A stretch of DNA of 64,000 bases. Origin: a virus (lineage: Duplodnaviria; Caudoviricetes). The DNA lies in IMG/VR virus record IMGVR_UViG_3300017917_003016, positions 128,001 to 192,000 of that record; one strand, given 5' to 3'. The position numbers were made by a program, and so were the translations under genes. The notes below the pieces were generated by a model, which saw only the letters and a list, made by a program, of their open reading frames with translations, did not search any database and had not been told where the DNA came from. This document shows, piece by piece, positions 1-64,000 of this stretch; the stretch's first letter is position 1, and every line of letters starts with the position of its first letter.

Positions 1-541
1 GACCATTTTCTATGCGGTATTTAAAATAAGAAAAAATAATTTGATCTTTATACGGACTAGTCTGATATAACTTTTCAATAAAATCTCTATGAGTTTTTGT
101 TGAGCCCAAAAGACAATCAAACATTTTTGGTCTATCATAGGTATGATTTAGTTGCCCTAGTAATTTTTTAGCCCAGTTAGCAGTAGCATAGTAATTAACA
201 TGATCAATGAACCAACAGACTAAAGGTAAACATCTAGCATGATTTAGATTAAAATTGAGAATTGTATCACTAAAAAAAATTATTTTTTCGTAGTCATTGG
301 CTTTGATAAAATCAGCATAGTTAGTTGATTCGTTATGCACTGCTTCATTGTTATAGACAAAAAGTCTGGTACACCTGTTCAACAAATGGTTGATGATCTC
401 AGACTGCTGATCATAGTCATAGGTATAAAAATCGATGGCAATCGTATCGGCTGATCTATCAAATTTGATAAAATCATCAGGTTCAATAAGATGATGTTCT
501 TGTTGATTAAACTGCCAAAAAAAGGGTCCGGAATAAATCAT
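1..541 (-). CDS. Hypothetical protein, partial (runs off window start); possibly glycan-modification family
   Basis: Manually translated open frame from ATG at 541 (MIYSGPFFWQ...FDCLLGSTKTHRDFIEKLY...) with no stop before position 1; absent from ORF track. Confidence 0.7.
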   Translation of the reverse strand, partial: MIYSGPFFWQFNQQEHHLIEPDDFIKFDRSADTIAIDFYTYDYDQQSEIINHLLNRCTRLFVYNNEAVHNESTNYADFIKANDYEKIIFFSDTILNFNLNHARCLPLVCWFIDHVNYYATANWAKKLLGQLNHTYDRPKMFDCLLGSTKTHRDFIEKLYQTSPYKDQIIFSYFKYRIENG

Positions 542-578
542 ACAGAATATTTAGCAAGTGTCAAGAGTCTCTATCCCT

Positions 579-586
579 TATAAATA
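579..586 (+). promoter_or_regulatory. T4-like late promoter motif TATAAATA
   Basis: Exact T4 late consensus 6 nt before ATG at 593. Confidence 0.55.
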
Positions 587-592
587 TTTGAA

Positions 593-1099
593 ATGAAAAG
601 ATACTTTTGGATCATAGCATTTTTATTGTCTCCTGCTAGAGCATCTGATACTATTGATTTTGATAAATTATCGCGAGAGACATTTGATCTATATCCTATA
701 AAAGTAGAATATAGTCAACCTCCTTTAGAACGCATTTCTCCACAGGAACTACATCAATGGATCTGCGGAGACAAATGTCCTGAAGGCATTGAAGTCAAAG
801 GAGTGTACTTCCAAGGAACAATTTATTTGATTGATAATATTGTTACCTGGGACGACTGGGAAAAAAGTCTTTATGTACATGAGGTCGTGCACTATATACA
901 GGATTTGATAGGCAAAACTACCAGATCTGGTAGAGAACCATGTACAAATCATCTGGCATTAGAACTAGAAGCCTATAGCCTACAAAGTCAATGGCTCAGG
1001 CAACACGGAAAATTTATCAAACATTCAGACATAGTTGATCTAGCCAGGGCAAGTGCAGCCAGAGGCTGCAAAAAAACAGTTGACACTGTAAAAAAGTGA
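593..1099 (+). CDS. Secreted HExxH (zincin-like) protein
   Basis: N-terminal signal peptide; VHEVVHYIQD motif followed by ELEAY. Confidence 0.6.
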   Translation: MKRYFWIIAFLLSPARASDTIDFDKLSRETFDLYPIKVEYSQPPLERISPQELHQWICGDKCPEGIEVKGVYFQGTIYLIDNIVTWDDWEKSLYVHEVVHYIQDLIGKTTRSGREPCTNHLALELEAYSLQSQWLRQHGKFIKHSDIVDLARASAARGCKKTVDTVKK

Positions 1100-1108
1100 C
1101 TATATAAT
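1080..1108 (+). promoter_or_regulatory. sigma70-type promoter for tRNA cluster
   Basis: TTGACA (1080-1085), 17 nt spacer, TATAAT (1103-1108). Confidence 0.8.
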
Positions 1109-1153
1109 AGATGTATTGGTTAGACACGTTCATTAAAAATTTAGCAGTTCAGT

Positions 1154-1228
1154 CGCGGGATAGTGAAATGGCATCACGGTGGTCTCATAAGCCACAGTTC
1201 CTAGTTCGAATCTAGGTCTCCGCAACCA
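1154..1228 (+). tRNA. tRNA-Met(CAT), initiator-like
   Basis: Cloverleaf, CAT anticodon, C1:A72 mismatch, encoded CCA; one extra base in 3' acceptor strand. Confidence 0.8.
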
Positions 1229-1234
1229 GATTTT

Positions 1235-1309
1235 GCCGCGTTAGCACAGTGGTAGTGCAACGGTTTTGTAAACCGTAGGTCGTCTGTTCGAATCAGACAC
1301 GCGGCACCA
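1235..1309 (+). tRNA. tRNA-Thr(TGT)
   Basis: Cloverleaf, acggt-tt TGT aa-accgt, CCA end. Confidence 0.95.
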
Positions 1310-1316
1310 GATTATT

Positions 1317-1399
1317 GCCCGGGTGGTGGAATTGGTAGACACGCTGGTCTTAGAAGCCAGTGCTTCGGCGTAAGTGTTCGAGTCTCTTCTTGGGCACCA
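1317..1399 (+). tRNA. tRNA-Leu(TAG)
   Basis: Type II cloverleaf with variable arm, TAG anticodon, CCA end. Confidence 0.92.
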
Positions 1400-1406
1400 A
1401 AGTTTT

Positions 1407-1480
1407 GCGGCGTTCGTAAAATGGTATTACCTTAGCCTTCCAAGCTAAAGTCGCGAGTTCGATTCTCGCACGCCGCTCCA
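1407..1480 (+). tRNA. tRNA-Gly(TCC)
   Basis: Cloverleaf, TCC anticodon, U73, CCA end. Confidence 0.95.
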
Positions 1481-1484
1481 AGTT

Positions 1485-1576
1485 TCACATAAGTCAGATG
1501 AAGATGATGCCGTTGAAAGCGTGTGAAGATAGTGGACGATAAAACTTTAATTATAGCAGTACACTGGCTTATGTGA
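1485..1576 (+). ncRNA. Putative stem-loop RNA between tRNA-Gly and tRNA-Ala
   Basis: 13-bp inverted repeat tcacataagtcag (1485-1497) / ctggcttatgtga (1564-1576) with one G-U pair. Confidence 0.4.
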
Positions 1577-1579
1577 TTT

Positions 1580-1655
1580 GGGGGTGTAGCTCAGTTGGGA
1601 GAGCGCCAGCTTTGCAAGCTGGATGTCGCAAGTTCGATCCTTGTCACCTCCACCA
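1580..1655 (+). tRNA. tRNA-Ala(TGC)
   Basis: Cloverleaf, TGC anticodon, G3:U70, CCA end. Confidence 0.95.
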
Positions 1656-1662
1656 AATTTCT

Positions 1663-1738
1663 GCGGGCGTAACTCAGTTGGGAGAGTGCAACCTTGCCAA
1701 GGTTGATGTCGAGAGTTCGAACCTCTTCGCCCGCTCCA
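1663..1738 (+). tRNA. tRNA-Gly(GCC)
   Basis: Cloverleaf, GCC anticodon, CCA end. Confidence 0.95.
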
Positions 1739-1745
1739 TGTTTTT

Positions 1746-1821
1746 GGAAGGTTAGCTCAGTTGGTAGAGCATCGCCCTTACAAGGCGAGGGTCACTGGTT
1801 CGAGCCCAGTACCTTCCACCA
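1746..1821 (+). tRNA. tRNA-Val(TAC)
   Basis: Cloverleaf, TAC anticodon, CCA end. Confidence 0.95.
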
Positions 1822-1830
1822 AACACTACC

Positions 1831-2039
1831 GTGTCCTGACGGTTTATCAGGAGGTTGTGAGTATAGGTTGGCCAAACCTTCCAGAAACTCTCAGGTGCTC
1901 TGTCCACCTTAAGGCTACAGCGTAGACGTAGGCCCTGCGATAACGGCCCGCAGGTGTGATGTTCCTCTAGAGTGAACATACGGACAGGGTAACAACTCAG
2001 TTAGGGGCCATGGTGGTGCAGGTAGCCTAACACTGACAC
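1831..2039 (+). ncRNA. Putative structured non-coding RNA (multi-helix, possible pseudoknot)
   Basis: Several complementary segments in a 210-nt non-coding spacer: 1831-1835/2035-2039, 1836-1839/1847-1850, 1854-1858/1992-1996, 1865-1869/1875-1879, 1898-1905/1982-1989, 1934-1939/1949-1954, 1959-1964/1974-1979, 1912-1918/2022-2028. Confidence 0.55.
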
Positions 2040-2040
2040 T

Positions 2041-2117
2041 TCCCCGATAGCTCAGTTGGTAGTAGCAATGGACTGTTAATCCATGTGTCCCTGGTTCGAG
2101 CCCAGGTCGGGGAGCCA
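2041..2117 (+). tRNA. tRNA-Asn(GTT)
   Basis: Cloverleaf, GTT anticodon, G73, CCA end. Confidence 0.95.
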
Positions 2118-2122
2118 TTATT

Positions 2123-2199
2123 CGGACATTAGCGCAGCCCGGTAGCGCATCTGCTTTGGGAGCAGAGGGTCGTAGGTTCGAATCCTACATGTCCGACCA
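2123..2199 (+). tRNA. tRNA-Pro(TGG)
   Basis: Cloverleaf, TGG anticodon, C1-G72, CCA end. Confidence 0.95.
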
Positions 2200-2224
2200 T
2201 TTTTAATTTAACTAAAGGTAATGT

Positions 2225-2695
2225 ATGCAAAAACTTGACTTTGACGAAGTGCGGACGTTTATTCAGCAGCAAAGCCCAGAAACCAAAATCTACATTGGTG
2301 GCGATAGTCGTAGATTTCGTAAGGACAATACCTGGCATGCTGAATACACCCTTGCTGTTGTAGTTCATATCGATGGCAAGCATGGCTGCAAGATTTTTGG
2401 TGAGTCTTGCATTGAGCGTGATTTTGATCAACGTCGAGACCGCCCTAGCATGCGTCTTATGAATGAAGTCTACAAGATTAGTGAACTTTACCTTAAGTTA
2501 CACGAAGTTTTAGAAGATCGTGATGTTGAAGTACACCTAGATATTAACCCCAATGAAATGTACGGCAGTAGTTGTGTGGTACAACAGGCAGTGGGTTATA
2601 TTCGTGGTGTATGTAATGTTGTACCAATGGTTAAGCCTCGTGCGTTTGCTGCCAGTTACGCCGCAGACAGACTCAAGGAGGTATTGGCAGCATAA
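2225..2695 (+). CDS. RNase H-like protein (YkuK/DUF458-like)
   Basis: IYIGGDS...AVVVH...G...IF, RLMNEV, EVHLDINP, AASYAAD pattern typical of the family. Confidence 0.75.
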   Translation: MQKLDFDEVRTFIQQQSPETKIYIGGDSRRFRKDNTWHAEYTLAVVVHIDGKHGCKIFGESCIERDFDQRRDRPSMRLMNEVYKISELYLKLHEVLEDRDVEVHLDINPNEMYGSSCVVQQAVGYIRGVCNVVPMVKPRAFAASYAADRLKEVLAA

Positions 2696-2703
2696 AAGTT
2701 TAC

Positions 2704-2779
2704 GGGACGGTAGCTCAGTTGGTAGAGCAGCGGACTTTTAATCCGTTGGTCGCGAGTTCGAACCTCGCTCGTCCTACCA
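2704..2779 (+). tRNA. tRNA-Lys(TTT)
   Basis: Cloverleaf, TTT anticodon, CCA end. Confidence 0.95.
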
Positions 2780-2799
2780 ATATTAAAGGAGATCACAAA

Positions 2800-2982
2800 A
2801 TGAAAACGGTGGTTTTTAAAAATCGAAGATCAAATGAAAAATTTGTCTGCGACAACGTCCGTGATGTCCGTGTGATTGAAGGAGTTGAATATCTACAGGT
2901 ACATCGTCCGGACAATCCTAGAAACTTTTTGATGCGTAAAGATGCACTAGAAAGGGTAGAATCATCCCGCTTGCCGCGTTAG
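2800..2982 (+). CDS. Small hypothetical protein (60 aa)
   Basis: AAGGAG RBS then ATG at 2800; upstream part of tracked ORF overlaps tRNA-Lys. Confidence 0.65.
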   Translation: MKTVVFKNRRSNEKFVCDNVRDVRVIEGVEYLQVHRPDNPRNFLMRKDALERVESSRLPR

Positions 2983-3324
2983 GAAGTTGGCTCGCATGCT
3001 CTTTGGTTTGAAATATTCACGCACAACTTCTTTGACAATATCTATGCTGAATTCTTTGCAACTAAAAACGTCTAGATATAGATCGCCGGTTGAATCTATA
3101 AAGTGTGCAACAATACTGGATGTAACTATGATCTGCACAGCAGTGAATCCTGCTTTGTCGGGTTGATCTCCTGCTGTGTATTCTATCCAAGGTGTGCCAA
3201 TTGGCTCCATGTCAATTCTTTGCACTAGTTCTTCGATAAAGTTTTTAACATTCCATTTTTCCATGATCAGTGCACGGTTGCAGTCATGACAGTCTAATGT
3301 TAGATGATAACCCCAAAAACTCAT
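2962..3324 (-). CDS. speD: S-adenosylmethionine decarboxylase proenzyme (pyruvoyl-dependent, class 1b-like)
   Basis: GYHLTLDC, GFTAVQIIVTSSIVAHF, YLDVFSC match the SpeD fold and autocleavage region. Confidence 0.8.
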   Translation of the reverse strand: MSFWGYHLTLDCHDCNRALIMEKWNVKNFIEELVQRIDMEPIGTPWIEYTAGDQPDKAGFTAVQIIVTSSIVAHFIDSTGDLYLDVFSCKEFSIDIVKEVVREYFKPKSMRANFLTRQAG

Positions 3325-3395
3325 TGATGTCTCCTTGACATAGAATTCGTAAGAAAGTATAGTTATTTATTGTGCAGAGCAAAAAGTTAGATATA

Positions 3396-3469
3396 CCCGG
3401 TGTAGTTTAATGGTAGAACCGCAGCCTCCAAATCTGCATGTGGGAGTTCGATTCTCTCCACCGGGCCCA
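3396..3469 (+). tRNA. tRNA-Trp(CCA)
   Basis: Cloverleaf, CCA anticodon, CCA end; atypical C73 and C31:U39. Confidence 0.85.
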
Positions 3470-3474
3470 TTTAT

Positions 3475-3552
3475 GTAGAGGTGGCAGAGTGGCCCAATGC
3501 AAGGGATTGCAAATCCCTAAAACCGTGAGTTCGAATCTCACCCTCTACTCCA
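3475..3552 (+). tRNA. tRNA-Cys(GCA)
   Basis: Cloverleaf, GCA anticodon, U73, CCA end. Confidence 0.93.
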
Positions 3553-4047
3553 TTACCTGCACTGTTCTATTAGATTGGGCACTGCAAACCCTGTACTACC
3601 GTGTTTTTTCAAAAAATTACTCTGTGCGGTATAGGCATGCTGTTCGCTCTTAGCCCAGTGTAGGCAGTCTGGTTCATTTTTAAACAAATTGTTTTTTACC
3701 TGAGCCCAGTGTACTAATTCATGAAATACCACACTGGCAGTGAATAGGTTAATCTGCAGCAATGCTGGACTGATCAGTATCTCACCAGTCTCGTCGTCTG
3801 TGATAGCAGCCACATGACAGTCATGATTGACATCTTTGCAGTAGGCTGCTTCTATGGCCTGCCTGCTGGCTAGATAAACTTTGGGTTGTTCTTTAGGCAA
3901 AGGTAATCTGGTTATTTCAGTTATTTCTGTCATCAAAGGTCTGATCAGATTCTCATACATAATTGGCGGAATTGGAGTCTTAGAAATTTCTTGTGCATGG
4001 CTCCGGGCTGTGACCAGCAGCGCCAGGAGGAATATAATTTTTTTCAT
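3553..4047 (-). CDS. Secreted HExxH (zincin-like) protein, related to 593..1099
   Basis: Signal peptide; VFHELVHWAQ followed by SEQHAY. Confidence 0.6.
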   Translation of the reverse strand: MKKIIFLLALLVTARSHAQEISKTPIPPIMYENLIRPLMTEITEITRLPLPKEQPKVYLASRQAIEAAYCKDVNHDCHVAAITDDETGEILISPALLQINLFTASVVFHELVHWAQVKNNLFKNEPDCLHWAKSEQHAYTAQSNFLKKHGSTGFAVPNLIEQCR

Positions 4048-4078
4048 TTTAATTCCAAGTATCTACATACTTATGCTA

Positions 4079-4155
4079 GCCCCCGTAGCTCAGTGGACCA
4101 GAGCGGTGCGCTTCGAACGCACGGGTCGGGAGTTCGAATCTCTCCGGGGGCTCCA
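4079..4155 (+). tRNA. tRNA-Arg(TCG)
   Basis: Cloverleaf, gtgcg-ct TCG aa-cgcac, CCA end. Confidence 0.93.
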
Positions 4156-4214
4156 AATAAATAACTGTTGACAGCGGTTTAATGTATTTGATTTGATTTT
4201 TCATAAATAAAATT

Positions 4215-4850
4215 ATGCATACTTGTTTATACTGTCAAAAAAATTTTACTAACCTGGGTGGTTTGGGGGCGCATCACCCTTATTGTAAATCTAACCCAGA
4301 AAGAAAACAGCGTACAAAATCTCCCAATGCACATCGTAAAAAAGGTTCAATACCCTGGAACAAAGGGTTATCTATAGAAACTGATCAAAGAATAAAACCA
4401 AGATTAGAACTACAAGGTAAAAGATTTGGTGCTTCGTTAAACGGTCACAGTGAAGAGACTAAGAAAAAACTATCAGAAATCGCCAAAGAACGTAAATTAG
4501 GTGGATATGTAAAAGGCTCCGGAAGAGGTAAAAAAGGCTGGTACAAAGGATTTTTTTGCGACAGTAGTTGGGAACTTGCCTATGTAATTTATTGTTTAGA
4601 ACACGGTATAGATATTAAAAGAAATACAGAAATCAGAGAATACATATGGAAAGGGCAAGTTAAAAAATATATTCCTGATTTTAATGTACAAGGTGTAATA
4701 ACTGAAATTAAGGGTTACAAGACAGAACAATGGCTAGCAAAATTAAAAGCAAATATTGATGTAAAAGTCTTGTATGAAAAAGATTTAGAGTATATAATAG
4801 AGTATGTTAGTAGCAAATACGGTAAAGATTTTGTAAAGTTGTACGAGTAA
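4215..4850 (+). CDS. Free-standing homing-type endonuclease (zinc finger + NUMOD3-like + PD-(D/E)xK domain)
   Basis: CLYC...HHPYC finger, HSEETKKKLS repeat-like motif, DSSWE...YIPDF...EIKGY nuclease motif; CATAAATA at 4202-4209 upstream. Confidence 0.7.
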   Translation: MHTCLYCQKNFTNLGGLGAHHPYCKSNPERKQRTKSPNAHRKKGSIPWNKGLSIETDQRIKPRLELQGKRFGASLNGHSEETKKKLSEIAKERKLGGYVKGSGRGKKGWYKGFFCDSSWELAYVIYCLEHGIDIKRNTEIREYIWKGQVKKYIPDFNVQGVITEIKGYKTEQWLAKLKANIDVKVLYEKDLEYIIEYVSSKYGKDFVKLYE

Positions 4851-4855
4851 TGTTT

Positions 4856-4946
4856 GGAGGGGCAAACCGATTGGTGACGGTACCTGTCTTGAAAACAGTT
4901 GAGCGTTAATAGCGCCTTGGGGGTTCGACTCCGCCTCCCTCCGCCA
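4856..4946 (+). tRNA. tRNA-Ser(TGA)
   Basis: Type II cloverleaf with long variable arm, TGA anticodon, G73, CCA end. Confidence 0.9.
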
Positions 4947-4961
4947 ATTTTATGAGGCTGT

Positions 4962-5582
4962 ATGATTAAACTGCTAGGAAAACTACCGCGAGAAATTTGG
5001 GTAGCCTGCTCAGGTGGTGTCGATAGTCTTGCTGCTGTAGATTTTCTCAAAAACAATCATCGCGTTAGTGTGGTTTTTGTGCATCATGGCACAGAAGCCA
5101 GCGACCAAGGCATGATCAAAGTCTGCGAATATGCAGACACACACGCACTGCCGGTAGTGGTAAAATACATCGATACCCATCGGCCGCGCCAGCAAAGTCA
5201 GGAAGAATACTGGCGTCGAGAACGCTATGAGTTTTTTGATGAATTGCACAACGAATGGCCGTTGGTCACTGCACATCATCTAGATGACTGTGTGGAAACT
5301 TATGTATGGAGTATGTGTCATGGCCGCGGCAAGGTAATTCCCCATCGTCGTGGTCGCGTGATTAGGCCGTTTCTTCTTAACTCTAAACAGGAATTGATTG
5401 ATTGGGCTGAACTGCATGGCCTGTCCTGGCATGATGATGCCAGCAATCACGATATTAAGTATACACGCAATCTTGTACGACACGAAGTACTTCCACAGGT
5501 TCTACGGGTCAACCCCGGCATCGCACAAGTTGTGCGCAGGATTGTTAAAGATAATTTTGATCTTGACAGGCATCAATACTGA
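4962..5582 (+). CDS. tilS: tRNA(Ile)-lysidine synthetase, catalytic domain only
   Basis: SGGVDS PP-loop, RYEFF, TAHHLDD..ET, RPFL, DASN...YTRN..RH motifs. Confidence 0.9.
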   Translation: MIKLLGKLPREIWVACSGGVDSLAAVDFLKNNHRVSVVFVHHGTEASDQGMIKVCEYADTHALPVVVKYIDTHRPRQQSQEEYWRRERYEFFDELHNEWPLVTAHHLDDCVETYVWSMCHGRGKVIPHRRGRVIRPFLLNSKQELIDWAELHGLSWHDDASNHDIKYTRNLVRHEVLPQVLRVNPGIAQVVRRIVKDNFDLDRHQY

Positions 5583-5591
5583 ATATATACT
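5563..5591 (+). promoter_or_regulatory. sigma70-type promoter for tRNA-Ile2
   Basis: TTGACA (5563-5568), 17 nt, TATACT (5586-5591), overlapping tilS 3' end. Confidence 0.7.
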
Positions 5592-5607
5592 ATGTAATGA
5601 AAGTTAC

Positions 5608-5684
<77 letters not shown>

Positions 5685-5704
5685 ATATATTACTAGGTTT
5701 AATC

Positions 5705-5914
5705 ATGATAGAAAAAGAGTTGATTGATCTAATGCTAAGTATTAAGCATGAATTAATTGCTATCAGAACTGATCTAACATTGATTAATCATGATGTAATT
5801 AAAATTAACGAACGTATAGATACGTTGACAACTTTGGCTATGCAACCTCAAGAAAGTATTGGAATCGCTCCAAACACACCGCATCCAAGTTATCTTCCTC
5901 CAGAGGTAATGTAG
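5705..5914 (+). CDS. Hypothetical protein
   Basis: In-frame ATG at 5705 after the tRNA. Confidence 0.5.
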   Translation: MIEKELIDLMLSIKHELIAIRTDLTLINHDVIKINERIDTLTTLAMQPQESIGIAPNTPHPSYLPPEVM

Positions 5915-5947
5915 TCAAAACTTAAATTATTTTATAAGGAAACTAAA

Positions 5948-6277
5948 ATGTTAACAATGCTTTCTGTAGTAGTGGTACTGCTGGTAGCAGGGTATATTAT
6001 TAATACACGACTGCAAAAGTCGCAGACTAAGACCAGCCAACCTACTCCCACTGAACCCGTCAAAGTTACTGTCAGTGAAGAAGTTGTCACAGGGTTGACT
6101 GATCAAAAGATTGATGAAGTTGCTGCGGTAGTCGAGGGTGTTGAAGCAGTAGTGCCAGAAACTAAGGTAGAGGTTGTAGTCGAAACTACTGCCAAGAAGC
6201 CTGCAGCACGTAAGTCTTCAGCACGTAAGCCCGCTGCTAAGAAGGCACCTGCTAAGAAGCCTGCTGCTAAGAAGTAA
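5948..6277 (+). CDS. Membrane-anchored protein with Lys/Ala/Pro-rich histone-like tail
   Basis: N-terminal hydrophobic helix; C-terminal KKPAARK/KKAPAKKPAAKK repeats. Confidence 0.7.
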   Translation: MLTMLSVVVVLLVAGYIINTRLQKSQTKTSQPTPTEPVKVTVSEEVVTGLTDQKIDEVAAVVEGVEAVVPETKVEVVVETTAKKPAARKSSARKPAAKKAPAKKPAAKK

Positions 6278-6286
6278 AGTTTAATT

Positions 6287-6374
6287 GCCCGGGTGGTGAA
6301 ATAGGTAGACACAACGGACTTAAAATCCGTCGCCCTAAACAGGCGTACCGGTTCGATTCCGGTCCCGGGCACCA
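6287..6374 (+). tRNA. tRNA-Leu(TAA)
   Basis: Type II cloverleaf, TAA anticodon, CCA end. Confidence 0.95.
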
Positions 6375-6382
6375 ACAATACT

Positions 6383-6586
6383 ATGGACGTTAATCAACTT
6401 ATTAATCGTGTAAAAAATCTCCAGTACTGGGAAGTGACAATACCAGTACCACCGTTGGTAAAGTTTTCTGGGCGTGTGCCTTTTACTGTAAAAATAGTTG
6501 ATGACCGTGCTGTATGTAAGGTTTTAGCAGTTGACATAGTTGAAGCAGAACGCAGGGTTTTAGAATACTTTAATTCACAAGTTTAA
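6383..6586 (+). CDS. Hypothetical protein
   Basis: Fills gap between two tRNAs. Confidence 0.55.
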   Translation: MDVNQLINRVKNLQYWEVTIPVPPLVKFSGRVPFTVKIVDDRAVCKVLAVDIVEAERRVLEYFNSQV

Positions 6587-6587
6587 A

Positions 6588-6662
6588 CTGCTCGTAGCCT
6601 AATGGAAAGGCAACACTCTTCTAAAGTGTCTTATGGGGGTTCGAGTCCCTCCGGGCAGGCCA
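6588..6662 (+). tRNA. tRNA-Arg(TCT)
   Basis: Cloverleaf, acact-ct TCT aa-agtgt, CCA end. Confidence 0.93.
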
Positions 6663-6668
6663 AGTTAA

Positions 6669-6759
6669 GGAGAGTTGGCCGAGCGGTCGATGGCACCGGT
6701 CTACTAAACCGGCATACAGTTAACCTGTATCCAGGGTTCGAATCCCTGACTCTCCGCCA
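6669..6759 (+). tRNA. tRNA-Ser(ACT), rare A34 anticodon
   Basis: ccggt-ct ACT aa-accgg, long variable arm atacag/ctgtat, G73, CCA end. Confidence 0.85.
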
Positions 6760-6762
6760 TTT

Positions 6763-6770
6763 TATAAATA
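6763..6770 (+). promoter_or_regulatory. T4-like late promoter motif TATAAATA
   Basis: Exact consensus about 60 nt upstream of the cyclase gene. Confidence 0.55.
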
Positions 6771-6832
6771 ATTTAGTAAGACACCTATCTGTAACAATTC
6801 TTTAGACATGGTGTTAACAGGGGATCCAAACC

Positions 6833-8851
6833 ATGAAAAAACATCTAAAGAAAATTTTGCTAACTCCTTGGACTGCACTGGTTACTCTAGCAGTGATTGT
6901 GGCCACAGTCTATCAAGGACCTGTGTTTGTTGAATCAGTTAAGTTACGATATTTTGACCAACTGATAACCAGTCAAACGCCGGTAGACAACCACATCTAT
7001 ACCGTAAACATAGATGAAGACACACTGAACAAGTACGGACAGTGGCCTTTCCGTCGCGATGTATATGCTCGTATCATCCAAGACCTTTATGCACACAATG
7101 CTGGTCTTGTGGTTTGGAACATCATGATGCCCGAGAGAGATCGACTGGGTGGCGACGATGCTCTTGCACAGACTCTGCAGAAGTATCCTGTAATCCTGAG
7201 CAATACTGTAGCAGAAAAAACTAAAAACACACCCAAGCGTCCAGGTAGTGCTGTTATTGGCTCTGAAAATCTAGATACCATTTATAACTATCCGGGCATT
7301 ATTGCTAATATTTCAGAATTAGAAAAACCTGCAGCGGGTGTAGGACTGGCCAACACTCTGCCGGAAATTGATGGTGTTAATCGTAGACTGCCGTTGTTTG
7401 CTGCCTATGATGGCAATGTTTATCCCAGCATACCTTTGGAAGTACTCAGAGTCGTAGCACAGGATTCAACATTTCAAGTTAAACTCAATGCCAACGGCGT
7501 TGAGAAAATGCGGGTACCAAGTTTTCGTCCCATAGCCACAGACAGTCTAGGTCAAATTTGGATCGACTGGAGTCAGAAGTCTTCTGCAGTGTCTGCAGTT
7601 AATTTGCCCACGGATTTTAATGGTGCTGTTGTAATTGTAGGTACCACTGCTGCCGGTCTAGGTAATCCAGTACCAACTAGCCTGGGCAGCATTTGGCCGC
7701 AGGAAATGCAGGCCGCAGTCATAGGTACGCTAGCCAACAATGTCAACATTGAACGTCCAGATTGGGCGCCTGCTGCAGAATTGTTGACCTTGATTGCTGT
7801 GAGTTTGGTTTTACTAACAGCCAGCAGATGGACCTATGCAGGCCTAGTCAGTGGAGTGGTTCTGTTGGTCAGCATAATTCCCATCAGTATGTATCTCTTT
7901 AACGAATACAAATTCCTAGTCGACGGTATAGTTCCAACTATAGGTGGCGGTATTGTCATGCTGCATGCCTATGGGGTCAAATTCATACAAGAATTCCTAC
8001 AAAAGCAGCAGATCAAACGTCAGTTTGGCACTTATCTGTCGCCTGACCTAGTAGCACAACTACAACGCAATCCAGACCTACTGCGTCTGGGGGGCACCAA
8101 GCAAGATCTGACCATCATGTTTACAGACGTCAGAGGATTTACCACAATCAGTGAACACTATGGTGAGGACGTTGAAGGATTAACCAGCATCATGAATCGT
8201 TACATGACTGCTATGACTCGTAAAATTTTGGAAAATCGTGGAACACTCGACAAGTATATCGGTGATGCTCAAATGGCCTTTTGGAATGCGCCAATTCAAG
8301 ATCCTGAACATGCTGTCCACGCAGTGCGTACAGGCCTAGAAATGATGGAGAGTTTAGATGCGTTTAATAAAGAAATTGCTCTGGAGGGAGTTCCCGCCTT
8401 CGGGATGGGGCTTGGCATTAATACTGGTCCTGTTGTTGTTGGTAATATGGGGAGTGAACAGCGTTTCGACTACACCTGCCTCGGTGACGCCGTTAATTTG
8501 GCGAGTCGCCTAGAGGGTCAATCAAAGCCCTACGGAGTCAAGATGATTCTAGGAGCCAAGACTGCTGATTTGGTCAAGGATCATTTTGACCTAGTAGAGT
8601 TGGATAGGATTGCAGTCAAAGGCAAAACAGTGGGTGTTAAAATCTACACCATTGGCAAGACTATCAAATACAAGCACGATGAATTTCTAAAATCTTATTA
8701 TAGGGGTGATTGGGACCGTGCTAAAAAGTTTTGCCGAGAACTAGTCAATGACAAGACCAATGTCACTGACTACTATGAGAAGATGCTGGAACGACTCAAT
8801 GAAGGTATCCCAGATAACTGGGATGGTACCTACCGAGCAACCAGCAAGTAA
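6833..8851 (+). CDS. CHASE2-domain class III adenylate cyclase (membrane-bound)
   Basis: CHASE2 motif IDEDTL..YGQWPF.R, three TM helices, MFTDVRGFT, DKYIGD, GNMGS..RFDYT..GDAVNLASR. Confidence 0.92.
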   Translation: MKKHLKKILLTPWTALVTLAVIVATVYQGPVFVESVKLRYFDQLITSQTPVDNHIYTVNIDEDTLNKYGQWPFRRDVYARIIQDLYAHNAGLVVWNIMMPERDRLGGDDALAQTLQKYPVILSNTVAEKTKNTPKRPGSAVIGSENLDTIYNYPGIIANISELEKPAAGVGLANTLPEIDGVNRRLPLFAAYDGNVYPSIPLEVLRVVAQDSTFQVKLNANGVEKMRVPSFRPIATDSLGQIWIDWSQKSSAVSAVNLPTDFNGAVVIVGTTAAGLGNPVPTSLGSIWPQEMQAAVIGTLANNVNIERPDWAPAAELLTLIAVSLVLLTASRWTYAGLVSGVVLLVSIIPISMYLFNEYKFLVDGIVPTIGGGIVMLHAYGVKFIQEFLQKQQIKRQFGTYLSPDLVAQLQRNPDLLRLGGTKQDLTIMFTDVRGFTTISEHYGEDVEGLTSIMNRYMTAMTRKILENRGTLDKYIGDAQMAFWNAPIQDPEHAVHAVRTGLEMMESLDAFNKEIALEGVPAFGMGLGINTGPVVVGNMGSEQRFDYTCLGDAVNLASRLEGQSKPYGVKMILGAKTADLVKDHFDLVELDRIAVKGKTVGVKIYTIGKTIKYKHDEFLKSYYRGDWDRAKKFCRELVNDKTNVTDYYEKMLERLNEGIPDNWDGTYRATSK

Positions 8852-8863
8852 AAGGAGACTTGG

Positions 8864-9631
8864 ATGAAAAAATTACTATGCGTGGCTCTTGCCACCTTTG
8901 TAAGTTTCACCGTACAGGCAAAAGCAATTACTGCCAAAAGTTTTTTAGTAGCCGACAATCACGGCGAAATACTTGCAGAAAAAAACCCAGAAAGAACACA
9001 ACCCATTGCCAGTATTACTAAACTAATGACGGTAATGGTTGTGTTAAATGCCAGACAAGATTTGTCTGATGATCTAAATCTTGAATGGAAATTGAGAGGT
9101 AGATATCACACTAGACTACCTAGATATCTGAAAACTCTAACCCGAGGCGAACTTGTACAATTGGCCATTGTAAAGAGTGATAACTTTGCTGCATATACTC
9201 TTTGTCAAAATTATCCTGGGGGTGTAGAAAATTGTGTGTTGGCTATGAATCGAGAAGCCGCAAGAATAGGCATGCGCGATACCTATTTTACTGATCCAAC
9301 TGGATTGGACCGGGGCAATGTCAGCAATGCTCGAGATTTGGTTAAATTAGTATTAGCCGCGCATCAATACTCAGAAATCACTGCTGCTAGTTCTCAGGCT
9401 AAAGTCAGTATAACTGCACGCCGCGGCCATGCCGAATTTGGCAATACCAATCCTATGGTTAGAATGGGCGAGGATGTAATAGTCAGCAAAACGGGTTATA
9501 TTAACAGCAGCGGCGGCTGTATTGTTATGATGTTAAACACTCGCGAGGGGCCGCGTGTTGTAGTGGTCCTGGGCAGTCGTAATACTCGTACACGAATACC
9601 TGAGGCTAAACTGATTATGGCTAGGCTCTGA
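8864..9631 (+). CDS. D-alanyl-D-alanine carboxypeptidase/endopeptidase (peptidase S11, PbpG-like)
   Basis: Signal peptide; ASITKLMT (SxxK), SDN (SxN), SKTG. Confidence 0.9.
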   Translation: MKKLLCVALATFVSFTVQAKAITAKSFLVADNHGEILAEKNPERTQPIASITKLMTVMVVLNARQDLSDDLNLEWKLRGRYHTRLPRYLKTLTRGELVQLAIVKSDNFAAYTLCQNYPGGVENCVLAMNREAARIGMRDTYFTDPTGLDRGNVSNARDLVKLVLAAHQYSEITAASSQAKVSITARRGHAEFGNTNPMVRMGEDVIVSKTGYINSSGGCIVMMLNTREGPRVVVVLGSRNTRTRIPEAKLIMARL

Positions 9632-10322
9632 TTTTAGCCAATTTGAAGTATTCAAATAACTTAATCCAGACCCATCCAATGTCAAACTCATACCATTTTA
9701 GGCTTAGTTTGGCATTGGCTCCATTGCCATGATGATTGTTGTGTAATTCTTCGCCGCCAATCCAAATCCCCCATGGCAGCAAATTGCGGCTGGTGTCTGC
9801 AACATCATAGTTGCGATATCCCCACCAGTGTGCTAGGCCATTAATAACACCTGCTGCCCAAAAAGGTATCCATAGCAGTTGAACTAGCCACACTAAAATT
9901 CCCCACCAATCAAACAGCAGAACGTTAAAAAACAGCAGAATGGTAAACCCAAGGGTACTATATTTAGAGTAGACGTTACGTTCAACCCAATCATTGGGTG
10001 TACCTACTCCCAATTCCAGTACTTTGGGATCACGAGCAGCCCGTTTGTATAACCATACCCCCTTGAACAAGACTGTCCAAATTCCGTAAATTTTAGGACT
10101 GTGCGGATCTAATTCAGTGTCACTGGCCTGATGATGTTTGCGATGCACTGCCACCCACTCTCGAGTAACCATGCCAGTGGTTAGCCATAACCAGAAACGC
10201 ATAAAGTGTGATATCGCAGGATGAAATGTTACCGAACGATGTGCTTGACTACGGTGTAGATAAAGTGTGACGCACATAATAGTAATGTGCGTCAACACCA
10301 AAGTATAGATGACAGGAGACAT
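9621..10322 (-). CDS. Delta-9-type membrane fatty acid desaturase
   Basis: Three His boxes HRSQAH, HRKHH, HNNHH with TM segments. Confidence 0.9.
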   Translation of the reverse strand: MSPVIYTLVLTHITIMCVTLYLHRSQAHRSVTFHPAISHFMRFWLWLTTGMVTREWVAVHRKHHQASDTELDPHSPKIYGIWTVLFKGVWLYKRAARDPKVLELGVGTPNDWVERNVYSKYSTLGFTILLFFNVLLFDWWGILVWLVQLLWIPFWAAGVINGLAHWWGYRNYDVADTSRNLLPWGIWIGGEELHNNHHGNGANAKLSLKWYEFDIGWVWIKLFEYFKLAKIRA

Positions 10323-10329
10323 CTAGTAT

Positions 10330-10671
10330 TTAACCTTCTCCTGCCGCTGCTGTATTATCGTCTTCTGTTCGTTTCTTTTCCGCGTCGAAGTGCGGACGAT
10401 TTATTATTTTTTCTGCTTCGACACGTTCATACTCAATGGTTTTACCGCGTAGGTGTAGCACTGTATTGACCTTTTGATTAAGTCTAATTAGGTCGTTGTC
10501 CAGCATACGAATGCGGTCAATCAGTGCAATCAACACTGTATTGGCCTCGCTCAGCACGGGTTTGGCTTCTTTTGTAGCCCATAACCACACATAGTACACC
10601 AAATAACCCGCACCAACTGCTGCTACTATAGGAAAACCATATTTTGAAATTAAACCAGCGATGTCTTCCAT
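10330..10671 (-). CDS. Small membrane protein (paralog of 11488..11769)
   Basis: GFPIVAA TM helix then DRIRMLDNDLIRL coiled coil. Confidence 0.7.
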   Translation of the reverse strand: MEDIAGLISKYGFPIVAAVGAGYLVYYVWLWATKEAKPVLSEANTVLIALIDRIRMLDNDLIRLNQKVNTVLHLRGKTIEYERVEAEKIINRPHFDAEKKRTEDDNTAAAGEG

Positions 10672-10681
10672 TTTTTAATCC

Positions 10682-11257
10682 TTAGAAAAATAAGAATAAA
10701 CCCTGCAGCATTAAAACCAGACCAGCGCCAGCCACAACAAAACTTCCCCAAAACAATGCCATGCTTATTGATAAAATACTAGCACTTAATAATACAATGC
10801 TCAATTGATAAGCAGTGCTGGCATATCCTACCCATGGAAGTTGTTCTTTGTGATGATCACGTTCTGCTTCTAATGCTTTGGCTCGAACAAATAGTTCTTT
10901 CTTTCCTTCTCCAGAGGATACATCGCTTTCATAACTTTCAGCCTTGTTTTGATATTTGGCTGCTGCTATAAAATTACCTCGATCCTGTGCTTGCTGTGCG
11001 GCTAACTCATACTGAGTTTGTTTAATTGATTTGGCTTGATAGAAAGCCCATAAGTCATTGGCCTGTATGGTATTGTTCATTACCTTACTGTTAAGACTGC
11101 CCTGCAGCCACATGTTAAAAGCCAACAGTGCAGCAAACACATTGATGACCATCCCTGCGCGAGTTTTGATGAATCTTTCTCTCGCAGTAACTTCGATGGG
11201 CATTTCTTTTTCCTTATGCCGAGTAACCATTTTTAAAACGGTGTCTGTAAATGCCAT
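10682..11257 (-). CDS. DUF4337-like membrane protein
   Basis: TM, ANDLWAFYQAKSIK motif, coiled coil, two C-terminal TMs. Confidence 0.7.
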   Translation of the reverse strand: MAFTDTVLKMVTRHKEKEMPIEVTARERFIKTRAGMVINVFAALLAFNMWLQGSLNSKVMNNTIQANDLWAFYQAKSIKQTQYELAAQQAQDRGNFIAAAKYQNKAESYESDVSSGEGKKELFVRAKALEAERDHHKEQLPWVGYASTAYQLSIVLLSASILSISMALFWGSFVVAGAGLVLMLQGLFLFF

Positions 11258-11278
11258 TTTTCTAGCTCCTAGTGTCGT

Positions 11279-11488
11279 TTAATAAACAGGAATAGGTGGT
11301 ATAGATTCTTCTGTAGTTGTTTTAGAAATCTCACCTTGTTTGATTTTATATAATACTATCCTGTTATTGAATAGTTTTACTTCAAAATGATCTCCGTCAC
11401 TCCAGTTTAATTTTTCTAGAGTAAGTTCTCGATCTAAAATCATGTTACCATTTGGACCAACTTCAAAGTAGTAATCGACGAATAACAT
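11279..11488 (-). CDS. Hypothetical protein
   Basis: Overlaps stop of upstream gene in operon. Confidence 0.55.
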   Translation of the reverse strand: MLFVDYYFEVGPNGNMILDRELTLEKLNWSDGDHFEVKLFNNRIVLYKIKQGEISKTTTEESIPPIPVY

Positions 11489-11769
11489 TAGTCTCTCCTT
11501 GCGTCATTTTTACCGTCAGCACGGGCTATACGGTCAACATCAGGGCGCAGACCTAATGCATTTGAAACTATGGTATCTATACGTACTACATCATGGTTCA
11601 TGGTCTTAACACGATTATCTAGGGCCACAATGATACCAGCCATGCCTTTGATACTACCAAGCACGCCTGCTAGGATAAATTTTAGTGTTAGGAAAACGAA
11701 ATAACCACCCGCCGTTGCGGCGGCAATCGGAAAACCCACCTCGCCGATGAGTTTAAATATATCACCCAT
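11488..11769 (-). CDS. Small membrane protein (paralog of 10330..10671)
   Basis: GFPIAAA TM helix then DNRVKTMNHDVVRID; GGAG RBS. Confidence 0.7.
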   Translation of the reverse strand: MGDIFKLIGEVGFPIAAATAGGYFVFLTLKFILAGVLGSIKGMAGIIVALDNRVKTMNHDVVRIDTIVSNALGLRPDVDRIARADGKNDARRD

Positions 11770-11859
11770 TTGTCTGCTCCTTGAAACTCTTTTATGCCAC
11801 TTTGAATTATTATTATCGGCAAGTTTTTATTGTAAAAATATTTATAGGAGTTGAATAAT

Positions 11860-13023
11860 TTAATGTGTTAGCACTTTATAAATTGCCTTATAGTCAATAT
11901 GGCTATCGTCATATCCTAATTCTTTGAACAGTGTTTGACAATTTTCTAACAGTTCTTTGGTGATGACGTGTTTAAAGTCACTGTAAAAGTGATTGAAGTT
12001 ATGCTCAACGATGGGAGCAATTTCTCTAGCGATTTCTAATTTTTCTCCAGCAGACAAATTGCAGTATCGATGCAGTTCTTGAACCACAAATTCAATTCTT
12101 TGATCATTGTCTTTGATATCATCATATGATTCATCGATGAATGGCGAGAAACTTTTGAAACCGTAGTGTTTTAGATAGGCTAGATTGCCTGGTGCAGCCA
12201 AAAGAATAAAAGGTTGTTTGCTGACAATAGGTTTAAATGTTTTTTCTGTTAAGTGCAGTTTATCATAGTAGAAAACCGTTTCGGTTACCACATGCCAAAA
12301 TGCACTGTAGTCTTTGACATTATTGTTTTCGTCGTGTATGTCTAGAGTTCTGGGAATATCAGCACTGGCACTACCGTGTACATAAGGTCGATCGATTACC
12401 AATTTGTCAAGTTTGGCCATGTGCGTTTGTATATGTTGTATGGCATTGTAACTAAGTTTAGTTTGAGGATCTGTCACCTCAACACGCCAATCTGATTCAT
12501 CGTTATCGGTAACTCCAAAACTGACCAGCCCTTGATTGAGTAACTGATGTTCTTTTAGAAGAGACACAAAATAAATCCTAAAACTTCGATCCCCATATAT
12601 AAGTCTATTATAGGTGATAAAGTCTTTTTTAGGTTGTTCCGTCATTGGTTTATTATAATTCAAAGTATGATAACCACGGAACCAATCTAGAGCCGCAAAG
12701 CCATGAAAAAAGTAGTAAAGCGAACTGAGTTTATACTTTGTGCAGATGTCAGTTACTAATCGAGATTTTTCACTGGACACAAAAACACCGGGTACTGGAA
12801 TATTTTCAAGATGATCTAAGTAAGGTTTTGTTGTTGAAAGTAATACCGGTTCTTGGTCATAAAAAAAGATTTTTCTCTCAGCGTGGGGAGTTTGCGTAAA
12901 TACCATTATGTCAGATCTTGACGCATTTACTATGATTGGTACTCCTCTATCTAGATACCAAAATAAAAAATCTTTAAAAATTTTATCGTAGAAAAATTCG
13001 TAAACGTGATCAACTTGGAGCAT
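11860..13023 (-). CDS. Glycosyltransferase-like protein of a family common in large-phage glycan islands
   Basis: C-terminal VTETVFY...LTEKTFKPI...PFILLAAPGNL.YLK.YGFKSF...DESYD; start uncertain. Confidence 0.5.
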   Translation of the reverse strand: MLQVDHVYEFFYDKIFKDFLFWYLDRGVPIIVNASRSDIMVFTQTPHAERKIFFYDQEPVLLSTTKPYLDHLENIPVPGVFVSSEKSRLVTDICTKYKLSSLYYFFHGFAALDWFRGYHTLNYNKPMTEQPKKDFITYNRLIYGDRSFRIYFVSLLKEHQLLNQGLVSFGVTDNDESDWRVEVTDPQTKLSYNAIQHIQTHMAKLDKLVIDRPYVHGSASADIPRTLDIHDENNNVKDYSAFWHVVTETVFYYDKLHLTEKTFKPIVSKQPFILLAAPGNLAYLKHYGFKSFSPFIDESYDDIKDNDQRIEFVVQELHRYCNLSAGEKLEIAREIAPIVEHNFNHFYSDFKHVITKELLENCQTLFKELGYDDSHIDYKAIYKVLTH

Positions 13024-13024
13024 T

Positions 13025-14272
13025 ATGTCATTTCAATTAAAAACTGTAGGTTTTGTTGGTATTGGTAAACTAGGACTTCCCTGCGCTGAGTCAATGGCGC
13101 AAAAATATGATGTTACGGGCTATGATATTTACTCTAAAAAGTCAGACAAGATCAAGATATCTGATAATTTAGAGGGTGCTTGTAAAAACAAGGATGTTAT
13201 TTTTGTGGCTGTGCAAACACCGCACGATCCAATATATGATGGTAGTCAACCTATCACACATTTGGACAACAAAGACTTTGACTATACTGCAGTCAAACAA
13301 GTGCTGGCTAACATAAATCAATATGTAAACAATCAACAACTAGTGGTTCTTATATCAACAGTTCTGCCCGGAACCACACGACGAGAACTACGTAAATGTA
13401 TATCTAATGCAAGATTTATATACAATCCTTATCTAATTGCTATGGGCAGTGTGGCCTGGGACATGGTCAATCCTGAAATGATCATTATTGGTACCGAAGA
13501 CGGCAGTTTAACTGGTGACGCTCAATTGCTCAAAGACTTCTATGATCCGTTAATGGAAAACAATCCTCGCTATGCCATTGGCACATGGGATGAAGCCGAA
13601 GCAATTAAAATTTTCTATAATACATTTATCAGTGCTAAGATTGGCCTAGTAAACATGATTCAGGACGTGGCTATGAAAAACGGTAACATCAACGTTGATA
13701 TAGTTACAGAGGCTCTGGCAAACAGCACTAAACGCATAGTCAGCAGCAAATATATGAAGGCAGGTATGGGAGATGCTGGACCTTGTCATCCCCGCGATAA
13801 CATAGCATTGCGTTGGTTAGCAGAACATTTAGATCTAGGCTATGATATTTTTGATACCATCATGCATGCCAGAGAAAAGCAAGCAGAAAATTTGGCTAAA
13901 TTTTTAATTCAACTACAAAAAGAAAACAATTTGCCCATAGTCATGCACGGCAAGGCCTACAAGCCAGACATCGACATCTTAGATGGTAGTTACAGTCTGT
14001 TAATCGGCAGTTATCTAAAAGAATCTAAGGCTAATTTCTTTTATGTCGATCCCATGACCAAAGATCTTTGGCACGACCCAAAGCCAGCAATTATTCTTTT
14101 GGCACACAATAGACAGGTTACCTATGGATATACAGGCACTGCAAGTGAACAGGATTTATATTTTATTCCCTCTGGTGGCAGCATCATTGTTGACCCGTGG
14201 AGAACCTTCACTACTGATATAAAAAACTATCGAGTAATTCACTATGGCAACACTAGAAAAATTTCATCTTGA
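13025..14272 (+). CDS. UDP-glucose/GDP-mannose dehydrogenase family protein
   Basis: GIGKLG Rossmann motif, EAIKIFYNTFI, GDAGPCHPRD catalytic Cys, GKAYKP. Confidence 0.88.
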   Translation: MSFQLKTVGFVGIGKLGLPCAESMAQKYDVTGYDIYSKKSDKIKISDNLEGACKNKDVIFVAVQTPHDPIYDGSQPITHLDNKDFDYTAVKQVLANINQYVNNQQLVVLISTVLPGTTRRELRKCISNARFIYNPYLIAMGSVAWDMVNPEMIIIGTEDGSLTGDAQLLKDFYDPLMENNPRYAIGTWDEAEAIKIFYNTFISAKIGLVNMIQDVAMKNGNINVDIVTEALANSTKRIVSSKYMKAGMGDAGPCHPRDNIALRWLAEHLDLGYDIFDTIMHAREKQAENLAKFLIQLQKENNLPIVMHGKAYKPDIDILDGSYSLLIGSYLKESKANFFYVDPMTKDLWHDPKPAIILLAHNRQVTYGYTGTASEQDLYFIPSGGSIIVDPWRTFTTDIKNYRVIHYGNTRKISS

Positions 14273-14756
14273 ACCTTTTTGGGATAACCAATATGTTAGA
14301 CTAGAATACAAAAATGAACCATTTAACAGCCACCTTGATGTGTCACGGTGGTTGGTAATGGGCTACGGACCTAAATTCACTGGCGACATGTGTGACATGA
14401 GAAAATCTCAGCCCGATTGGAACAATCAAATAATCAAACACTTTCAAAATTTGGGTTGGCAAGATGTCTGCACTAGTTACTACCGAATGACCAGCGGCAC
14501 TGTATTGCCCGAACATATTGATACCTACAAACGATACATAGAAATTTTTAACCTCAAAGGTTGCGAACAGACCATACAACGTGCATTGATATTTTTAGAA
14601 GATTGGGCCAGTGGTCACTATTTGGAAATAGAACAGGTTCCCATAACGGGCTGGGCACGAGGAGACTACTATGTTTGGTCTAAAGACACACCACATATGG
14701 CTGCAAACCTAGGTGCAAGACCTAGATATACTCTACAGGTCACTGGACACCTATGA
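14244..14756 (+). CDS. 2OG-Fe(II) oxygenase-like (double-stranded beta-helix) protein
   Basis: LPEHID (HxD), distal H in PHMAAN, RYTLQVTG. Confidence 0.6.
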   Translation: MATLEKFHLEPFWDNQYVRLEYKNEPFNSHLDVSRWLVMGYGPKFTGDMCDMRKSQPDWNNQIIKHFQNLGWQDVCTSYYRMTSGTVLPEHIDTYKRYIEIFNLKGCEQTIQRALIFLEDWASGHYLEIEQVPITGWARGDYYVWSKDTPHMAANLGARPRYTLQVTGHL

Positions 14757-15664
14757 TAATAAACAGCACCAACGAATGGGGAAGATTGCGCAGTGTAGTT
14801 GTGGGCACGGCCAATCATGCTAACTGGCCAACAAATGATCCAGTTTTTTCTCAAGAAAGTCTCAAAACAACATGGAAAGAAACCCCAGTGCCACAGGGTC
14901 CCGTTCCACAATGGATTATCGACGAAACCAACGAAGACTTAGAAAAATTAGTCGATACTTTGAAACTAATGTCTATAGATGTAGTACGTCCTAAAGACAT
15001 GAATTTTCAACAGTTGGGGGGAATGTATAACTACTGCCCCCGTGATCGCTTGTTAATCTGGAAAGATTATATAGTTGATACTGCCATGATGTATCCCTGT
15101 CGAAACATGGAAATTCATGCATTGTCTGACATAACCGCTGCCGGAAAAGTAATCAGCATGCCTCGTGATCAAGGTCTGATCCTTGATGCGGCCAATATCT
15201 GTCGATTAGGCAACACTTGGTTATTTTTAGAAAGTTCTAGTGGCAATCGTTTGGCCTACGAGTGGTTACAAAAACGATTTAGCGATATCAATATCGAGTT
15301 GGTAAATTTTTACTCTGGTGTACATATTGACTCGACTATATGTCCGCTGCGTGAGGGATTTGTAGTGTTAAATGCCAGTCGTGTCACAGCCAGCAATTGT
15401 CCTAAAGCCTTTGACGGGTGGACGAAGTTATGGGTTGACCATGTAGAAGCACAGAGTTTCTACCAATATCCCTATGCCAGCAAATGGATCGGTCTTAACA
15501 TGTTAAGTATCGATCCAAACACCGTTGTTGTTGATCAAAATCAAGTGCAGTTAATCAAAGATCTAGAAAAATTTGGGTTTACGGTAATACCTTTAGAACT
15601 ACGACATTCACGTACTCTAGGGGGAGGGTTCCACTGTGTAACCCTTGATTTACTTAGGGATTAA
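14753..15664 (+). CDS. Amidinotransferase (GATM/StrB1 family)
   Basis: NEWG.L..VVVG, YCPRD, LDAAN, HIDST, GGGFHCVTLD. Confidence 0.88.
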   Translation: MIINSTNEWGRLRSVVVGTANHANWPTNDPVFSQESLKTTWKETPVPQGPVPQWIIDETNEDLEKLVDTLKLMSIDVVRPKDMNFQQLGGMYNYCPRDRLLIWKDYIVDTAMMYPCRNMEIHALSDITAAGKVISMPRDQGLILDAANICRLGNTWLFLESSSGNRLAYEWLQKRFSDINIELVNFYSGVHIDSTICPLREGFVVLNASRVTASNCPKAFDGWTKLWVDHVEAQSFYQYPYASKWIGLNMLSIDPNTVVVDQNQVQLIKDLEKFGFTVIPLELRHSRTLGGGFHCVTLDLLRD

Positions 15665-15688
15665 TAAATAATAAAAAATGGAAATTTT

Positions 15689-16420
15689 ATGTCCCAAAGT
15701 TTTGCTAGGTACACAGAAACATCTGTAAAAGCCTACCAGTTCAATCCAAAGAAGAACGAGATCATTGATCGTAAAAAAGAAATATTGGATTCTATAATCG
15801 ATCATTATGGTAGTTCTCCTTCCTCTGTTCTATTCTACGGGTTTAGTCCTCTTATGCTGGGCTGTAATTCCAAACAGATTGCAGTGGCCAGTATAACTTC
15901 TGAAATAAAAACTTTTCTGGATACGCTGTCAATTAAATACAGTTATATCAAAGAAGAAGATTTAACACAGTATCGCAAGAAATTTAACTGGGTAATTGCT
16001 GGAGATGAGTATTTTACTTTTGCGCAGTCTGAACAGGAACAAATGACTAAAATACAAGAAACCTGCTCGTTGGCACAAGATCTAATGATTACAACCCTAA
16101 AAGACTACAAGAATCAAGATTTTCGAGACCGTGAATTTAGCCAGCCGTTGGCTGTGCACTGTCAAAATAATACAAAAATATTTTTAGAGAATCATGACCA
16201 TGATTTAACTGATAGAAATTCATGGCAAACCACAGTGTGGGAATTAGAAAAAACAAAGTCTAACGTATACGGACCTTTTGCCAGACGTAGCATGTATTTT
16301 AAACAGATGGCTAAATTTTCAATTGATGCAGGTGCTAAGAATTTCTTTGTACATAAGAATTTAATGTACAAAAGTTTAATAAAAAAGAACTACGAGCACG
16401 TAATATCAATTAGTTTTTAA
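15689..16420 (+). CDS. Hypothetical protein
   Basis: 243-aa ORF after AATAAATA motif. Confidence 0.7.
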   Translation: MSQSFARYTETSVKAYQFNPKKNEIIDRKKEILDSIIDHYGSSPSSVLFYGFSPLMLGCNSKQIAVASITSEIKTFLDTLSIKYSYIKEEDLTQYRKKFNWVIAGDEYFTFAQSEQEQMTKIQETCSLAQDLMITTLKDYKNQDFRDREFSQPLAVHCQNNTKIFLENHDHDLTDRNSWQTTVWELEKTKSNVYGPFARRSMYFKQMAKFSIDAGAKNFFVHKNLMYKSLIKKNYEHVISISF

Positions 16421-16453
16421 AACTTGTAAACTGATAGTTTAATTCAAAGACAT

Positions 16454-17728
16454 ATGGATATCAATAGCCAATTACAGCCAATTATTGCCGGCATGATAAA
16501 TGATCTTAAGGTACAGATCAATCATGAATTGCGGCAACAATTATCCGGTGAAATAGTCAAAAGTTTGGCTGCTACAGAATTGACCAGCATAATTCAACAG
16601 GCAGTTAAAAATCAAGTTGAGGCCAGATTAGAAAAATTTGATTTTGCTGGTACCGGACAGCAGGAATTAAAAATAGCATTTAAACAGATCACTGACACGG
16701 TTAATAAAAATCTTGCCGCAGCCACTAACAAACAAATCACTGAGTTTGTCAATCAAAAATTAGCCCAGATAAACATACAAGATTCAATTGCAGCCGTGGT
16801 ACAGACAGCCTTGGGAGAAAATCTCAAAGGTACTACATTTCCTGCGGGCAGTATTCATCATTCATCTGTTAACTTTGCTGGATTTCAAATAACAGGTAGT
16901 GCGATCAAAGGCGGAATCATTGAAAATTTTGGCAGCGTTGGCGTAGAAGATCGTGCCAGTCATGTTCAAATGACCATAATGGACCATGCTGTGGCTTTTG
17001 AAAATCCTGTATACAGCCCCGAGTTAAATGTCACAGGTAACCTCACAGTAAATGGTCAGGTTGTTTTATATGGTGGGTTAGACAGCGATTCTCCGGGATT
17101 TAAACAATTGGTTAATAAAACCAGCGATGCTGTTAGAGAAGACCTAAATGATGAACTATTCTCTGGCTTTAGTGACACTGTCTTTAATCAAATCAAAAAC
17201 CAAGGAATAGATCTAGACAAGGTTTCACAAGGCGGCCGCGAAATTGTCAGTGGCAACCGACTGGGTTATCATATTGTTGATACTAATATTCAACGTGTTG
17301 GGATATTGAATGATCTACAGACCTCCGGCGAAAATCTTCTGTGTGATACCTTGTATGTGACTGCGCGCCGCGTGGGTATTAACACCATGGAGCCGACTAA
17401 TACCCTGAGCATATGGGATCAGGAAGTTGAATTTTCTGTAACCAAACATAGTCAAGACACTGGCTACATCGGCACTCCTCGAAATCAAAAACTAGTCTTA
17501 GGATCAAACAACAAACAAAATCTTGTGCTTAATCCAGACGGCACTGTCAAGGTAGAACACCTAGATATTGGTCCCATTGCCATGACCAGCCATAATGTAA
17601 TACCTAATTATCCCAGCAGGGCTGGACATATAGTTTGGAACACTGCACCAGCAGAAGGTGGAGTTATAGGATGGGTCTGTCTAGGTGGTGCCCAGTGGGC
17701 AGGGTTTGGCAAGATAGAAAACCATTGA
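16454..17728 (+). CDS. Hypothetical protein, possibly virion-associated
   Basis: Coiled-coil N-terminus; fibre-like motifs RVGINTMEP and GWVCLGG.QW. Confidence 0.65.
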   Translation: MDINSQLQPIIAGMINDLKVQINHELRQQLSGEIVKSLAATELTSIIQQAVKNQVEARLEKFDFAGTGQQELKIAFKQITDTVNKNLAAATNKQITEFVNQKLAQINIQDSIAAVVQTALGENLKGTTFPAGSIHHSSVNFAGFQITGSAIKGGIIENFGSVGVEDRASHVQMTIMDHAVAFENPVYSPELNVTGNLTVNGQVVLYGGLDSDSPGFKQLVNKTSDAVREDLNDELFSGFSDTVFNQIKNQGIDLDKVSQGGREIVSGNRLGYHIVDTNIQRVGILNDLQTSGENLLCDTLYVTARRVGINTMEPTNTLSIWDQEVEFSVTKHSQDTGYIGTPRNQKLVLGSNNKQNLVLNPDGTVKVEHLDIGPIAMTSHNVIPNYPSRAGHIVWNTAPAEGGVIGWVCLGGAQWAGFGKIENH

Positions 17729-17753
17729 CAATCTTTAAGATTGTACGTATAAT
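17725..17753 (+). promoter_or_regulatory. sigma70-type promoter
   Basis: TTGACA (17725-17730), 17 nt, TATAAT (17748-17753). Confidence 0.8.
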
Positions 17754-17783
17754 AAACTATCTTGTACTTTATCGGACACTGTT

Positions 17784-18815
17784 TTGACCACTCAACGCAT
17801 CGGCTTTGCCTGCAAATGGATTGATGACCCCAGTCAAGTTAACGGCATCAAAGCCAAAGACACCTGCAAAATCTATAACACTGGCACTACCACAGTAGCA
17901 TGGTTAAATAGACAGGCACGAGATGTGTCTGTGGCAAAACTGTGGTCTTTAATGCAACAGAACATTGAATCTACACAAAAACTTATCGAAAAGGTTGGTG
18001 CACTAGATGAACACCTTAGAATGGTTCGTCTCTCAAGTGATATACTTCCAGTATATACAGAGTCTAATTGGAGTTGGTTTTGGCGTGAGCCTGACGTTAG
18101 GCTTTATGCTGAACGGGCGTTTGGCAAGGTTGGTGATGCTGCTAGGCGCCTTGGTGTGCGCATTAGTTTTCATCCGGGTCAATTCTGCGTTTTGGCTTCA
18201 GATTCTGTCAACATTGTTGACCGTAGTATAGAAGAATTTGAATATCACGCGGACATGGCTCGCTGGATGGGCTACGGCCGTGAATTCCAAGACATGAAGA
18301 TCAACGTACACATTGCCGGCCGGCAAGGCCCTGAAGGTATTCGTCGTGTACTAAACAGACTCACACCCGAAGCACGTAATTGTATTACTATTGAAAACGA
18401 GGAGATGAAACATGGACTTGACGATTGTCTCAGCATCAGTGATTGTGTGCCTATTGTTCTTGACATACACCATCATTGGGTTCGCGAGGGGGAATACATT
18501 CAAGCAAATGATGATAGAGTTAAACGAGTTTGGGATAGTTGGCGCGGCCGTCGTCCTACTTGCCATTATAGTGTTAGTCGAGAAGACGTCCTTGTAAACC
18601 ATTGCGGCCAAACTCTGCCCGATCATCAGATCTTGTTAGAAACAGGCTATAAGAAAAGCCATCTCCGTGCACACAGCAACTTCTACTGGAACTCTAAGGT
18701 CAACGATTGGGCCTTGACTTTCTGGGAAAAATTTGATATAATGTGTGAATCAAAAGCAAAAAACCTTGCTAGTTTTGCCTTGTTTGAGCATGCTAAGGCT
18801 AACGGGGTAGTGTAA
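17784..18815 (+). CDS. uvsE: UV damage endonuclease (UvsE/UVDE)
   Basis: RIGFACK, MVRLSSDILP, RISFHPGQF, INVH, TIENEE, LDIHHH, RAHS, MCESKAKN. Confidence 0.9.
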   Translation: MTTQRIGFACKWIDDPSQVNGIKAKDTCKIYNTGTTTVAWLNRQARDVSVAKLWSLMQQNIESTQKLIEKVGALDEHLRMVRLSSDILPVYTESNWSWFWREPDVRLYAERAFGKVGDAARRLGVRISFHPGQFCVLASDSVNIVDRSIEEFEYHADMARWMGYGREFQDMKINVHIAGRQGPEGIRRVLNRLTPEARNCITIENEEMKHGLDDCLSISDCVPIVLDIHHHWVREGEYIQANDDRVKRVWDSWRGRRPTCHYSVSREDVLVNHCGQTLPDHQILLETGYKKSHLRAHSNFYWNSKVNDWALTFWEKFDIMCESKAKNLASFALFEHAKANGVV

Positions 18816-19066
18816 TGTTTGGTGGCCCAAGTATTCCTGAACGTTTTTTATGGTGGAAGCATCAGATGGACGGCAGGTACGTTTGGCAGCGCAGATTCGC
18901 ACTACTACCACGTCGGAGTATGAGGTCAGACACAATGATTTGGCTGCAATGGGCCTGGCAAGGTCAGAGAATTATTACCGGACCTGGAGAACCAGTGGTT
19001 ATGATTCAATGGTTGACTGATAAAGAATTTACCTGGGAACAACTAAGGAGTAAAAATGGGACTTGA
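18815..19066 (+). CDS. Hypothetical protein
   Basis: TAATG coupling to uvsE. Confidence 0.55.
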   Translation: MFGGPSIPERFLWWKHQMDGRYVWQRRFALLPRRSMRSDTMIWLQWAWQGQRIITGPGEPVVMIQWLTDKEFTWEQLRSKNGT

Positions 19067-19466
19067 TATGTATGCCTATAGTGCTACCAAAGTCAACACA
19101 CAACGAGACTATTGGGATGGATATGATTTTGAAAAGAAAAAGTCTAACAGTCCAGAGCCCAAAGAACTGGCCTACTGGCGCAAGCATCCCAACCTCCATG
19201 GTTGGATGGAACGTCTATGGGAAAGCAAGGGCTGTCCTGGAGACAATCCAGAAGATATGTTCAACGGTGTAGAACTGGAATTGACCTGGGAGGATCTTGA
19301 ACAACTAGAACAAGATGTCAGTGCTGGTCGATTACCTGAAACCGCAGGTTTCTTTTTCGGCGCCGCCAGCGATGAATATTATCGAGAACAGGATCTTCAG
19401 TTTATTCGTGAGGCCAAAGCAGATATCATTGTGGGACTAAAGGTTTTTTACAATAGTTCATGGTAA
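19056..19466 (+). CDS. Conserved hypothetical phage protein
   Basis: MGLDMY...YWRKHPNLHGWM...YNSSW pattern; AGGAG RBS. Confidence 0.7.
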   Translation: MGLDMYAYSATKVNTQRDYWDGYDFEKKKSNSPEPKELAYWRKHPNLHGWMERLWESKGCPGDNPEDMFNGVELELTWEDLEQLEQDVSAGRLPETAGFFFGAASDEYYREQDLQFIREAKADIIVGLKVFYNSSW

Positions 19467-19693
19467 CTGATCAATTGAATTGGTATTTGGAGTGGATAGC
19501 CACAGCCGTGCTGATCTTTGGTACTGCTGTAAACAGTCTTGGCTACTATCCCCTGGGTCCCATTCTCTTGTGCCTGGGCGGCGCTATTTGGACTGTGGTA
19601 GCGATACGCTGGCGTAGACCTAGTCTAATTGTAGTTAATATCATTATGCTACTAACAGGCATTACTGGTCTAGCATGGAATTATCTTGCATGA
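19460..19693 (+). CDS. Small multi-TM membrane protein
   Basis: Three hydrophobic helices. Confidence 0.6.
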   Translation: MVTDQLNWYLEWIATAVLIFGTAVNSLGYYPLGPILLCLGGAIWTVVAIRWRRPSLIVVNIIMLLTGITGLAWNYLA

Positions 19694-19944
19694 AAGAATT
19701 AGAATTTAACGATGATTGGCAGTATAATAATGAAGAAGAAGCCGAGATGGGCCAACTTCATGCCATTCACAACAACATGAATGCTGTAGCAGATGTTCGC
19801 CGTAGACTTGAAAAACAGTCAAGTCAACCATCGGCTGAATTCTGTGAAGAATGTGGTGATGACATTCCTTTGGCTCGCCGCACGGCTGTGCCCGGAGTAA
19901 AGTATTGCATTTTTTGTCAAGAAAAACACGAACGGAGATATTAA
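19690..19944 (+). CDS. TraR/DksA-type C4 zinc-finger protein
   Basis: CEECGDDIP.AR..AVPG..YCIFCQ. Confidence 0.85.
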   Translation: MKELEFNDDWQYNNEEEAEMGQLHAIHNNMNAVADVRRRLEKQSSQPSAEFCEECGDDIPLARRTAVPGVKYCIFCQEKHERRY

Positions 19945-19947
19945 AAC

Positions 19948-20538
19948 ATGCCTAATCTAGTACCAATGGTTCTTGAACGCACCAGTCAAGGTGAACGCAG
20001 TTATGATTTGTATTCAAGACTGCTCAAAGACCGCATTGTGATTCTTGACACTGACGTCAACGAACACTCAGCAAGTCTTATTGTTGCTCAATTGCTGTTC
20101 CTTGAAGCAGAAGATGCTGAAAAAGATATTTTGTTCTATATCAACAGTCCAGGGGGTATTATCACTGCTGGTATGAGCATTTATGATACCATGCAGTTTA
20201 TTCGTCCTCAGGTCAGCACCATTGTAATGGGACAGGCCTGCTCAATGGGCAGTTTTCTTGCACAAGCAGGGGCCCCAGGCAAACGTATGATGCTGCCCAA
20301 TGCTCGACACATGATTCACCAACCTAGCGGTGGTGCACGTGGCATGGCTTCAGACATTGAAATTTCCTACAAGGAAATCATGCACTGGAAGCAACGTCTA
20401 ACAGAACTTTATGTAGAGCACAATACCTCAGGTAAAACCTATGAAGATTTTGAGCGGGACATGGATCGTGACACTTTTATGAGTGCACAGGAATCTCTGG
20501 AGTATGGCCTCTGTGACGAAATTATCACTAAACGATAA
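19948..20538 (+). CDS. clpP: ATP-dependent Clp protease proteolytic subunit
   Basis: [28 protein letters not shown] (catalytic Ser), MIHQP (His), RD. Confidence 0.95.
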
Positions 20539-21841
20539 TTTTTGCTCTAGCCCGTGGTTTCATGTCAAAATAAATCCCGGCGGTGACTTTGTTCCTTGCC
20601 GCTGGGACGCCGTCACGCTGACTAGTGATTATAATATTGCAAATACCAGTATCAGCGAATATATAAATTCCTTGCCCATGCAAACTTTACGCATGGATCT
20701 ACTAGAAGGAAAACAAATAAAAATCTGTGATTCATGTAAAAATGAAGATCGGAATCACAAGGTCAGCGGAAGAAGTCGACAACTGCTCAAAAGTGCAATA
20801 GACATAGAAAATTTTAATAAAACTTTTTGTGCCAGTCCGCATTTTGAATGGTTTGACTATTCCTATAGAAATCAAGGTCTGACTAAAAATTTGCCTGTAG
20901 ACCTTCAAATTGATTTGGGCAATGCCTGCAACAGCGGGTGTTTAATGTGCCATCCAATTTATAGTAGTAGGTTGCATACAGATTATCAAAAACTTTACAA
21001 ATCAGATCCAATTGTTTTTGATTACACTACACCAAAACGAAATTGGACCGATGACAAATTTCTAGTGGATAAGTTTGTAGATGAACTATCAACTATTCCA
21101 AATTTGAGATATCTGCATTTACTTGGTGGTGAAACACTTTATCTAGAAAGTTTTTATGCTATATGTGAAAAACTTATCGAAAAAGGGTTGGCTAAAAATA
21201 TAAGCCTAGGCACTACAACAAACTGCACAGTGTATACCCCTAGATTAGAAAAAATACTACAAGAGTTCAAACATGTTCATATTGGTCTGAGTATCGAAGC
21301 ATTTCATCCTCTCAACGATTACATTAGATGGCCTAGCAAATTAGAAGACGTTCAAGAAAATATCAAAAAATTTGTGGCTTTGAGAAACTCCTCAGATCTA
21401 CAGTTGAGTTTGAGAATTACTCCCTGTAATCTCAGTATTGGTCACTTGGATACTGTGTTTGATTTTATGATCAAACATTCTATAATTGCTGAAAGTTGTA
21501 ATCTCTTAGTGAACCCTAGTTTCTTACGAATTGAAATTCTACCGCATAACCTGTTAATGTCCGCTTTAGATAAAATCAATAATGTGATTAAAAAACACAA
21601 GTTGATCCCCAATTATGATGCATATGTCAATAGAAGAAACGAGTCTATTAGAAATGAAATTGTTTCTAAGACTATTTTTGAATACAAAGACCTATTAGAA
21701 AATCTGCAACCAGTTGAAAATCCAAAGCAGGAAAGACTGAATTTGGTTAAATTTTTAAAGGGATTTGAAGAACTTAGAAAAAACTGTATCCTAGACTATC
21801 TGCCAGAATATGAAGAATTTTTACGAAGCCACAATTACTAG
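20483..21841 (+). CDS. Radical SAM protein with N-terminal Cys-rich (SPASM/Twitch-like) domain
   Basis: CNSGCLMC (CxxxCxxC), GGE motif, FVPCRW and CDSC; true start probably downstream of 20483. Confidence 0.8.
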
Positions 21842-22193
21842 ACCTAAACTAAAACTAGACCTGTGTCTGAAGTTAGACCCGGTTGGTGCAGTTCCCTGTC
21901 GAGTTGTTATAAATGAAAAACTGCTCTGTGACGGATTACTTGACTGTGAAAAAACTGTAGTATATCAGATTCCTCTGACAGACCCAATTGACCTGGAGAT
22001 TCAAATACAGAGACTACATCCAGAGGCAGTCAAGGTATCTTTGCAAATTGACGGCAAAGAAATCTTGCCAAGATATCAGGCCATGGCAGCACCGCCAACC
22101 TGCTACTTAGACAATAACGACCTTTGGAGATTTAAGATTCCAAATTTCTATTCTTGGTATCATGAGATTACAGGGCAGGGATGGATTATCTAA
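21810..22193 (+). CDS. Hypothetical protein
   Basis: Overlaps radical SAM gene end. Confidence 0.6.
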   Translation: MKNFYEATITRPKLKLDLCLKLDPVGAVPCRVVINEKLLCDGLLDCEKTVVYQIPLTDPIDLEIQIQRLHPEAVKVSLQIDGKEILPRYQAMAAPPTCYLDNNDLWRFKIPNFYSWYHEITGQGWII

Positions 22194-22201
22194 GATTTTG
22201 G

Positions 22202-22230
22202 TTGACAATCTCATCGAAATATCTTATACT
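22202..22230 (+). promoter_or_regulatory. sigma70-type promoter
   Basis: TTGACA (22202-22207), 17 nt, TATACT (22225-22230). Confidence 0.7.
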
Positions 22231-22265
22231 AACAGAGTAGTAAATTTTAACCATCCAACAAGGAG

Positions 22266-22457
22266 ATGTACATGCAGTACGAAGTTAATGTTGACACCGC
22301 AATTCAACGTTTTAACAGCGGCAGTTACATCAGCCAAAGCCGTAATCAAGGAACTGTCACGGTCAATGCCAGCAGCATTAACCAAGCACAACGGTTGGTT
22401 TCTAATATGTTTGGCGGTTACAACAACTGTCAAGTTCGTTCAGTCCATCAAAAGTAA
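22266..22457 (+). CDS. Hypothetical protein
   Basis: AGGAG RBS after promoter. Confidence 0.6.
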   Translation: MYMQYEVNVDTAIQRFNSGSYISQSRNQGTVTVNASSINQAQRLVSNMFGGYNNCQVRSVHQK

Positions 22458-22466
22458 GGAGTAGTT

Positions 22467-22805
22467 ATGTTTACAGTAGCAGGTGTTAGTACTCATCGCG
22501 GACAGACTAAGGTCCGTTTCGCTAATGATTTGGTCAGTCGAGTTAAGATGCTAGTCAAGGACGGTCATACTGATGTAGAACTTTATGAATTGCCTGAACC
22601 TATGACCAAGGCAGAAGCCTGTGACTATCTTCGGCACAGCGACCTTGCACTTATGACTGTGCCGCATCTCGCTGAGGCTGTGGTCTCTGCCTGGGACAAG
22701 TATCATACGGTCAAGGTCACTAAGACTGCTAAGATTACTGTTAACCTTGAAGATCTCAAAGCACGTGCAGAAGCAGCCACTACCAAGAACGACGTTCCTT
22801 TTTAA
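22467..22805 (+). CDS. Conserved hypothetical phage protein
   Basis: AGGAG RBS; FTVAGVS...KVRFAND...VKML.K.GHTDVEL.ELP..MTK. Confidence 0.7.
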   Translation: MFTVAGVSTHRGQTKVRFANDLVSRVKMLVKDGHTDVELYELPEPMTKAEACDYLRHSDLALMTVPHLAEAVVSAWDKYHTVKVTKTAKITVNLEDLKARAEAATTKNDVPF

Positions 22806-22824
22806 CCTGTAACAAATTTCTTGC

Positions 22825-22851
22825 AAAAAAAGGGGGTACTGCCCCCTTTTT
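22825..22851 (+). terminator. Intrinsic terminator
   Basis: aaaaaaggggg-tactg-ccccc-ttttt hairpin. Confidence 0.7.
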
Positions 22852-22864
22852 CCATAAATACATT

Positions 22865-23041
22865 ATGGACAAGAACTTTTATTACTTTAGCGATGTTGAA
22901 TGGAGCAAAGTATTTGGCTATAGTTCTAGCCCTGAAGACTGCAGATATCCAGAAAATTGGCATCGCGAAGGGGAAATAAGAGTTACTCCCACGGGAGATT
23001 TGGAGATATACAGTGAAGGTTCATGGATCCCAAAATACTAA
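22865..23041 (+). CDS. Small hypothetical protein (58 aa)
   Basis: Manual translation MDKNFYYF...SWIPKY; directly after CATAAATA (22853-22860). Confidence 0.5.
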   Translation: MDKNFYYFSDVEWSKVFGYSSSPEDCRYPENWHREGEIRVTPTGDLEIYSEGSWIPKY

Positions 23042-23102
23042 AATAACTTTTTGGCCATGGCATGCGTTTGGCTGCACTTGTCCCTTTTGTGCGAGATAAA
23101 TC

Positions 23103-23219
23103 ATGTGGCCAGCACTGATAGGTTTTTTTGTATTAATAGCAGTTTACTGCATAGTTACTTTTTCTGACGATATATTTGATATTTTTAACAACGACAACAA
23201 CGACAACAACGAGCAATGA
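23103..23219 (+). CDS. Small membrane peptide (38 aa)
   Basis: MWPALIGFFVLIAVYCIVTF then acidic tail; ATGA-coupled to next ORF. Confidence 0.4.
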   Translation: MWPALIGFFVLIAVYCIVTFSDDIFDIFNNDNNDNNEQ

Positions 23220-23377
23220 TTGTTTGTATTTGTAGAGATATTAGAACCAGCCAATACACTTGCGAAGAAGAACTTCGTGAGCGTATACTAGAGAATGACT
23301 TCAAGTGCGGTCTCTGTCAACTTCAATATCTAAATGAGTGCCCAAACAATAATCGAGTTCTTCAGGACCAACAGTGA
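23216..23377 (+). CDS. Bfd-like (bacterioferritin-associated ferredoxin-like) small Cys protein (53 aa)
   Basis: MIVCICRDI...KCGLC, the CxC...CxxC pattern; below ORF-track cutoff. Confidence 0.55.
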   Translation: MIVCICRDIRTSQYTCEEELRERILENDFKCGLCQLQYLNECPNNNRVLQDQQ

Positions 23378-24611
23378 CCATAGGGGAATACCCCACATAC
23401 CTAACAGTGTTTGGTTAGAGTTTATCAACAAACACGATCGTCAACTGATCAAAGATGCACTGGCTGACTATATTGTAGATAACCGTGTGCCCTTTCCTAG
23501 CGCAGAGATTGATTTAACTGATTTTGAAAATCTCTTTGTTAAATTTGCCAACACAACAATGTTGGACGAGTTCAAAACATTCGATCAAGTTCTAGAAAAA
23601 CATCCTTATCAATATCCATATGAGGACAAGCCTCTAGGAGTCATTGACAAAAGTCATGTTTACAATCCTGTGAGTAATTATTTCCAGCAGGAAAATCGCA
23701 TGCGTTGCGGTAGTAATCAAGTGGCCAGTCCCTGGGAATTTTGGCATGACCGAGAACTGTTGGCCAAAATGAATTGGCATTTTTGGCGCAAGGGCGCACT
23801 GGGGGACAGTGATGTCTGTGCACAGACTTTTCGATCGGCATTTCGTATCGGTACATACACAGCCACTCAGTTTAGACCTAGTGTGGCCAAAGCCATATAC
23901 GAACGTCACCGTGCTGAGTATGTGTTAGATACCAGTTGTGGTTGGGGCGATCGACTAGCAGGATTCTATGCTACACCTTGTACAAAGACCTATGTTGGTT
24001 GCGATCCAAATCCTGAGGTCTATACCACGTATCAACAGCAGTGCCTAGCATACGAACGCTTGTTAGGTCATACCGCCACACTAACCGTCTACGACGACCA
24101 CTTTGTGTGTCAAGGTAGTCGACGTGTAGAAATTTGGAATCTACCTAGTGAGGACGTCAACTGGCTGCAGTATCAAAATACATTTGATCTGTATTTTACT
24201 AGTCCTCCTTACTATTCTACAGAAAAGTATGCAGAGCATACTAGCAATAGCGCAGCACAAAGTTGGTGCCGCTATCCCTCATTTGAGTCATGGAAGCAGG
24301 ATTTCTTTTTTGCTATTAATCGCAAGATTTGGCAAACAATGAAAAGCCAGGCCTATTTTATGATCAACATTGTAGAACCTGTGAATGGCCGATATAAACT
24401 ATGCGATGACATGGTCAATGACATCCTGACCTATCCTGGTGCTAACTATGTTGGTAAGATTGGCATGCGGCTACAGGCCCGCCCGCATTCAATTGTACAA
24501 GCCAACAAAAATTCTGTGTTTGTAGAACCCATATGGGTGTTTCGCAAAGATACCTCTAACTACGATATAACTAAGGCATCAACATTTTGTAGTTTGTTTG
24601 AGTTTGCTTAA
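23334..24611 (+). CDS. DNA amino-methyltransferase (N4-C/N6-A class)
   Basis: TQFRPSVAK, VLDTSCGWGDRLAG (SAM-binding), FTSPPYY catalytic motif. Confidence 0.8.
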   Translation: MSAQTIIEFFRTNSDHRGIPHIPNSVWLEFINKHDRQLIKDALADYIVDNRVPFPSAEIDLTDFENLFVKFANTTMLDEFKTFDQVLEKHPYQYPYEDKPLGVIDKSHVYNPVSNYFQQENRMRCGSNQVASPWEFWHDRELLAKMNWHFWRKGALGDSDVCAQTFRSAFRIGTYTATQFRPSVAKAIYERHRAEYVLDTSCGWGDRLAGFYATPCTKTYVGCDPNPEVYTTYQQQCLAYERLLGHTATLTVYDDHFVCQGSRRVEIWNLPSEDVNWLQYQNTFDLYFTSPPYYSTEKYAEHTSNSAAQSWCRYPSFESWKQDFFFAINRKIWQTMKSQAYFMINIVEPVNGRYKLCDDMVNDILTYPGANYVGKIGMRLQARPHSIVQANKNSVFVEPIWVFRKDTSNYDITKASTFCSLFEFA

Positions 24612-24641
24612 ATACTTTATACTACTATATGGACGAATATT

Positions 24642-24773
24642 ATGAAAGTCAAAAACCTAATTAAAAAACTTTATAGTTCTATAATCAGCGGTCGTAAAAA
24701 TTTAGAAAAGAAAGTCTACGAAAAAATAACTCGTAAAAGTTTGAAGCACAAGCACACACAGGCTGTGAGATAA
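24642..24773 (+). CDS. Small basic protein (43 aa)
   Basis: Manual translation MKVKNLIKKLY...SLKHKHTQAVR. Confidence 0.5.
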   Translation: MKVKNLIKKLYSSIISGRKNLEKKVYEKITRKSLKHKHTQAVR

Positions 24774-24813
24774 AATTATGAATTATAAAATTGGTGAATA
24801 TTTACTGACTGCA

Positions 24814-24842
24814 TTGACATACATTGCCATTGCTGTTATAAT
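24814..24842 (+). promoter_or_regulatory. Consensus sigma70 promoter with extended -10, driving ssrA
   Basis: TTGACA (24814-24819), 17 nt ending TGT, TATAAT (24837-24842). Confidence 0.85.
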
Positions 24843-24848
24843 TATTGA

Positions 24849-25350
24849 ACTATTTTTGAAGTAAATAAGAGTATTGCTGTATGAAGTTGATGGAAAGGTG
24901 TTCTGGACGCGGGTTCGACTCCCGCCGACTCCACCAAAAATGCACTGTATGACTGAAGACCAAAGACGTTACGCCTATGAATTGTTTTACCTAGTAAAAG
25001 GCCATGTCAAGTATTTTGACGATGCTGACCTAGAGGCCATAGTCAAAGATTATACTCGGCGTCTGTGGTACAATGAAGAAGCACATTTGTACCGTGAAGG
25101 GTTTGAAGAAGCATATCGTGTGTTTTCGCTGGGGTCGTACAGGTTTCGACAGGGCAAATGAGTACGGATATGGACAGCACGGTAGGCGAAGACCGTAAAT
25201 CTAGCAAAACTTATAGATGCCAACACATCTAAATTTGGTACTGCAAAAGTATCTATGGGCCGCGGCTTCCGCTTCGGTACTCGTAGTGCTGAGGCAGTAG
25301 CAGCCTAAACTCTGCAACCACGGGGTTGGTTAGCCTTGTTACCCAATTAA
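24849..25350 (+). ncRNA. ssrA: Circularly permuted (two-piece) tmRNA gene: acceptor piece about 24849-24936, intervening segment 24937-25130, coding piece from 25131
   Basis: T-arm gcggg-ttcgact-cccgc and cgactcc-A-CCA lie upstream of 5' end ggggtcg-tacaggtttcgac; stem has G3:U70; tag frame 25219-25308 ends AVAA-stop; outer ends approximate. Confidence 0.9.
24940..25161 (+). CDS. 73-aa ORF nested in the tmRNA intervening segment
   Basis: ATG 3 nt after CCA (second ATG at 24949); open through IVS; stop lies inside the tmRNA coding piece. Confidence 0.55.
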   Translation: MHCMTEDQRRYAYELFYLVKGHVKYFDDADLEAIVKDYTRRLWYNEEAHLYREGFEEAYRVFSLGSYRFRQGK

Positions 25351-25352
25351 CC

Positions 25353-25377
25353 AAAGCCCACTTCGGTGGGCTTTTTT
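25353..25377 (+). terminator. Intrinsic terminator of ssrA
   Basis: aaagcccac-ttcg-gtgggc-tttttt. Confidence 0.9.
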
Positions 25378-25421
25378 ATCTTGATTATAGACAAAATAAA
25401 TATCTAAAAGGATGAGAAAGC

Positions 25422-25796
25422 ATGGGAATTATTATCAGACCCGGGGTTACTATTGGTGGTGGTGTCTCCATAACAGCAGCAGGTGGCGGCGGTAGCCCGC
25501 CCACAGGGGTATATGGATCCGCAGAAGGACTTGGTACGTTTTTTTATACCAGTTTTTCGGGCGGACTTGATGTAAGCTATACCACAGGAACTGCTGCGGA
25601 AACCGCACTGGCAGCATTGAAAACCGGTTCTACACTGATTTTACTTGCCGGAAACGGGTTCAACAATGTAGGAGTGACCGTGAACGCTCCCGGCACTGGC
25701 GGTGGAGGTCTGTATTCGTTTACCGTGACTTTCAATAACACCAGTGGTTTCAACTTTAGTGAAAACGGCAGCAGTATTAACATCCTGTCTTTTTAA
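25422..25796 (+). CDS. Gly/Thr-rich small protein, probably virion-associated
   Basis: N-terminal I.PGVTIGGGV.IT motif; AATAAATA upstream. Confidence 0.6.
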   Translation: MGIIIRPGVTIGGGVSITAAGGGGSPPTGVYGSAEGLGTFFYTSFSGGLDVSYTTGTAAETALAALKTGSTLILLAGNGFNNVGVTVNAPGTGGGGLYSFTVTFNNTSGFNFSENGSSINILSF

Positions 25797-25892
25797 AACA
25801 GGATGTTGAGTTGTCTTATTCAAATTATATTGTACAGGTCAACTGCCCCAAAAATATGTATACCTTATAAAAAGATAGTCTTGCTCTAATGG

Positions 25893-25921
25893 TTGACAAT
25901 CTAAACGATTGATGTTAGACT
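25893..25921 (+). promoter_or_regulatory. sigma70-type promoter
   Basis: TTGACA (25893-25898), 17 nt, TAGACT (25916-25921). Confidence 0.65.
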
Positions 25922-25931
25922 GCTTGTTATT

Positions 25932-26519
25932 ATGCAACCTCTAGAAAAGATCTATACCGATATGAACTATGCTGCTGAAATTCGCCAGTCTCTAGATTTC
26001 AATCGTTATGCTAAACTGATTCAAGCATTGGGCAATTCACTCAATGACCGCAAGAGCCGCTTTGACAAAAGCGACATCATCGAACAAAGCATTGAAACCT
26101 ATAGCAATGGTCGGTTCAAGTGGGTTGACGATATTGGTCGTGACCATGTTGACACTGAAACAGGCCATGATCTAGAGTTCAAATATGCGCAGAGCAGTCT
26201 TTACAATCACAAGGGCAAGCCCAAGGCCACAGTCAAGGTCAAGATTAAAAACAGCCTAGGTGAACACAAGGGTACTAATATTGACAATCCTGCAGACTAC
26301 TATGTGATTGGCCAGCAAGATGCTATGGCTGTGATTTCCTATGAACAGTTGAAACCTTACTTGGTTGCAGTGCCCGACGGCATCGAAGCACATATTCCTT
26401 TTGAACAACTGTCGGTGATTTTTGCACCCAGCGATGTCAAAAACTCCTCTGCCCAGTGCCAGGTAGATTATCTCAAATTCAAGCGCGAGGCACAGCGCCG
26501 CCTTATTGAGAGTGTATAA
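25932..26519 (+). CDS. Hypothetical protein, possible PD-(D/E)xK nuclease fold
   Basis: GRD...DLEFK pattern; weak. Confidence 0.4.
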   Translation: MQPLEKIYTDMNYAAEIRQSLDFNRYAKLIQALGNSLNDRKSRFDKSDIIEQSIETYSNGRFKWVDDIGRDHVDTETGHDLEFKYAQSSLYNHKGKPKATVKVKIKNSLGEHKGTNIDNPADYYVIGQQDAMAVISYEQLKPYLVAVPDGIEAHIPFEQLSVIFAPSDVKNSSAQCQVDYLKFKREAQRRLIESV

Positions 26520-26520
26520 A

Positions 26521-27015
26521 ATGGATGATCAGCAACTAAATGAGATTCTGGTAATCGACAGAGAGACTCTAATGTCAGTGGTGCCAAAAATTAATAATCG
26601 CCCGTTGAATATTGGAGACTATGATAAAATTTGGCGTTTAAATTTTAGATGGCACGATGTAGTCCAGGGGTTGAACAACAGACTGTCAAACTGCAAAAAA
26701 CGTGCTAAAAATATGAATTTTGATGTTGACCTTGATCTGGGTTATCTTTCAAATCTTTGGTTAGATCAACAGGGTAGATGCGTAATTACAGACAAGATTA
26801 TGAGTTTCACTAGCGGTTCTTTGTATGATAAAAATCCCCTGGCCTGTTCCATTGATAGAATTGACAACGACCATGGATATATTCGAGGTAATGTGCGATT
26901 ATTGACGCATTGGGCCAACAATGCTAAAAGTACCTGGGATCATGACATCTTTGAATCAATGATTGCCAGTAGTGCACGTAAATTGCAACTTGTTGAGCAT
27001 AACCAAAAAGTTTGA
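26521..27015 (+). CDS. HNH/His-Me finger endonuclease-like protein
   Basis: SIDRIDNDHGY..GNVRL....AN..K motif. Confidence 0.65.
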   Translation: MDDQQLNEILVIDRETLMSVVPKINNRPLNIGDYDKIWRLNFRWHDVVQGLNNRLSNCKKRAKNMNFDVDLDLGYLSNLWLDQQGRCVITDKIMSFTSGSLYDKNPLACSIDRIDNDHGYIRGNVRLLTHWANNAKSTWDHDIFESMIASSARKLQLVEHNQKV

Positions 27016-27105
27016 CATAAATAATTCTGCTATGTATCATAGCAGTTTCGTGCCTAGATCAGGGCGGAACGAAAATTTTATTTGCTTACTAAAAGGAGTA
27101 AAACA

Positions 27106-29039
<1,934 letters not shown>

Positions 29040-29062
29040 TTAACTAACCAGTTAACTGCACT

Positions 29063-29093
29063 AAAAATAGCGGCCCTGGGCCGCTATTTTTTT
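29063..29093 (+). terminator. Intrinsic (bidirectional-type) terminator followed by late motif TATAAATA at 29093-29100
   Basis: aaaaatagcggccc / gggccgctattttt. Confidence 0.85.
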
Positions 29094-29138
29094 ATAAATA
29101 TAAATAAGATAAACAAGTCATTTGGGAGATATGGAACA

Positions 29139-29687
29139 GTGGCTAACTCATACTTCGTAGTCCATAATGGACTTACGGTAGGTCCTCTTAGCATCGATGC
29201 AACAACTGGTGACATTTCTACACCAGGCAATGTTAACTTATCCGGTAATATTGGTGTAAGTGCAATAAGATCAGGTGATTCAAGTGTTGCAGTCACAGAT
29301 CTTGGAACTAACAGTGTTATTAATTTTAACGTTGATGGTAATACTGCTGCCAATATTACCACCGCCGGTGCATGGTTTGCTGGTAATGTCTATGCTGCAT
29401 CTATAAACACCGTAGGAGGTGGCTCCGCTAATATTTCAGGAGTTAACGGTCTAAGTGCGGTCACTATAAGTGCCAGCGGGTTTATTAACTCTTCGGGCAA
29501 CATACTTGGTCGAGGGGGTATATTTAATGGATTAACGGTTAATGGTAACGAGTCTATTACTGGTTATTTAAATGTCACTGGTAATATTCTTGGCGCCACT
29601 GCAACATTTTCAGCATTGAACGTTGCTGGTGCAGCAGTGGCTTCAGTAGATGATGCCACAGCATTGGCAATTGCATTAGGCGGGTAA
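29139..29687 (+). CDS. Virion structural protein (tail-fibre associated)
   Basis: Gly/Asn/Thr-rich beta repeats, C-terminal ATALAIALG; follows late promoter. Confidence 0.65.
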   Translation: MANSYFVVHNGLTVGPLSIDATTGDISTPGNVNLSGNIGVSAIRSGDSSVAVTDLGTNSVINFNVDGNTAANITTAGAWFAGNVYAASINTVGGGSANISGVNGLSAVTISASGFINSSGNILGRGGIFNGLTVNGNESITGYLNVTGNILGATATFSALNVAGAAVASVDDATALAIALGG

Positions 29688-29700
29688 TTAGGAAAATATT

Positions 29701-30033
29701 ATGGCAAATACTTTTTATAGAAAAGTCAGCGCAAACGTAGGTACATCGGCAACCCCAGTAGGAGGATATACTGTTGGTGGTAGTACCACCACAATTGTAA
29801 TAGGACTGACAATTTCAAATACCACAGGAGCCACTGTGAATGCTAGTTTGTTTTTGAACAACGGCGCAAACAACTACTATATAGTTAAAAATGCTCCAAT
29901 TTCTTCAGGTGCAACATTAGTTCCGATTGGCGGCGAACAAAAAATGGTCTTGCAAACCAACGACAACGTAAAGGTTGTAAGCGACTCGGCCAGTTCACTT
30001 GATGTGGTCATGAATATCATGGAGATAACATAA
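29701..30033 (+). CDS. Small structural protein
   Basis: MANTF..., IVKNAPI..G, SLDVVMNIMEIT pattern of phage fibre accessory proteins. Confidence 0.65.
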   Translation: MANTFYRKVSANVGTSATPVGGYTVGGSTTTIVIGLTISNTTGATVNASLFLNNGANNYYIVKNAPISSGATLVPIGGEQKMVLQTNDNVKVVSDSASSLDVVMNIMEIT

Positions 30034-30034
30034 G

Positions 30035-31510
30035 ATGGCTTATGTTGGATTACGGCCGGTTACACAAACTCTAAGCACTGCCACACAATACTTTAATGGT
30101 AACGGTAGTACCTTAGAATTTACTCTACAGCAGGGAATTGGCAAAGCCTCAGACATAATTGTGGTAGTGGGCAACACCCTGCAGGTTCCCGGCACTGATT
30201 ATACAGCATCCGGAACGGCACTGATTTTTAATTCAGGTAAAGCACCAACTGCTGGCACAAATAACGTTGCTGTAACATTTATCAGCGGACAGTTGCAGAC
30301 ATTATATGTAACTGCCAATGCCTATCCAACAGGTAACACAGTATCACCGTCTATATACAGTGTAAGCAGTCCGGCTACTGGTATATACTGGCCAAGTGCT
30401 ATTTCTTTGGCATTGACTGCATCCGGTAACACGCGAGTTATTGTAAGTGATGCTGCTTCGGGGGTAGCAACCAGTACTGGAACAGGCGCCCTACGTGTCA
30501 GTGGTGGTGCTGGTGTTACAGGTGCGCTATATGCGAACTCTTTGGTTATTGTAGGGGGTGCTCCCAGTACCAGTACAGCCTCCGGTGCTGTACAGGTCAC
30601 CGGAGGCGTTGGTGTAACAGGAGCATTTTACCTAGGTGGGTCAATGACTATCTCCGGAGGACTAACTGTTGCTGGAGCATTCAATACCACCGCAACCAAT
30701 AGTTTAACCATAAACACCCCCTTTATCTTCGTAGCCAATACCAACGTTGGTGATGCAATTGACCAGGGATTAGTTGGGACCTACAATGATGGCGTACAGA
30801 GATATACTGGTGTCGTGCGTACACAGTCAGATGGTCGATGGAAGATTTTTGCTAATCTTACTAACCCGCCAACCACTCTGGTAGACACTGCCAATGTAAG
30901 TTATCGCTATGCTGACCTATGGGTAGGCAATGCTAATATAACCGCAACCACAGAGTCAACCACATCGTTAACTGGTGCATTGACTGTCAACGGCGGTCTT
31001 GGCGTTCGTAGCAGTATGTATGTAAACAGTAACAATAATGGTATAGCAATTGGTAACGGCGGAACCAGCGGGGTTGGCAACATCGGTGCGTCTGGCTCAG
31101 CATTTGGCACGGTCTTTGCCGTATCAACTTCGGCGCAATATGCTGACCTTGCAGAAAAATATCGTGCAGACGCAGATTACGAACCGGGAACAGTTCTAAT
31201 GTTTGGTGGCACTGCAGAAGTAACTCTGGCAGAAAACGAAACAGCAAGAGTAGCCGGAATAGTGTCTACTAAACCTGCATATTCAATGAATGATCAATTG
31301 ACCGGAGGACACATTGTAGAATTAGCATTGCAAGGGCGTGTCCCCTGCAAGATTTTAGGTACAGTTCGCAAGGGCGACATGATGACTGCGGCCGATAATG
31401 GACGAGCGCATGCTAATCCTAATCCAGTTATGGGCAGCGTAATTGGCAAGGCTCTGGAAGATCACGATGGACCCGAGGGCATAATTGAAGTTGTAGTTGG
31501 AAGATTATAG
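30035..31510 (+). CDS. Tail-fibre protein with C-terminal intramolecular-chaperone-like domain
   Basis: STGTGALRVSGG.GV repeats; AQYADLAEKY...GRVPCK...IEVVVGRL C-terminus. Confidence 0.75.
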   Translation: MAYVGLRPVTQTLSTATQYFNGNGSTLEFTLQQGIGKASDIIVVVGNTLQVPGTDYTASGTALIFNSGKAPTAGTNNVAVTFISGQLQTLYVTANAYPTGNTVSPSIYSVSSPATGIYWPSAISLALTASGNTRVIVSDAASGVATSTGTGALRVSGGAGVTGALYANSLVIVGGAPSTSTASGAVQVTGGVGVTGAFYLGGSMTISGGLTVAGAFNTTATNSLTINTPFIFVANTNVGDAIDQGLVGTYNDGVQRYTGVVRTQSDGRWKIFANLTNPPTTLVDTANVSYRYADLWVGNANITATTESTTSLTGALTVNGGLGVRSSMYVNSNNNGIAIGNGGTSGVGNIGASGSAFGTVFAVSTSAQYADLAEKYRADADYEPGTVLMFGGTAEVTLAENETARVAGIVSTKPAYSMNDQLTGGHIVELALQGRVPCKILGTVRKGDMMTAADNGRAHANPNPVMGSVIGKALEDHDGPEGIIEVVVGRL

Positions 31511-31518
31511 GAGTTCAT

Positions 31519-31923
31519 ATGGCATACTTAGGTCAACCCCCGCAGGTAGGAAACTTTGTAAAATTAGATGATATCAGTACCCAGTTTAATGGTGTCCTTT
31601 CTACTTTCAATACCACAGTCAGTGGGACAGCATATACGGTAAGTAATCCATATGCAACTATTTGCGTTTTGGGAGGATTAGTAAAAAATCCTGGAATTGA
31701 CTATAACTTTAATGGAACAACTGTGGTTTTTTCGCAGGCACCTAGTGCTAGTTTTTTAGGTAATAGTTGGATTATGGTATTTGGAGATGTGCTGACTACA
31801 GGAACTCCCAGTGATGGTACTATTACCAACAGTAAACTAGCACAGGGAACAGTACAATACGACAGACTAGCAGCAACTACCAAGGCAACATTGCTAGCAA
31901 ATTCTTTACTATTTGGGGCATAA
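31519..31923 (+). CDS. Small structural protein
   Basis: MAYLG..P, LDDISTQFNG, PSDGTITNSKL. Confidence 0.65.
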   Translation: MAYLGQPPQVGNFVKLDDISTQFNGVLSTFNTTVSGTAYTVSNPYATICVLGGLVKNPGIDYNFNGTTVVFSQAPSASFLGNSWIMVFGDVLTTGTPSDGTITNSKLAQGTVQYDRLAATTKATLLANSLLFGA

Positions 31924-31926
31924 AAG

Positions 31927-34900
31927 ATGGCAAGACAACAACTTAAAAATTATGTTTTTACTCCGGGCGGTGCAGGTGTTGGCACAGTTAAAGTACCGGG
32001 AAACTATAGCAGTGCTCAAATTATTGCAATCTTAAATGCTACCAAACAGCAATTTATCTATAATTTCGCAGACAGTACATTGCTAGGTACAATATCCTGG
32101 AACAGTCAACCTGATGCAAACTTTCCACAGAGTATCGATGGCATAACCACCATTACCTTGTCAACTAGTACATCAACTATGAGTTCTAGTGATAAGTTAG
32201 CCATTTATATTGAACAACCTTATCAGGCACTGCGCCCATTTGCCACAGATGCTGTTGAAAGACTGCGAGTCGCTAACCCAACATCTTTAATTGATGCTGA
32301 CTTTGAATATGGTTTGCAGCAGACCAAATGGCAATCATTGTTTGTCAATAATGATAATCCAAGTATTTTTGAAATCCCGGGATCAGACTCATATGCTAAT
32401 ACTGTGTCATATGTTGGATTTTTAGGTAATAGTTTAAACACAACTTCAAACGTTATTATTCTATCAAATGGTGGCTCAGTAGGCAACAATCAACCCAATT
32501 GGACCCAAAACGACTATGCATTAGTGTGGAACACTGATCCAGTGGGAAGACCCCCAACAGTAACCTATCTAACTGCAAATGTCCCTTCATTAAATCAGCG
32601 TGCACTAACTGTAACCAACAGTTCTGGATTCAACGTAGGAGATGCGATTACTATAATATACCAAGGTAATATACAGGCAGGTGCGACTGTTACCACCACA
32701 ACTGCTAACCTCACTGCAGGACAAACTACACTAGGCATTTCTGGTACTAATGCTATTGTAAACGGTAGCATGATCATGGTTACTACAGGCAACACAGCGG
32801 CTGCTCCTGTGGCAGGCTACTGGACCGAACTCATGACCGTGGCCAGCGGTGGCGGATCGGGAACACTTACAGTCATAAGAAATCGCTGCGGCACTAACCG
32901 CACTAATGTATCAATAGTTTCTGGTGCCAGAGTAACCTTGATCGGACAAGTTGAAATCGCAAATATTACCAGTGTTGATAGTTCAACTCAGATCACTGTA
33001 AACCGTGGATATATGAACTCTGTCCCACAAGATGACATGCCTGTTGGCACAGTGGTGTTAGAAAATCACTTTGATCTTGGCGGTACCTCAGGCGGAAATC
33101 TAGAAATTGTAAGAATGACCAAGATTGGCACTGCTGCAGGCAATATTGCTGACGTTGGTCGAGCACAACTTGGTACTAGTACCATAAGTTCAATTGTTGG
33201 TGCTGGATCAGTTATTTTAAGATTGAGCGGAATATTTGTAGCAGGCGATGCTAATTTGCCACTGGCAGTGATTAATCTGCCAAATCATAGTTTTGTTGCA
33301 AACAGCGCATTGTCAACTACCAATCACACTAATCCAAACAGTGAAGGCCAAGCACAGGTTGGTTTCCCTGTTGATACTAATTACATCAGATACTATCCTC
33401 GTAGAGCCAGTGGCTTGCATATTGGTTATCCACTGAATCGTTGGGATACTTATGTGCGTTATGCAGGTTTTTATGGTACTGCATCTTTACCTCCGGTAGT
33501 ATTGTCCACTAACGGTGCTAACCCTAGTACAATTACTGCTACCTCGGCTTATGCACATGGATTAACTCCAGGAACTCCAATTCTTGCTAACATTGCCAGT
33601 GCAGGTTCAAACGGCCAATATGCCACAGGATCGTTTACAATTTTAAGCATTCCAACTCCAACGTCATTTACCTACCAAGCACGATCAGGCGCCGCAGTCA
33701 CTGGCAGTGTGGTCGGAACAATTTATGTAAGACCCAGTGCATTCTTCGTACACCGTGCTGCAGATGGCGGCGTACTACTTGGCACCGGAACACCTCATAC
33801 TGGTGCTTCGGCAAGTAGACAGAGTAAAAAATATTTCCGTTATCAATCTGGTAAAGGCATAATGTGGACTTCAGGTACTCTGCTTGGCGCCAACTATGAC
33901 ATAGTCAGCGTCAGTTCCACTGGAACAGGCGTGGGTAACACTATCACTATCACAACAGATCTACAACACCAATTGCAAATTGGTGCAAATGTTTTAGTCA
34001 GTGGTATTACTACCAGCGGATATAATGGTTATTATATAGTAAGTGCAGTCACCGGTGACTATACATTCCAGGTGAATGCGCAGTCAACTCTAGGCAACAC
34101 TGGCACAATCACTGGAAGTATTCAATATACTGATTCGGCTCCAGGACCCAAAATTGCTGTAGCCAATTGGGTTGGCGCATCGGTTAGAGCCGGTATGATG
34201 GACGACCAAAACGGTGTTTATTGGGAAAATACCGGTGTTACTATTAACGTGGTGCAACGTAGTTCAACTCAGCAAACATCGGGATATGTAAGTGTTGAAG
34301 TTGCTACAAACCTATGTACTGGCGACGGTACCTGCAGATTTACCCAGGAATATCGCGCTGGTGATAAGATTGTTCTTCGTGGTATGGTGCACACTGTGAC
34401 TTCGGTTATTGATGACAACGCTCTGACTATTTCTCCAGTTTGGCGCGGTCTTACCAATCAAACACGCATTAAGCCGCAGAAACGTGTTGAACGTAGAGTT
34501 CCACAACGACAGTGGAATATTGATCCCCTAGACGGTACCGGGCCATCTGGATATCTATTAGATGCCACACGCATGCAGATGTTAATGATTCAATATACTT
34601 GGTATGGTGCAGGCTTTGTGGATTTTGGTGTGCGCGGACCTCTGGGTAATTATATTTTCTGTCACAGATTTATGAACAATAACCTAAACTATGAAGCATA
34701 CATGCGTTCAGGTAACCTTCCGGCTAGATATCAAGCAGTAAATGACTCTCCTTACCTAGTATTACGTGCACCAATGGATGCAAGTCAGACTACATTTGAT
34801 GTCTACGATGTTACGCAATTCCCTGTGCCAAGCAGTACTAGTCCCGTGTTTGTGTTAGTTGAAAATGAAATTATGAAGGTCACAGGACTAACTGCCAATG

Positions 34901-35787
34901 TGGCTAATGCTGGTGTACAGACAGGAACTCTAACCGGTGTAACTCGTGCTGCTACATACAGTCTATGGCAAGATGGTAGTAGCAAGTCATTCTCAGCAGG
35001 ATCGGCCAATGTTCACCCTGCTAATGTTTCGGCACGTATTATTTCAGCAACATCAGCACCTACCCTAAATCACTGGGGTTCTGCTGTGATACTAGACGGT
35101 GGATTTGATACTGACCGAGGATATGCCTATACGTACTCATTAGCAAATATTAGATTCCCAACTGGAACCAGCATAAATGACACTACCATCACAGCGTTTG
35201 CCATTAGACTAGCACCTTCTGTAAGTAACCAGATTCCTGGCGATCTAGGATCGCGAGATTTAGTTAATCGAGCCCAGGTGATTCTAAACAACATGCTGGT
35301 AAACTTCTCAGGAGCCAACGTGGCCACAACCACAGGTGCACGCTATCTAATCGAAGGTATTCTAAATCCCAATAATGTTAGTACAACCACTACCACTTGG
35401 AATTACCTGTACAATCAACCTTATGATGCAAGAAACAACCCAAGTGCAAGTATTCAACCAAGTTATACGCAGGTTGCATTTGGCAACATCAATGGGGTTG
35501 CAAACTACAATGGTCAAATTGGCTTTTCAACCTATAGTTTTGCCAGCGGTGGCATAAGTTATGCTCGTGGGGGAGAACGCTTGTTTGCTATACCGGTTAA
35601 CTATACTAACTCAGGTCAACTTGATTTATCTATGGTTAAACAGTTGGGCAACTCAGGTATACCTGGCTATAACATTTATCCAGACGGGCCAGAACTGTTA
35701 TGTATTAATATCACGGCACTGGTACCTACTTCCGGCGTGAATGCCACAGGTGAAATTCAATTACAGTGGAATGAATCACAGGCCTAA
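31927..35787 (+). CDS. Large virion structural protein (1286 aa)
   Basis: SLIDADFEYG.Q.TKW, RQSKKYFRYQSGKG, LDGTGPSGY motifs; T/S/G-rich. Confidence 0.75.
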   Translation: MARQQLKNYVFTPGGAGVGTVKVPGNYSSAQIIAILNATKQQFIYNFADSTLLGTISWNSQPDANFPQSIDGITTITLSTSTSTMSSSDKLAIYIEQPYQALRPFATDAVERLRVANPTSLIDADFEYGLQQTKWQSLFVNNDNPSIFEIPGSDSYANTVSYVGFLGNSLNTTSNVIILSNGGSVGNNQPNWTQNDYALVWNTDPVGRPPTVTYLTANVPSLNQRALTVTNSSGFNVGDAITIIYQGNIQAGATVTTTTANLTAGQTTLGISGTNAIVNGSMIMVTTGNTAAAPVAGYWTELMTVASGGGSGTLTVIRNRCGTNRTNVSIVSGARVTLIGQVEIANITSVDSSTQITVNRGYMNSVPQDDMPVGTVVLENHFDLGGTSGGNLEIVRMTKIGTAAGNIADVGRAQLGTSTISSIVGAGSVILRLSGIFVAGDANLPLAVINLPNHSFVANSALSTTNHTNPNSEGQAQVGFPVDTNYIRYYPRRASGLHIGYPLNRWDTYVRYAGFYGTASLPPVVLSTNGANPSTITATSAYAHGLTPGTPILANIASAGSNGQYATGSFTILSIPTPTSFTYQARSGAAVTGSVVGTIYVRPSAFFVHRAADGGVLLGTGTPHTGASASRQSKKYFRYQSGKGIMWTSGTLLGANYDIVSVSSTGTGVGNTITITTDLQHQLQIGANVLVSGITTSGYNGYYIVSAVTGDYTFQVNAQSTLGNTGTITGSIQYTDSAPGPKIAVANWVGASVRAGMMDDQNGVYWENTGVTINVVQRSSTQQTSGYVSVEVATNLCTGDGTCRFTQEYRAGDKIVLRGMVHTVTSVIDDNALTISPVWRGLTNQTRIKPQKRVERRVPQRQWNIDPLDGTGPSGYLLDATRMQMLMIQYTWYGAGFVDFGVRGPLGNYIFCHRFMNNNLNYEAYMRSGNLPARYQAVNDSPYLVLRAPMDASQTTFDVYDVTQFPVPSSTSPVFVLVENEIMKVTGLTANVANAGVQTGTLTGVTRAATYSLWQDGSSKSFSAGSANVHPANVSARIISATSAPTLNHWGSAVILDGGFDTDRGYAYTYSLANIRFPTGTSINDTTITAFAIRLAPSVSNQIPGDLGSRDLVNRAQVILNNMLVNFSGANVATTTGARYLIEGILNPNNVSTTTTTWNYLYNQPYDARNNPSASIQPSYTQVAFGNINGVANYNGQIGFSTYSFASGGISYARGGERLFAIPVNYTNSGQLDLSMVKQLGNSGIPGYNIYPDGPELLCINITALVPTSGVNATGEIQLQWNESQA

Positions 35788-35808
35788 TCGGCTTTAGTTG
35801 GTCATGAC

Positions 35809-35834
35809 AAAACAGGAGCCCAGGCTCCTGTTTT
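35809..35834 (+). terminator. Intrinsic terminator
   Basis: aaaacaggagcc / ggctcctgtttt. Confidence 0.75.
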
Positions 35835-35867
35835 GTTGATAAATATAAGAACTTACCAGAGATATCA

Positions 35868-38800
35868 ATGGCATCACTAACTAAAGTTAAAATAACCAAC
35901 ATCGATACTAGTATAGTATACGTAGCAGATCCCCTAGTATCACTGAACTACGGTTCAACCTTGGCCAACACTGACATAGGTTTTGTCTTCAATCGAGACG
36001 GCGGCATTTCTTCTAATGTGGCTTTATTTTGGAACGAAACTACAGATCGACTTACCGTTGCCTATACAACCAGTGCAGGATCTATCAATAGTAATATATC
36101 CATTGCCAAATATGCAAACATTGCTGCAGATTGGTATTTTGGAAATCTGGCCGGAGGTACCAATGGTAATACCTATGTCATAGGCAACATTCTACCCACC
36201 GCCAACGGACTTTATAATTTTGGCAGTCCTACAGCACGTTGGAACATTGGATATTTTGCTGCTAGTACTATAGATCTTGGCGGAAGCCAGATATCTGTTG
36301 ATCCTGTAAACGGTTTTAAATTTTCAGTTGGAGGAACAGGTACTCCAACATTTTTAGCATCCAACGGTTTGGTATCGGGTTCTAGTTTAACAACGTCTGG
36401 TACATTAAATGTAGGAACCACAGCCGCAGTGGGCAGTAATTTAACTGTTGGTGGTTATATAAATTCCCTAGGTAATATTATTGCTGCTGCAGGAACTTTT
36501 AATAACTTAGTTATAAACTTGGGTAATATTATTGCTCAGGGAGGCTATTTCATAGGTAACGGTAGCCAACTGACCGGTATACCCGCTGGATACAGTAATG
36601 TACAAACTGCTGCTTATCTGAACACACAGGGGTATAACTTATATTCAAATGTCAACGTTGCTGCTTATCTGAACACACAGGGGTATAACCTCTATTCAAA
36701 TGTCAATGTTGCTGTTTATTTAACTAATAATGGGTATATCAATACCAACAGTGCTTATAGCAATGCTAACGTAGTCAGTTATCTAACAACAAATAATTAT
36801 ACAACACAACTTTACGTAGATTCTGCGAATACTTCTTTAAAGAACTACGTAGATGGTCAAATTACAGCAGCCAATGCAGGTGTAACTGCTGCTAATATAG
36901 GAATTCAAGGGTTCATCAATTTAGGAAATGTTAATCTAAGAAACTACGTAGATGGTCAAATTACAGCAGCCAACGCGGGTGTAGTTGCTGCCAACGTTGG
37001 AATGAAAGGGTATGTTGATAGTCAAGTTTCTGCCGCTAATATTGCTTGGCAGGCCAATGCCTATCAGCAACAGGCCTTAATAGGCAATATTCAGTCTAGT
37101 TCTTACAGCAACGTTAATGTCAATGCGTATCTAACAACCAACGGATATATTAATACCAACAGTGCTTATGGCAATGGTAATGTTGCTAGTTATTTGCCTA
37201 CATACACCGGTAATCTTAGTGCCGGTAATCTTACTGTAAATGGATCAATTACCATCAGTGGTAGTGATGGTAATATCAGTGGTGTTAATAACCTAACTGC
37301 GTCCGGTTATATTAATACCTCAGGTAATATACTAGCAAAAAACATCGTTGGTTCTTTGGTGACTGCTAGTCAGGCCAATATCACCACAGTGGGCAATCTC
37401 ACTGGCCTCAGTGTTGCAGGAACTACCACAGTCTACGGAACTGCGCAGTTTGCCTCAGCCATACGCGACAATGTTGGCAGTCTGGGTTCAACCGGTAGAT
37501 TCCTCATGAGCAGTAGCACAGGTGCACTGTGGACTATACCCTATGGCCTAGGCAACTTTGCCAGTAATGTTCTAGTAGACCAATTGTCTGTGAATGTTGC
37601 AGTGGCTGGTTCTAACGTGATTTTTGTAAGTCAATTTGGATTGACCACTCAAGGTTGGATCAATGCTACCGGTAATGTAATGGCCGGAGATGCCACAGTA
37701 TTCAAAGCCAATATCAACAGTACTCAGAATTCCACTGAATTTAACAACGGTGCATTGGTTGTGGCTGGTGGTGTGGGTATTGCTAAAGATGTTTACATAC
37801 AAGGTAATTTGTACGTGGCAAATGTCATTGCCACCGCATCAAACGTACTGACCATAACCAGCCCCTTGCTGTATCTTGTCAGTAATGCCTATCCCTACAA
37901 CTATGACATAGGCTTTTATGGCCACTTTGTAGGCGGCGTAGGAAATATATATCAACACAGTGGATTCGTTAGAAATTATCTAGACGGCACATGGCGATTA
38001 TTTAGCAACGTCATAACTGAACCAAGCGAAGGTATAGTTACATTTGACAGTGGCATTCTATATGATCCAATTTGGACCGGAGGTATGGATTCCTACGGCA
38101 ATATTAACCTTAAGAACAACAGTTTACTAAACATCAACAATCCACCAGGCACCTACTCAAATAGCCCAATCAATGCCAGTTGGAATGCCAATGGTTATGT
38201 TCAAATAAACATACAAAATATTAATTCTGTAGGCAACCTAGTCAGTGCTGACTTTATTGCCACTGCCCCAGATGGCAATGACGGTAGTAAATTCATTGAT
38301 CTGGGCATCAACGGCAACAATTGGAGCAGCGGTTCATGGACAGTTAGCGGGGCCAACGATGGTTATCTATATATAAATCAGGGCAATCTGACCATAGGTA
38401 CGGAAACTCCTGGCAAGGTGCCCAAAATTCACGTTGGCGGTCTGCTGTCCCAAAATATTACCACAACCTTTGATATCAGCACCACTTACTTTACCACACA
38501 ACTTAACATCAACAGTCAGAATTTATCTGCAGCAGTGGTCAATGGTGGAACCAGCGGTATTGGCAACATTGGTGCTGCCAGTGGAAGATTTGGCACAGTA
38601 TTTGGCAGTGATTTGAATGTCACTGGAAATGTCTTGTCCGCTGGCGGTACTTTTAACAACATAGTGGTCAATTCAGGTAACATCAACGCCGTCGGTGGAT
38701 ATTTCATAGGCAATGGTGCTTTCTTAACTGGTATAGTAACCGGTGGCGGCAGCAGTTACTCAAATGTACAGGTAGCCACATATCTACCAACATACTCAGG

Positions 38801-41800
38801 TAACATCGCTAATATTGTATTGTCTCCCGCGGGAACTTTAATAGCCAACGTACCGAGCCAAAGAATAATGATCAGTGGTGCAAACATAAGCATCACCGGT
38901 GATGATGGTAATCTGCAGTATACACACATTCCTAGTGGTATTACCTGGAACAAATATGACACTAGTCCAAGTTATACTGGCTATTACAGGCCCGACAGTA
39001 TAGGTTTATATCGAGGCGACTATAGTTCACTGATGGACATAGCGCCAGAAAACATTAAGATTAGCAGTTTAGGAAGCACAAAATTTGAAGCCAATGCTAC
39101 AACTATATACACTGTTGGTAATGTCCGAGCCGGTAATATGTTCTTGTCCGCTAGCGGCAGCATTACCTTTGCTGATGGCACAGTACAGACTACGGCTGCT
39201 AGTTATTCAAATGTACAGGTGGCTACATACCTGCCCACATATACCGGCACAGTTGGAGCCAGTTTAGTTAATTCAACCGGTAACATACTTGGCGCCGGCC
39301 TATCAGTGTTTGGAAATGTCAGAATGGGCATTGCTGGTGCTGTTAGTGGTCAATTTCACTCATTTGTTGGTAACGTAACTCAAACATCATCGGGTGGTGC
39401 TGTCTACATTAATACCACCGGTAATATCATTGCGGCCAATATTACTGCGGCCAACATCACCACAACCGGTAACGTATTATTTGGCAATGTCGTCACTGGT
39501 AATATAATCGCTGGAAATCTGTTGGTTGGTAATATTGTCAGCACTGCCAACATAAATGCCATAGGTCACTTAAGAGTCTACAGTGGCCAACAGGCTTTTG
39601 GTGGGTCGGGTAATATACAACTAATTAGTTCATCCGGTACTCCATGGCTAAATCTAGGGATTACCCCAGGTCCTAGCAATGCCATAATAGAAATGCAAGT
39701 TGCAACAGCAACCTCACCTGCCCTACGTTTTAGTGCATCATCAGCCGGTGGATCAAACATCACTTTGTACAGTACAGGAACTGTTGCTGGTGCCTATACC
39801 TATACAAATATCATAGATTCAGGAAGTGGTGCAGATATATTATTAGCCACAAGAAACCTAGTGATTTCAGGCAGCGGCGCATCAGCATCAGTAACGGTTA
39901 ATATAAACGGCAGCATCACTGCTAACTCTTTAACGGCGAGCGGTAATACTTCGCATGGTACAGTGGGTGCGATCAGTGGTCAATTCCACTCATTTGTTGG
40001 TAACGTAACTCAGGTTACATCGGGTGGTGCGGTTTACTTCAATACCACCGGTAACCTATTAGTTGGTGGTAATGTAGCACTATTTGGCAACACCAGATTT
40101 GGCACAGCGGGTATTGTGTCGGGTGCATATCACAACTTCGTTGGTAACATTAACCAATACACATCGGGAGGTGCAGTTTATTTCAACACCACCGGTAACT
40201 TGCTAGTCGGTGGTATTGCACAAATTTCCAACATTAGATTAGGGGCCAGCGGTAATATTCAATTCGCTGACGGCACCGTACAGACCACTGCGGCTACTGG
40301 GGCTGTTAGTACAATTTATGCAAATGTGGGTGTAATACTTGGCAACCCAACTAGCAGTAATCTTGCAGTTGGAACCAATGCAGGATCAACCAATCAAGGC
40401 GCTAATGCTATATCAATAGGATTTAACGCCGGTAGTCAAAATCAAGGCGTTCAAGGCATAGCGATCGGCGCAACGGCAGGTAACGCATTTCAGGGCACTG
40501 TCGCAGTGGCCATTGGTGTTGGAGCAGGTCAGATAAATCAAGCAAGTGGCGCTACCGCAATTGGTTATCAAGCGGGGCAAAATGGACAAAGAGGTTTGAG
40601 CGTTGCCATTGGTTATCAAACAGGACAAAATGATCAGCAAGGTACAGCAACAGCAGTTGGTATGTGGGCAGGACAGAATAGCCAAGGAAACAACACTGTG
40701 GCTATGGGTTATAATGCTGCAGTTTACTCTCAAGGAGACCAAGGCATAGCCTTGGGATATTATGCTGGTTGGTCTAGCCAAGGACCGAGTTCAATAGCCA
40801 TTGGCGAAAGCGCCGGGCAAACTTCTCAGGGAACTGCTGCTGTTGCCATTGGTAGACTTTCAGGCACAGATAATCAAGGGCCTTATACTGTTGCCATTGG
40901 TTATCAAGCAGGATATCAATCTCAAAGCGCAAACAGTGTGGTGATCGGAACCAACGCAGGTTACTTGAATACACCCGCCAATACCATTGTAATATCAGGC
41001 GATGGTAGTAACCTAAGTCCCGCAAGTTGGGGTACTTTCCTTAACCCGATTAAACCAGACACATCACCCAGTAACATACTTTATTACAACACCACTACCA
41101 AAGAAGTGACCTATGGTGCTGCTGCTGCAGGCAGTTATTCAAATGTACAGGTAGCCACATACTTGCCAACTTACACCGGCACAGTTAGTGCTAGCCTAGT
41201 TAACTCAACTGGTAACGTCCTGGCTGCTGGCCTATCAGTGTTTGGTAATGCTAGAATAGGTATTGCCGGAGCGGTTAGTGGACAGTTCCACTCAGTTGTA
41301 GGTAACATAACCCAGACATCATCAGGTGGTGCTGTGTACATCAACACCACTGGTAATATACTAGCCAACGTTGGTACATTTTCTAGTCTAAATGTCAACG
41401 GTAGCATTACTGCCAGTAACCAAATTAGCATTACTAGCCTTACTGGTTTGGGAATAGGCATAGGGGCCAGTGCCCCTTCTACCGGGTTAAGTCTTCAAGC
41501 GGGATCTGGAAGTATACTTTTGGGCACCTCGGGCGCAATAACAAACGTGCAAATAGGAGCGGGTTCAACAACTTCAATTGGTATTGGAACTAGTCCGCCA
41601 ACAGGTGGTATACAAATAGGATCAGGTGCATCAACTTCTATTGGTATTGGGGCAACTGCACCAGGATCAGGTATACAAGTAGGATCAGGCTCTGGTTGTA
41701 TAGTTGTAACCGGTAGCACAGTAACATTGGGACAAGCCGGAGCATCGGTTGCAATTGGTACAAGTTTGCCCGGTGGCGGTGGCATTGCAATAGGCGGCAG

Positions 41801-42710
41801 TGGTACAAGTATAGGCATTGGAATAGCACCAACTGTTGGCGGAGGTATAGTAATCGGTGGTACGAGTGGTGTAAACGTTTCTGTCTCTGGCGCCGGTATT
41901 ATAAACCTTAATAATGGTACACAATTTCTACAGGTTAACTCTGGTAACATACTTGTTTCTGGAACTTTGTTAACCACAACCGGTAGCAACATTCTACTTG
42001 CGGGCAATACCTCACATGGTACTGTGGGCGTAGTATCAGGAGCATATCACAACTTCGTTGGTAACATCAACCAGTACACATCAGGTGGTGCTGTGTACAT
42101 CAACACCACTGGCAATGTAATGGCCCAAGTAGGTAACTTTGTTGATGTAAACCCCTTGGGTAATCTGGTTGCGGGACAGTCTATTGGGGATACAACTGCT
42201 GTTTGGAATAATGCCTACGTGGGTAACGTTTGGGCATATGGTAATATCATACCTAGTTCTAGCAATACCTATACTTTGGGAAGTTCCACTGTTTGGTGGA
42301 GTAGAGTGTGGTCAGTGGCAGTCAATGCACAATACGCTGACTTGGCAGAAAACTACACCAGTGACTGCAACTATGAACCCGGAACTGTGGTGGTTTTTGG
42401 TGGTGAAAAAGAAGTTACAGTGTCAACCGCATCTCATGATCCTGCTGTGGCAGGTGTAGTTTCTACCAATCCAGCCTATCTGATGAATGCAGCCACAGAG
42501 GGTATATCTGTTGCACTACAAGGACGAGTACCCACTTGGGTCAAAGGACCAGTACGTAAGGGCGATAGATTGGTCTCTAGTAAAATCAAAGGAATTGCTG
42601 AACGCCTATACACTCCAAATTATGTTCCAGGATGTATCATTGGCAAGTCTTTGGAAAATATAGATACTGATGAAATTTGCCTGATCGAAGTGGTAGTAGG
42701 CAGAGTTTAA
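35868..42710 (+). CDS. Long tail fibre/adhesin (2280 aa) with repeat modules, YadA-head-like repeats and C-terminal chaperone-like domain
   Basis: Repeats YSNVQVATYLPTY, SGGAVY.NTTGN, 14-residue A(I/V)AIG..AG..SQG; AQYADLAENY...IEVVVGRV end. Confidence 0.8.
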   Translation: MASLTKVKITNIDTSIVYVADPLVSLNYGSTLANTDIGFVFNRDGGISSNVALFWNETTDRLTVAYTTSAGSINSNISIAKYANIAADWYFGNLAGGTNGNTYVIGNILPTANGLYNFGSPTARWNIGYFAASTIDLGGSQISVDPVNGFKFSVGGTGTPTFLASNGLVSGSSLTTSGTLNVGTTAAVGSNLTVGGYINSLGNIIAAAGTFNNLVINLGNIIAQGGYFIGNGSQLTGIPAGYSNVQTAAYLNTQGYNLYSNVNVAAYLNTQGYNLYSNVNVAVYLTNNGYINTNSAYSNANVVSYLTTNNYTTQLYVDSANTSLKNYVDGQITAANAGVTAANIGIQGFINLGNVNLRNYVDGQITAANAGVVAANVGMKGYVDSQVSAANIAWQANAYQQQALIGNIQSSSYSNVNVNAYLTTNGYINTNSAYGNGNVASYLPTYTGNLSAGNLTVNGSITISGSDGNISGVNNLTASGYINTSGNILAKNIVGSLVTASQANITTVGNLTGLSVAGTTTVYGTAQFASAIRDNVGSLGSTGRFLMSSSTGALWTIPYGLGNFASNVLVDQLSVNVAVAGSNVIFVSQFGLTTQGWINATGNVMAGDATVFKANINSTQNSTEFNNGALVVAGGVGIAKDVYIQGNLYVANVIATASNVLTITSPLLYLVSNAYPYNYDIGFYGHFVGGVGNIYQHSGFVRNYLDGTWRLFSNVITEPSEGIVTFDSGILYDPIWTGGMDSYGNINLKNNSLLNINNPPGTYSNSPINASWNANGYVQINIQNINSVGNLVSADFIATAPDGNDGSKFIDLGINGNNWSSGSWTVSGANDGYLYINQGNLTIGTETPGKVPKIHVGGLLSQNITTTFDISTTYFTTQLNINSQNLSAAVVNGGTSGIGNIGAASGRFGTVFGSDLNVTGNVLSAGGTFNNIVVNSGNINAVGGYFIGNGAFLTGIVTGGGSSYSNVQVATYLPTYSGNIANIVLSPAGTLIANVPSQRIMISGANISITGDDGNLQYTHIPSGITWNKYDTSPSYTGYYRPDSIGLYRGDYSSLMDIAPENIKISSLGSTKFEANATTIYTVGNVRAGNMFLSASGSITFADGTVQTTAASYSNVQVATYLPTYTGTVGASLVNSTGNILGAGLSVFGNVRMGIAGAVSGQFHSFVGNVTQTSSGGAVYINTTGNIIAANITAANITTTGNVLFGNVVTGNIIAGNLLVGNIVSTANINAIGHLRVYSGQQAFGGSGNIQLISSSGTPWLNLGITPGPSNAIIEMQVATATSPALRFSASSAGGSNITLYSTGTVAGAYTYTNIIDSGSGADILLATRNLVISGSGASASVTVNINGSITANSLTASGNTSHGTVGAISGQFHSFVGNVTQVTSGGAVYFNTTGNLLVGGNVALFGNTRFGTAGIVSGAYHNFVGNINQYTSGGAVYFNTTGNLLVGGIAQISNIRLGASGNIQFADGTVQTTAATGAVSTIYANVGVILGNPTSSNLAVGTNAGSTNQGANAISIGFNAGSQNQGVQGIAIGATAGNAFQGTVAVAIGVGAGQINQASGATAIGYQAGQNGQRGLSVAIGYQTGQNDQQGTATAVGMWAGQNSQGNNTVAMGYNAAVYSQGDQGIALGYYAGWSSQGPSSIAIGESAGQTSQGTAAVAIGRLSGTDNQGPYTVAIGYQAGYQSQSANSVVIGTNAGYLNTPANTIVISGDGSNLSPASWGTFLNPIKPDTSPSNILYYNTTTKEVTYGAAAAGSYSNVQVATYLPTYTGTVSASLVNSTGNVLAAGLSVFGNARIGIAGAVSGQFHSVVGNITQTSSGGAVYINTTGNILANVGTFSSLNVNGSITASNQISITSLTGLGIGIGASAPSTGLSLQAGSGSILLGTSGAITNVQIGAGSTTSIGIGTSPPTGGIQIGSGASTSIGIGATAPGSGIQVGSGSGCIVVTGSTVTLGQAGASVAIGTSLPGGGGIAIGGSGTSIGIGIAPTVGGGIVIGGTSGVNVSVSGAGIINLNNGTQFLQVNSGNILVSGTLLTTTGSNILLAGNTSHGTVGVVSGAYHNFVGNINQYTSGGAVYINTTGNVMAQVGNFVDVNPLGNLVAGQSIGDTTAVWNNAYVGNVWAYGNIIPSSSNTYTLGSSTVWWSRVWSVAVNAQYADLAENYTSDCNYEPGTVVVFGGEKEVTVSTASHDPAVAGVVSTNPAYLMNAATEGISVALQGRVPTWVKGPVRKGDRLVSSKIKGIAERLYTPNYVPGCIIGKSLENIDTDEICLIEVVVGRV
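36609..36719 (+). repeat. 51-bp near-perfect tandem repeat inside the tail fibre gene
   Basis: gctgcttatctgaacacacaggggtataac...tattcaaatgtcaa repeated at 36609 and 36660. Confidence 0.9.
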
Positions 42711-42748
42711 ACTCTATGTCGATAAATAAGTAAAATATAGAATAAATT

Positions 42749-42922
42749 ATGTCTGGAAATTTATACATAGGTCCTGGTATTACAATAGGCAGCGGTATTA
42801 CTGTTACCATGTTGCCCTACGTTCCTGAGCCCGGGTGGGATTTTTCTGGTGACATGATGGTACTAACTGGCACAGTTGATCTGACCACAGAGACTGGTGC
42901 TGATGTAGATTTAAATGCATAA
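42749..42922 (+). CDS. Small structural-type protein (57 aa)
   Basis: Manual translation MSGNLYIGPGITIGSGITVT...; after GATAAATA (42721-42728). Confidence 0.55.
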   Translation: MSGNLYIGPGITIGSGITVTMLPYVPEPGWDFSGDMMVLTGTVDLTTETGADVDLNA

Positions 42923-42934
42923 AAGAGAATAAAC

Positions 42935-43900
42935 ATGCCAAAGACCCTACAATTTAGAAGAGACACTACCGCAAACCTAGCAGCCGTAACAGGTTCAATT
43001 GGAGAATTGTTTGTTGACACTACTAAAGACACAGTAGTAGTCATGGATGGCAGCACAGCAGGCGGTTTTCCTTTGGCTAAATTTACTGATGTCACTGCTG
43101 CAAATTTGGGTATGAAGGGATATGTTGACAGTGTTGCCGGCGGCAGTTATTCCAACGTACAGGTGGCTACATACTTGCCCACGTATTCGGGAAATATTGC
43201 CAACGTCAGACTTGGTGTAAGTGGAAGATTAACATTCCCAGACGGTACAGTACAGACCACAGCAGCCGCTGGGGGTGGCTCAAGTTATAGCAATTCCAAC
43301 GTGGCCAGTTACTTGACCACAGGTCAAATTACTATATCTAACATCAAACTAGCACCAAGTGGTAATATTGTATTTGCTGATGGTACAGTACAGACTACTG
43401 CTGCCGCAGGCAGCGGATCAAGTTATGGCAATGCCAACGTAGCAAGTTACTTACCAACGTACTTGGGTAACATTTCTGCAGCCAATGTTTGGGTAAACAG
43501 TGGTGCTGTACAAATTTCTGACAACAGCATTGTACTACCAAATGATACCAGCAGTCTAAGTATTGGTCAAACTTTTGGTAACAGTTTCGCTTTTAGTACT
43601 TCGTTTGTTGGTAGCAATTGGCCTGTTCTGCAGATAAGAAAATCTACATTCAACGCTAGCAGCTTTATCTATGCAGAGGGATTAAGTGTAAACGATTTCA
43701 GTGGTAATACTACCCAATATTTCTTCAATGAAATGCGAATTATCAGCGGTAGTAATGTTACAGTTGCTAATACACAGGGTGTATTTGCCAATGCAATTTA
43801 CAGCACAGGAGGATTCTTCTGGGCTAACGGGACACCATATTCAACTGGCAGTGCCTCTTTAACATTGGCCAACTTACATGCAGTGGCCTTATCTTTTTAA
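42935..43900 (+). CDS. Short tail-fibre-like protein
   Basis: LQFRR.T...G..GELFVDT.K.TVVV.DG.T.GG.PL N-terminus; shares modules with 35868..42710. Confidence 0.75.
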   Translation: MPKTLQFRRDTTANLAAVTGSIGELFVDTTKDTVVVMDGSTAGGFPLAKFTDVTAANLGMKGYVDSVAGGSYSNVQVATYLPTYSGNIANVRLGVSGRLTFPDGTVQTTAAAGGGSSYSNSNVASYLTTGQITISNIKLAPSGNIVFADGTVQTTAAAGSGSSYGNANVASYLPTYLGNISAANVWVNSGAVQISDNSIVLPNDTSSLSIGQTFGNSFAFSTSFVGSNWPVLQIRKSTFNASSFIYAEGLSVNDFSGNTTQYFFNEMRIISGSNVTVANTQGVFANAIYSTGGFFWANGTPYSTGSASLTLANLHAVALSF

Positions 43901-43912
43901 AAGGAATAAATT

Positions 43913-44344
43913 ATGGCAAAAACATTTACAGCACCATTTGCTCAAGCACCAAAATGTGTAACTGCAGTAAGTTCAAATACTGCAGCAGGTATCACCACAG
44001 ATTCAATATCGAACTCAACGCTACTGCTGACAGCAGGGGCTGACGGTGCTCTAATAACTCGACTAGTAGCAATGCCAAGAACCACAATTGGAGCAACTGC
44101 TGCTTATCTTTTCCATTCAAATAACAGTGGAACTACACAAAGAATTATAGATAGCATCACTTTAGGAGCACAAACTCTTGCGAGTTCTACTCAAAGTTCT
44201 GGTATTATATTGACTGCATTTACCAATATCAGTGAAACTACTCCCTTGCGTTTAGGGGCAGGCGAATCAATTTATGTTGGTATAGGAAACACCCAACCGT
44301 CTGGTAATGGTATTGTGTTTAGTGCCCAATATACGGATTTCTGA
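43913..44344 (+). CDS. Structural protein
   Basis: AAGGA RBS; operon context. Confidence 0.65.
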   Translation: MAKTFTAPFAQAPKCVTAVSSNTAAGITTDSISNSTLLLTAGADGALITRLVAMPRTTIGATAAYLFHSNNSGTTQRIIDSITLGAQTLASSTQSSGIILTAFTNISETTPLRLGAGESIYVGIGNTQPSGNGIVFSAQYTDF

Positions 44345-44346
44345 CC

Positions 44347-45765
44347 ATGACCTATGCATTTGCTCCACGCGGCGCGCCAACAGTTGGCAAAGGATTGGGC
44401 GGCCTTCCACAAAGAACAGATTCAGAGATAGTTACCACAACTGTTTTAGGATCTTGTGCAGTGGGTGATTATGTATACACAGCAATGAGCGGTTATCCTT
44501 CCTATGCTTTTAAATCGTTTGCTACAAATGGTACTGGACCTGCTGCAGTAAATTTTCAAAATCGTGTTCGAAAAGGAAGTTCAGTTGCAACACCATCTAT
44601 AGGTGCCAGTTCGTTTGGGGCTAAATTTAATCCCATTACAAATCAATTTATGGTATTTGATACTACTAAAATAGGAATTTATAATTCTAACCTGACTTTG
44701 CAGGGCACAGTTACTAGTACATCAATTACTAGTTATTTAATTCCAAGAATGTCTGTTAATTCACTCAATGGAGATTTTGTTCTCAGTGTAGTTGATAGCA
44801 GCGATGGTTACAAATCAAAATTAATTAGATATGATAGATTTGGTACACTGCTAGGAAATACAACCATAGATACTACCTTAGATTATGGCGGAGCAGCAGT
44901 TGCACACCATCCAGTTACTGGCAATATCCTAGCAGTTTTTACTAATCAAGGAGCAGGACCGGGGTGGCCCAGTTATGCTACATTTTATTCTAACGGAAGT
45001 GTAATTACATCCAAAACCTCGTTGGTCTCGGGCCCAGCACCATACTACTCAGAGTTAGGGTATAATCCTAATGATAACAGTTGGGTATATACCTATAGAG
45101 ATCAAGGCGCGCCTCTTGGTTATGCAGGGTATTTTCTAATTCAAAGCGGTAATACCTTAGTAAAATCTCAAACTTTATTTAGTAATGTTGCAAACTATGT
45201 ACCGAGCAGAATTAGTTTTAATTCAAGCAACGGCGATTTTATGGTAACATATCTTAACTCTAGTTCTTACCCTAGTTTTCAAATTTTTAATAAGTCAGGA
45301 AACGTAGTTGTAAGTGAAACAGTTGTAGAAAGCGTTGCCAGTGGTCAAGTGCTTTCGGACTGGAACAGTAGCACTCAACAATTTTTTGTACTATATGCTA
45401 CCAGTTCAGGCATCTCAGTAAAACTTGCTAATTATAGCGCAAACGGTGTTATTAGCGGATCAATTGTTACTCTCGAAAGCAATGTGGCTGGATTCACTGG
45501 CCAATTTACATCATTTTCTTATATTCCCAATGTTGACGAACTTTTCTATTTTGACTACCCAAATTCTCTTCCAACATTAAATTTTGCCACACAAACAGTA
45601 TCAACTGGTGATTATTATATATCTGGTATTTCACTAGATAGTGCTTCTACTATAAGCGGACAAACAGTAAGGATATTAAAATCAGGAACACCGTCTTCCT
45701 TAACCGCAGATTTTCGTGCGGCTAATCCCAAGGGAGTAGCAATAGGTACCGGAGCATTCAAATGA
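44347..45765 (+). CDS. Structural protein, possible receptor-binding beta-rich domain
   Basis: S/T/N/G/Y-rich 472 aa in tail module. Confidence 0.6.
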   Translation: MTYAFAPRGAPTVGKGLGGLPQRTDSEIVTTTVLGSCAVGDYVYTAMSGYPSYAFKSFATNGTGPAAVNFQNRVRKGSSVATPSIGASSFGAKFNPITNQFMVFDTTKIGIYNSNLTLQGTVTSTSITSYLIPRMSVNSLNGDFVLSVVDSSDGYKSKLIRYDRFGTLLGNTTIDTTLDYGGAAVAHHPVTGNILAVFTNQGAGPGWPSYATFYSNGSVITSKTSLVSGPAPYYSELGYNPNDNSWVYTYRDQGAPLGYAGYFLIQSGNTLVKSQTLFSNVANYVPSRISFNSSNGDFMVTYLNSSSYPSFQIFNKSGNVVVSETVVESVASGQVLSDWNSSTQQFFVLYATSSGISVKLANYSANGVISGSIVTLESNVAGFTGQFTSFSYIPNVDELFYFDYPNSLPTLNFATQTVSTGDYYISGISLDSASTISGQTVRILKSGTPSSLTADFRAANPKGVAIGTGAFK

Positions 45766-46103
45766 AATATTTATCTAGAGACAATAACTATATTGCAGAA
45801 GCAGAGTCCATAGTCTACGATGATAATCGTAGGGGTTGGGTAGTTGACAATGTTCTATATTCAGATGTTGGCGGAACCATGTATTCTGTTGTCGACACCA
45901 GACCCCCAAAAGATTCTAGAGAGATTATACTAGAGCGCAATCGCAGATTGGCAGAATCAGACTGGACCCAATACCCAAAATCCACAGTTGACAAAACTGC
46001 ATGGGAAATTTATCGACAGGCTCTAAGAGACTTACCGAAACAAGAAAATTTTCCCTATCAATTTATTTGGCCAACTCCTCCAGGATCATTAACATCCCCT
46101 TAA
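45762..46103 (+). CDS. Tail fibre assembly chaperone
   Basis: RNRRLAESDWTQ...W..YRQALRDLP.Q..FP...WPTPP. Confidence 0.85.
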   Translation: MKYLSRDNNYIAEAESIVYDDNRRGWVVDNVLYSDVGGTMYSVVDTRPPKDSREIILERNRRLAESDWTQYPKSTVDKTAWEIYRQALRDLPKQENFPYQFIWPTPPGSLTSP

Positions 46104-46118
46104 ATTGTAATTTAACAG

Positions 46119-46147
46119 TTGACAACACTGTCAATTGATCTTATAAT
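46119..46147 (+). promoter_or_regulatory. sigma70-type promoter
   Basis: TTGACA (46119-46124), 17 nt, TATAAT (46142-46147). Confidence 0.8.
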
Positions 46148-46180
46148 AGGCTATCGATACTAGCAAAAAAGGTCGCAATT

Positions 46181-46555
46181 TTGCAAAATCTTCTGCCAAT
46201 TGGTAGCCAAATTACTGTTACTACCCAATATAATCTACCCAACGTCAAACCTCGCACTGTTACTGGTACTGTTTTGCCCAGGCCTCGTTGGCTGCAGCCC
46301 AATGAGATTGCAGTGAGCAATCCCTATCATCTAGATGGTATGTCCGTGATCAATCTCAATCGTGTGGTTAACCTGCGTGATGCTCAAGGACGCAAAATTG
46401 ATTTTACCATGCCCGATGTCAGCGATCGTACTTGGACTGTACAGGGCAGCAAGGGCAAGGTATATCAAGTGGTTCGCAAGTCTGGCGCGGTCAAATGTTC
46501 CTGCCCAGGATTTCAATTTCGCCGTAACTGTCGACATATTCTAGAGGTGGCCTAA
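46181..46555 (+). CDS. SWIM zinc-finger protein
   Basis: CSCPGFQFRRNCRH. Confidence 0.75.
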   Translation: MQNLLPIGSQITVTTQYNLPNVKPRTVTGTVLPRPRWLQPNEIAVSNPYHLDGMSVINLNRVVNLRDAQGRKIDFTMPDVSDRTWTVQGSKGKVYQVVRKSGAVKCSCPGFQFRRNCRHILEVA

Positions 46556-47868
46556 TGGACACAGCCAGTCAAATTATTCGTGCGCTGGAAACACACAACC
46601 TGCGTACTAACAAAGAAGCAATTATTCTTGCACAAGCGCAAGCAGGTAACGATGAATTCTTTGAAGGATGTCGTCTTGCTCTGGATTCGATGATCACCTT
46701 TGGCATCAAAGCAGTCAGTGAAAAAACTGATCAGGTTGGCACAGGTCTCAGTTGGCAGGGGTTTCGTAAACTTGCAGATGCACTGGCTTCGCGACAACTC
46801 ACAGGTAACGAAGCACAGACTGCGGTAGCACATGCTCGTCTCAAAGCCACTCAAGAACAATGGAACTATTGGTATCGCCGTATTTTGATCAAAGATCTAC
46901 GCTGCGGTGTCAGTGAAAAGACCATTAACAAGGTGGTTGGTAAGAAATTTAAACAGTATGAAGTTCCTACGTTTACCTGCCAACTGGCGCATGACAGTGC
47001 CAATCACGAAGAAAAGATCACCGGTGAACGATTGATTGAAGTTAAACTTGACGGTGTGCGTGTGATCACTATTGTGTATCCCAACGGTCATGTCACCCAA
47101 TACAGTCGCAACGGCAAAGAATTGGTAAACTTTGAACATATTAAGCAACAGATCAGTCGACATGCATTTATGTTTGCAGAGCCTGTGGTACTCGATGGCG
47201 AAGTAATGTCAGCAAGTTTTCAAGATCTTATGAAGCAGGTACATCGTAAGAGCAATGTTGCTGCTGATGATGCGGTACTGAATCTGTTTGATATCGTTAC
47301 GCTGCAGGAATTTCTTGCAGGTCAAGGTCAGCATCGTCAGATTGATCGCAGTTACAGTCTTGCAGCCTGGTATCGACAGTGTGCAGAACATATGCCTAAT
47401 GTAACCATAGTTGGGCAAGAACTTGTTGACCTGCGCGAACCTGCAGGTCAGGCTAGGTTCCGAGAAATCAATCAAGAAGCCATTGCAGGTGGATACGAAG
47501 GTATCATGATCAAAGATCCCAGTGCGATCTACGAGTGTAAGCGCACTGCGTCGTGGCTCAAACTTAAACCTTTTATTGAAGTTAGTCTGGAGGTTAAAAG
47601 TGTCGAAGAAGGAACAGGTCGTAATCAGGGACGGCTCGGAGCATTTGTTTGTCAAGGAATCGATGACGGACGAACCATTAGTACCAATGTGGGTTCGGGC
47701 TTTACCGATAGTGACCGTAGCGTATTTTGGAACTCACGTGCTGATTTGGTTGGTCAGATCGTTGAAGTCCGCGCCGACGCCGTGACACAGAACCAAGATG
47801 GCTCATACAGTCTGCGTTTCCCGCGTTTTCTTCGTTTTCGTGGTTTTGAGCCCGGGGAAAAACTGTAA
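46555..47868 (+). CDS. ATP-dependent DNA ligase
   Basis: EVKLDGVR (KxDG), SRNGK, LDGE, GYEGIMIK, WLKLK, SLRFPRF. Confidence 0.95.
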   Translation: MDTASQIIRALETHNLRTNKEAIILAQAQAGNDEFFEGCRLALDSMITFGIKAVSEKTDQVGTGLSWQGFRKLADALASRQLTGNEAQTAVAHARLKATQEQWNYWYRRILIKDLRCGVSEKTINKVVGKKFKQYEVPTFTCQLAHDSANHEEKITGERLIEVKLDGVRVITIVYPNGHVTQYSRNGKELVNFEHIKQQISRHAFMFAEPVVLDGEVMSASFQDLMKQVHRKSNVAADDAVLNLFDIVTLQEFLAGQGQHRQIDRSYSLAAWYRQCAEHMPNVTIVGQELVDLREPAGQARFREINQEAIAGGYEGIMIKDPSAIYECKRTASWLKLKPFIEVSLEVKSVEEGTGRNQGRLGAFVCQGIDDGRTISTNVGSGFTDSDRSVFWNSRADLVGQIVEVRADAVTQNQDGSYSLRFPRFLRFRGFEPGEKL

Positions 47869-47975
47869 TTTTGGTTAGATTATCAATTGACCTAGATTGC
47901 AGTATAATGTATTATATTGACTGCTGATAGTTATCAGCATTTCTATTTCACTTTTTCAACTAGGAGAAACAAGCG

Positions 47976-48332
47976 ATGTCAAAGAAGCAAACCAAGCAAG
48001 TAAAGAAGTCTAAGCAAAGTATGGTCACTACCACGGTAACCTCATCCAAGGCTGCAACTTCTACTAAGTCAGTTAACAAGCCCACTGTTAACCTAATGAA
48101 GGTTACCAATCAGACTGCATTCCTTGAGAAGTATCTGCGTGGCACCGGCCGCACCCTTAGCGAAGCACAGGCTCGCGCTAACTATGGCATCACTAATTTG
48201 AGCGCACGTATCAGTGAACTGCGTAAGGCTGGTCTTAAGGTTCTTGCTGCACCTAACAGCACTGGCAAGGTTGCCTACAGCGTTAGTGCACGTTCCATCA
48301 CTGGCTCACGTGCACGTGTGTTTAATGTCTAA
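47976..48332 (+). CDS. Small basic protein with C-terminal HTH-like region
   Basis: AGGAG RBS; YLRGTGR.LS..QARA.YGI.NLSARISELRKAG. Confidence 0.7.
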   Translation: MSKKQTKQVKKSKQSMVTTTVTSSKAATSTKSVNKPTVNLMKVTNQTAFLEKYLRGTGRTLSEAQARANYGITNLSARISELRKAGLKVLAAPNSTGKVAYSVSARSITGSRARVFNV

Positions 48333-48349
48333 TTAGATTTTAAACCATT

Positions 48350-48378
48350 AAAAAACCGCCCATATGGGCGGTTTTTTT
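48350..48378. terminator. Bidirectional intrinsic terminator
   Basis: aaaaaaccgccc-atat-gggcggttttttt between convergent genes. Confidence 0.85.
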
Positions 48379-48706
48379 ATTCTGGAAATACCGGAGTTGG
48401 TCTTGGTGTGATGTCAGTTGTATGATAAAAACTTTGTACAAGGGTTATTCCGTGAGAAGTATGCCAAGCAGCGAGGTCTGCTATCATCTGCGGGTCAGTT
48501 AAACGCCATTGATCTAAGAATTCGTTTAATTTTACATCATCATCAAAAACAAATGTCATTTGTTTTTGAAAAACCAAAAAATTTTCAGATTCTACATATG
48601 CCATGAGTTGATTATACCACTCAGTGGAGTAAAAGGATGGAGGGAAAAAATCAACATTGTCCGGGGGATCATTACCTAAAACTTGTAAATGATAAACTGA
48701 TTTCAT
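48377..48706 (-). CDS. Hypothetical protein
   Basis: 109-aa ORF converging on terminator. Confidence 0.6.
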   Translation of the reverse strand: MKSVYHLQVLGNDPPDNVDFFPPSFYSTEWYNQLMAYVESENFLVFQKQMTFVFDDDVKLNEFLDQWRLTDPQMIADLAAWHTSHGITLVQSFYHTTDITPRPTPVFPE

Positions 48707-48726
48707 TTTAATTTAACCTTTGCCAA

Positions 48727-48755
48727 TTGACAAACACGTAAAACGATGTTAGAAT
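48727..48755 (+). promoter_or_regulatory. sigma70-type promoter
   Basis: TTGACA (48727-48732), 17 nt, TAGAAT (48750-48755). Confidence 0.7.
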
Positions 48756-48809
48756 AGTAATATCTTAACCGTTTATTATTATTTATTTAATTTAGGAAAA
48801 AATATAACT

Positions 48810-49268
48810 ATGAAATATTTTGCATATGGAATGAACACCAATCTACAGTCTATGCGAGGTCGATGTCCCCACGCACAAAGTCTTGGTCAGGCTGTGCTGC
48901 AAAACTATCAATTTGAATTCAAGGGTTGTGCAACAGTAGTTCCCAACTTTGACAGTAAAGTAGACGGTGTACTTTGGGAAATCACTGATCAATGTGAAAG
49001 ATCTCTGGATATGCTAGAAGGATACCCGCATCTTTATTTTAAAGTCAATGTTATGGTCGTCAAAGACGGTCTATATGTGCCAGCAATGACCTACATGATG
49101 CCACCTGAGTTGTCTTTGTCTTACCCCAGCGAACACTATCTTAACATGCTAGATCAAGGATACATTGAGCATGGAATTAGTCTGCGCCAGTTGAACCATG
49201 CCCTAAAAAGAGTCAATCTTACCAAAGATCGAGACTTGACATTTTGGGAAAAAGAATATACTATGTAA
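48810..49268 (+). CDS. Gamma-glutamylcyclotransferase (AIG2-like)
   Basis: YFAYGMN, V.GVLWEI, LDMLEGYP..Y. Confidence 0.85.
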   Translation: MKYFAYGMNTNLQSMRGRCPHAQSLGQAVLQNYQFEFKGCATVVPNFDSKVDGVLWEITDQCERSLDMLEGYPHLYFKVNVMVVKDGLYVPAMTYMMPPELSLSYPSEHYLNMLDQGYIEHGISLRQLNHALKRVNLTKDRDLTFWEKEYTM

Positions 49269-49307
49269 CTGTCGTGACAAATGTCACATTTTGAGAAGGA
49301 GTAATAG

Positions 49308-49988
49308 GTGAACACCAAGCAACTAGCAGTGGCAGTTTGTGTGGCCGTGGCTTTGGCTGGATGTAGTTCCACTAAGAATGTAGCAAAGAATGCCGAACTC
49401 AAACCCGATTCGGACAGCATTCGACCCAAACCAGTTAGTACAGTTTTTCATAGGCCCCAAGGTACCATGACCATTGTGTTTACCAGCGATGGCAAACTGC
49501 AGGAACTGATCAGCAAGGGATCCGCACCAATTGCAGGCAATAATGCATTCTCAGTAGAGCAGGCAGCACAGGTTGCTCGACTACGTGCAGAGCGCAGCAT
49601 CGCTGACTTCCTGGGCACACAGGTTAACAGTCAGCGTACCGTTAAGGTTCTGAGCACCGCAGTGCAAAAAAGTCTTGAGAACACTACCAATGGCATGAGT
49701 GACGAAACTCGTGTTGACGACAAGGACTTCGATGCCAACGGAGATCCTATTATCTCTAGGTCAGCACAAACGGTGGTAAACGAATTTAATCCCAATACCA
49801 ACAGTGAAAAAGTAGCACAGTTGGTCAAGGAAACTATTATCACTAACAGCACTGCACTGCTTCGTGGTGTCATGGTTACTGAAGAAAAGATTGACTCTGC
49901 TGGACGTACTGTACAGGTTGAAGTTCGTACAGGTCCGCAGTCTATCGGCATTGCTAACGAACTGCGTCGTCAAATGGGGAGTCATTGA
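49308..49988 (+). CDS. Lipoprotein (LPP20-like)
   Basis: Lipobox LAGC after hydrophobic signal; A..VARLRA.RSIA and LLRGV motifs. Confidence 0.75.
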   Translation: MNTKQLAVAVCVAVALAGCSSTKNVAKNAELKPDSDSIRPKPVSTVFHRPQGTMTIVFTSDGKLQELISKGSAPIAGNNAFSVEQAAQVARLRAERSIADFLGTQVNSQRTVKVLSTAVQKSLENTTNGMSDETRVDDKDFDANGDPIISRSAQTVVNEFNPNTNSEKVAQLVKETIITNSTALLRGVMVTEEKIDSAGRTVQVEVRTGPQSIGIANELRRQMGSH

Positions 49989-50116
49989 TGCGTAACTTCC
50001 TAGCGGGCATGGTTGTGGGTATTGTTGTGGCCAGTGTGGGATTTAGTGGAGTGGCTCGCATCCTAGACAAGGGTGTAGACACTGTTAAAACCCATAGTCA
50101 AGAACTGGCACAATAA
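49988..50116 (+). CDS. Small membrane peptide (42 aa)
   Basis: Manual translation MRNFLAGMVVGIVVASVGFSGVARILDKG...; coupled to both neighbours. Confidence 0.55.
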   Translation: MRNFLAGMVVGIVVASVGFSGVARILDKGVDTVKTHSQELAQ

Positions 50117-51192
50117 TGCGCTATTTGCTTGCTGTTTTGACCCTGTGGTCTTGTGTGGCCGCGGCTGGACAAAAAATTGAAGTTGATGGGCACGGTGCCA
50201 ACTTCAACGAAGCCAAACTTAACGGTTTTCAAACTGCAATTGAATTCGTAGTTGGTCAGGTCTTGGTCGCAGACACCGAAGTCAACGGCGATCAGATTAC
50301 CAAAGAATTCATTGGTAGTTATTCAGCAGGCTATATTGAAGGCTATGAAATCCTTAATACCTATCAAGCAGGCGGAAAGGTCATGGTATCAATGCGTGTT
50401 GCTGTGGCCACTAGTAAGATTGCCCAACGTATGATGTCTAGTTCTAATCATAGAATTGTTTTGATTGGGCAACAACTTCAAGACCAATTGGATTCTGTAG
50501 TTGATCAACGACAACGAGGGGACAGAATTCTTAGCGAAGTTTTAACGAGTTATCCCAACAATGCTTTTACTGTAAACTTGGGCAAGGTTGGACTTGCTGT
50601 AAATGAAGTTCGACAACCAATCATTGAAGCCACCTACGAAATAAAGTGGAATCAGGCATGGTTAGAATCTTTGATAGAAACTCTTGATGTAGTTGCTGTC
50701 GATAGTCGCAGTTGTAATAGTTGGTTTGCCAAGTGGGACAAAAAAATTGAGTTGGGCTACACACAGGGTCTGATTGGCCGCATGCGAGACACTCCCTGTG
50801 GACAGGAAGCAGACATGCAGGTAACCTATCGTCAACCCAAAAGTTGGCTGTCTACTACAAAAAGTTTTTATTTCCCTGACCTAAATACCTTAGATGTGAT
50901 CAAAAGCAATCTTATGAATACTGCAGGTCAGCACATTGGCGTTAGTGTATTGCTTATCGATGCTGGTGGGGGCGTTCTAGATCGTAGATGTGCTAACATT
51001 GATAGTTATGATCTAATTCGTTATCATGAACCTAAATTTGAAGTGATTAATCGTGCGCAGGTTCAAAAACATGTCAAACCAAGAATTCTTGGTCTGGGTA
51101 GTATCCAGGGAAATCTTGCTATTCATCCCCGCGGTATCAACTTAGCCAGCGTTGCCAGAATTGATATTAGTGTTGTAAAAACCTGCAATTAA
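50116..51192 (+). CDS. Secreted/periplasmic protein
   Basis: Signal peptide; V.GHG.NFNEAK..GF..AIE..VG N-terminal domain. Confidence 0.7.
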   Translation: MRYLLAVLTLWSCVAAAGQKIEVDGHGANFNEAKLNGFQTAIEFVVGQVLVADTEVNGDQITKEFIGSYSAGYIEGYEILNTYQAGGKVMVSMRVAVATSKIAQRMMSSSNHRIVLIGQQLQDQLDSVVDQRQRGDRILSEVLTSYPNNAFTVNLGKVGLAVNEVRQPIIEATYEIKWNQAWLESLIETLDVVAVDSRSCNSWFAKWDKKIELGYTQGLIGRMRDTPCGQEADMQVTYRQPKSWLSTTKSFYFPDLNTLDVIKSNLMNTAGQHIGVSVLLIDAGGGVLDRRCANIDSYDLIRYHEPKFEVINRAQVQKHVKPRILGLGSIQGNLAIHPRGINLASVARIDISVVKTCN

Positions 51193-51402
51193 ATGACACG
51201 CAAAACAAAATGCCAAGTTGACCTGCAAGGTGTAAATATTAGAAACACAGTGGATTGGTGCAGCGAAAATTTAACTGAAAATCAATGGGAAGTAATTCCT
51301 TTGCACTTGTTTCCTTTAGAATGCCGATTTACCTTTGACACTGAACAAACCAAACTACTGGTTCTTTTGAATCTTGACTTTGCCAATAAACAGATAGTAT
51401 AA
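51193..51402 (+). CDS. Hypothetical protein
   Basis: Operon-adjacent 69 aa ORF. Confidence 0.5.
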   Translation: MTRKTKCQVDLQGVNIRNTVDWCSENLTENQWEVIPLHLFPLECRFTFDTEQTKLLVLLNLDFANKQIV

Positions 51403-51409
51403 TGCAACT

Positions 51410-51748
51410 ATGATAGACTTTATTCTACAAATTTTTATTTGGTGGATGATTTTTGAAGCCGTGTTTTTTGTCGCGCGATGGTATTTCAATTATCGCATGG
51501 AAAGTCGCATTGACCAAGAAATCACAGGTCTGCTCAAAGAGGTTCGTGAAAACTGCAAGTTGGTTAGTACTGAAGTTGTAGATAATGTACATCTCATGTA
51601 CGACCAACTGACTGGTGATTTTGTCTGTCAAGGCAACAGCGAAGCAGAACTCTGGCAACGTGCTAAACAGCGATTTCCCAACAAAGAATTTGTTGTCAAA
51701 GAAAACGCAGATGGTGTTCCAACTTTTAAGTTTAGGAGAGAGCGGTGA
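51410..51748 (+). CDS. Membrane-anchored hypothetical protein
   Basis: N-terminal TM; TTGACT..TATAAT promoter at 51374-51403. Confidence 0.65.
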   Translation: MIDFILQIFIWWMIFEAVFFVARWYFNYRMESRIDQEITGLLKEVRENCKLVSTEVVDNVHLMYDQLTGDFVCQGNSEAELWQRAKQRFPNKEFVVKENADGVPTFKFRRER

Positions 51749-52173
51749 GCATGCACCTTGTAGGTCCTTATCTTACTACCACTAACTATCGCAAGCGTAA
51801 GGTCACGGTAACCAAAGCCAAACAAGCGCAGTGGCATGATTGGTGGATGGCGCGCAATCGAGAACTCAAACGTCAAGGGCTACCTAAGATTTCATTTGAA
51901 CAATTTGTAGACGAACTACACGGTCGTGTGCATGTCGCTAAAGTTCGCCCTAATCAACAGGGACAACTTGCGGTCAATTATCAGGTGCCACGCGAACGTA
52001 GTACTGCACATATCCCCTCCCGTGATTCGTGGCAAGGTTCAACGGCTAAGAAAGAATCGCCTAAGTACACCGGTGATGCTATGATTGGTATTGGTGTTAT
52101 GCACAAGAGCAACAGTGTGCCTATTTTTAAGGCAGAAGACGCACGTGATATCAGCAGCATGCGCCGAGGATAA
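51745..52173 (+). CDS. Conserved hypothetical phage protein
   Basis: YTG...IGIGVMHKSNSVPIF...A.DIS.MRR C-terminal motif. Confidence 0.7.
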   Translation: MSMHLVGPYLTTTNYRKRKVTVTKAKQAQWHDWWMARNRELKRQGLPKISFEQFVDELHGRVHVAKVRPNQQGQLAVNYQVPRERSTAHIPSRDSWQGSTAKKESPKYTGDAMIGIGVMHKSNSVPIFKAEDARDISSMRRG

Positions 52174-52370
52174 TGAAACAGTCTGTGATTTTTTTAGTTA
52201 TGATTGCATTGACTGGCATTGCAATGGTTATGTTCATAACAAAGAACTATTTAGAACCCCAGCAAAAGACTTTTAATTGCGGCCTGCTCGTTGGCGGCTG
52301 GCATCCAGATGTGCCTCAGCACATACAAGAATACTGCAGAAAAAGGAGTACAACCAGTGAGCAAGGATAA
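52173..52370 (+). CDS. Small membrane-anchored protein
   Basis: TM helix, C...WHPDVP.....YCR. Confidence 0.55.
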   Translation: MKQSVIFLVMIALTGIAMVMFITKNYLEPQQKTFNCGLLVGGWHPDVPQHIQEYCRKRSTTSEQG

Positions 52371-52749
52371 AGACATAGAAACCATATGGTTAGATACATT
52401 TGATTCAAATACCATAGACCTTACCCAAATAGGTAATATTGTCATTGATAGCACTGATAGCATGGTGTCAGACTATTGGAGCAGTATTATTAGTGGAGCA
52501 GATTACGACACACTTACTATCGGTGGTGGCGGTACCGATATATGGACCAGCAGTTCCTATCCAATTAATCAAGAAGTGGTACTCAGTGCTGGTGGCGAAG
52601 AAATGATCAAAATTACTCCAGAAGGATTTTGGGTGCGAGGTGTTAAAGTTGAACAAGATTCTAAAGAAGCACAGGCTGTCTACGAAGCATTTAGACGTTG
52701 GCAGACTGCACAGATTTTAAATTCCGACAGTGAAATTATCATTAAATAA
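52357..52749 (+). CDS. Hypothetical protein
   Basis: GTG start after AAGGAG; acidic. Confidence 0.55.
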
Positions 52750-52754
52750 CTATA

Positions 52755-52970
52755 ATGGCTAAACAAGATGCGATTGTAATGAGCGGTGTTGTTGAAGAAG
52801 TATTAGGCAACAGTATGTTCAGAGTTAAACTAGAAAATGATCACATGATCACTGCCTACATCGGCGGAAAACTGCGTATGCACACTATCAAGATCATTAT
52901 GGGAGACGAAGTAGAAGTTGAAATGACTCCTTACGATCTATCCAAAGGTAGAATTACATTTAGGAAATAA
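52755..52970 (+). CDS. infA: Translation initiation factor IF-1
   Basis: MAKQD.I...[14 protein letters not shown]...AYI.GK.R...[19 protein letters not shown]. Confidence 0.95.
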
Positions 52971-52972
52971 AC

Positions 52973-53296
52973 ATGGTAACAATGACCACAGAAGCCATAG
53001 CCAAAATTAAAACCATGTTAGCAGAAGAGTCTGACCCAAATTTAAAACTGCGTATGTTTGTGCAGGGAGGCGGCTGTTCGGGTTTTCAATATGGCTTTAC
53101 CTTTGACGAAGAACAAAACGACGACGATTTTGAGTATGAGTTTGACGGTGTAAAACTACTAATTGATGCTATGAGCAGCCAATATGTACAAGACGCTGAA
53201 ATTAACTATGTAGAAGATGTCAACGGTAGTCAATTTAGTATCAAGAATCCTCAAGCAGTGACCACATGTGGTTGTGGGAGTAGTTTCAGCGTATGA
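52973..53296 (+). CDS. erpA: A-type Fe-S cluster carrier (ErpA/IscA/HesB family)
   Basis: [15 protein letters not shown] and [10 protein letters not shown]. Confidence 0.9.
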
Positions 53297-54138
53297 AAAT
53301 AGCACTGTGTTTTAGCGGACAAAACCGTACGGGGCACGTTACCGCTGAAAACATCAAACGTTATGTGGGTGATCTACTGCCCAATTGTGATGTGTTTGCG
53401 CACTTTTGGGACAGCGAAACACGCGGTACAGGATATGCTAATCGAGAAGGTGCAGTTAGCACCAATACAGAATGGCACAGTCCTCAACCATCTTCACAGA
53501 ATAAATTTGTAGAGTTTTATAATCACTGGATGCCTCGTACCATTATGGTAGAGGAATATGATCTACAACCAACTCGCCCTAAGTGGGGAGGTCGCAGATG
53601 GGACCCAGTGGAAGGCAAATGGCACGTCAGTATGTGGCGCAGTCTTTGGGAAGCCAATCGCCTTAAAATGAACTATGCTCAGAAAAATCAAATTGTCTAT
53701 GATTATACTCTACGACTGCGTAGTGATTTGGTTTTTGATTCTAGTAAAAGTTTAGAAGAGGACCTAAAACTAATACAAAACAATCAGATGTTGCTTTTTG
53801 GTGATCATTATGCCATATGGCCAATACATGGTATGACGAGAATTGAAGATATCTTTTGGATTGGTCCCAGTAATGTCATAGATCAGGTCAGCACTTACTA
53901 TGCGGCCTATACCAACACTGTAATCAATATTGATGAACCTCAACAGCCCGGGTATCAGGATTGGCAGTGGCATAGTGCTGCTTGGATTACCCGTGCACTG
54001 GGTTACAGGTTTTATCCTTTAGAAAACAATACCATTCGTATCTACACTGAACAAGATATTCAGGCAGGTATAGATCCCTTATCGCCTGGTTTTGGGCCTG
54101 CACCTCGTTACGGTGCTTTTGAAAATAAAAACCTTTGA
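53293..54138 (+). CDS. Glycosyltransferase-like hypothetical protein
   Basis: [25 protein letters not shown] pattern. Confidence 0.5.
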
Positions 54139-54213
54139 CCTGCGTTCTGCGGGTTTTTAATTATTCATAGTTCGATAAATACTAGATAACAAAGATTATC
54201 TAGGTATCGAACT

Positions 54214-54765
54214 ATGACCATAACCACTCAACCTTTTTTAGCAGTAGCCGTTGGCTCAAGTGCTAACGATGGCACCGGCGACGACCTGCGCACTGCCTTT
54301 CAAAAAGTCAACGCAAATTTTGGATGGATGGGCAACATTGGATTCAATGCAGCCAATCTAAGTGTTAGTACCGTTGAAGTGTCCGGAAGTTTAACTGTGT
54401 CCGGGCCTACAACGATCAGTGGTAATTTAATTTCAGGTGGCGCACATGTTGAAACTGGGTACAGACAGTTAAAACCTACAGGAAATGTGGAAGTCACAGC
54501 CAATGTAGGTATAAATCGTTTATTGTTACATCCAACCGGAACTATTATTAGTTTTGGTGCAAATGTAACTCTTCCTAATACACAAGCAGATGGAACTATT
54601 TTTAGTATTTCATCAAATGTAACTATATCACAACTGTCCGTTCAGCCAAATTGGAATGGAGTAGTCACTGTATCGCCTTTTGGTAACATAAGTTCAGTGA
54701 CTGCAGGCACAGTTACAAGATACATGTATATTGCTGCTGACTTTAAATGGTATAGAATAGCCTAA
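54214..54765 (+). CDS. Structural (baseplate/fibre-anchor-like) protein
   Basis: GSSANDGTGDDLRTAFQKVNANF N-terminus; GATAAATA upstream (54174-54181). Confidence 0.75.
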   Translation: MTITTQPFLAVAVGSSANDGTGDDLRTAFQKVNANFGWMGNIGFNAANLSVSTVEVSGSLTVSGPTTISGNLISGGAHVETGYRQLKPTGNVEVTANVGINRLLLHPTGTIISFGANVTLPNTQADGTIFSISSNVTISQLSVQPNWNGVVTVSPFGNISSVTAGTVTRYMYIAADFKWYRIA

Positions 54766-54774
54766 GGAAATTAA

Positions 54775-57700
54775 ATGGCATACCCAGTTTGGTTAACCCC
54801 CGCAGGTAATCTAGGCACAGTTCCGGAGGCTGAATACTATCAATTTACCCTGGACGCCTATGATACATCAGGTGGAATTCTTAAATTCTTCAAACTCAGC
54901 GGAACACTGCCTCCAGGTTTGCAAATTACCCAAACTGGTAGTCTACAAGGTATACCTATCAGTACTGGCGGTCCTGATCTTAATCAAACCTATACATTTA
55001 CTGTTAGAGTACAAAATCAAACTACACTATTAATTTCTGATCGATCGTTTAATCTAACAGTAACTAACATTGCACCACCAATAATTGTGCCAAGAAACGT
55101 AGATCTTGGCGAATACTTTGATGGTCAACCAATTAATATACAACTTGAAGCCACAGAATTCATTGCTGGAGGCAATCTTGTTTGGTCATTGAAAAGTGGA
55201 ACACTACCCCCGGGGTTGACAGTTTCGTCTTCTGGTTTAATTGGTGGATATATCAATCTAATACCGGCTGTTGGCCCCGCGGGAGATCCGGGGTGGGATG
55301 ACAATCAATGGGATACATCTTTTATCTATGCTAATGCTTCAGCCAATCTAGGATGGGATTTTCCATTAGGAACTGCGGCAAAACACTTTGAATTTACAGT
55401 TGAAGTTACCGACGGTGGATTATCCAGTACGTCGACTTACAAAATGTATGTGGTTCCAAAAAAGGGAACCACAGCAGACAGTACTTTAATAACAGTAGAC
55501 ACCACTATCATCAATGGAGTTAAGTTTACTGTTGACACAGGTGGCAAACACAATCCAATTATCATCAGTACTCAAGATAATGTTCCCTTGTCTAGACAGG
55601 GGTCTTGGTTTTCTCTGCAGATACAGGCCATTGATCTAGATGAAGATATTCTAGAATATACTGTTCCAAATCTATCTGCAGGAACGGTTGACGAACAAGT
55701 GGTAGTTGGTAACGGTGTCCCGTATATAGGAAGATCTTTTGTTATTGACGGTAATATTTCAGTAGGTATTGCAAACATCAGCAGCACCATTCCAGATTTA
55801 ATCAGCGGAGATGTGGTACAGGTATTAAATCCATTCTATGATTTTGCCAGTGGTCAAACCAGTTATGTTTGGTACGATGCCACTATTAACAATCATGGAA
55901 AAATTCGTATCACTGGCAATACTATAATTACAGCCAACGTTGGAGACTACATAAGCCAATCTATAGGCAATGCCAATGCAAAGATCACTAGTACTACTTC
56001 TACTACCGGTAATATTCTATTAGAAGGAACAACCATCCTTGCTGACATCTTAATTGGCGGCAATTTGATTGTCAGTGCAAATGTTGGAGATATTATTACA
56101 CAAATTGGTTCAACAGGCAATGCCACAGTGACTTCAAATGTAAGATTGGGTGCACTGGTATCTGCAACTTATAATTCTGGTGTTTTTAGCACTACTGCAG
56201 GAAATTTAAGAATAAATGGTATAAATGCCAATGCCTATCCAGTGAGTGTTTCAACTTCACTGATTTATCCTTATTTCAGAGCCAACATTGGTGATACTAT
56301 AACCCAAACAAGCACTGGGGCAAATGCTACGGTGACAAAAAATCACAGTACTTTAAATGCTGACACCATGCGACCTTCTCTGTTTGAAGTGCAGTTTAAT
56401 TCAGGAACTTTTGCTGTTGGCGCAACTGGTGGTAATGTGAAAATTAACGGTAATGATGTCGTTGCGTGGCCCGCAGAGGTCTTTACCAATGCAGATATAG
56501 GATATATCTATAATACATCAAATACTTTTAGATTGAATGCATCGAGTGCTGCAGGTTTGGTTTATATCGATGGAAGAAACAGTTTTGCTATACCCACTAA
56601 CTTTTTAGAAGTAGGTGTTGATGTTGGTGCTAGTCCCAGTACACAGGGAACAATTGGGTTTGACGAAAATAAGTTTGATCAAACTACTCTGATATTGCCA
56701 GGATCGTTATCAATAAACACGGCATCTGGATGGATCACTGGATTTTTACCTGCGCAGACTGCCAACGAAACTACTTATAATTTTGAAGTAATCGCTTTTA
56801 AAAGAGATTATCCAAGTTATCAAACTAGTCAACTTTTTGATATTATCGTGCTTGGGGACTTGTACAATACTGTTGAATGGTTAACTCCTAGTTTCCTTGG
56901 TACTATCGAAAACGGCGAAGTAAGTGATCTAGGTGTGGTTGCATTTAGTCCAGAGGGTAGAAATCTTTACTATTATTACACTCCCGGATCTTACATTAAT
57001 ATGGTCCAGGGTCTAAGACTTCAACCAGATGGTTTAATCAGCGGAAGAGTTAGTTTTGAACTATTTGGTTTAGATTCAGGTGAAACTACATTTGATGCAG
57101 ATATCATAACCAGAAACCCAACTACTACTTTTGATCACACATTTGAATTTACTGTCACTGCAAGAACCTACGACCAAACAGCATCTTCAAATAAAAAATT
57201 TACCATACTAGTACGCGAGCGTAATGTACGCCCATATGACAATGTATACCTAAAAGCCCAATTAAACAACTATCAGAGATTAGAATTTAGAGACATAATA
57301 CAGAATACAAAAGTATTCCCACCTGAACTTATCTATAGAGCCACAGATCCGTGGTTTGGTCTTGCTCGCGATGTTAGAACATTGTTTTTACCAGGTCTAA
57401 ATGCCAGTAATCTAGCCGTATGGTCGGAAGCAATTCGCACTAACCATTTTAGTAAACGCCTACTGTTCACTGAAGTTAAAACCGCAGTGGCCAAAAAAGA
57501 TGGAGTCTACGACGTCATAGAAAATATCACTGGGGACGCCATCGGAACGTTCAATGCCTATACTAGAATTTTTGTACCTTTTGATTTAAATTCTGGTTAT
57601 TCTGTGCTGTCAAATTCGATACCAACAGGAACCACCATTGGAGATCAATCTATCAAATATGAAGTGGTATACGCTGAACTTAAAGACCAAAACAGCAATG

Positions 57701-59010
57701 CAGAAGGACAGGGCCCAGCAAACTCGATTGATTTGCAAAAAGAAATAACCAATCCATACTATGATAGCAACGGAAATGCTTATGTCATTGCTGCTCCCAA
57801 TGCTTTTACTAACATGGACGACATTGTGGTTAAACATATTGGCTATCAAGATCAGGGTGTGTTGCCCGATTGGATGACCAGTATTCAACCAAATGGTCAA
57901 CAACTTGGATTTGTTAGAGCCGTAGTATTGGCCTATACTGTACCAGGTGCCGCTGAAACTGTGGCCTGGAGATTTAAAGAACTAAACTTTGACCTTAATG
58001 AGATAAATTTTGTTGCCGATCGCTACTATCTTGACAATATCTATTCATCAAACTATGATTTAACTGCTAATGCTTACATTACTAGTCGAGAAACCAGTTT
58101 TGATCGGTACCCTCCTTTGGGCACCAGTTTTAGTCCAATTTCCTCAGTCGATTATGCAGTTACTCAATCATTCCAAGATATAAATGAAAAAGCAGTATCT
58201 GAAATAGTTTTATCAGGCGGACTGGACGGTATTACTTCATTTAGAAACGGTGAAACTTTGGTATTTTACGAACAGGAATTCAACTATGGAATTGCAATTT
58301 CTGATTCATATAATCAAGGCTGGGCAATAAGTACGGCTCCATGGGATGACTCAGACCCTGCAATCGGCGACTGGGATTTTAACAGCCTACAAGGTTGGGA
58401 TCCGGCTAGTTATGTTCCGGGATACAGAGAATGGATCAGTAGCAAACAAGTTTTTGGATCTAATGTTGTTTATTCTACACCAAATCAACGTATGGGCATA
58501 TGGAGAATAAATGTTAACAATGATTTTGTTAGGTTGACTCTTGCCAACGTTTCTGTCAATGTTGTGTCCGCAGCAGCAAATACTACAGGTTATGGGTCTA
58601 ACGTTAGCGTGTCTAGTACAAATAATCTTTTTGTTGGTATGCCTATTAGAGGAGTTGGATTGGGTAGTGACAGTTCAATAACTGACATAATTGGCGGCAA
58701 TATTGTTGTATATCCTGCGGTTTCTGGTACAATCACTAACCCATGGACAGCAGTGCCAACAGCAAGCCTTAATGATGTTGTTTTTGTTAGAAATGGCTTT
58801 ACCAATGGCGGTGTAAATATTTACTATGATCCGGTGATAAAAACTAACAAAACCGTACCAAGTTGGAATCGCTTGCCACAACAGGTCAAGGCCAAGGGGA
58901 CAACATTTGACGGAGACGGGACTAAATTCTATGATTATCGAGATAATTATGTAATTCCTCAACAGGGAGAAAAACTTGTTAGATTCCCACGTACTAATGT
59001 ATTTGTTTAA
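54775..59010 (+). CDS. Large baseplate wedge-like protein with Ig-like repeats (1411 aa)
   Basis: Repeated SGTLPPGL....G.I.G Ig-like motifs; T/N-rich. Confidence 0.7.
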   Translation: MAYPVWLTPAGNLGTVPEAEYYQFTLDAYDTSGGILKFFKLSGTLPPGLQITQTGSLQGIPISTGGPDLNQTYTFTVRVQNQTTLLISDRSFNLTVTNIAPPIIVPRNVDLGEYFDGQPINIQLEATEFIAGGNLVWSLKSGTLPPGLTVSSSGLIGGYINLIPAVGPAGDPGWDDNQWDTSFIYANASANLGWDFPLGTAAKHFEFTVEVTDGGLSSTSTYKMYVVPKKGTTADSTLITVDTTIINGVKFTVDTGGKHNPIIISTQDNVPLSRQGSWFSLQIQAIDLDEDILEYTVPNLSAGTVDEQVVVGNGVPYIGRSFVIDGNISVGIANISSTIPDLISGDVVQVLNPFYDFASGQTSYVWYDATINNHGKIRITGNTIITANVGDYISQSIGNANAKITSTTSTTGNILLEGTTILADILIGGNLIVSANVGDIITQIGSTGNATVTSNVRLGALVSATYNSGVFSTTAGNLRINGINANAYPVSVSTSLIYPYFRANIGDTITQTSTGANATVTKNHSTLNADTMRPSLFEVQFNSGTFAVGATGGNVKINGNDVVAWPAEVFTNADIGYIYNTSNTFRLNASSAAGLVYIDGRNSFAIPTNFLEVGVDVGASPSTQGTIGFDENKFDQTTLILPGSLSINTASGWITGFLPAQTANETTYNFEVIAFKRDYPSYQTSQLFDIIVLGDLYNTVEWLTPSFLGTIENGEVSDLGVVAFSPEGRNLYYYYTPGSYINMVQGLRLQPDGLISGRVSFELFGLDSGETTFDADIITRNPTTTFDHTFEFTVTARTYDQTASSNKKFTILVRERNVRPYDNVYLKAQLNNYQRLEFRDIIQNTKVFPPELIYRATDPWFGLARDVRTLFLPGLNASNLAVWSEAIRTNHFSKRLLFTEVKTAVAKKDGVYDVIENITGDAIGTFNAYTRIFVPFDLNSGYSVLSNSIPTGTTIGDQSIKYEVVYAELKDQNSNAEGQGPANSIDLQKEITNPYYDSNGNAYVIAAPNAFTNMDDIVVKHIGYQDQGVLPDWMTSIQPNGQQLGFVRAVVLAYTVPGAAETVAWRFKELNFDLNEINFVADRYYLDNIYSSNYDLTANAYITSRETSFDRYPPLGTSFSPISSVDYAVTQSFQDINEKAVSEIVLSGGLDGITSFRNGETLVFYEQEFNYGIAISDSYNQGWAISTAPWDDSDPAIGDWDFNSLQGWDPASYVPGYREWISSKQVFGSNVVYSTPNQRMGIWRINVNNDFVRLTLANVSVNVVSAAANTTGYGSNVSVSSTNNLFVGMPIRGVGLGSDSSITDIIGGNIVVYPAVSGTITNPWTAVPTASLNDVVFVRNGFTNGGVNIYYDPVIKTNKTVPSWNRLPQQVKAKGTTFDGDGTKFYDYRDNYVIPQQGEKLVRFPRTNVFV

Positions 59011-59081
59011 TTTTTAAGCAGCGGAATTCTTATAAATACACTTGTTAGTAGATAAATAACTACATATTTGAGAGACTTTAG

Positions 59082-59978
59082 ATGAGTAACATAAACCCAC
59101 AAAATATTGACGGTACATTTCCTATAGCGGGACAAGACAATAACAGTCAAGGTTTCCGAGATAATTTTACCAACACAATTAACAATTTTACCTTTGCGGC
59201 TGCTGAGTTAACTGATTTGCAGACTTATGCAGTATTAACAGGTCCTCTAGGGTCGGTTGGTCAAACTGGTACACCAACTAACAATATGAATTATACCTAT
59301 TTGACCGCTCCTCAATTGAAAAAAGCAGTTGAAACTATCAATGCACTAGGTAACGTTTCCCCGGGCGGAAGTCAAACAATTGATTGGAGTGTTGCTCACT
59401 TTCAAACCGTAAGTGTTTCAGGATCAGCCACATTAAGTTTTGCCAGCACATGGCCTGCTAGTGGACTATGGACAAAGTTAAGATTGCGAGTTCTATCTTA
59501 TGGGATTACTGCACTTACTTTACCGGCCACTGTTACAGAAAACGTATCAAAACTGCGAGGATGGACCAGTGGCACCACTGTTTATCTATCAGACGGTTTA
59601 CATGAATATGAATTTTCAACTTACGACAACGGTAGCACTGTTGCTGTACGAGACCTTACAAGAAATTGGGGACCGGTAATACAACAACTTAAACCAACTG
59701 CAAATCTAGCAGTAACTGCCAACGTTGGTGTTGATCGCGTGCTACTTACGCCCACTGGCACTGTAGTTTCCTTTGGTGCAAATGTAACACTACCTAATAC
59801 TAGAACTAACGGAACAACTTTACAAATTTCATCAAACATCGCTGTGTCGCAAATGGCAATAACAGCATCTTGGACCAGCGCAGTGAGTCCTTTTGGAAAT
59901 ATTTCTTCACTGTCGGCCGGTAGCACTGTAGAATTTGTTTATGTAACTGCTGACAATATATGGTATAGAACTAGATAA
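59082..59978 (+). CDS. Structural protein sharing a C-terminal domain with 54214..54765
   Basis: P.AGQDNNSQGFRDNF N-terminus; TATAAATA at 59031-59038. Confidence 0.7.
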   Translation: MSNINPQNIDGTFPIAGQDNNSQGFRDNFTNTINNFTFAAAELTDLQTYAVLTGPLGSVGQTGTPTNNMNYTYLTAPQLKKAVETINALGNVSPGGSQTIDWSVAHFQTVSVSGSATLSFASTWPASGLWTKLRLRVLSYGITALTLPATVTENVSKLRGWTSGTTVYLSDGLHEYEFSTYDNGSTVAVRDLTRNWGPVIQQLKPTANLAVTANVGVDRVLLTPTGTVVSFGANVTLPNTRTNGTTLQISSNIAVSQMAITASWTSAVSPFGNISSLSAGSTVEFVYVTADNIWYRTR

Positions 59979-60043
59979 TTGTTCAAATTAGTTGACTCCT
60001 TGTATGGTTTACTGTAAAGTAACTTTACAAGGAGTTTTCTTTT

Positions 60044-60490
60044 ATGCAAATTGATCTTAACAAATATACAGAATTTGTCAAAGAAGTAACCAGTAAGGAA
60101 TCCAATGATCTAACTACATTTATTAATCGGTTAGATCGCGTAGACGGCAACTACGAGGACTACGGCCCCAACGGTGAAATGCAACACGGGCCGGACTGTA
60201 ATGTTCCCCTGTTACTGACTGCAGCCATTGGTATAGCCGCCGAAGCAGGTGAATTCTGCGAAATTCCTAAGAAGATTTTCTTTCAGGGTAAGAATCTCTC
60301 AGAAGAAGCACTGTTTCACATGAAGCGAGAACTGGGCGATATTATGTGGTATTGGGCCAATGCATGTCGAGCATTAAATCTAGACCCCAATGATGTAATT
60401 GCTGAGAATGTGCGTAAACTACAAGCGAGATACCCCGGTGGTGCCTTTGACCCTTATTACAGCGAGAACCGCCAAGAAGGAGACCTATAA
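60044..60490 (+). CDS. MazG-like nucleotide pyrophosphohydrolase
   Basis: GIAAEAGEF.EI.KK, KRELGDIMWY, N..KL..RYP. Confidence 0.85.
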   Translation: MQIDLNKYTEFVKEVTSKESNDLTTFINRLDRVDGNYEDYGPNGEMQHGPDCNVPLLLTAAIGIAAEAGEFCEIPKKIFFQGKNLSEEALFHMKRELGDIMWYWANACRALNLDPNDVIAENVRKLQARYPGGAFDPYYSENRQEGDL

Positions 60491-60738
60491 TGCATCCGTT
60501 GACACCAGATATATCTGGTCTTACTGACGAAGAATTATTTACTAAACGCAACGAAATTCAAAATCGATTGGGTTTTGCCTATCGAATTGGTAATGCAGAT
60601 ATGGTTAATCAACTTAATCTGTTGCTGCAAGATTATATGTTAGAGACCGAGCGTCGAAATCAAAAAATGTTAGAAGATGCTCGCAAATCGGGTCGGGTGA
60701 ACAATGGCGATGATCCCGCAAGAGATTTAACCAGATGA
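60490..60738 (+). CDS. Hypothetical protein
   Basis: TAATG-coupled. Confidence 0.6.
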   Translation: MHPLTPDISGLTDEELFTKRNEIQNRLGFAYRIGNADMVNQLNLLLQDYMLETERRNQKMLEDARKSGRVNNGDDPARDLTR

Positions 60739-61256
60739 AATGGGATCAGTTTGGTCAGTGTTATACAGACTGTGGTGAACTAGCAGAATTGCTATATAAA
60801 AATCCAGATCTAGATATTGCCCGATTTTTAATACAAGACTACCCTGGACTAGACAAGTATAGGTATGGTAATCATCAACTTTATGCAAATCTACCCGAAC
60901 CCAAAGAGTTTCAAGAATTCACGTGTACCATTGATCAGTTTGATAAAGAAAATCAAAGCCAATGGAGAATGCCGGAAGAATATAAAAACTTTGACATTGC
61001 TAAATGGGTACTAGATCAATGTCAGACTGAAATAGAACTTCAGAGAGTTGGAAAAGAATTGTTGTTATTTCAGGAAAGAGATGCATTTAATTTGTTAAAA
61101 TATCTAAAGTATCTAGTCGACACCCTGAGAAAAAATAATGTTGTTTGGGGGGTTGGCCGCGGCTCCAGTGTGTCAAGTTATGTACTGTATTTGATTGGAG
61201 TACACAAAATTGATTCAATTTATTATAATTTAGATGTTGAAGAATTCCTTAAATAA
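60735..61256 (+). CDS. Stand-alone fragment of DNA polymerase III alpha (DnaE-like)
   Basis: VWGVGRGSSVSSYVLYLIGVHKIDSI.YNLD..EFLK aligns with DnaE GPGRGS..GSLVAY.L.IT.LDP...DLLFERFLN. Confidence 0.75.
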   Translation: MKWDQFGQCYTDCGELAELLYKNPDLDIARFLIQDYPGLDKYRYGNHQLYANLPEPKEFQEFTCTIDQFDKENQSQWRMPEEYKNFDIAKWVLDQCQTEIELQRVGKELLLFQERDAFNLLKYLKYLVDTLRKNNVVWGVGRGSSVSSYVLYLIGVHKIDSIYYNLDVEEFLK

Positions 61257-61281
61257 ATACGCATATAACTAGGAGATTAAC

Positions 61282-61734
61282 ATGGCTAACAATTACAGAA
61301 CCGCAAGAGGAATTCCCATAGATATGGATCGGTTGCGACTAGCCAACGAAACTTCCATTGCAGTTGGCAATATGAAAGTCAATGCAAGGGGAGATCTGTT
61401 AGGCGATGGCGGCAAGATCGTTAAAACTCGTGCTCAAATAATGGCTGAAAAAAATAAGTTACATAACGGTCCTATAGCAGATGATTTTGAAGTTTTTGAG
61501 AATTTGTCCGATAATGAAGTAATTCAACCCGATTTACTACAGGTACAACCCTCAACGCTGCAGCCTGCTGCAGATGATACTCCAATTGCAGAATCTGTTA
61601 ATAAGGAATATACCAGACCTCGAGGTAGTTTTGCTGAGGCTGTTGCTCAGCAGACTGAAGTTGTTCAAGAACTTTTAGATCCCAATCAAGTATTAAAAAA
61701 TACAGATTCACAGCCTGGAATTAAACGCATTTGA
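61282..61734 (+). CDS. Hypothetical protein
   Basis: AGGAG RBS; YRTARG..IDM..L...NE...AVGNM.VNARGD. Confidence 0.7.
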   Translation: MANNYRTARGIPIDMDRLRLANETSIAVGNMKVNARGDLLGDGGKIVKTRAQIMAEKNKLHNGPIADDFEVFENLSDNEVIQPDLLQVQPSTLQPAADDTPIAESVNKEYTRPRGSFAEAVAQQTEVVQELLDPNQVLKNTDSQPGIKRI

Positions 61735-61742
61735 GGAAAATT

Positions 61743-62096
61743 ATGTCAGCATACAGTGCAAAAAAATTTAAGTCTCTAAGACCATTACATGATTACGTTT
61801 TGGTTAGCGATATGAATTTTAAAGAAAAAATCACCAGTAACGGTATTATAATTCAAAGTCTTGATAATAAATTAGAAGGAATACACCCTAGGTGGGGCAA
61901 GGTCTATGCTGTTGGTTCAGATCAAAAAGACGTACAGCCTGGACAATATATACTGGTCAAACACGGTCGCTGGACCAGGGGCACACTAATTGAAGACCAA
62001 AATGGCGAATATACCATTCGCCGTGTGGATACTGCAGACATACTATTAGTCAGCGACGAACCCATGCAAGATGAAACCATAGGTAGTGGCCTGTAA
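61743..62096 (+). CDS. Second, divergent GroES-like co-chaperonin
   Basis: LRPLHDYVLV, T..GIII, G.V.AVG. Confidence 0.75.
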   Translation: MSAYSAKKFKSLRPLHDYVLVSDMNFKEKITSNGIIIQSLDNKLEGIHPRWGKVYAVGSDQKDVQPGQYILVKHGRWTRGTLIEDQNGEYTIRRVDTADILLVSDEPMQDETIGSGL

Positions 62097-62339
62097 TTGA
62101 ATCAAAGAGTGGATTCAGTAAATCATCAACTTACAGAGATAGATGCGGCCAGATATATACGCAATCTGGCTGCAACTGCTCGTAGTTCTCACAGTGATCC
62201 ATTTACTCAATGTACTTGCAAGCACAACTTATTTTTGTTAAAATGTCTAATAGAAGATTTATACAAGGACCTACCAGAATTTCCTAATCAGGAACGCGAG
62301 TGGGAACAAAAACGTCTAATAGAACTATTGCAAAAATAA
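62097..62339 (+). CDS. Hypothetical protein
   Basis: Operon-adjacent ORF. Confidence 0.55.
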   Translation: MNQRVDSVNHQLTEIDAARYIRNLAATARSSHSDPFTQCTCKHNLFLLKCLIEDLYKDLPEFPNQEREWEQKRLIELLQK

Positions 62340-62551
62340 TGTACTACTATAAGTTTATAAACAGTCGTTCAGACTTTCAGAGATGGGAAAGGCCTTGGAA
62401 TCATCATATCAGGCATCTTCCCTACAGTATGCCGCACCAACGGCGCAAGACTAAACTAAAATTTGTAAGAACATGGCTATTTGATCGTTATCACGAGGCT
62501 CCTCGCAAACTCTCTACATTTTACTGGCGTACACACAAGGCAGAACTATGA
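62339..62551 (+). CDS. Hypothetical protein
   Basis: TAATG coupling at 62339. Confidence 0.45.
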   Translation: MYYYKFINSRSDFQRWERPWNHHIRHLPYSMPHQRRKTKLKFVRTWLFDRYHEAPRKLSTFYWRTHKAEL

Positions 62552-63474
62552 AAGAACTATGGGTAGAAAAGTACCGTCCTAAGACTCTGGACGGGTATGT
62601 TTTTCAAGATGTTGCAATGAAAGAGCAAGTAGAATCTTGGATTCGTACAGGAATGATCCCGCATTTGCTACTACATGGTGGCCCGGGTACAGGCAAAACT
62701 ACCTTGGCACGTATGCTGATCAATGAACTAAAGGTGGACGAATATGATGTTATGTTTGCCAACGGAAGTAAAGAAGCACGCAAGATTGAGTGGATTGACA
62801 AACTAATCAGTTTCTGTCAGACCATGCCCTATGGAGATTTTAAAGTTGTATTAATTGACGAAGCAGACTACATGAATCCCGTGAGCGTGCAACCTGCTCT
62901 GCGTAATCTTATGGAGGAATATAGCCAAACTGTGCGTTTTATTCTTACCTGCAACTATCCAAATAAAATTCTGCCTCCAATCCATAGTCGCTGTCAAACT
63001 CTGCACATCAATCGTGCAGATCACACAGAGTTCACAGCACGGGTGGCCACAGTCCTAGTCACTGAAAGTGTAGAATTTGATCTAGATACTCTAGACAGTT
63101 ATGTCAAGGCAACCTATCCAGATCTGCGCAAATGTCTAAATCTTGTACAGCAAAATTCAACTGGCGATCAACTGCGCAGTCCCAAAGAAGGTGACAAGGC
63201 TGTGGGAGATTGGAAGTTAGATTGTGTGTCTCTGTTTAAAGCAGGAAAGATCAAAGAAGCAAGACAACTGTTGTGTAATCAAGCAGAAGCAGAAGAAATG
63301 GACGGTATATTCCGTTGGATGTATGATAATCTTGATCTTTGGTCTAAGACTGAAGAAGGACAAGATGAGGCAATTTTAATCATACGCAAAGGATTAGTAA
63401 ACCATAGTATGGTAGCAGACGCAGAAATCAATCTATCAGCAACACTAGTTGAATTAAGTCAAATTTCTCAATGA
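62548..63474 (+). CDS. Sliding clamp loader AAA+ subunit (T4 gp44/RFC-like)
   Basis: LWVEKYRP, GGPGTGKTT, IDEAD, RFILTCNY, SRC, YPDLR. Confidence 0.93.
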   Translation: MKELWVEKYRPKTLDGYVFQDVAMKEQVESWIRTGMIPHLLLHGGPGTGKTTLARMLINELKVDEYDVMFANGSKEARKIEWIDKLISFCQTMPYGDFKVVLIDEADYMNPVSVQPALRNLMEEYSQTVRFILTCNYPNKILPPIHSRCQTLHINRADHTEFTARVATVLVTESVEFDLDTLDSYVKATYPDLRKCLNLVQQNSTGDQLRSPKEGDKAVGDWKLDCVSLFKAGKIKEARQLLCNQAEAEEMDGIFRWMYDNLDLWSKTEEGQDEAILIIRKGLVNHSMVADAEINLSATLVELSQISQ

Positions 63475-64000
63475 AGATCGGCGTTTTTGGTGACAGTTTT
63501 GCTGCAGATAATCAATTTTGGTGCGAAAAAACCAACACCTTACCTAGTTCTGATCCCTTTATTTGGTGGAAATTACTAGAAAATTTTGGTCACGAAGTGA
63601 CTAGTTTTGGCCAAGAAGGCACTAGTATTTTATACAGTATCAATCAGATTAAAAAGAACTACTCAAAATTTGATTTTATCATATGGTGTTGTACACAGTC
63701 ATCACGAATAACCTTGCCTATTGATGAACGGCCCGGATATCTAAATTCCTCTACTTTTTTAGATCAAGAACACACACAAGATAAATTTATTTTAGACAGT
63801 ACACATAAAAAAATTCAACTGCTAAAAGATTGGTTTAGGTATGCACACAACCAAAAGGAATCTGAATTAATTGGACTAGCATTAGTTAATCTTCTGTTAT
63901 CAAAATTTGATAATCTAATGATAATTCCCTGTTTTGATGATCCGTGTTTTACAAATTTTGATTTGTTTTCCTTGAGCCAGCGAGAAATTAAAAACTTCTT
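63471..64000 (+). CDS. SGNH-like hypothetical protein, partial (runs off window end)
   Basis: ATG at 63471: MKIGVFGDSFA..., G.EGTS; absent from ORF track. Confidence 0.55.
   Translation, partial: MKIGVFGDSFAADNQFWCEKTNTLPSSDPFIWWKLLENFGHEVTSFGQEGTSILYSINQIKKNYSKFDFIIWCCTQSSRITLPIDERPGYLNSSTFLDQEHTQDKFILDSTHKKIQLLKDWFRYAHNQKESELIGLALVNLLLSKFDNLMIIPCFDDPCFTNFDLFSLSQREIKNF

Follow-up and report, generated by a model that had tools for sequence, protein, structure and literature searches.

Phage T4 encodes among its tRNA genes two stable RNAs that are not tRNAs, species 1 and species 2 (rnaC and rnaD), which are co-transcribed and processed with the tRNAs. They have been known for about fifty years and, to our knowledge, their function was never found. 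At about 120-140 nt they are presumably shorter than the RNA presented here, and we take it that they have not been described as pseudoknot chains. tmRNA (ssrA), which is likewise encoded by phages, contains successive H-type pseudoknots in a loop that is sealed by base pairing between its two termini; as far as we know, closed pseudoknot chains are rare outside tmRNA. Consecutive H-type pseudoknots without linkers also make up the upstream pseudoknot domain (UPD) of TMV, where they are thought to stack as a rod before a conserved 3' domain. HDV-like theta ribozymes are pseudoknotted as well and lie directly beside phage tRNA genes. GOLLD (RF02032) and ROOL (RF03087) are structured RNAs of phages and prophages, often located near tRNA islands and containing multiple pseudoknots (PMC12286853; PMC5737381). 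Both form homo-oligomeric cages (PMC12286853).

The RNA described here, of about 215 nt, is encoded in a 64,000-nt stretch of DNA from a giant uncultured phage, which was analysed as a whole and is called the window. In function it is most like T4 species 1 and 2, GOLLD and ROOL, and in form it is like tmRNA and the TMV UPD, but it belongs to none of these groups. With the T4 RNAs it shares its place among phage tRNA genes; blastn of three family members against GenBank phages gave no sequence similarity to species 1 or 2. Like GOLLD and ROOL, the family consists of structured phage RNAs with multiple pseudoknots that lie beside tRNAs, but GOLLD and ROOL measure about 500 to more than 800 nt, and their Rfam models matched neither the window copy (E = 10) nor four other members (E = 5). 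Unlike tmRNA, the family RNA has no tRNA-like domain, CCA end or tag reading frame, and the tmRNA models (RF00023, RF01850, RF04321) and ARAGORN gave a match at 24844-25399 of the window and nothing at 1822-2040. The likeness to the tobamovirus UPD is one of form only, since that domain belongs to a eukaryotic RNA virus and lies in an mRNA and genome 3' UTR before an aminoacylatable tRNA-like end, whereas the family RNA is encoded by phages. The theta ribozymes are much smaller and form a nested double pseudoknot starting at the cleavage site, a topology that the family does not fit; HDV-type Rfam families did not match 1822-2040 at E up to 10. Neither the manA motif (RF01745) nor other phage- or tRNA-linked motifs of Rfam nor YrlA matched the element, and the weak YrlA matches obtained (15-20 bits) fell on tRNAs.

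The tRNA-Val/tRNA-Asn gap and its surroundings

The window is part of an IMG/VR virus record of 201.7 kb, with an estimated completeness of 56% (CheckV). ARAGORN and Rfam located 18 tRNAs, every one of them + strand, at 1155-6759 of the window; they also gave a permuted tmRNA at 24844-25399. The original prediction had proposed a novel multi-helix RNA in a non-coding, GC-richer spacer between two of these tRNAs. This reading of the spacer was confirmed: positions 1822-2040 are the exact tRNA-Val/tRNA-Asn gap, the only ORFs there are those overlapping the tRNAs, and the G+C content is 52.5%, against 41.8% for the whole window. The gene is present as a single copy in the 201.7-kb record. The locus comprises the following features:

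1080-1108, + strand: promoter of sigma-70-type consensus, TTGACA-17-TATAAT (12/12), about 45 nt 5' of the first tRNA of the array
1746-1821, + strand: tRNA-Val(UAC), CCA encoded; its 3' end sets the 5' end of the ncRNA gene
1822-2040, + strand: ncRNA gene of 219 nt, filling the tRNA-Val/tRNA-Asn gap exactly, with 0-nt gaps
2041-2117, + strand: tRNA-Asn(GUU); its 5' end sets the 3' end of the ncRNA gene

Between the promoter and position 2800 no terminator-like site was found on the + strand, and the promoter is likely the start of a tRNA/ncRNA polycistron. Gene context, that is, this promoter without a terminator before the element, co-oriented neighbours and gaps of 0-2 nt, thus agrees with the earlier suggestion that the RNA is co-transcribed with the tRNAs and released by their processing.

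The same array contains other elements. An ORF of 156 aa at 2225-2695 (+ strand), within the tRNA array, encodes an RNase H-like protein (PF04308, E 3.5e-16); 231 relatives are present in IMG/VR, and in the loci examined they lie among tRNA genes. Antisense in the tRNA region, an ORF of 120 aa at 2965-3324 (- strand) has a match to S-adenosylmethionine decarboxylase (PF02675, E 3.4e-17). At 1481-1579 (+ strand), tRNA-Gly(UCC) and tRNA-Ala are separated by a 99-nt gap that a 13-bp stem closes (CACAUAAGUCAG.../...CUGGCUUAUGUG). No homologues of this module were detected among about 200 fetched loci, and in close relatives the Gly-Ala gap is occupied by the pseudoknot RNA instead.

Searches for known relatives of the element were negative. 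Rfam 15, with which the whole window was scanned, gave no match to 1822-2040 at the gathering score, and at E up to 10 on 1400-2300 nothing fell on 1822-2040; four other family members had no match at E up to 5. The original prediction had left the family assignment to such a scan, and its claim of novelty holds against Rfam 15 down to E = 10. A blastn search (word 11) with the window copy and two other members (L108 and L008) against 50,697 GenBank phage records returned nothing, and an exact 23-mer from the central region of the window copy had 0 matches in IMG/VR. No description of the RNA was found in the full-text literature; a 2023 catalogue of about 8,500 structured-RNA candidates from IMG/VR (PMC10690425) could still list it. 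Judged from sequence comparison, positions 1822-2040 are a conserved, highly structured, pseudoknotted RNA gene of a family absent from Rfam.

Members and distribution of the family

Homologues were collected from two sets of seeds, the loci around homologues of the ORF at 2225-2695 and an IMG/VR scan for the core motif GGACAGNGTAACNNCTCART, which occurs in at least 119 stretches. With both seed sets, nhmmer gave at least about 150 matches. A covariance model (R1) identified at least 107 full-length copies in at least 100 loci and recovered divergent copies that nhmmer had matched in their 3' third only. The window copy aligns with R1 over model positions 1-213 of 213, with 80.4 bits and E 9e-25; most members score 140-208 bits, which marks the window copy as divergent. 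Its close relatives (L223, L224 and L225) were obtained with a looser pattern. Collecting homologues and building a covariance model, the route by which a functional conserved RNA was to be recognized, thus yielded 107 covarying homologues among the matches listed.

Among the loci listed, tRNA neighbours were co-oriented with the element in every case, both upstream (92/92) and downstream (100/100), and in 53 of the 92 the upstream tRNA was separated by 0-2 nt or overlapped slightly. The arrays contain a median of 13 and a maximum of 36 tRNAs per locus, together with one or two family copies. The slot occupied in the array depends on the clade, being Gly-Ala, Met-Glu or Thr-Gly, and Val-Asn in the window. 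All matches listed lie in tRNA arrays of uncultured phages, many of them on contigs longer than 100 kb. When one genome from each of 185,579 prokaryote species was scanned for the core motif, 22 matches were found, including a single true family member. This match (L203, CAISPN010000008.1) carries the 3' part of the RNA on a 3-kb contig of a cyanobacterial MAG, together with four co-oriented tRNAs, one of them a CUA suppressor. Because of its short length, its co-oriented tRNAs and the suppressor among them, the contig most likely comes from a phage and was binned into the MAG in error. In the collections scanned, the family is thus found in phages only.

Seven loci (L167, L195, L118, L177, L172, L082 and L188) hold two copies, a typical one scoring 105-155 bits and a divergent 'type 2' copy scoring 28-70 bits. 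Inspected by eye in L111, the type 2 copy follows the same pseudoknot plan and differs in its middle part. The presence of two divergent copies in seven loci is evidence against a mere spacer. Downstream, the distance to the next tRNA is 51-150 nt in 44 of 100 loci. Most of these gaps contain modules with a closing stem of about 10 bp (e.g., AAAUACAUUU/AAAUGUAUUU) and a conserved trailer AAUAAAGUAU at the end; loci with such a module directly 3' of the element include L084, L086, L116, L123, L141 and L154. The stem-closed module at 1481-1579 of the window is of a similar kind. A few downstream gaps (L140, L118) resemble tRNAs missed by ARAGORN.

A connection with the phage tmRNA was also considered and rejected. 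At best the ncRNA and the tmRNA are complementary over 9 nt, and chance alone would give about 0.5 such matches; a general linkage was dropped as tmRNA calls by ARAGORN were confined to 4 of 202 loci. In one locus (L148), a permuted tmRNA gene not called by ARAGORN lies at 13-295 (- strand); it shares the array with the element and is located some 560 nt downstream of it.

Pseudoknots, helices and the 3' domain

The covariation among relatives supports a family fold of four head-to-tail H-type pseudoknots (A-D) with a fifth, long-range pairing. No linkers separate pseudoknots A-D, the 5' strand of each abutting the 3' strand of the one before. Through pairing of the 5' leader with the 3' hairpin loop, the predicted pseudoknot chain is closed on itself. 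In the window copy the predicted parts are:

1824-2018, + strand: long-range leader-loop pseudoknot, CACU 1824-1827 (extendable to 1830) with apical GGUG 2015-2018 (extendable back to 2012)
1828-1852, + strand: pseudoknot A, stem 1 1828-1831/1840-1843 (ACCG/CGGU), stem 2 1834-1839/1847-1852 (UCCUGA/UCAGGA)
1853-1893, + strand: pseudoknot B, stem 1 1853-1854/1881-1882 (GG/CC, weak in the window), stem 2 1858-1861/1890-1893 (UGAG/CUCA)
1865-1879, + strand: lineage-specific hairpin inside pseudoknot B, AGGUU/AACCU, with the palindromic loop GGCC(A)
1894-1954, + strand: pseudoknot C, stem 1 1894-1897/1905-1908 (GGUG/CACC), stem 2 1899-1903/1950-1954 (UCUGU/GCAGG)
1912-1914/1934-1936 and 1915-1918/1928-1931, + strand: outer and inner stems of hairpin E, inside pseudoknot C
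1959-1979, + strand: stem 2 of pseudoknot D, AUGUUC/GAACAU; its stem 1 partner has at most 2 bp in the window
1981-2001, + strand: near-invariant core CGGACAGGGUAACAACUCAGU, with a small hairpin 1987-1990/1995-1998
2000-2031, + strand: 3' stem-loop, outer stem 2000-2005/2026-2031, internal loop GGGC/GUAGC, inner stem 2007-2012/2019-2023, loop GUGGUG
2032-2040, + strand: 3' tail ACUGACACU, reaching the RNase P site of tRNA-Asn; the tail consensus of the family is ACACUUUAUU

Folded as a single sequence, 1822-2040 has a minimum free energy of -72.5 kcal/mol (z = -0.58), which is matched by 49 of 200 shuffles; on neither strand was single-sequence folding better than chance (z = -0.58 and -0.27). 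It is the comparison with relatives, not the energy of one sequence, that shows the RNA to be more than chance. In the 107-sequence covariance-model alignment, which was fitted to part of the structure and therefore biases the counts in favour of that structure, the proposed pairs are formed in 82.3% of cells compared with 65.3% in shuffles, and 0 of 500 shuffles reach 82.3%. Sliding the partners by 1-3 columns leaves 35-45% of cells paired, and 1146 cells are changed on both sides where 442 are expected. By helix, the paired cells amount to 97% in stem 2 of A, 97% and 90% in stems 1 and 2 of C, 82% in hairpin E, 82% in the helix of pseudoknot D named D_S1a, 79% in stem 2 of D and 97% in the 3' stem-loop. 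Stem 1 of C crosses stem 2 of C, and D_S1a crosses stem 2 of D, so two of the pseudoknots are supported directly by this pair count.

Short stems outside the model were examined with anchored permutation tests, as register shifts spoil the alignment columns; such shifts also defeated a helix scan of the MAFFT alignment, and stems of 3-4 bp were beyond the power of a register-free 'longest helix' test. The third pair of stem 1 of A was found in 75% of cases, compared with 45% after permutation. In pseudoknot B, stem 1 showed a Watson-Crick match in 76% (34% permuted) and stem 2 a helix of at least 4 bp in 81% (36% permuted), and in pseudoknot D a stem 1 of at least 4 bp was obtained in 90% (64% permuted). 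A leader-loop Watson-Crick helix of at least 3 bp is possible in 94% of 85 distinct combinations, compared with 70% in 1000 permutations (maximum 82%). For each of these five pairings, not one of the 500-1000 permutations reached the observed value.

The substitutions give the same picture part by part. The leader and the loop covary as ACC/GGU, UCCC/GGGA, CCUC/GAGG, CCCC/GGGG and UACCC/GGGUA, and further as CACUA/UAGUG, AACU/AGUU, UUCC/GGAA and UUUCC/GGAAA. Compensatory changes occur at 6/6 pairs of stem 2 of A, and stem 1 of A varies as CGU/ACG, CGGA/UCCG, CGUG/CACG, CGCA/UGCG and CAGU/ACUG; in L223 pseudoknot A is formed by ACCU/GGGU and CUUCC/GGAAG. The register of pseudoknot B in the window is inferred, and its stem 1 appears in the family as CGU/ACG, GGU/ACC, GGC/GCC, CGC/GCG and GGUG/CACC. 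Both stems of C and hairpin E all show compensatory changes, at 5/5 pairs in the case of stem 2 of C, which is retained in L225 and L223. Stem 2 of D has compensatory changes at 5/5 pairs and the 3' stem-loop at 8/11. All proposed family pairs are canonical in the window copy: pseudoknots A and C and the leader-loop pairing are clear, stem 1 is at most 2 bp in B and D, and stem 2 of C competes with the pairings cctgcg/cgcagg and ctctgtcc/ggacaggg. For these competing pairings in the central region, only the three close relatives help to resolve the structure. A Shine-Dalgarno-like AGGAGGU at 1849-1855 was discarded because the family does not conserve it.

Optional insert hairpins with palindromic loops were observed, with GGCC in the subfamily of the window (1865-1879) and with CUAG in pseudoknot C of L010 and L087, and their stems differ among relatives. 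In the hairpin at 1865-1879 the stem covaries and the GGCC loop is retained in L225 and in L223/L224. Such loops could enable loop-loop dimerisation.

The original prediction had built a different pseudoknotted fold from seven complementary string pairs, all of which are present where they had been read. Its view of a pseudoknotted RNA is upheld, but through five other pseudoknots, and the fold it drew is mostly wrong. Three of its hairpins survive, with support from the family or from the three close relatives: ctga/tcag as part of stem 2 of pseudoknot A; atgttc/gaacat as stem 2 of pseudoknot D; and aggtt/aacct, the stem of which covaries as AGUUCC/GGAACU and CGCAAUU/AAUUGCG. The supposed closing helix gtgtc/gacac is non-complementary in L225 and L223, and of the six pairs of cctgcg/cgcagg three are lost in L225. 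In L223 and L225 alike the crossing pairing aggctac/gtagcct is disrupted; its strands belong to the conserved hairpin E and to the invariant GUAGC. The long-range helix ctctgtcc/ggacaggg can form in the subfamily of the window only. We treat it as at most an alternative conformer, since its 5' strand pairs locally in all other clades and GGACAG is invariant regardless.

While the stems vary freely, the 3' domain of about 60 nt contains about 30 invariant bases (GGACAGRGUAAC..CUCAGU, GGGC/GUAGC). Its core, columns 314-337 of the alignment, is invariant or nearly so in the 107 sequences, and the window copy has every family-invariant base at 1982-2001 and at 2005-2008 with 2022-2026. Positions 1988 and 1995 switch together (A.G 64, G.A 39, U-A 2, A-U 1), which is the signature of a direct non-canonical pair. 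Two other ideas on this region were dropped. Binding of tRNA CCA ends by UGG of the 3' hairpin loop, in the style of T-box RNA or RNase P, was abandoned because the loop covaries with its own 5' leader, and a GGAC/GUYN pairing at the base of the 3' stem clashes with the strongly covarying outer stem.

Proposed role and alternative explanations

We favour, as probable though far from certain, a stable RNA of about 215 nt that would be released from the tRNA operon by tRNA nucleases and act in trans. Judging from its position, the ncRNA would be transcribed together with the tRNAs from the promoter at 1080-1108. Its 3' end would be produced by the RNase P cut at the 5' end of tRNA-Asn, and its 5' end by the endonuclease and trimming activities of tRNA-Val CCA-end maturation. 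With its 5' leader paired and its fold compact and knotted, the 5'-monophosphate RNA may then be shielded from RNase E and exonucleases, so that it would accumulate. The pseudoknot chain might serve as a scaffold that presents the invariant 3' domain, through which the RNA would bind a partner; components of host translation or RNA decay, whether protein or RNA, are the most plausible candidates. The contrast between freely changing stems and a fixed 3' domain suggests that this domain binds its partner in trans. It was also considered that the pseudoknot ring is itself the machine, either as a catalyst or as a self-assembling particle, or else that the RNA, with no protein partner of its own, is a tmRNA-like mimic that would dock on RNase E, ribosomal protein S1 or the ribosome of the host and reprogramme translation or RNA decay during infection; this version appears unlikely.

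Several other explanations share part of the evidence. A cis-acting element of the tRNA precursor, which would pace or organise processing or block exonucleases and have no independent existence, would account for the constant location within tRNA arrays, on the tRNA strand and often abutting tRNAs. Nuclease resistance is possible for pseudoknot-rich folds and is established for those of the flaviviral xrRNAs. However, a locus contains one or two copies but 13 tRNAs in the median and 36 at most, the slot differs among clades and two divergent paralogues are maintained within the same genomes, all of which argues against a pure cis role; the roughly 30 invariant bases of the 3' domain also go far beyond the needs of a roadblock. 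We therefore regard this explanation as improbable. A self-assembling particle made of RNA only, a small cousin of ROOL and GOLLD forming loop-loop dimers or larger assemblies, is decidedly improbable. It would fit the genomic habitat common to ROOL and GOLLD, the palindromic GGCC loop kept on a covarying hairpin in the window subfamily and the CUAG loops read off the alignment on insert hairpins of other clades, but these loops sit on optional, lineage-specific inserts outside the conserved core, and the RNA is 3-4 times smaller than ROOL and GOLLD, neither model of which matches it.

Of the two functions named in the original prediction, ribozyme and ligand binder, neither is favoured by the present evidence. 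An invariant core, multiple pseudoknots and a start 0-2 nt past the upstream tRNA might equally be expected of a new ribozyme, e.g., one cleaving its own boundary to free the neighbouring tRNA, a role that has been proposed for the HDV-like theta ribozymes beside phage tRNAs. The strand order of pseudoknot C with hairpin E is that of an HDV-like P1-P2-P1'-P4-P2', and a P3-like hairpin can be read off the alignment in one clade. This order is internal, however, and not at the 5' end where cleavage is needed, the P3 hairpin is absent from most members, the ribozyme families of Rfam gave no match at E up to 10, and RNase P and 3'-end processing sites are already supplied by the flanking tRNAs, all of which makes a ribozyme very unlikely. 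There is little reason to expect a ligand-sensing aptamer without expression platform or a small-molecule sponge: the conserved core has a riboswitch-like density, but the element is flanked by tRNAs, with no downstream ORF or terminator to control, and the riboswitch families of Rfam did not match it. As for a functionless sequence, either a spacer structured by chance or a decayed tRNA or tmRNA remnant, the fold energy, which is no better than that of shuffles, would be as expected. This explanation is hardly tenable, being refuted by covariation, with 107 homologues and compensatory changes in almost every helix, and neither ARAGORN nor Rfam gave a tRNA or tmRNA signal in 1822-2040.

GOLLD and ROOL show that the extra RNAs of phage tRNA clusters can be remarkable structures. 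The family is a compact addition of about 215 nt: more than 100 variants occur in nature, and their covariation suffices to fix five pseudoknots. It also shows the "spacers" of phage tRNA arrays to be dense in RNA genes, which annotation pipelines overlook. If the target of this RNA is indeed the machinery of translation or RNA decay, it would represent a new kind of tool for phage takeover of the host.

What the first reader, a model, noticed from the sequence alone, without database searches (positions are those of the whole stretch)
11860..15664. NDP-sugar dehydrogenase + 2OG-Fe(II) oxygenase + amidinotransferase operon: candidate guanidino-sugar or base-modification pathway
Seen: three overlapping, translationally coupled genes with intact catalytic motifs (PCHPRD; HxD...H; D, H and C-terminal Cys of the amidinotransferase), divergent from a glycosyltransferase-like gene. 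Known: UGD-type enzymes make uronic acids, StrB1-type enzymes move amidino groups from Arg to amino-cyclitols, and phage 2OG oxygenases often hydroxylate bases. Inference: an undescribed pathway adding an amidino-containing sugar to the virion, host surface or DNA.
Basis: partly seen in the sequence, partly recalled or inferred. Interest (0 to 1): 0.68.

Follow-up and report, generated by a model that had tools for sequence, protein, structure and literature searches.

The report
Phage guanidino-sugar tailoring gene cassette
A giant uncultured phage carries a conserved group of sugar-modifying genes built around a streptomycin-type amidinotransferase; it most likely makes a positively charged guanidino sugar for a glycan, but no product or target has been shown, and the same cassette is common in aquatic phages.

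Summary
At 11860-15664 a GT-B-fold gene (A, minus strand) lies head-to-head, 1 nt apart, with three overlapping genes. B is a UGD-family dehydrogenase. C is a 170-aa Fe(II)/2OG oxygenase. D is a StrB1-type amidinotransferase (PDB 1BWD E 1.5e-53, catalytic Asp/His/Cys aligned).

The genes are co-conserved. In 62 well-flanked loci of this jumbo-phage lineage, A, B and C lie within 7 kb of D in 58, 57 and 60. A second, diverged viral set keeps the same genes in shuffled order, and adds a half-size DegT sugar aminotransferase, usually directly upstream of D, and N_Twi radical SAM paralogs. One such radical SAM gene is in this window at 20483-21841. Bdellovibrionota genomes link the same families.

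All four complete relatives encode the mini-DegT about 95-110 kb from C-D; our record is truncated there.

Best reading (about 0.55): keto-sugar, then transamination, then Arg-dependent amidination, then glycosyl transfer. This is streptidine logic applied to a nucleotide sugar. The acceptor and the target are inferred. A DNA-base route is unlikely: no ThyA-family hydroxymethylase was found.

Only cyanophage S-SCSM2R (2025) annotates such genes, as 'antibiotic synthesis'. This scan has already noted the cassette on other phage DNA, with similar readings.

The parts
11860..13023 (-). A: GT-B-fold glycosyltransferase-like protein (387 aa), divergent from B
   Evidence: No Pfam, PHROG or NCBIfam hit. 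The AF2 model has pLDDT 89. VIA-align places T4 beta-glucosyltransferase first (Z 10.8), then alpha-1,3-fucosyltransferase (9.7), T4 AGT (9.6) and POGLUT1 (9.6); Foldseek also ranks T4 BGT first, E 4.9e-4. The segment T259-E260-K261...P265 is invariant. A lies within 7 kb of D in 58 of 62 loci, and 1-3 paralogs occur in the second viral set.
13025..14272 (+). B: UDPG/MGDP-dehydrogenase-family NDP-sugar dehydrogenase (415 aa), non-canonical subfamily
   Evidence: PF03721 and PF00984 score above their cut-offs, and phrog_9148 matches at E 2.7e-100. The closest solved structures are UDP-glucose 6-dehydrogenases, at E about 3e-17. The catalytic Cys is kept (GPCHPRD). NPYLIAMG replaces the NPEFLREG of UGDs in all 84 homologs examined. 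TIGR03026 scores 152 bits, below its 189.8 cut-off.
14244..14756 (+). C: minimal Fe(II)/2-oxoglutarate oxygenase (170 aa), overlapping B by 29 nt and D by 4 nt
   Evidence: No Pfam hit. The AF2 model has pLDDT 92. All 50 top VIA matches are Fe/2OG oxygenases at Z 9.4-13.2, with PiuC and prolyl hydroxylases first and sugar-acting PolD, PasI, EvdO2 and HygX at Z 10-11.7; Foldseek agrees. H91, D93, H151 and R161 are invariant. C is 29% identical (E 3e-22) to S-SCSM2R ORF308, which also directly precedes an amidinotransferase.
14753..15664 (+). D: StrB1-type L-arginine amidinotransferase, short form (303 aa)
   Evidence: phmmer against the PDB gives StrB1 (1BWD) E 1.5e-53, AGAT 1e-25, SxtG 4e-24 and HsvA 3e-23. 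The triad D145/H191/C295 and residues D98, R117 and D193 are aligned and conserved. D lacks about 35 residues that StrB1 has at 138-172. It falls in a viral short-form clade that is separate from bacterial StrB1-like proteins.
15689..16420 (+). E: accessory 243-aa protein with a class I SAM-methyltransferase-like fold (present in about half of the relatives)
   Evidence: No Pfam, PHROG or NCBIfam hit. The ESM Atlas structure search gives TM 0.75-0.81 to Methyltransf_11/25 clusters. E lies within 7 kb of D in 32 of 62 loci. The glycine-rich SAM motif is atypical, so activity is uncertain.
16454..17728 (+). F: phage-only 424-aa protein, possibly fibre-like; membership in the module is uncertain
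   Evidence: No family hits. The ESM Atlas gives only a weak lead to tail-like trimerisation proteins. F lies near D in 46 of 62 loci.
17725..17753 (+). Perfect sigma-70 consensus promoter ahead of the UvdE gene; probable 3' boundary of the B-F transcription unit
   Evidence: TTGACA-17-TATAAT, 12 of 12 positions. UvdE (17784-18815; PF03851 E 1.7e-34) changes position among relatives.
20483..21841 (+). N_Twi radical SAM enzyme (452 aa), a module-associated family lying 5 kb downstream
   Evidence: NF033640 scores 243 bits against a cut-off of 170. A CxxxCxxC motif is present at C149/C153/C156. Homologs lie within 7 kb of D in 10 of 18 loci of the second viral set and in 13 of 62 loci of this lineage, and three paralogs flank the amidinotransferase in Bdellovibrio.

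Best explanation
The cassette is the local core of a dispersed, phage-encoded nucleotide-sugar tailoring pathway. Its signature step is amidination of an amino sugar to a guanidino sugar.

Proposed order:
1. B, a UGD-family dehydrogenase, oxidises an NDP-hexose.
2. An SDR dehydratase or decarboxylase makes a 4-keto sugar.
3. The half-size DegT aminotransferase converts the keto sugar into a 4-amino sugar. The SDR and the mini-DegT are encoded elsewhere in this phage lineage.
4. D transfers the amidino group of L-arginine onto that amine through its Cys-His-Asp triad, as StrB1 does on inosamine phosphate.
5. C, the oxygenase translationally coupled to D, hydroxylates or oxidises the same substrate.
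6. A, and its paralogs in other phages, transfers the finished sugar to a macromolecular acceptor, most likely a virion or cell-envelope glycan.

Shown: the enzyme families, the intact catalytic residues and the gene co-conservation. Inferred: the substrate, the order of steps, the role of C and the acceptor.
For: Enzyme identity:
- D is a genuine StrB1-type amidinotransferase with all catalytic and substrate-binding residues.
- C is an Fe/2OG oxygenase by fold and has an invariant HxD...H...R.
- A has a GT-B fold.
- B belongs to the NDP-sugar dehydrogenase family.

Co-conservation:
- In 62 well-flanked loci of this lineage, A is near D in 58, B in 57 and C in 60, while E, F and UvdE vary.
- When B is unlinked it is still in the genome (G004).
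- In a diverged viral set (D 45-52% identical; n=18), the counts are A 17, B 16, C 18, mini-DegT 15 and N_Twi rSAM 10, in shuffled order. The mini-DegT is often directly upstream of D and overlaps it.

Independent contexts:
- Cyanophage S-SCSM2R has mini-DegT, rSAM, GT, a C homolog, the amidinotransferase and GT2 together.
- Bdellovibrio has UGD(47% to B)-SDR-mini-DegT 3.5 kb from its amidinotransferase.
- A Pseudobdellovibrionaceae MAG has mini-DegT, an A-like gene and the amidinotransferase in a row.
- The S-SCSM2R and Bdellovibrionota amidinotransferases fall outside the viral short-form clade, grouping with the bacterial StrB1-like proteins (quick tree, only partly supported forks). If that placement holds, the association spans two clades.

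The aminotransferase:
- The mini-DegT keeps the PLP motifs, including the SFxxK lysine.
- Its best matches are NDP-4-keto-sugar 4-aminotransferases (PseC, WecE, DesI), though below their cut-offs.
- All four complete (>=98%) relatives encode it.

Wider glycan investment: the phage's own record has another sugar island with GT4, a 4,6-dehydratase, a C-methyltransferase and a GT2-like gene.
Against: - No product, acceptor or target is known for any member of this module.
- The held record of this phage (56% complete) contains no DegT gene. The amine-forming step is therefore inferred from relatives.
- B lacks both Glu residues conserved in canonical UGDs and falls below the TIGR03026 cut-off. 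Its reaction may not be a simple 6-oxidation.
- C's best structural neighbours are protein prolyl hydroxylases, not sugar-acting enzymes, although the Z-scores are nearly tied.
- A's best neighbours are the T4 DNA glucosyltransferases.
- The loci counted share ancestry, so the counts overstate independent support.
- Known StrB1 substrates are aminocyclitol phosphates, not nucleotide sugars (established knowledge of streptidine biosynthesis).
Confidence: 0.55

Rival explanations
1. The module makes a small diffusible aminocyclitol- or aminoglycoside-like metabolite (a streptidine-type guanidino-cyclitol glycoside) during infection. This would be an 'antibiotic' or signalling compound, not a glycan decoration.
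For: The closest characterised relative of D is StrB1 of streptomycin biosynthesis. Oxidation, DegT-type transamination and amidination is exactly the streptidine logic (established knowledge). Twitch-type radical SAM enzymes accompany the module; the aminocyclitol dehydrogenase BtrN is such an enzyme (from memory). The S-SCSM2R authors call the genes antibiotic-synthesis genes (PMC12801897).
Against: None of the ORFs that were scanned with Pfam in the examined neighbourhoods is an inositol-phosphate, inosose or 2-deoxy-scyllo-inosose synthase, a cyclitol kinase or an exporter; only part of each neighbourhood was scanned. The constant partners are a UGD-family enzyme and one to several GT-B proteins, and in S-SCSM2R five glycosyltransferases. 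That pattern fits glycan assembly better.
Confidence: 0.12
2. The pathway is directed at a protein. C is a prolyl/lysyl-hydroxylase-type enzyme that creates a hydroxylated residue on a phage structural protein (perhaps the fibre-like F). A then glycosylates that residue, with B and D tailoring the sugar or D amidinating a side-chain amine.
For: C's top fold matches are PiuC, P. putida P4H and PHD-type prolyl hydroxylases at Z 12.4-13.2. A's neighbours include the protein O-glucosyltransferases POGLUT1/2 at Z about 9.5. F, possibly fibre-like, follows in 46 of 62 loci. In S-SCSM2R a different amidinotransferase and a prolyl-hydroxylase-like protein were detected in virion preparations (PMC12801897).
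Against: The fold matches are nearly tied with small-molecule and sugar-acting oxygenases. F is absent from many carriers, including the second viral set. No StrB1/AGAT-type enzyme is known to act on proteins (established knowledge). This reading overlaps with the best explanation on all points except the role of C.
Confidence: 0.1
3. It is a DNA hypermodification system. An oxygenase creates a hydroxylated base and a T4-BGT-like transferase adds a tailored (amidino) sugar, protecting the phage genome from restriction.
For: A's best structural matches are the T4 beta- and alpha-glucosyltransferases, which act on DNA (Z 10.8 and 9.6). AlkB-type nucleic-acid oxygenases are among C's fold neighbours at Z about 10.9-11.6.
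Against: There is no ThyA-family (dCMP/dUMP hydroxymethylase) gene in the own record or in a complete 337-kb relative. C has 170 aa and is P4H-like, with no TET/JBP match listed. The Z-scores for A are tied within about 1 with fucosyltransferases and protein glycosyltransferases. Bdellovibrionota chromosomes carry the same gene families in ordinary sugar operons.
Confidence: 0.08
4. The genes are unrelated auxiliary metabolic genes that merely sit together. D makes a free guanidino compound from arginine (guanidinoacetate, homoarginine, an amidinated polyamine) to reprogram host nitrogen metabolism.
For: Other family members do this (AGAT, HsvA; hits). D is annotated in public sources as a dimethylargininase or glycine amidinotransferase.
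Against: D scores far higher to StrB1 than to AGAT (185 against 93 bits). C-D, mini-DegT-D and the A/B association persist through extensive gene-order change and in two amidinotransferase clades. That is not expected for unrelated neighbours.
Confidence: 0.07

Closest known systems
StrB1, L-arginine:inosamine-phosphate amidinotransferase of Streptomyces griseus (PDB 1BWD)
   Same: It aligns over the full length at E 1.5e-53. The Cys-His-Asp triad and the Asp/Arg substrate-binding residues are aligned and conserved. The presumed logic is the same: arginine donates an amidino group to an amine that a DegT-type aminotransferase has made.
   Different: D is about 35% identical to Streptomyces homologs. 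It lacks about 35 residues (StrB1 138-172) and lies in a separate viral short-form clade. Its partners are a UGD-family enzyme, a mini 2OG oxygenase and GT-B proteins, not cyclitol enzymes. The acceptor is unknown.
ORF301-310 module of Synechococcus phage S-SCSM2R (PQ898602; PMC12801897, 2025), annotated as 'antibiotic synthesis genes'
   Same: A C homolog (29% identical, E 3e-22) directly precedes an amidinotransferase (34% identical to D). Both lie among glycosyltransferases, a mini-DegT and a radical SAM gene.
   Different: Its amidinotransferase is the long form and groups with Bdellovibrionota enzymes. tblastn with A finds no homolog anywhere in the record, and no B-like gene is annotated in the 18.6-kb stretch around its amidinotransferase. 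It carries GT-A-type transferases instead. No function has been tested there either.
Ugd-ArnA-ArnB route to UDP-4-amino-4-deoxy-L-arabinose (established lipid A modification pathway)
   Same: The same sequence of enzyme families occurs in the wider module: UGD-family dehydrogenase, SDR, then DegT-family 4-aminotransferase. Examples are the Bdellovibrio L129 operon and SDR-mini-DegT in G004.
   Different: The resemblance concerns the logic only. B lacks the canonical Glu residues, the aminotransferase is half-size, and an amidinotransferase follows in place of a formyltransferase. No orthology was tested.
T4 beta-glucosyltransferase (PDB 1C3J/1NZD) and GT10-type fucosyltransferases
   Same: They share the GT-B two-domain fold with A (Z 10.8 and 9.7). 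A's invariant 'LTEK' segment recalls the GT10 nucleotide-sugar motif; this rests on memory and was not tested.
   Different: Identity is 9-12%, there is no sequence-level match, and the Z-scores are tied with many GT-B families. The acceptor is unknown.
UGD - NadE-like - carbamoyltransferase - GT clusters of Kyanoviridae (Synechococcus phage Bellamy, Pelagibacter phage HTVC008M)
   Same: B is 57% and 49% identical to their 'UDP-glucose dehydrogenase' and carries the same NPYLIA[MQ]G / CHPRD signature. In relative G004, B sits next to a NadE-like gene just as it does there.
   Different: Those clusters have no amidinotransferase or C homolog. Here B is joined to the C-D pair.
NCBIfam NF033640, N_Twi_rSAM (twitch-domain radical SAM; uncharacterised)
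   Same: The window gene at 20483-21841 scores 243 bits against a cut-off of 170, and the Bdellovibrio paralogs score 308-361 bits.
   Different: The family has no known reaction. In this window the gene lies 5 kb from D, behind a ClpP gene, so linkage here is looser than in other phages.

Membership tests
Amidinotransferase family (StrB1/AGAT type, guanidino-group-modifying enzyme superfamily) | Full-length sequence similarity to characterised amidinotransferases | tested here: met
   StrB1 (1BWD) E 1.5e-53 over residues 3-302. AGAT, SxtG and HsvA score 1e-25 to 3e-23.
Amidinotransferase family (StrB1/AGAT type, guanidino-group-modifying enzyme superfamily) | Catalytic Cys-His-Asp triad (StrB1 C332/H227/D179) | tested here: met
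   C295, H191 and D145 align to these positions. H191 and D145 are invariant and C295 is kept in at least 90% of 19 diverse homologs.
Amidinotransferase family (StrB1/AGAT type, guanidino-group-modifying enzyme superfamily) | Guanidino/substrate-binding Asp and Arg (StrB1 D108, R127, D229) | tested here: met
   D98, R117 and D193 are aligned and conserved.
Amidinotransferase family (StrB1/AGAT type, guanidino-group-modifying enzyme superfamily) | Pfam PF02274 score above the gathering threshold | tested here: not met
   16.7 bits against a 22.8 cut-off, and only the C-terminal 57 residues match. The Pfam model is centred on arginine deiminases. Direct comparison with solved amidinotransferases is decisive instead.
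Amidinotransferase family (StrB1/AGAT type, guanidino-group-modifying enzyme superfamily) | Arg-dependent amidino transfer to an amine | not testable with these tools
   Needs an enzyme assay.
UDP-glucose 6-dehydrogenase (canonical UGD) | UDPG_MGDP_dh N-terminal, central and C-terminal domains | tested here: inconclusive
   The N-terminal (66.8 bits) and central (58.2 bits) domains pass. The C-terminal domain scores 23.7 bits, below its cut-off of 30.
UDP-glucose 6-dehydrogenase (canonical UGD) | NCBIfam nucleotide-sugar dehydrogenase (TIGR03026) or UGD equivalog cut-offs | tested here: not met
   TIGR03026 scores 152.3 bits against 189.8. UGD equivalogs score 49-109 bits against cut-offs of 670-757.
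UDP-glucose 6-dehydrogenase (canonical UGD) | Catalytic Cys in the GxCxPKD motif | tested here: met
   GPCHPRD aligns with the GGSCFPKD of 4A7P. The Cys is kept in 83 of 84 homologs.
UDP-glucose 6-dehydrogenase (canonical UGD) | The two Glu residues of the NPEFLREG motif (their catalytic role is taken from established knowledge of UGDs) | tested here: not met
   NPYLIAMG in the window protein. All 84 phage and Bdellovibrio homologs have NPY[LF]IA[MQ]G.
Fe(II)/2-oxoglutarate-dependent oxygenases | Double-stranded beta-helix fold | tested here: met
   The AF2 model has pLDDT 92. All 50 top VIA matches are Fe/2OG oxygenases at Z 9.4-13.2, covering 129-165 of the 170 residues. Foldseek gives probability 1.00.
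Fe(II)/2-oxoglutarate-dependent oxygenases | HxD/E...H iron triad and an Arg about 10 residues after the distal His | tested here: met
   H91, D93, H151 and R161 are invariant in 31 sequences and are kept in S-SCSM2R ORF308.
Fe(II)/2-oxoglutarate-dependent oxygenases | Match to a curated sequence model (Pfam 2OG-FeII_Oxy families) | tested here: not met
   No Pfam hit even at E 10. A profile search against PDB sequences gives only an insignificant AtsK match, E 0.78.
GT-B glycosyltransferases | Two Rossmann-like domains in the GT-B arrangement | tested here: met
   The AF2 model has pLDDT 89 and pTM 0.90. T4 BGT scores Z 10.8 (262 residues aligned), followed by many GT-B enzymes at Z 7-9.7.
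GT-B glycosyltransferases | Membership in a sequence-defined GT family, or a recognised donor-binding motif | tested here: inconclusive
   No Pfam, NCBIfam or PDB sequence match. An invariant T-E-K segment is present, but its equivalence to the GT10 motif was not tested.
NF033640 N_Twi_rSAM | Score above the curated cut-off, and the CxxxCxxC cluster motif | tested here: met
   243.3 bits against a cut-off of 170. C149-x3-C153-x2-C156 is present.
Phage DNA hypermodification of the hmC/hmU-plus-glycosyltransferase type | dCMP/dUMP hydroxymethylase (ThyA family) in the genome | tested here: not met
   PF00303 is absent from the own record and from the complete 337-kb relative G004, while the control genomes are detected.
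Phage DNA hypermodification of the hmC/hmU-plus-glycosyltransferase type | Modified nucleosides in virion DNA | not testable with these tools
   Needs LC-MS of nucleosides.

The most novel reading that the evidence does not exclude
Aquatic phages of at least two large lineages synthesise a nucleotide-activated guanidino sugar. One candidate is a 4-guanidino-4-deoxy pentose or hexuronate, made by a UGD-like enzyme, an SDR, the mini-DegT and an amidinotransferase, then edited by a minimal 2OG oxygenase and N_Twi radical SAM enzymes. They attach it to virions or to the infected cell surface. This would be a cationic glycan chemistry not described for any virus, and would give first functions to three uncharacterised enzyme families (the short amidinotransferases, the mini-DegT and N_Twi_rSAM).
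Probability: 0.35. Interest if true: 0.8.

Novelty: new variant of a known kind. Interest (0 to 1): 0.6.

Why it matters
Phage-encoded glycan and nucleotide-sugar islands are known, but almost none has a known product. This cassette is very common: more than 7000 close homologs of D in metagenomes and more than 560 viral contigs. It centres on an enzyme whose chemistry is well defined, which gives a concrete, testable prediction: a guanidino sugar.

If the prediction holds, it would add a positively charged sugar to the repertoire of viral glycans. That could bear on adsorption, on evasion of host defences or on virion stability.

It would also assign functions to the short-form amidinotransferases, the half-size DegT aminotransferases, the Glu-less UGD subfamily and the N_Twi radical SAM family. 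A cultured carrier (Synechococcus phage S-SCSM2R) makes the experiments feasible.

Tried and rejected
I used the search for related loci instead.
- The search for related loci on genome contigs with the 19-sequence alignment A1 failed for lack of a conserved stretch. The 8-sequence alignment A4 worked.
- A viral scan with the distant short form P0140 found no confirmed relative.
- The five best 'bacterial' hits (L115-L119; MAGs named Haliscomenobacter, Legionella and others) carry the phage synteny. I treated them as phage contigs binned into MAGs, not as host genes.
- I asked whether E (243 aa) is a diverged mini-DegT. tblastn gives no similarity, and the ESM Atlas points to a methyltransferase fold, so I rejected the idea.
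- HTVC008M gp163, the 162-aa ORF after its UGD, is not a C homolog (E 0.86).
- Profile searches of A and C against PDB sequences gave nothing significant.
- A literature search for 'guanidino sugar' found no paper. The only paper combining amidinotransferase, glycosyltransferase, radical SAM and virus is the S-SCSM2R description.
- The late-promoter motif TATAAATA is not enriched in the window and none lies upstream of B. No convincing promoter for A or B was found.
- The careful phylogeny did not finish in the time allowed, so only the quick SH-aLRT tree is reported.

Full report
**Where the window lies.** The window is bases 128001-192000 of a 201.7-kb IMG/VR virus record, estimated 56% complete. 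Relatives with direct terminal repeats are 329-354 kb, so this is a jumbo phage of an abundant uncultured lineage.

**Checking the observation.**
- A: 11860-13023 (-).
- B: 13025-14272 (+).
- C: 14244-14756 (+).
- D: 14753-15664 (+).

B and C overlap by 29 nt, and C and D by 4 nt. The start codons of A and B are separated by a single base, head-to-head. Downstream lie E (15689-16420), F (16454-17728) and a UvdE UV-endonuclease gene (17784-18815). The UvdE gene has its own perfect sigma-70 promoter at 17725-17753.

**B, the dehydrogenase.** B belongs to the UDPG/MGDP dehydrogenase family: Pfam N-terminal and central domains score above their cut-offs, and phrog_9148 matches at E 2.7e-100. Its nearest solved structures are UDP-glucose 6-dehydrogenases, at E about 3e-17.

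The catalytic cysteine is present (GPCHPRD). However, the NPEFLREG motif of canonical enzymes is replaced by NPYLIAMG. The same replacement occurs in all 84 phage and Bdellovibrio homologs I examined. The protein also falls below the NCBIfam nucleotide-sugar dehydrogenase cut-off. B is therefore a distinct subfamily, and its exact reaction should not be assumed.

**C, the oxygenase.** C matches no sequence model, but it folds confidently (pLDDT 92). All 50 best structural matches are Fe(II)/2OG oxygenases at Z 9.4-13.2. PiuC and prolyl hydroxylases come first, and sugar- or nucleoside-acting enzymes (PolD, PasI, EvdO2, HygX) follow at Z 10-11.7. H91, D93, H151 and R161 are invariant.

**D, the amidinotransferase.** D matches StrB1 (1BWD) at E 1.5e-53, far better than it matches AGAT at 1e-25. 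StrB1's D179/H227/C332 triad and its D108, R127 and D229 align to D145/H191/C295 and to D98, R117 and D193. D is a short form that lacks about 35 residues of StrB1.

**A, the transferase.** A has no sequence match, but it models as a GT-B glycosyltransferase (pLDDT 89). Its best matches are T4 beta-glucosyltransferase (Z 10.8), an alpha-1,3-fucosyltransferase (9.7), T4 AGT (9.6) and POGLUT1 (9.6).

**Co-conservation within the lineage.** Two scans of viral contigs returned 106 loci with D at 60-72% identity; more than 560 exist. I counted the 62 loci that have at least 5 kb on both sides of D.

| Gene within 7 kb of D | Loci (of 62) |
|---|---|
| A | 58 |
| B | 57 |
| C | 60 |
| E | 32 |
| F | 46 |
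| UvdE | 45 |

C-D is the constant pair. Where B is missing locally, it is elsewhere in the genome. In the complete 337-kb relative G004, B lies 130 kb away, beside a NadE-like gene, an SDR, an FkbM methyltransferase and a split TPP enzyme. This is the same UGD/NadE pairing seen in Synechococcus phage Bellamy and Pelagibacter phage HTVC008M.

**A wider module.** Scanning with a 44%-identical representative of D gave a second viral set. There the same families recur in shuffled orders: B (often on the opposite strand), C, D and one to three A-like paralogs. Two further families join them:
- a half-size DegT aminotransferase, usually immediately upstream of D and overlapping it;
- radical SAM genes homologous to the window gene at 20483-21841.

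Among the 18 well-flanked loci of this set, the counts are as follows.

| Gene within 7 kb of D | Loci (of 18) |
|---|---|
| A | 17 |
| B | 16 |
| C | 18 |
| mini-DegT | 15 |
| rSAM | 10 |

The window gene is a member of NF033640, N_Twi_rSAM (243 bits against a cut-off of 170).

The mini-DegT (about 200 aa) keeps the PLP motifs, including the Schiff-base lysine. Its best matches are NDP-4-keto-sugar 4-aminotransferases such as PseC, WecE and DesI, though below their cut-offs.

**Independent contexts outside these two sets.**
- Cultured cyanophage S-SCSM2R has mini-DegT, rSAM, GT, a C homolog (29% identical, E 3e-22), an amidinotransferase and GT2 in one run.
- A Bdellovibrio chromosome has UGD (47% identical to B)-SDR-mini-DegT 3.5 kb from a StrB1-like gene that is flanked by three N_Twi rSAM paralogs.
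- A Pseudobdellovibrionaceae MAG has mini-DegT, an A-like gene and an amidinotransferase in a row.

In a quick tree, the jumbo and second-set D proteins form a short-form viral clade. The S-SCSM2R enzyme groups with Bdellovibrionota within the long-form bacterial StrB1-like group. The association therefore spans two amidinotransferase clades.

**The missing aminotransferase in this phage.** The held record contains no DegT gene. However, all four complete (>=98%) relatives (G004, G010, G012, G013) encode the mini-DegT. In G004 it lies in a GT1-SDR-mini-DegT-FolE run. In the closest complete relative it lies about 95 kb beyond C-D, which in our record would fall past the end of the sequence. 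Its presence in this phage is therefore likely but not shown.

The own record does carry a second sugar island, at about 40-49 kb of the record. It holds a GT4, a 4,6-dehydratase, a second SDR, a sugar C-methyltransferase and a GT2-like gene.

**Interpretation.** The recurrent set is a dehydrogenase, an SDR, a DegT-type aminotransferase, a StrB1-type amidinotransferase and GT-B transferases. This reproduces the oxidise, transaminate, amidinate logic of streptidine biosynthesis, but in a nucleotide-sugar and glycosyltransferase setting. It also resembles the Ugd-ArnA-ArnB route to a 4-amino sugar.

I therefore favour a guanidino-sugar pathway whose product A transfers to a macromolecule (confidence 0.55).
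- Shown: the enzyme families, the intact catalytic residues and the co-conservation.
- Inferred: the substrates, the order of steps, what C does and the acceptor.

**Rivals.**
- A diffusible aminocyclitol-like metabolite (0.12). No cyclitol synthase, kinase or exporter turned up among the ORFs that I scanned with Pfam in these neighbourhoods.
- A protein hydroxylation-glycosylation system, with C as a P4H-like enzyme (0.10).
- DNA hypermodification (0.08). No ThyA-family hydroxymethylase occurs in a complete relative, and C is not TET/JBP-like.
- Unrelated auxiliary genes, with D making a free guanidino compound (0.07). This is contradicted by the conservation pattern.

**Prior knowledge.** The only paper found that lists these gene types together in a virus is the 2025 description of S-SCSM2R. 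It calls them antibiotic-synthesis genes and reports no experiments (PMC12801897). No paper contains the phrase 'guanidino sugar'.

Earlier notes of this scan, on other phage genomes, describe the same cassette and reach similar readings. I arrived at the module independently. From those notes I took only the NF033640 lead, which I tested.

**Limits.**
- The loci counted are related by descent, so the counts are not independent events.
- The tree is a quick one.
- No tool can establish the chemistry.

Noticed in passing
window 13021-13027: The start codons of A (minus strand) and B (plus strand) are separated by a single base. Each gene's promoter and 5' UTR must therefore lie inside the other's coding sequence. 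The 1-3 nt head-to-head spacing is kept in relatives (for example L009-L014).
   Followed up: partly
window 13025-14272, and 84 homologs in loci L002-L121, L129: The phage 'UDP-glucose dehydrogenase' subfamily (phrog_9148) uniformly has NPY[LF]IA[MQ]G where canonical enzymes have NPEFLREG, and CHPRD where they have CFPKD. Both conserved Glu residues are therefore missing. The enzyme may not complete the usual four-electron oxidation, or it may use the His next to the Cys instead.
   Followed up: partly
L005:7392-7922 (-); the same about 600-bp insert occurs in L004, L006, L015, L016, L036: In some relatives, a 176-aa ORF on the opposite strand sits between C and D. Its N-terminus looks like a GIY-YIG homing endonuclease, which would make it a mobile insertion splitting the otherwise overlapping C-D pair.
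   Followed up: no
window 17725-17753: A perfect sigma-70 consensus promoter (TTGACA-17-TATAAT) lies directly upstream of the UvdE UV-damage endonuclease gene. This suggests host-RNAP (early) expression, independent of the cassette.
   Followed up: no
window 19948-21841: A ClpP protease gene (PF00574, E 5e-77) overlaps the start of the N_Twi radical SAM gene. The ClpP-rSAM adjacency is kept in several relatives (L010, L018).
   Followed up: no
G000:C1 about 40000-49300 (locus L252:4390-13285), outside the window: The phage has a second sugar island: GT4, an NDP-hexose 4,6-dehydratase-like SDR, a second SDR, a TylC3-type sugar C-methyltransferase and a GT2-like gene. This implies a branched or deoxy sugar in addition to the cassette studied here.
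   Followed up: partly
L121:5647-7879; L248:7492-9018 (G004); L225: A GTP cyclohydrolase I (FolE) gene repeatedly sits directly after the mini-DegT gene, and in L121 between the mini-DegT and the amidinotransferase. Whether this reflects a pterin or 7-deazapurine link or mere mosaicism is unknown.
   Followed up: no
L115-L119 (MAGs labelled Haliscomenobacter, Bacteroidetes UBA11400, Terrimicrobiaceae, Legionella): Contigs with the full phage synteny (A, B, C, D, UvdE; D 62-64% identical) are binned into bacterial MAGs. Two lie in one Haliscomenobacter MAG, which may hint at a host or may simply be binning contamination.
   Followed up: no
L111 (G004:C1:184000-199000): In a complete relative, B lies in a separate cluster with a split TPP-dependent enzyme, an FkbM methyltransferase, an SDR and a NadE-like amidotransferase. 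Next to this cluster are a flap endonuclease and a Gram-negative porin gene.
   Followed up: partly

Follow-up and report, generated by a model that had tools for sequence, protein, structure and literature searches.

An apparently functional two-piece tmRNA gene of a large uncultured phage, with a predicted protein gene nested in its intervening segment

A two-piece ssrA gene has been described in the OM43 phage Melnitz, and 53 of the 133 unique tmRNA structures obtained from 402 tmRNA-bearing isolate phages are two-piece, these being mostly aquatic (PMC9004378, 2022). The two-piece tmRNA of betaproteobacteria was described by Sharkady & Williams in 2004, as cited in PMC9004378. A tmRNA database published in 2025 lists one intervening sequence with a tRNA-Ala gene and a second with a repetitive element; of the T-loop group I introns of tmRNA, 4% carry homing endonuclease genes (PMC11915505). 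In the 23S rRNA of Coxiella burnetii, an intervening sequence that is closed by a stem and excised carries the S23p ORF; as summarized in PMC4990558, this element has been called selfish, and it has been suggested that its protein is not made.

The phage gene described here is one more member of the published class of phage two-piece tmRNAs. An earlier, sequence-only reading of the same DNA held that phage tmRNAs are one-piece, a view that is outdated since the Melnitz gene was published. New here are a gene nested in the spacer that is under strong purifying selection, a stop codon of this gene lying past the predicted RNase P cut, and a long basic tag. The gene lies in the window, that is, the whole stretch of 64,000 nucleotides analysed here (positions 128,001 to 192,000 of the IMG/VR record IMGVR_UViG_3300017917_003016). 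The source record of 201.7 kb, which is about 56% complete, encodes a terminase, GroES/GroEL, CsgG and 18 tRNA genes. The large terminase shows 54% identity to the terminases of PA5oct-like jumbo phages, its nearest relatives being those of PA5oct-, Atu_ph07- and Phosso-like jumbo phages. When 50,697 phage records were searched by blastn, no close cultured relative came up, the only match being about 70 nt, at 80% identity, in the T-arm region of Stenotrophomonas phage tmRNAs. The carrier is a large uncultured myovirus-like phage. Clues to its host are limited to the beta type of the tmRNA and to a GroEL with 69% identity to enterobacterial GroL.

Phage genes lie on both flanks of the tmRNA locus, and the relatives of a flanking 425-aa gene bear permuted tmRNAs at the same position. 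No smpB gene (PF01668) was found in the window, as had been noted earlier, or in the 201.7-kb record, itself about 56% complete, and SmpB is also missing from five other tmRNA-bearing phage records, three of which are at least 97% complete. Phage tmRNAs usually come without their own smpB, host SmpB presumably being used, and so the missing cognate gene does not count against membership in the two-piece tmRNAs. The features of the locus are as follows.

24778..24864, + strand: hydrophobic mini-ORF of 28 codons (MNYKIGEYLL...) enclosing the promoter hexamers, from translation.
24814..24842, + strand: putative sigma-70-type promoter, TTGACA-17 nt-TG-n-TATAAT, 12/12 positions matching.
24875..24880, + strand: leader strand UGCUGU of the outer linking helix, partner 25174-25179, from the RF04321 and RF01850 structure lines.
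24898..24936, + strand: 3' tRNA-like half, from ARAGORN, Rfam and covariation.
24899-24905, + strand: inner linking strand TGTTCTG, pairing with CAGGGCA at 25150-25156.
24909-24925, + strand: T arm GCGGG-TTCGACT-CCCGC, with stem 24909-13/24921-25 and T loop TTCGACT.
24926-32, + strand: acceptor 3' strand, followed by discriminator A24933 and the encoded CCA at 24934-36.
24937..25130, + strand: intervening segment of 194 nt, presumably removed on maturation.
24937-45/25118-26, + strand: closing stem of 9 bp, extending the acceptor stem in the precursor.
24949..25161, + strand: predicted nested protein gene of 70 codons and TGA, from homologues, selection and an AF2 model.
25131..25157, + strand: 5' tRNA-like half, opening with the acceptor 5' strand GGGGTCG (25131-37), from ARAGORN, Rfam and covariation.
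25150-25156, + strand: inner linking strand CAGGGCA.
25174..25195, + strand: outer linking strand ACAGCA (25174-79), then hairpin CGGU...ACCG (25180-95), from the RF01850 alignment.
25219..25308, + strand: tag reading frame, resume codon GCC, 29 residues, stop TAA, from ARAGORN, both ends aligning to the RF04321 consensus.
25353..25380, + strand: intrinsic terminator with a 9-bp stem (25353-25374) and a T run, 3' end of the coding piece.

In the ARAGORN output, 24844-25399 is a permuted tmRNA. The Rfam model RF04321 (tmRNA_permuted) is matched at positions 1-213 of 213 with 119.2 bits (E 1e-22, threshold 47), and RF01850 (beta_tmRNA) reaches 86.2 bits (E 1.5e-24), just 2 bits above its threshold of 84. 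Matches of this quality greatly exceed what chance would give. RF01850 is the top model of clan CL00001, with four lower-scoring clan matches suppressed, and its alignment runs end to end through the leader, the linking helices, the hairpin behind the helices and the terminal hairpin. Judged by these alignments, the tmRNA gene is of the betaproteobacterial type. The elements listed in the sequence-only reading (promoter, both halves, CCA at 24934-24936, spacer, tag frame and terminator) were all recovered where it had placed them, and the ARAGORN and Rfam searches that it had proposed gave the permuted call. The independent permutation that it had considered is unlikely in view of the end-to-end alignment with betaproteobacterial RF01850, the best of the clan. 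Its other suggestion, that the virus could be a transfer vehicle between lineages, finds no support here. In 185,579 bacterial species genomes, two phage-type patterns (leader with 3' half, and 5' half with linking helix) did not occur in exact form. What it had called a consensus promoter does match at 12/12 hexamer positions but sits inside the 28-codon mini-ORF, absent from the closest relative L141, in which the upstream gene abuts the tmRNA leader; a conserved counterpart of the mini-ORF is present in L130. All across the phage clade the leader motif TATTGCTGTATGAAG is kept. The same motif was also considered as a general repeat of the phage and rejected in this role, the window having one exact copy and near-matches at chance level.

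The two halves form a 7-bp acceptor stem GGGGTCG/CGACTCC, in which G25133:U24930 is the alanine identity pair G3:U70, and both linking helices are present in the structure lines of both Rfam alignments. These pairings, proposed earlier from the letters, are confirmed. A survey of 30 distinct tRNA-like domains, all taken from viral contigs, gave canonical pairs in 210/210 cells of the split acceptor stem, with compensatory changes at acceptor pairs 4-6 and an invariant G3:U70 (30/30), and in 150/150 cells of the T stem, which co-varies as well. The outer linking strand and the hairpin behind it (25174-25195) are conserved in relatives, and the terminator, which aligns with the RF01850 terminal hairpin, is common to L132, L137 and L140. 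Of the 44 IMG/VR matches to the 5'-half pattern, 40 are permuted tmRNAs.

The layout with a nested gene occurs in four loci: the window, L077 (an IMG/VR contig), L130 (a Logan contig) and L141 (an ENA contig). The last three have the same order of parts and a 194-nt intervening segment, and their samples differ. The closing stem is kept through two-sided changes among the window and L130, L141 and L077. The acceptor stem GGGGTCG/CGACTCC is common to all four nested copies, and among the tRNA-like domains of one survey it occurred only in the window and L077. An assembly error placing the halves out of order had been named as a danger to the earlier reading; since the halves stand in the same order in these independent assemblies, the order in the window is no misassembly. 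The metagenomic nature of the assembly and the degenerate state of the relative L131 are the points in favor of an artefact or relic, be it misassembly, host contamination or a decaying pseudogene. Such an origin is extremely improbable in view of the identical order and 194-nt segment in contigs from different samples, the intact and co-varying hallmark pairs, the phage genes on both sides and the fact that, in the first 120 loci examined, 53 have a tmRNA gene, which is permuted in 51. The locus is a viral, complete and apparently functional two-piece tmRNA gene.

The tag frame has the features of its type, namely an Ala resume codon, hydrophobic residues with an Ala-Ala end, and a stop codon. 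The tag begins with ANTSKFG and ends with AEAVAA; it is atypical in being long and basic (net charge about +4) and in lacking the usual ANDxxYALAA body, and the nearest tmRNAs have frames shorter by about 57 nt. The long tags of L107, L142 and L144 are its homologues, with a similarity score that none of 2000 shuffles reaches. The atypical tag and the absence of a phage SmpB could also suggest that the RNA is a decoy, the tRNA-like domain of which titrates host SmpB and blocks host trans-translation, the tag frame being irrelevant. A TLD-only RNA of mycobacteriophage DS6A has been proposed as such an SmpB-titrating inhibitor, as cited in PMC4131195 and PMC11915505. For the present gene, however, a decoy role is very unlikely: the tag frame is intact, with the usual Ala-Asn start and with AVAA and a stop at its end, the peptide is conserved with those of L107, L142 and L144 through conservative replacements, and conservation extends to the linking helices and to the context of the resume codon. 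It is also conceivable, though improbable, that proteins carrying the long basic tag meet another fate than degradation by ClpXP. The recurrence of this tag raises the question of whether phage tmRNA tagging serves a non-proteolytic purpose.

The 194-nt segment, which the sequence-only reading had taken as a mere spacer, is by homology and substitution pattern no filler but a conserved protein-coding gene (24949-25161). A second possible ATG, at 24940, lacks conservation. Eighteen homologues of 64-86 aa form the family of the predicted protein, with 28 invariant alignment columns, and the frame is open in 4/4 nested copies from independent assemblies. By codon position, the differences number 7/6/20 and 8/5/22, a third-position excess that is also seen between nested copies, and pN is 0.11 against a pS of 0.66-0.77, which indicates that the nested gene is under strong purifying selection. 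RNA structure was considered as the reason for the conservation of the spacer; since the changes fall mostly at third codon positions and the precursor fold does not exceed shuffles in stability (z -0.76), this cause is rejected. The AF2 model of the protein, which is mildly acidic (pI 6.1), has four helices with a pLDDT of 82. The protein has no Pfam match at E <= 0.01, ArfA included, and no PHROG match; a feature search of the ESM Atlas gave no usable match, and comparison of the AF2 fold with PDB, AFDB clusters and the Atlas returned only a 71-aa homologue. No Shine-Dalgarno sequence precedes the gene, the start of which adjoins the closing stem. Free-standing copies likewise lack a Shine-Dalgarno sequence and start at TAA|ATG behind a 68-aa gene, which is missing in the window. 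No earlier description of a protein gene nested in the intervening segment of a two-piece tmRNA was found in the searchable literature.

Free-standing homologues lie directly before the tmRNA gene in L121, L132-135 and L137-140, and in L131 the gene is flanked on either side by degenerate copies of leader and 3' half. All close homologues with sufficient flanking sequence adjoin a tmRNA gene or lie inside one; the distant homologues L124-129 have no tmRNA nearby. In the lineage of the window, L077, L130 and L141, a local rearrangement, probably mediated by duplicated copies of the leader and the 3' half, appears to have moved the acceptor half upstream of the small protein gene. The gene appears to have lost its own tail and stop in this event and now ends within the 5' tRNA-like half.

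Other spacers also contain small genes. That of L144 has an unrelated 83-aa membrane-protein gene, which has its own Shine-Dalgarno sequence and stop and has 34 homologues elsewhere, located between nrdA and nrdB. The L105 spacer has another unrelated small gene with 52 homologues, elsewhere found beside 2OG-Fe(II) oxygenases, and that of L117 has a 54-codon ORF, which is a candidate only. Judged by their homologues, the spacer genes of L144 and L105 belong to real small-protein families. These unrelated occupants are consistent with the spacer being a permissive, highly transcribed slot in which small phage genes land randomly, so that the nested gene is a passenger. Such an explanation is possible but rather doubtful for the window. 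It overlaps the best explanation without contradicting it, and the linkage of all close homologues with sufficient flank to a tmRNA gene points to local capture, possibly with a functional link, rather than random insertion.

The stop codon of the nested gene is at 25159-61, and the last 10 codons and the stop are inside the 5' tRNA-like half, past the predicted RNase P site at 25130/25131. The complete protein would have the C-terminal tail LGSYRFRQGK. In all four nested copies the stop lies 28-33 nt past this site, and the protein's conserved core comes to an end right before it. In E. coli arfA, cleavage inside the ORF yields a non-stop mRNA. By the same logic, the RNase P cut could turn the nested message into a non-stop mRNA and thus act as a processing-coupled sensor, the product being tagged and destroyed when trans-translation is active and accumulating when it is saturated. 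The nested gene, which is the sole copy in the 201.7-kb record, and the tmRNA would then form a self-referential circuit, in which RNase P maturation strips the only copy of the gene for this conserved 64-aa protein of its stop codon. If this were true, the yield of the protein and its fate, either full length or truncated and tagged, would show how precursor processing and trans-translation capacity are balanced in the course of infection. The position of the stop and of the core, the constant tmRNA linkage of the close homologues and the spacer ORFs of L105 and L117, which also run into the 5' half, are in line with the sensor. The sensor and the circuit are both improbable. Several points speak against the sensor: the free-standing upstream orthologues end at stop codons of their own and would not be cut in this way, the nested L144 gene comes with a Shine-Dalgarno sequence and a stop of its own, the protein, structured and mildly acidic, has no Pfam match to ArfA or any other family, and a deletion that took away the original tail would be expected to leave the frame running into the 5' half.

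The preferred and highly probable explanation is that the large phage carries a working beta-type two-piece tmRNA gene, the precursor of which appears to double as the mRNA of the nested gene. We infer the following course for its transcription, processing, charging and translation and for its dependence on host factors. One transcript of about 530 nt would extend from the promoter (24814-42) to the terminator (25353-80), and its halves would fold through the 7-bp acceptor stem, the T arm and the two linking helices, with the 9-bp stem extending the acceptor stem. Host RNase P would cut before G25131 and host 3'-end enzymes would trim to the encoded CCA at 24936, leaving an acceptor piece of about 62-88 nt paired to a coding piece of about 245 nt. 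Host AlaRS would charge the RNA through G3:U70, and host SmpB and EF-Tu would deliver it to stalled ribosomes, where translation would resume at GCC 25219 to add the 29-residue basic tag ending in AVAA. The precursor would be messenger and tmRNA precursor at once; since the RNase P cut would remove the nested stop, full-length protein would be made only before the cut.

These observations suggest that the part of a permuted tmRNA gene which has always been regarded as disposable can be the messenger for selected proteins, in which case a stable-RNA precursor would double as an mRNA. The loci provide an evolutionary series, from a gene upstream of the tmRNA through an intermediate with duplicated halves to the nested gene, and so bear on how permuted RNA genes rearrange. 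For annotation, gene callers and tmRNA finders each see half the locus. Through the nested gene, RNase P processing, non-stop messages and trans-translation may also be connected in infected cells, in a way that can be tested.

Comparison with known systems places the locus as follows. The likeness to E. coli arfA is that cleavage by an endonuclease ahead of the stop would leave a non-stop message on which tmRNA can act; unlike in arfA, the cut would be made by RNase P in tmRNA maturation, and no sequence or fold likeness was found. The S23p sequence, as summarized in PMC4990558, belongs to another RNA and another nuclease, and the ORF in the window is in contrast the sole copy and is under strong purifying selection. 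The inserts reported in PMC11915505 resemble that of the window in being foreign content in a part of the gene missing from the mature tmRNA, but PMC11915505 mentions no ordinary protein gene in a permuted intervening sequence, whereas the window insert is a small protein gene under selection and not a mobile-element gene. The betaproteobacterial tmRNA of RF01850 shares with the present gene the order of parts, the leader strand, the two linking helices and the post-helix and terminal hairpins. The present gene differs from it in its segment of 194 nt compared with about 30 and its tag of 29 residues compared with about 10, scores barely above the threshold, and has phage-type leader and 5'-half patterns that are absent, by exact match, from the 185,579 bacterial species genomes. 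The two-piece tmRNAs of aquatic myophages (Melnitz, pelagimyophages and some cyanophages; PMC9004378) are, as here, encoded by permuted ssrA genes in large phages of lytic type. The Melnitz-type phages and this record are also alike in having tRNA genes, no reported smpB and an ssrA gene behind an early-type promoter, and a gene for the curli pore CsgG is present in both Melnitz and this record. Melnitz ssrA is reported to be of the alphaproteobacterial type with a glutamine riboswitch at the 3' domain (PMC9004378), whereas the window gene is of the beta type, with no Rfam riboswitch match at the tmRNA. Compared with Melnitz, this record has a terminase nearest to those of PA5oct-, Atu_ph07- and Phosso-like jumbo phages, and it adds a protein gene in the intervening segment and a long basic tag.

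ARAGORN calls a permuted tmRNA gene on the + strand of the window, with the following parts.

24844-25399, + strand: permuted tmRNA (ARAGORN)
24898-24936, + strand: 3' tRNA-like domain, with CCA encoded at 24934-36 (ARAGORN)
Between the 3' and 5' domains, + strand: intervening segment, 194 nt (ARAGORN)
25131-25157, + strand: 5' tRNA-like domain, first bases GGGGTCG (ARAGORN)
25219-25308, + strand: tag frame (ARAGORN)

The general permuted model of Rfam, RF04321 (tmRNA_permuted), gives a full-length match with 119.2 bits against a threshold of 47, and the betaproteobacterial model RF01850 (beta_tmRNA) is matched over positions 1-331 with 86.2 bits against a threshold of 84 and is still the best model of the tRNA/tmRNA clan after a permissive rescan. 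The two-piece tmRNA proposed by a sequence-only reading of the window is thus borne out by the permuted call and both models, and the two inter-piece helices named there are those in the Rfam structure lines. A consensus scan has recovered the terminator and the promoter of that proposal, the latter with TTGACA, 17 nt and TATAAT (12 of 12 matches, with TG). This perfect sigma-70 promoter lies inside a 28-codon hydrophobic mini-ORF (24778-24864), the peptide of which is conserved in the Logan contig L130 and absent from the ENA contig L141, the closest relative; the mini-ORF looks like a small inserted cassette bringing its own promoter. A possible H-type pseudoknot (25323-25353), read by eye, follows the tag stop and precedes the terminator, pairing GGGU 25323-26 with ACCC 25341-44 and UGGUUA 25327-32 with UAACCA 25348-53.

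Related IMG/VR loci were collected as two sets, 76 through relatives of the flanking 425-aa gene and 44 through a degenerate 5'-half pattern. Of these 120 loci, 53 have a tmRNA gene according to ARAGORN, which is of the permuted kind in 51. Scored over 30 distinct tRNA-like domains, all 210 cells of the acceptor stem split across the two halves are canonical, with two-sided changes at pairs 4-6 (GC/CG, GC/AT/CG/TA and TA/GC/CG/AT) and an invariant G3:U70; all 150 cells of the T stem are canonical as well. Three assemblies from other samples show exactly the layout of the window, including the 194-nt intervening segment and the GGGGTCG/CGACTCC acceptor stem: L077 (an IMG/VR contig), L130 and L141. 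The assembly error against which the sequence-only reading had cautioned is therefore not borne out, and both misassembly and chance are excluded for the permuted gene.

The intervening segment, which had been taken for a spacer, is not filler. It is an open frame at 24949-25161 on the + strand, and a search of 5.8 billion proteins has found 18 homologues of 64-86 residues, with 28 invariant columns in the alignment of the family. L077 has the same open frame, with mostly synonymous differences from the window. Over a 50-codon core, pS and pN are 0.66 and 0.11 between the window and L077 (7, 6 and 20 differences at the three codon positions) and 0.77 and 0.11 between the window and L130 (8, 5 and 22). 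The nested gene is under strong purifying selection, and this also holds when only nested copies are compared. As the precursor folds no more stably than shuffled sequence (z -0.76), RNA structure is rejected as the source of this conservation. An AlphaFold model of the nested protein is four-helix with a pLDDT of 82, and family and fold searches have given no informative match. The record has no second copy of the nested gene, whose start in the window lacks a Shine-Dalgarno sequence; the leader is A-rich. The 68-aa gene that is its translation coupling partner elsewhere is absent from the window's record.

Close homologues that have sufficient flanking sequence fall into three gene orders. 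In the first (L121, L132-135 and L137-140), the gene lies upstream of the tmRNA: the 68-aa gene is followed by a 64-aa gene with its own stop and then directly by the tmRNA leader, and the intervening segment of the tmRNA gene is short (7 nt in L132). The conserved 68-aa gene (L132 4794-5000; L130 1560-1766; also L137, L138 and L140) precedes every free-standing 64-aa gene, its stop abutting the next start (TAA|ATG). In the second order (the window, L077, L130 and L141), the gene lies between the halves, 3' half first. These nested copies have lost the basic tail and their own stop, and the frame runs 28-33 nt into the 5' half, ending in a tail (S-L/M-G-S-Y/H-R-F-R-Q-G) and a TGA or TAG stop in the linking-helix region. 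In the third, duplicated-half order, the 64-aa gene of L131 is flanked on each side by degenerate leader and 3'-half copies. L131 (1-610) is a short ENA contig with no intact tmRNA, and it may represent an intermediate or a relic of the nesting rearrangement. Among one surveyed set of tRNA-like domains, the GGGGTCG/CGACTCC acceptor stem occurs only in the window and L077; it is common to all four nested copies, which argues for a single origin of the nesting. The simplest account is that the leader and 3' half were duplicated across the neighbouring gene and the downstream copy was then lost. A 9-bp stem (24937-45/25118-26) closes the intervening segment, lengthening the acceptor stem of the precursor, and survives inside the coding sequence, where changes on both sides maintain it (one pair is U-G, C-G or U-A, and the next is G-U, A-U or G-C). 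In L122/L123 (2998-3264), only a truncated remnant of the 64-aa gene is left, joined in frame with the tmRNA leader, with the start and the C-terminal third gone; the gene is decaying in this lineage.

The intervening segments of 33 distinct viral permuted tmRNA genes range from 6 to 273 nt, and ORFs longer than about 97% of shuffles are present in 5 of the 33. In L144, on a 338-kb contig, the spacer codes for a membrane protein of 83 aa that has its own stop and an AAGGAG Shine-Dalgarno sequence; its 34 homologues lie elsewhere, between nrdA and nrdB. The L105 spacer codes for a protein from a family of 52, whose members elsewhere neighbour 2OG-Fe(II) oxygenases, and that of L117 contains a candidate 54-codon ORF. 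Unrelated genes have thus filled the slot independently. The 237-nt intervening segment of L090 (1084-1625) contains a second, partial T arm and acceptor end instead of an ORF, with a TTCGAATCC-type loop followed by CTCCACCA; ARAGORN calls no tRNA at this copy, and the 3' half is internally duplicated here.

The best-supported reading of these sequences is a bifunctional precursor. One transcript would give rise to both the nested protein and two base-paired tmRNA pieces, the latter matured by host RNase P and 3'-end trimming, and the predicted RNase P cut would take away the stop codon of the nested gene. An ArfA-like sensor built on the nested gene is an attractive but improbable reading, because orthologues have their own stop codons, the L144 gene is self-contained and the nested protein bears no likeness to rescue factors. 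A role of the tRNA-like domain as a decoy is disfavoured because the tag frame is conserved. With a bifunctional precursor, the tmRNA pieces would work with host AlaRS, SmpB and EF-Tu. SmpB was not found in the 201.7-kb IMG/VR virus record of which the window is bases 128001-192000 (estimated completeness 56%), nor in five other tmRNA-bearing phage records, three of them 97-100% complete, suggesting that the phage tmRNA must rely on host SmpB.

The closest tmRNAs (L137, L122 and, as far as it reaches, L141) have ordinary acidic tags, such as ANDDVYAEDFALAA, and the acidic tags of the window's nearest relatives are 10-14 residues long. Compared with the closest tmRNAs, the tag region of the window has about 57 extra nt in frame, and its tag has 29 residues and a net charge of about +4. 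This tag is significantly similar to the 28-residue tags of L107, L115, L142, L143 and L144, with 0 of 2000 shuffles as good. All these long tags (28-29 residues) are strongly basic (pI about 11), differ by conservative swaps (R/K, F/V/L, T/S) and have a common ending, EAV-x-A. The tmRNAs sharing them have different tRNA-like domains, and therefore the messenger-like part seems to have been swapped between phage tmRNA genes. The existence of such a tag class also suggests that the long basic tag may have a use other than marking proteins for the usual degradation.

The large terminase of the record shares 54% identity with the terminases of PA5oct-like Pseudomonas jumbo phages, followed as next-best matches by Sinorhizobium phage Phosso and Agrobacterium phage Atu_ph07. 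GroES/GroEL are encoded at window 27082-29039, and GroEL is 69% identical to enterobacterial GroL. Neighbouring genes encode a radical SAM/SPASM protein (20483-21841) and an HNH/endonuclease VII-like protein (26506-27015). At window 1155-6759, ARAGORN finds 18 tRNA genes arrayed on the + strand; two of them are tRNA-Met, and one is a tRNA-Ser whose anticodon, ACT, is unusual. The record also carries a CsgG curli-pore gene (G000:C1:119537-120184, 171 bits) some 8 kb ahead of the window; CsgG has also been reported for phage Melnitz and pelagimyophages, likewise carriers of two-piece tmRNAs.

All elements described in the sequence-only reading have been recovered, but its interpretation is only partly supported, and its premise that known phage tmRNAs are one-piece is out of date. 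The two-piece ssrA of OM43 phage Melnitz was described in 2022, together with permuted tmRNAs in 17 of 47 Melnitz-like contigs; 53 of 133 unique tmRNA structures from 402 tmRNA-bearing isolate phages are two-piece, 50 of them from aquatic phages (PMC9004378). As a phage two-piece tmRNA, the window's gene is a further member of this published kind. An independent permutation is unlikely because the alignment with the beta-type model spans the leader, both linking helices, and the following and terminal hairpins. The phage clade nonetheless forms a sublineage of its own: in 185,579 bacterial species genomes, its leader plus 3'-half pattern and its 5'-half plus linking-helix pattern are each without an exact counterpart. 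No description of a selected protein gene within a tmRNA intervening segment was found in the searchable literature. The 2025 tmRNA database, with 79 bacteriophage tmRNAs, mentions no contents of intervening sequences other than a tRNA-Ala gene and a repetitive element, and for T-loop introns it names homing endonucleases (PMC11915505). In contrast to these contents, the window's insert is an ordinary protein gene under selection, and what is new is such a gene in a segment predicted to be excised, the stop codon of which lies past the predicted cut, together with the long basic tag.

Follow-up and report, generated by a model that had tools for sequence, protein, structure and literature searches.

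S23p-type proteins of Leptospira and Coxiella are encoded by ORFs within excised intervening sequences (IVS) of 23S rRNA, and homing-endonuclease genes occur in group I introns, including tmRNA introns. Long-range pairing that limits translation to nascent transcripts is a feature of the MS2 maturation gene and of hok mRNA. The tmRNA introns bearing homing-endonuclease genes are mentioned in the paper on the tmRNA database, which lists 11,946 permuted tmRNA genes (PMC11915505), and where the intervening sequences of such genes are presented as non-coding, with a tRNA-Ala gene and a repeat element as their sole unusual contents; the phage Melnitz paper (PMC9004378) describes phage two-piece tmRNAs, including those of pelagimyophages, and no spacer genes. 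Removal of the intervening segment is the work of tRNA-processing enzymes, among which the role of RNase P in tmRNA maturation is established (PMC3985003, PMC11915505). In E. coli, the arfA mRNA loses its stop codon by RNase III cleavage, and the ArfA protein is repressed by tmRNA tagging (PMC3989581).

The locus described here lies in a stretch of 64,000 nucleotides (positions 128,001 to 192,000 of the IMG/VR record IMGVR_UViG_3300017917_003016; hereafter the window), which is part of a 201.7-kb viral contig with a CheckV completeness of 56%, so that a contig of this length at this estimated completeness points to a jumbo phage. With described permuted tmRNA genes (RF04321, RF01850, RF01849; Melnitz, pelagimyophages) it shares the order of acceptor piece, CCA, intervening segment and coding piece, as well as the G3.U70 acceptor stem, the tag frame and the expected removal of the segment by tRNA-processing enzymes. 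Unlike in those genes, the segment carries a protein gene under selection, and the frame of this gene crosses the processing site (Table 1). It also resembles the ORFs of 23S rRNA IVS and group I introns, in that a gene is placed in a stem-closed segment cut from a stable RNA precursor, which would double as an mRNA here too; it differs from them in the host RNA and the processing enzymes, in the lack of homology (Pfam) and of any sign of mobility functions, and in that the ORF overlaps the mature RNA.

Table 1. Coordinates of the features of the permuted tmRNA gene and its nested ORF (positions in the window).
Feature	Position	Strand	Basis or remark
Sigma-70-type promoter (TTGACA, 17 nt, TG-n-TATAAT)	24814-24842	+	12/12 consensus match, extended -10
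Acceptor piece (T-arm, 3' acceptor strand, discriminator, CCA)	24875-24936	+	ARAGORN, Rfam; nearly invariant in relatives
3' acceptor strand CGACUCC	24926-24932		
Discriminator A	24933		
CCA	24934-24936		
Spacer (intervening segment), 194 nt, expected to be lost on maturation	24937-25130	+	
Closing helix, 5' strand (includes AUG 24949-24951)	24937-24951 (24937-24945, 24947-24951)	+	RNAalifold, MFE, pairing probabilities
Nested protein gene (conserved ATG as start; 70 aa)	24949-25161	+	homologues, dN/dS 0.05-0.11, AlphaFold2
Closing helix, 3' strand	25112-25126 (25112-25116, 25118-25126)	+	doubles as the last spacer codons A-Y-R-V-F-S
tmRNA coding piece	25131-25352	+	ARAGORN, Rfam; predicted RNase P cut 5' of G25131
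5' acceptor strand GGGGUCG	25131-25137	+	
Tag reading frame, 29 residues ending AVAA + stop	25219-25308	+	ARAGORN
Intrinsic-terminator-like hairpin and T run, closing the transcription unit	25353-25382	+	consensus match

Sequence reading, ARAGORN and Rfam all agree on a permuted two-piece tmRNA at this locus. The ARAGORN tmRNA* call extends over 24844-25399, and the Rfam tmRNA_permuted model (RF04321) is matched over its positions 1-213 at 24875-25308, with 119 bits vs. a gathering score of 47; the beta_tmRNA model scores 86 bits at the same tmRNA. The two pieces are joined by a 7-bp acceptor stem (24926-24932 with 25131-25137), in which the alanine identity pair G3.U70 is formed by G25133 and U24930, and which covaries among relatives with the G.U pair retained. 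Judged by its sequence, this tmRNA is a functional two-piece gene. The contrary reading, by which the tmRNA lost its ability to mature when the ORF was inserted and survives only as decaying sequence on either side of it, could draw on the decayed acceptor pieces found next to the ORF in some relatives (L122, L004, L046, L043) and on the aberrantly long tag frame of the window. We consider it very improbable, given that the acceptor piece, its stem, the tRNA-like domain and the closing helix of the spacer are nearly invariant or covarying across relatives, while the synonymous (third) positions of the ORF are saturated, and given the full-length Rfam match and a tag frame that is intact, ends in AA and a stop codon and is followed by a terminator.

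The tag itself is atypical in length, with 29 residues in the window vs. 12-14 residues ending in ALAA in close relatives, and has a basic, aromatic middle part. The closest relative (L041, with a nested protein 90% identical) has a normal 14-residue tag ending in ALAA, and the tag of L002 has 12 residues; it is the tag region, not the tRNA-like domain, that diverges sharply between the window and its relatives. Elsewhere in the window, a phage ClpP gene (19987-20532, + strand; PF00574, 258 bits) is located 4.4 kb upstream of the tmRNA, and 18 tRNA genes, all on the + strand, are clustered at 1155-6759, including two tRNA-Met, two each for Leu, Gly, Arg and Ser, and a tRNA-Ser whose anticodon, ACT, is unusual. 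A search for SmpB found none in 201 kb of the contig. The tmRNA is preceded by two tiny ORFs, 24642-24773 (43 aa, basic) and 24778-24864 (28 aa, hydrophobic), neither of which gave family matches of note; the consensus promoter overlaps the second one.

A preliminary description of this DNA had reported a 73-codon ORF, from ATG 24940 to TGA 25159-25161, filling the 194-nt spacer, and every coordinate was confirmed, including the position of the stop codon 31 nt inside the coding piece and of S63 as the final complete codon ahead of the expected RNase P cut. The start common to the protein family is located 12 codons before the FYLVKG motif, at ATG 24949, i.e., 12 nt past the CCA (+13). Of the resulting 70 residues, 1-60 are encoded in the spacer, and the last 10 together with the stop codon are read from the tmRNA coding piece. 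The claim of a near-leaderless start does not survive, because the conserved start is ATG 24949 and not ATG 24940 (+4), which is present in the window only and is replaced by ATA, ACA or GTG in relatives. No Shine-Dalgarno sequence was found before either ATG. Another candidate, a second spacer ORF (41 aa, from +137, in another frame), was rejected as spurious, since it recurs only through its overlap with conserved sequence. The nested gene is present in a single copy in 201 kb of the contig.

The preliminary description had asked for conservation and purifying selection of the ORF inside the spacer, and both are observed, the selection being strong. Pairwise dN/dS values are 0.05-0.11 among the four distinct sequences with the gene inside the spacer, namely the window, L041 (with an identical protein in L485), L121 and L002. 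The window and L041 differ by 3, 2 and 19 changes at codon positions 1, 2 and 3, respectively, and among these four sequences third-position changes number 19-28 vs. 2-15 at positions 1 and 2. Chance does not account for the ORF: when long spacers were shuffled, just 2% of them had an ORF that took up 80% or more of their length, and the homologues run into the hundreds. One could still suppose an untranslated ORF, whose conservation reflects the structure of the spacer RNA and not a protein: its ends overlap a conserved RNA helix, it is not preceded by a Shine-Dalgarno sequence, and its product has no match in Pfam, PHROGs or fold libraries. This reading is hardly tenable and in our judgement already refuted by the substitution pattern, with its low dN/dS and its excess of third-position changes; moreover, homologues down to 37% identity are encoded outside any tmRNA with their own starts and stops, the protein yields a confident three-helix model, and the spacer interior has no conserved structure. 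Thus, we hold the ORF to be almost certainly a real nested gene.

Its product belongs to a large family, represented by 18 relatives of 64-86 aa with 75-91% identity (in a search of 5.8 billion proteins), by 39 loci with 37-74% identity in viral contigs, and by 355 loci in metagenomes confirmed by a profile scan; an exhaustive profile search yielded 153 clusters at 50% identity. The family, as defined here (~60-75 aa, three helices), is characterized by the motifs F[YW]xVKG at 12 codons past the start, [KR]RLW[YW]NEE (RLWYNEE) and GFE/D-E-A-Y/W (GFEEAY) near the C-terminus, all of which are present in the window protein. Residues F16, K20, R41-L42-W43, N45-E46-E47 and G54-F55 are invariant in the family alignment, and the ends are variable. 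The nested protein is acidic and aromatic, and its AlphaFold2 model consists of three helices (mean pLDDT 82), with only the last residues poorly predicted. The conserved core extends as far as residue 59-60 of 73, and the C-termini following GFEEAY vary across the family; by alignment and model, the C-terminal tail appears free of constraint at the protein level. Nothing usable came out of searches of Pfam (E up to 10), PHROGs, PDB and BFVD (both by Foldseek) or the ESM Atlas, tblastn with three family members gave no match among 50,697 records of cultured phages, and megablast of the 12 kb around the locus against cultured phages returned nothing. The family is so far known from uncultured contigs only. 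As a side observation, the public gene call for the L485 copy (L485:408-644, protein P0002) reads the TGA at +31 as W, and the database protein is 8 residues too long; the shifted stop at +58 suggested by this entry was rejected as a genetic-code artefact of the gene caller, the contig having TGA at +31.

The promoter upstream of the acceptor piece is a consensus match only; it would start the pre-tmRNA ~25 nt before this piece. A conserved position of the promoter was considered and rejected: the perfect promoter, 33 nt ahead of the acceptor piece, occurs in the window alone, and in relatives promoter-like sites are found 130-270 nt further upstream. Since the interval between the CCA and the ORF leaves no room for a promoter, the only mRNA of the nested gene in the window should be the pre-tmRNA or upstream read-through; as far as promoter matches tell, the gene is without a transcript of its own here. 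In phage tmRNA genes of the alpha type (L006:3171-3225, L036:3187-3245, L020 and L032 (minus strand)), the acceptor piece is immediately preceded by a conserved promoter, TTGAC-N17-TATAAAT, which apparently falls within the Rfam alpha_tmRNA model.

All in-spacer relatives with the beta-type tmRNA layout of the window have a spacer of exactly 194 nt. Their consensus fold (RNAalifold, 4 relatives) consists of the acceptor stem, an internal loop with ACCA opposite UCGCU or UCGAU in all four, and a closing helix of 9+5 bp (24937-24945 with 25118-25126, and 24947-24951 with 25112-25116). Within this helix, the AUG at 24949-24951 pairs with CAU in the A58-Y59 codons, and in L002 the helix is maintained despite changes on one or both sides of its pairs. 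For the terminal duplex by itself, the predicted energy is -12.1 to -14.6 kcal/mol in the four in-spacer sequences, and the probability of the AUG being unpaired in the full spacer is ~0 in three of them and 0.07-0.31 over its three bases in L002. Beyond the closing helix no conserved structure was detected in the spacer interior (fold z-score -1.67). The same stem, with no ORF, is found in the short spacers of related tmRNA genes; the gene therefore occupies the apical portion of a hairpin that existed before it. The excised spacer had been envisaged as a near-leaderless non-stop mRNA; with its conserved AUG at +13 predicted to be buried in pairing with the spacer's own 3' end, it should be a poor one. 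The arrangement resembles that of the MS2 maturation gene and hok: by predicted folding, the start is paired with sequence transcribed much later, which would create a kinetic window for initiation; unlike in those systems, the closing helix is at the same time a part of the tRNA-like processing substrate.

Most members of the family reside outside a spacer, with ordinary stops and ribosome-binding sites of their own. We have typed 80 family loci, 13 of them with flanks too short to judge: the ORF follows an acceptor piece at 6 loci, ends no more than 200 nt ahead of a permuted tmRNA of the same orientation at 18 and has a tmRNA elsewhere in the 2-3 kb flank at 8; no tmRNA was found at 35. Among the 67 loci with adequate flanks, a tmRNA thus occurs within 2-3 kb at 32, including 12/12 in a clade of the family tree (support 100/99) in which every member is associated with a beta-type tmRNA gene. 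Members with the ORF in the spacer and members with the ORF upstream are intermingled in this clade. For example, the gene order is upstream gene, acceptor, ORF, coding piece in L121, and homologous upstream gene, ORF with its own stop, acceptor, coding piece in L123. Decayed acceptor remnants directly precede the ORF at L004:1260-1311, L046:980-1029, L043:790-832 and L122:190-265 and 465-520; what is left of the piece is its T-loop and ACCA-like end or just its 5' half. In the phages bearing such remnants, the working tmRNA comes after the family ORF; in L122, remnants lie on both sides of the ORF, and no coding piece is found before the contig end. A further locus (L065:1623-2323) has two acceptor-like pieces, the second one weak, ahead of a single coding piece; the 577 nt that separate the first of them from the coding piece include a 56-aa ORF. 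This locus may represent a two-acceptor intermediate.

Near alpha-type phage tmRNA genes, the family ORF usually ends inside the tmRNA's own promoter (L006, L036); the last codons of the ORF at these two loci are written in the TTGAC-N17-TATAAAT element itself. A divergent member (L248) occupies a 210-nt alpha-type spacer, with its start at +20, its stop at +13 and the AUG again paired. Collectively, these layouts, the intermediates and L248 argue for a long-standing tie of the family to phage tmRNA genes, during which the spacer was entered or left at least twice, and the linkage suggests that the role of the protein is connected with trans-translation.

The nested gene is one of many. A scan of viral contigs with two acceptor-piece patterns produced 237 loci and, with family loci added, 149 unique spacers. 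Among spacers of 140-300 nt, 23 of 30 have a sense ORF that takes up 80% or more of their length, vs. 1 of 30 with such an ORF on the antisense strand and the aforementioned 2% in shuffles. These ORFs fall into at least 17 unrelated families, and the three others tested have dN/dS values of 0.04-0.10. Not all of them have an occluded start region (probability of being unpaired 0.05-1.0). In bacterial genomes, the same alpha-type pattern retrieved 97 unique spacers with a median length of ~28 nt, just one of which reaches 100 nt, with no sense ORF in it. At the level of sequence, the survey and the locus in the window together show that in aquatic phages the spacer serves to house small genes, which it does not do in the bacteria sampled by this pattern. 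One of the other families, a membrane peptide of 38-44 aa with the motif YIVWSICADI, fills alpha-type spacers in L289, L307, L313, L337 and L342; it has its own ribosome-binding site, a dN/dS of 0.04 and a stop that is always UGA, one base before G1 (the first base of the coding piece). Small spacer genes of this kind are missed because intervening segments are treated as disposable and are masked as RNA by annotation pipelines.

The peculiarity of the gene in the window is that the assumed RNase P cleavage site (25130/25131) precedes its stop codon. The same geometry, already pointed out in the preliminary description, recurs in all in-spacer relatives, with the stop at +31 (window, L041/L485, L121), +34 (L002) or +13 (L248); the ORF is conserved, and its homologues do not always stop before the tmRNA 5' end. 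The four in-spacer relatives have UCGAU or UCGCU in the bulge instead of the usual UGAU, and it is this one extra C that removes an in-frame UGA at -1. The extra C is conserved despite saturated synonymous divergence, which may point to maintenance of read-through. Read-through is found in both independent in-spacer lineages of the family (n = 2). Nevertheless, two of three frames read through in any case, and, as far as such frame counts go, the missing in-spacer stop looks like an accident of reading frame. The 17 spacer-ORF families point in the same direction: 5 end early at a stop of their own, 5 use the UGA at -1 and the other 7 read through, and among the 12 without an early stop the split of 5:7 fits chance, being compatible with the 1:2 expected from random frames relative to G1 (binomial probability of at least 5 of 12 at p = 1/3, ~0.37). 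Selection thus seems indifferent to whether the stop falls before or after the cut, as would be expected if ribosomes finish on the uncut precursor. A non-stop fate is also not the general biology of the protein, since most members outside the spacer have ordinary stops.

The preliminary description recognized no described system with such a logic; arfA, however, is a described analogue (PMC3989581). As in arfA, an ORF of ~70 codons has its 3' end in a helix that is the processing site and its functional core upstream of the cut, and run-off translation is predicted to yield a substrate of tmRNA. The two differ in that no sequence similarity exists (no Pfam family at E up to 10), in that the cut is predicted to be made by RNase P within the tmRNA precursor itself, in that the start codon is hidden in the same helix, and in that the non-stop status is not family-wide, although it holds for the in-spacer clade and L248. 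By a switch of the ArfA type, the RNase P cut would sever the ORF from its stop and turn the excised spacer into a non-stop mRNA, whose product would fall to tagging and degradation as long as trans-translation is active and would build up in untagged form once it is saturated; full-length protein would be made when maturation lags, and the protein level would report on tmRNA maturation or activity. The confirmed geometry agrees with this, as does a run-off product that would hold the whole domain, with the conserved core ending right before the cut. So do the conservation of read-through in four distinct beta-type relatives and, separately, in alpha-type L248, the removal of the potential UGA at -1 by the extra bulge C, the physical tie of the family to tmRNA genes, the ClpP encoded by the phage 4.4 kb upstream, and arfA as a precedent for the logic. 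We still regard such a switch as unlikely. With the start buried in a helix of -12 to -15 kcal/mol, new initiation on the excised RNA should be rare, and the leaderless-like ATG 24940 is not conserved. Most members, outside any tmRNA, have ordinary stops and their own ribosome-binding sites, and lineages have repeatedly resolved to an ORF with its own stop followed by the tmRNA, leaving decayed acceptor remnants behind. Finally, the chance-like split between a -1 stop and read-through among unrelated spacer ORFs and the lack of similarity to ArfA also count against it.

The mechanism that we favor, with about an even chance of being correct, is translation of the gene from the nascent pre-tmRNA, with tmRNA tagging as a side reaction at most. 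Under this model, ribosomes would load on the nascent RNA only, during the ~165 nt of transcription before the 3' strand of the helix is made, or, alternatively, while a passing ribosome holds the closing helix open. They would translate 60 spacer codons and 10 tmRNA codons and terminate at the first in-frame stop (+31), giving the protein a C-terminal filler tail of 10 residues dictated by the tmRNA sequence. A ribosome on the 3' part would block formation of both the closing helix and the acceptor stem. Once the ribosomes are gone, the helix and the acceptor stem would fold and hide the start codon, upon which RNase P and the 3' enzymes would cut, releasing the two-piece tmRNA, and the spacer would be discarded. 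Translation and maturation would thereby be mutually exclusive on one molecule. As a side path, if cleavage catches up with a ribosome, that ribosome would stall at S63, to be rescued by tmRNA with tagging of its product.

Overall, this locus brings to light an overlooked example of a stable-RNA precursor that would double as an mRNA in aquatic phages, in this case in a large, uncultured, aquatic one, and a family of 153 clusters without a name. It provides a sharp test case, since the ORF crosses the RNase P site of the very RNA that rescues non-stop ribosomes: a cassette of ~570 nt bears both on (i) the competition between translation and tRNA-type processing on one molecule and (ii) the feedback of trans-translation onto a gene nested in its own RNA. 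A self-referential circuit, in which maturation by RNase P makes the gene's mRNA non-stop, so that stable full-length protein comes from the unprocessed precursor only and, with mature tmRNA active, the product is tagged and destroyed by the phage ClpP system, is in our view rather improbable. If true, it would constitute an ArfA-like sensor inside a tmRNA gene, reporting trans-translation capacity during infection, and the one-base bulge change that removes the UGA at -1 would be the adaptation creating this sensor. Linked to tmRNA genes of two lineages, the family is a candidate phage factor for ribosome rescue or tag-directed proteolysis.
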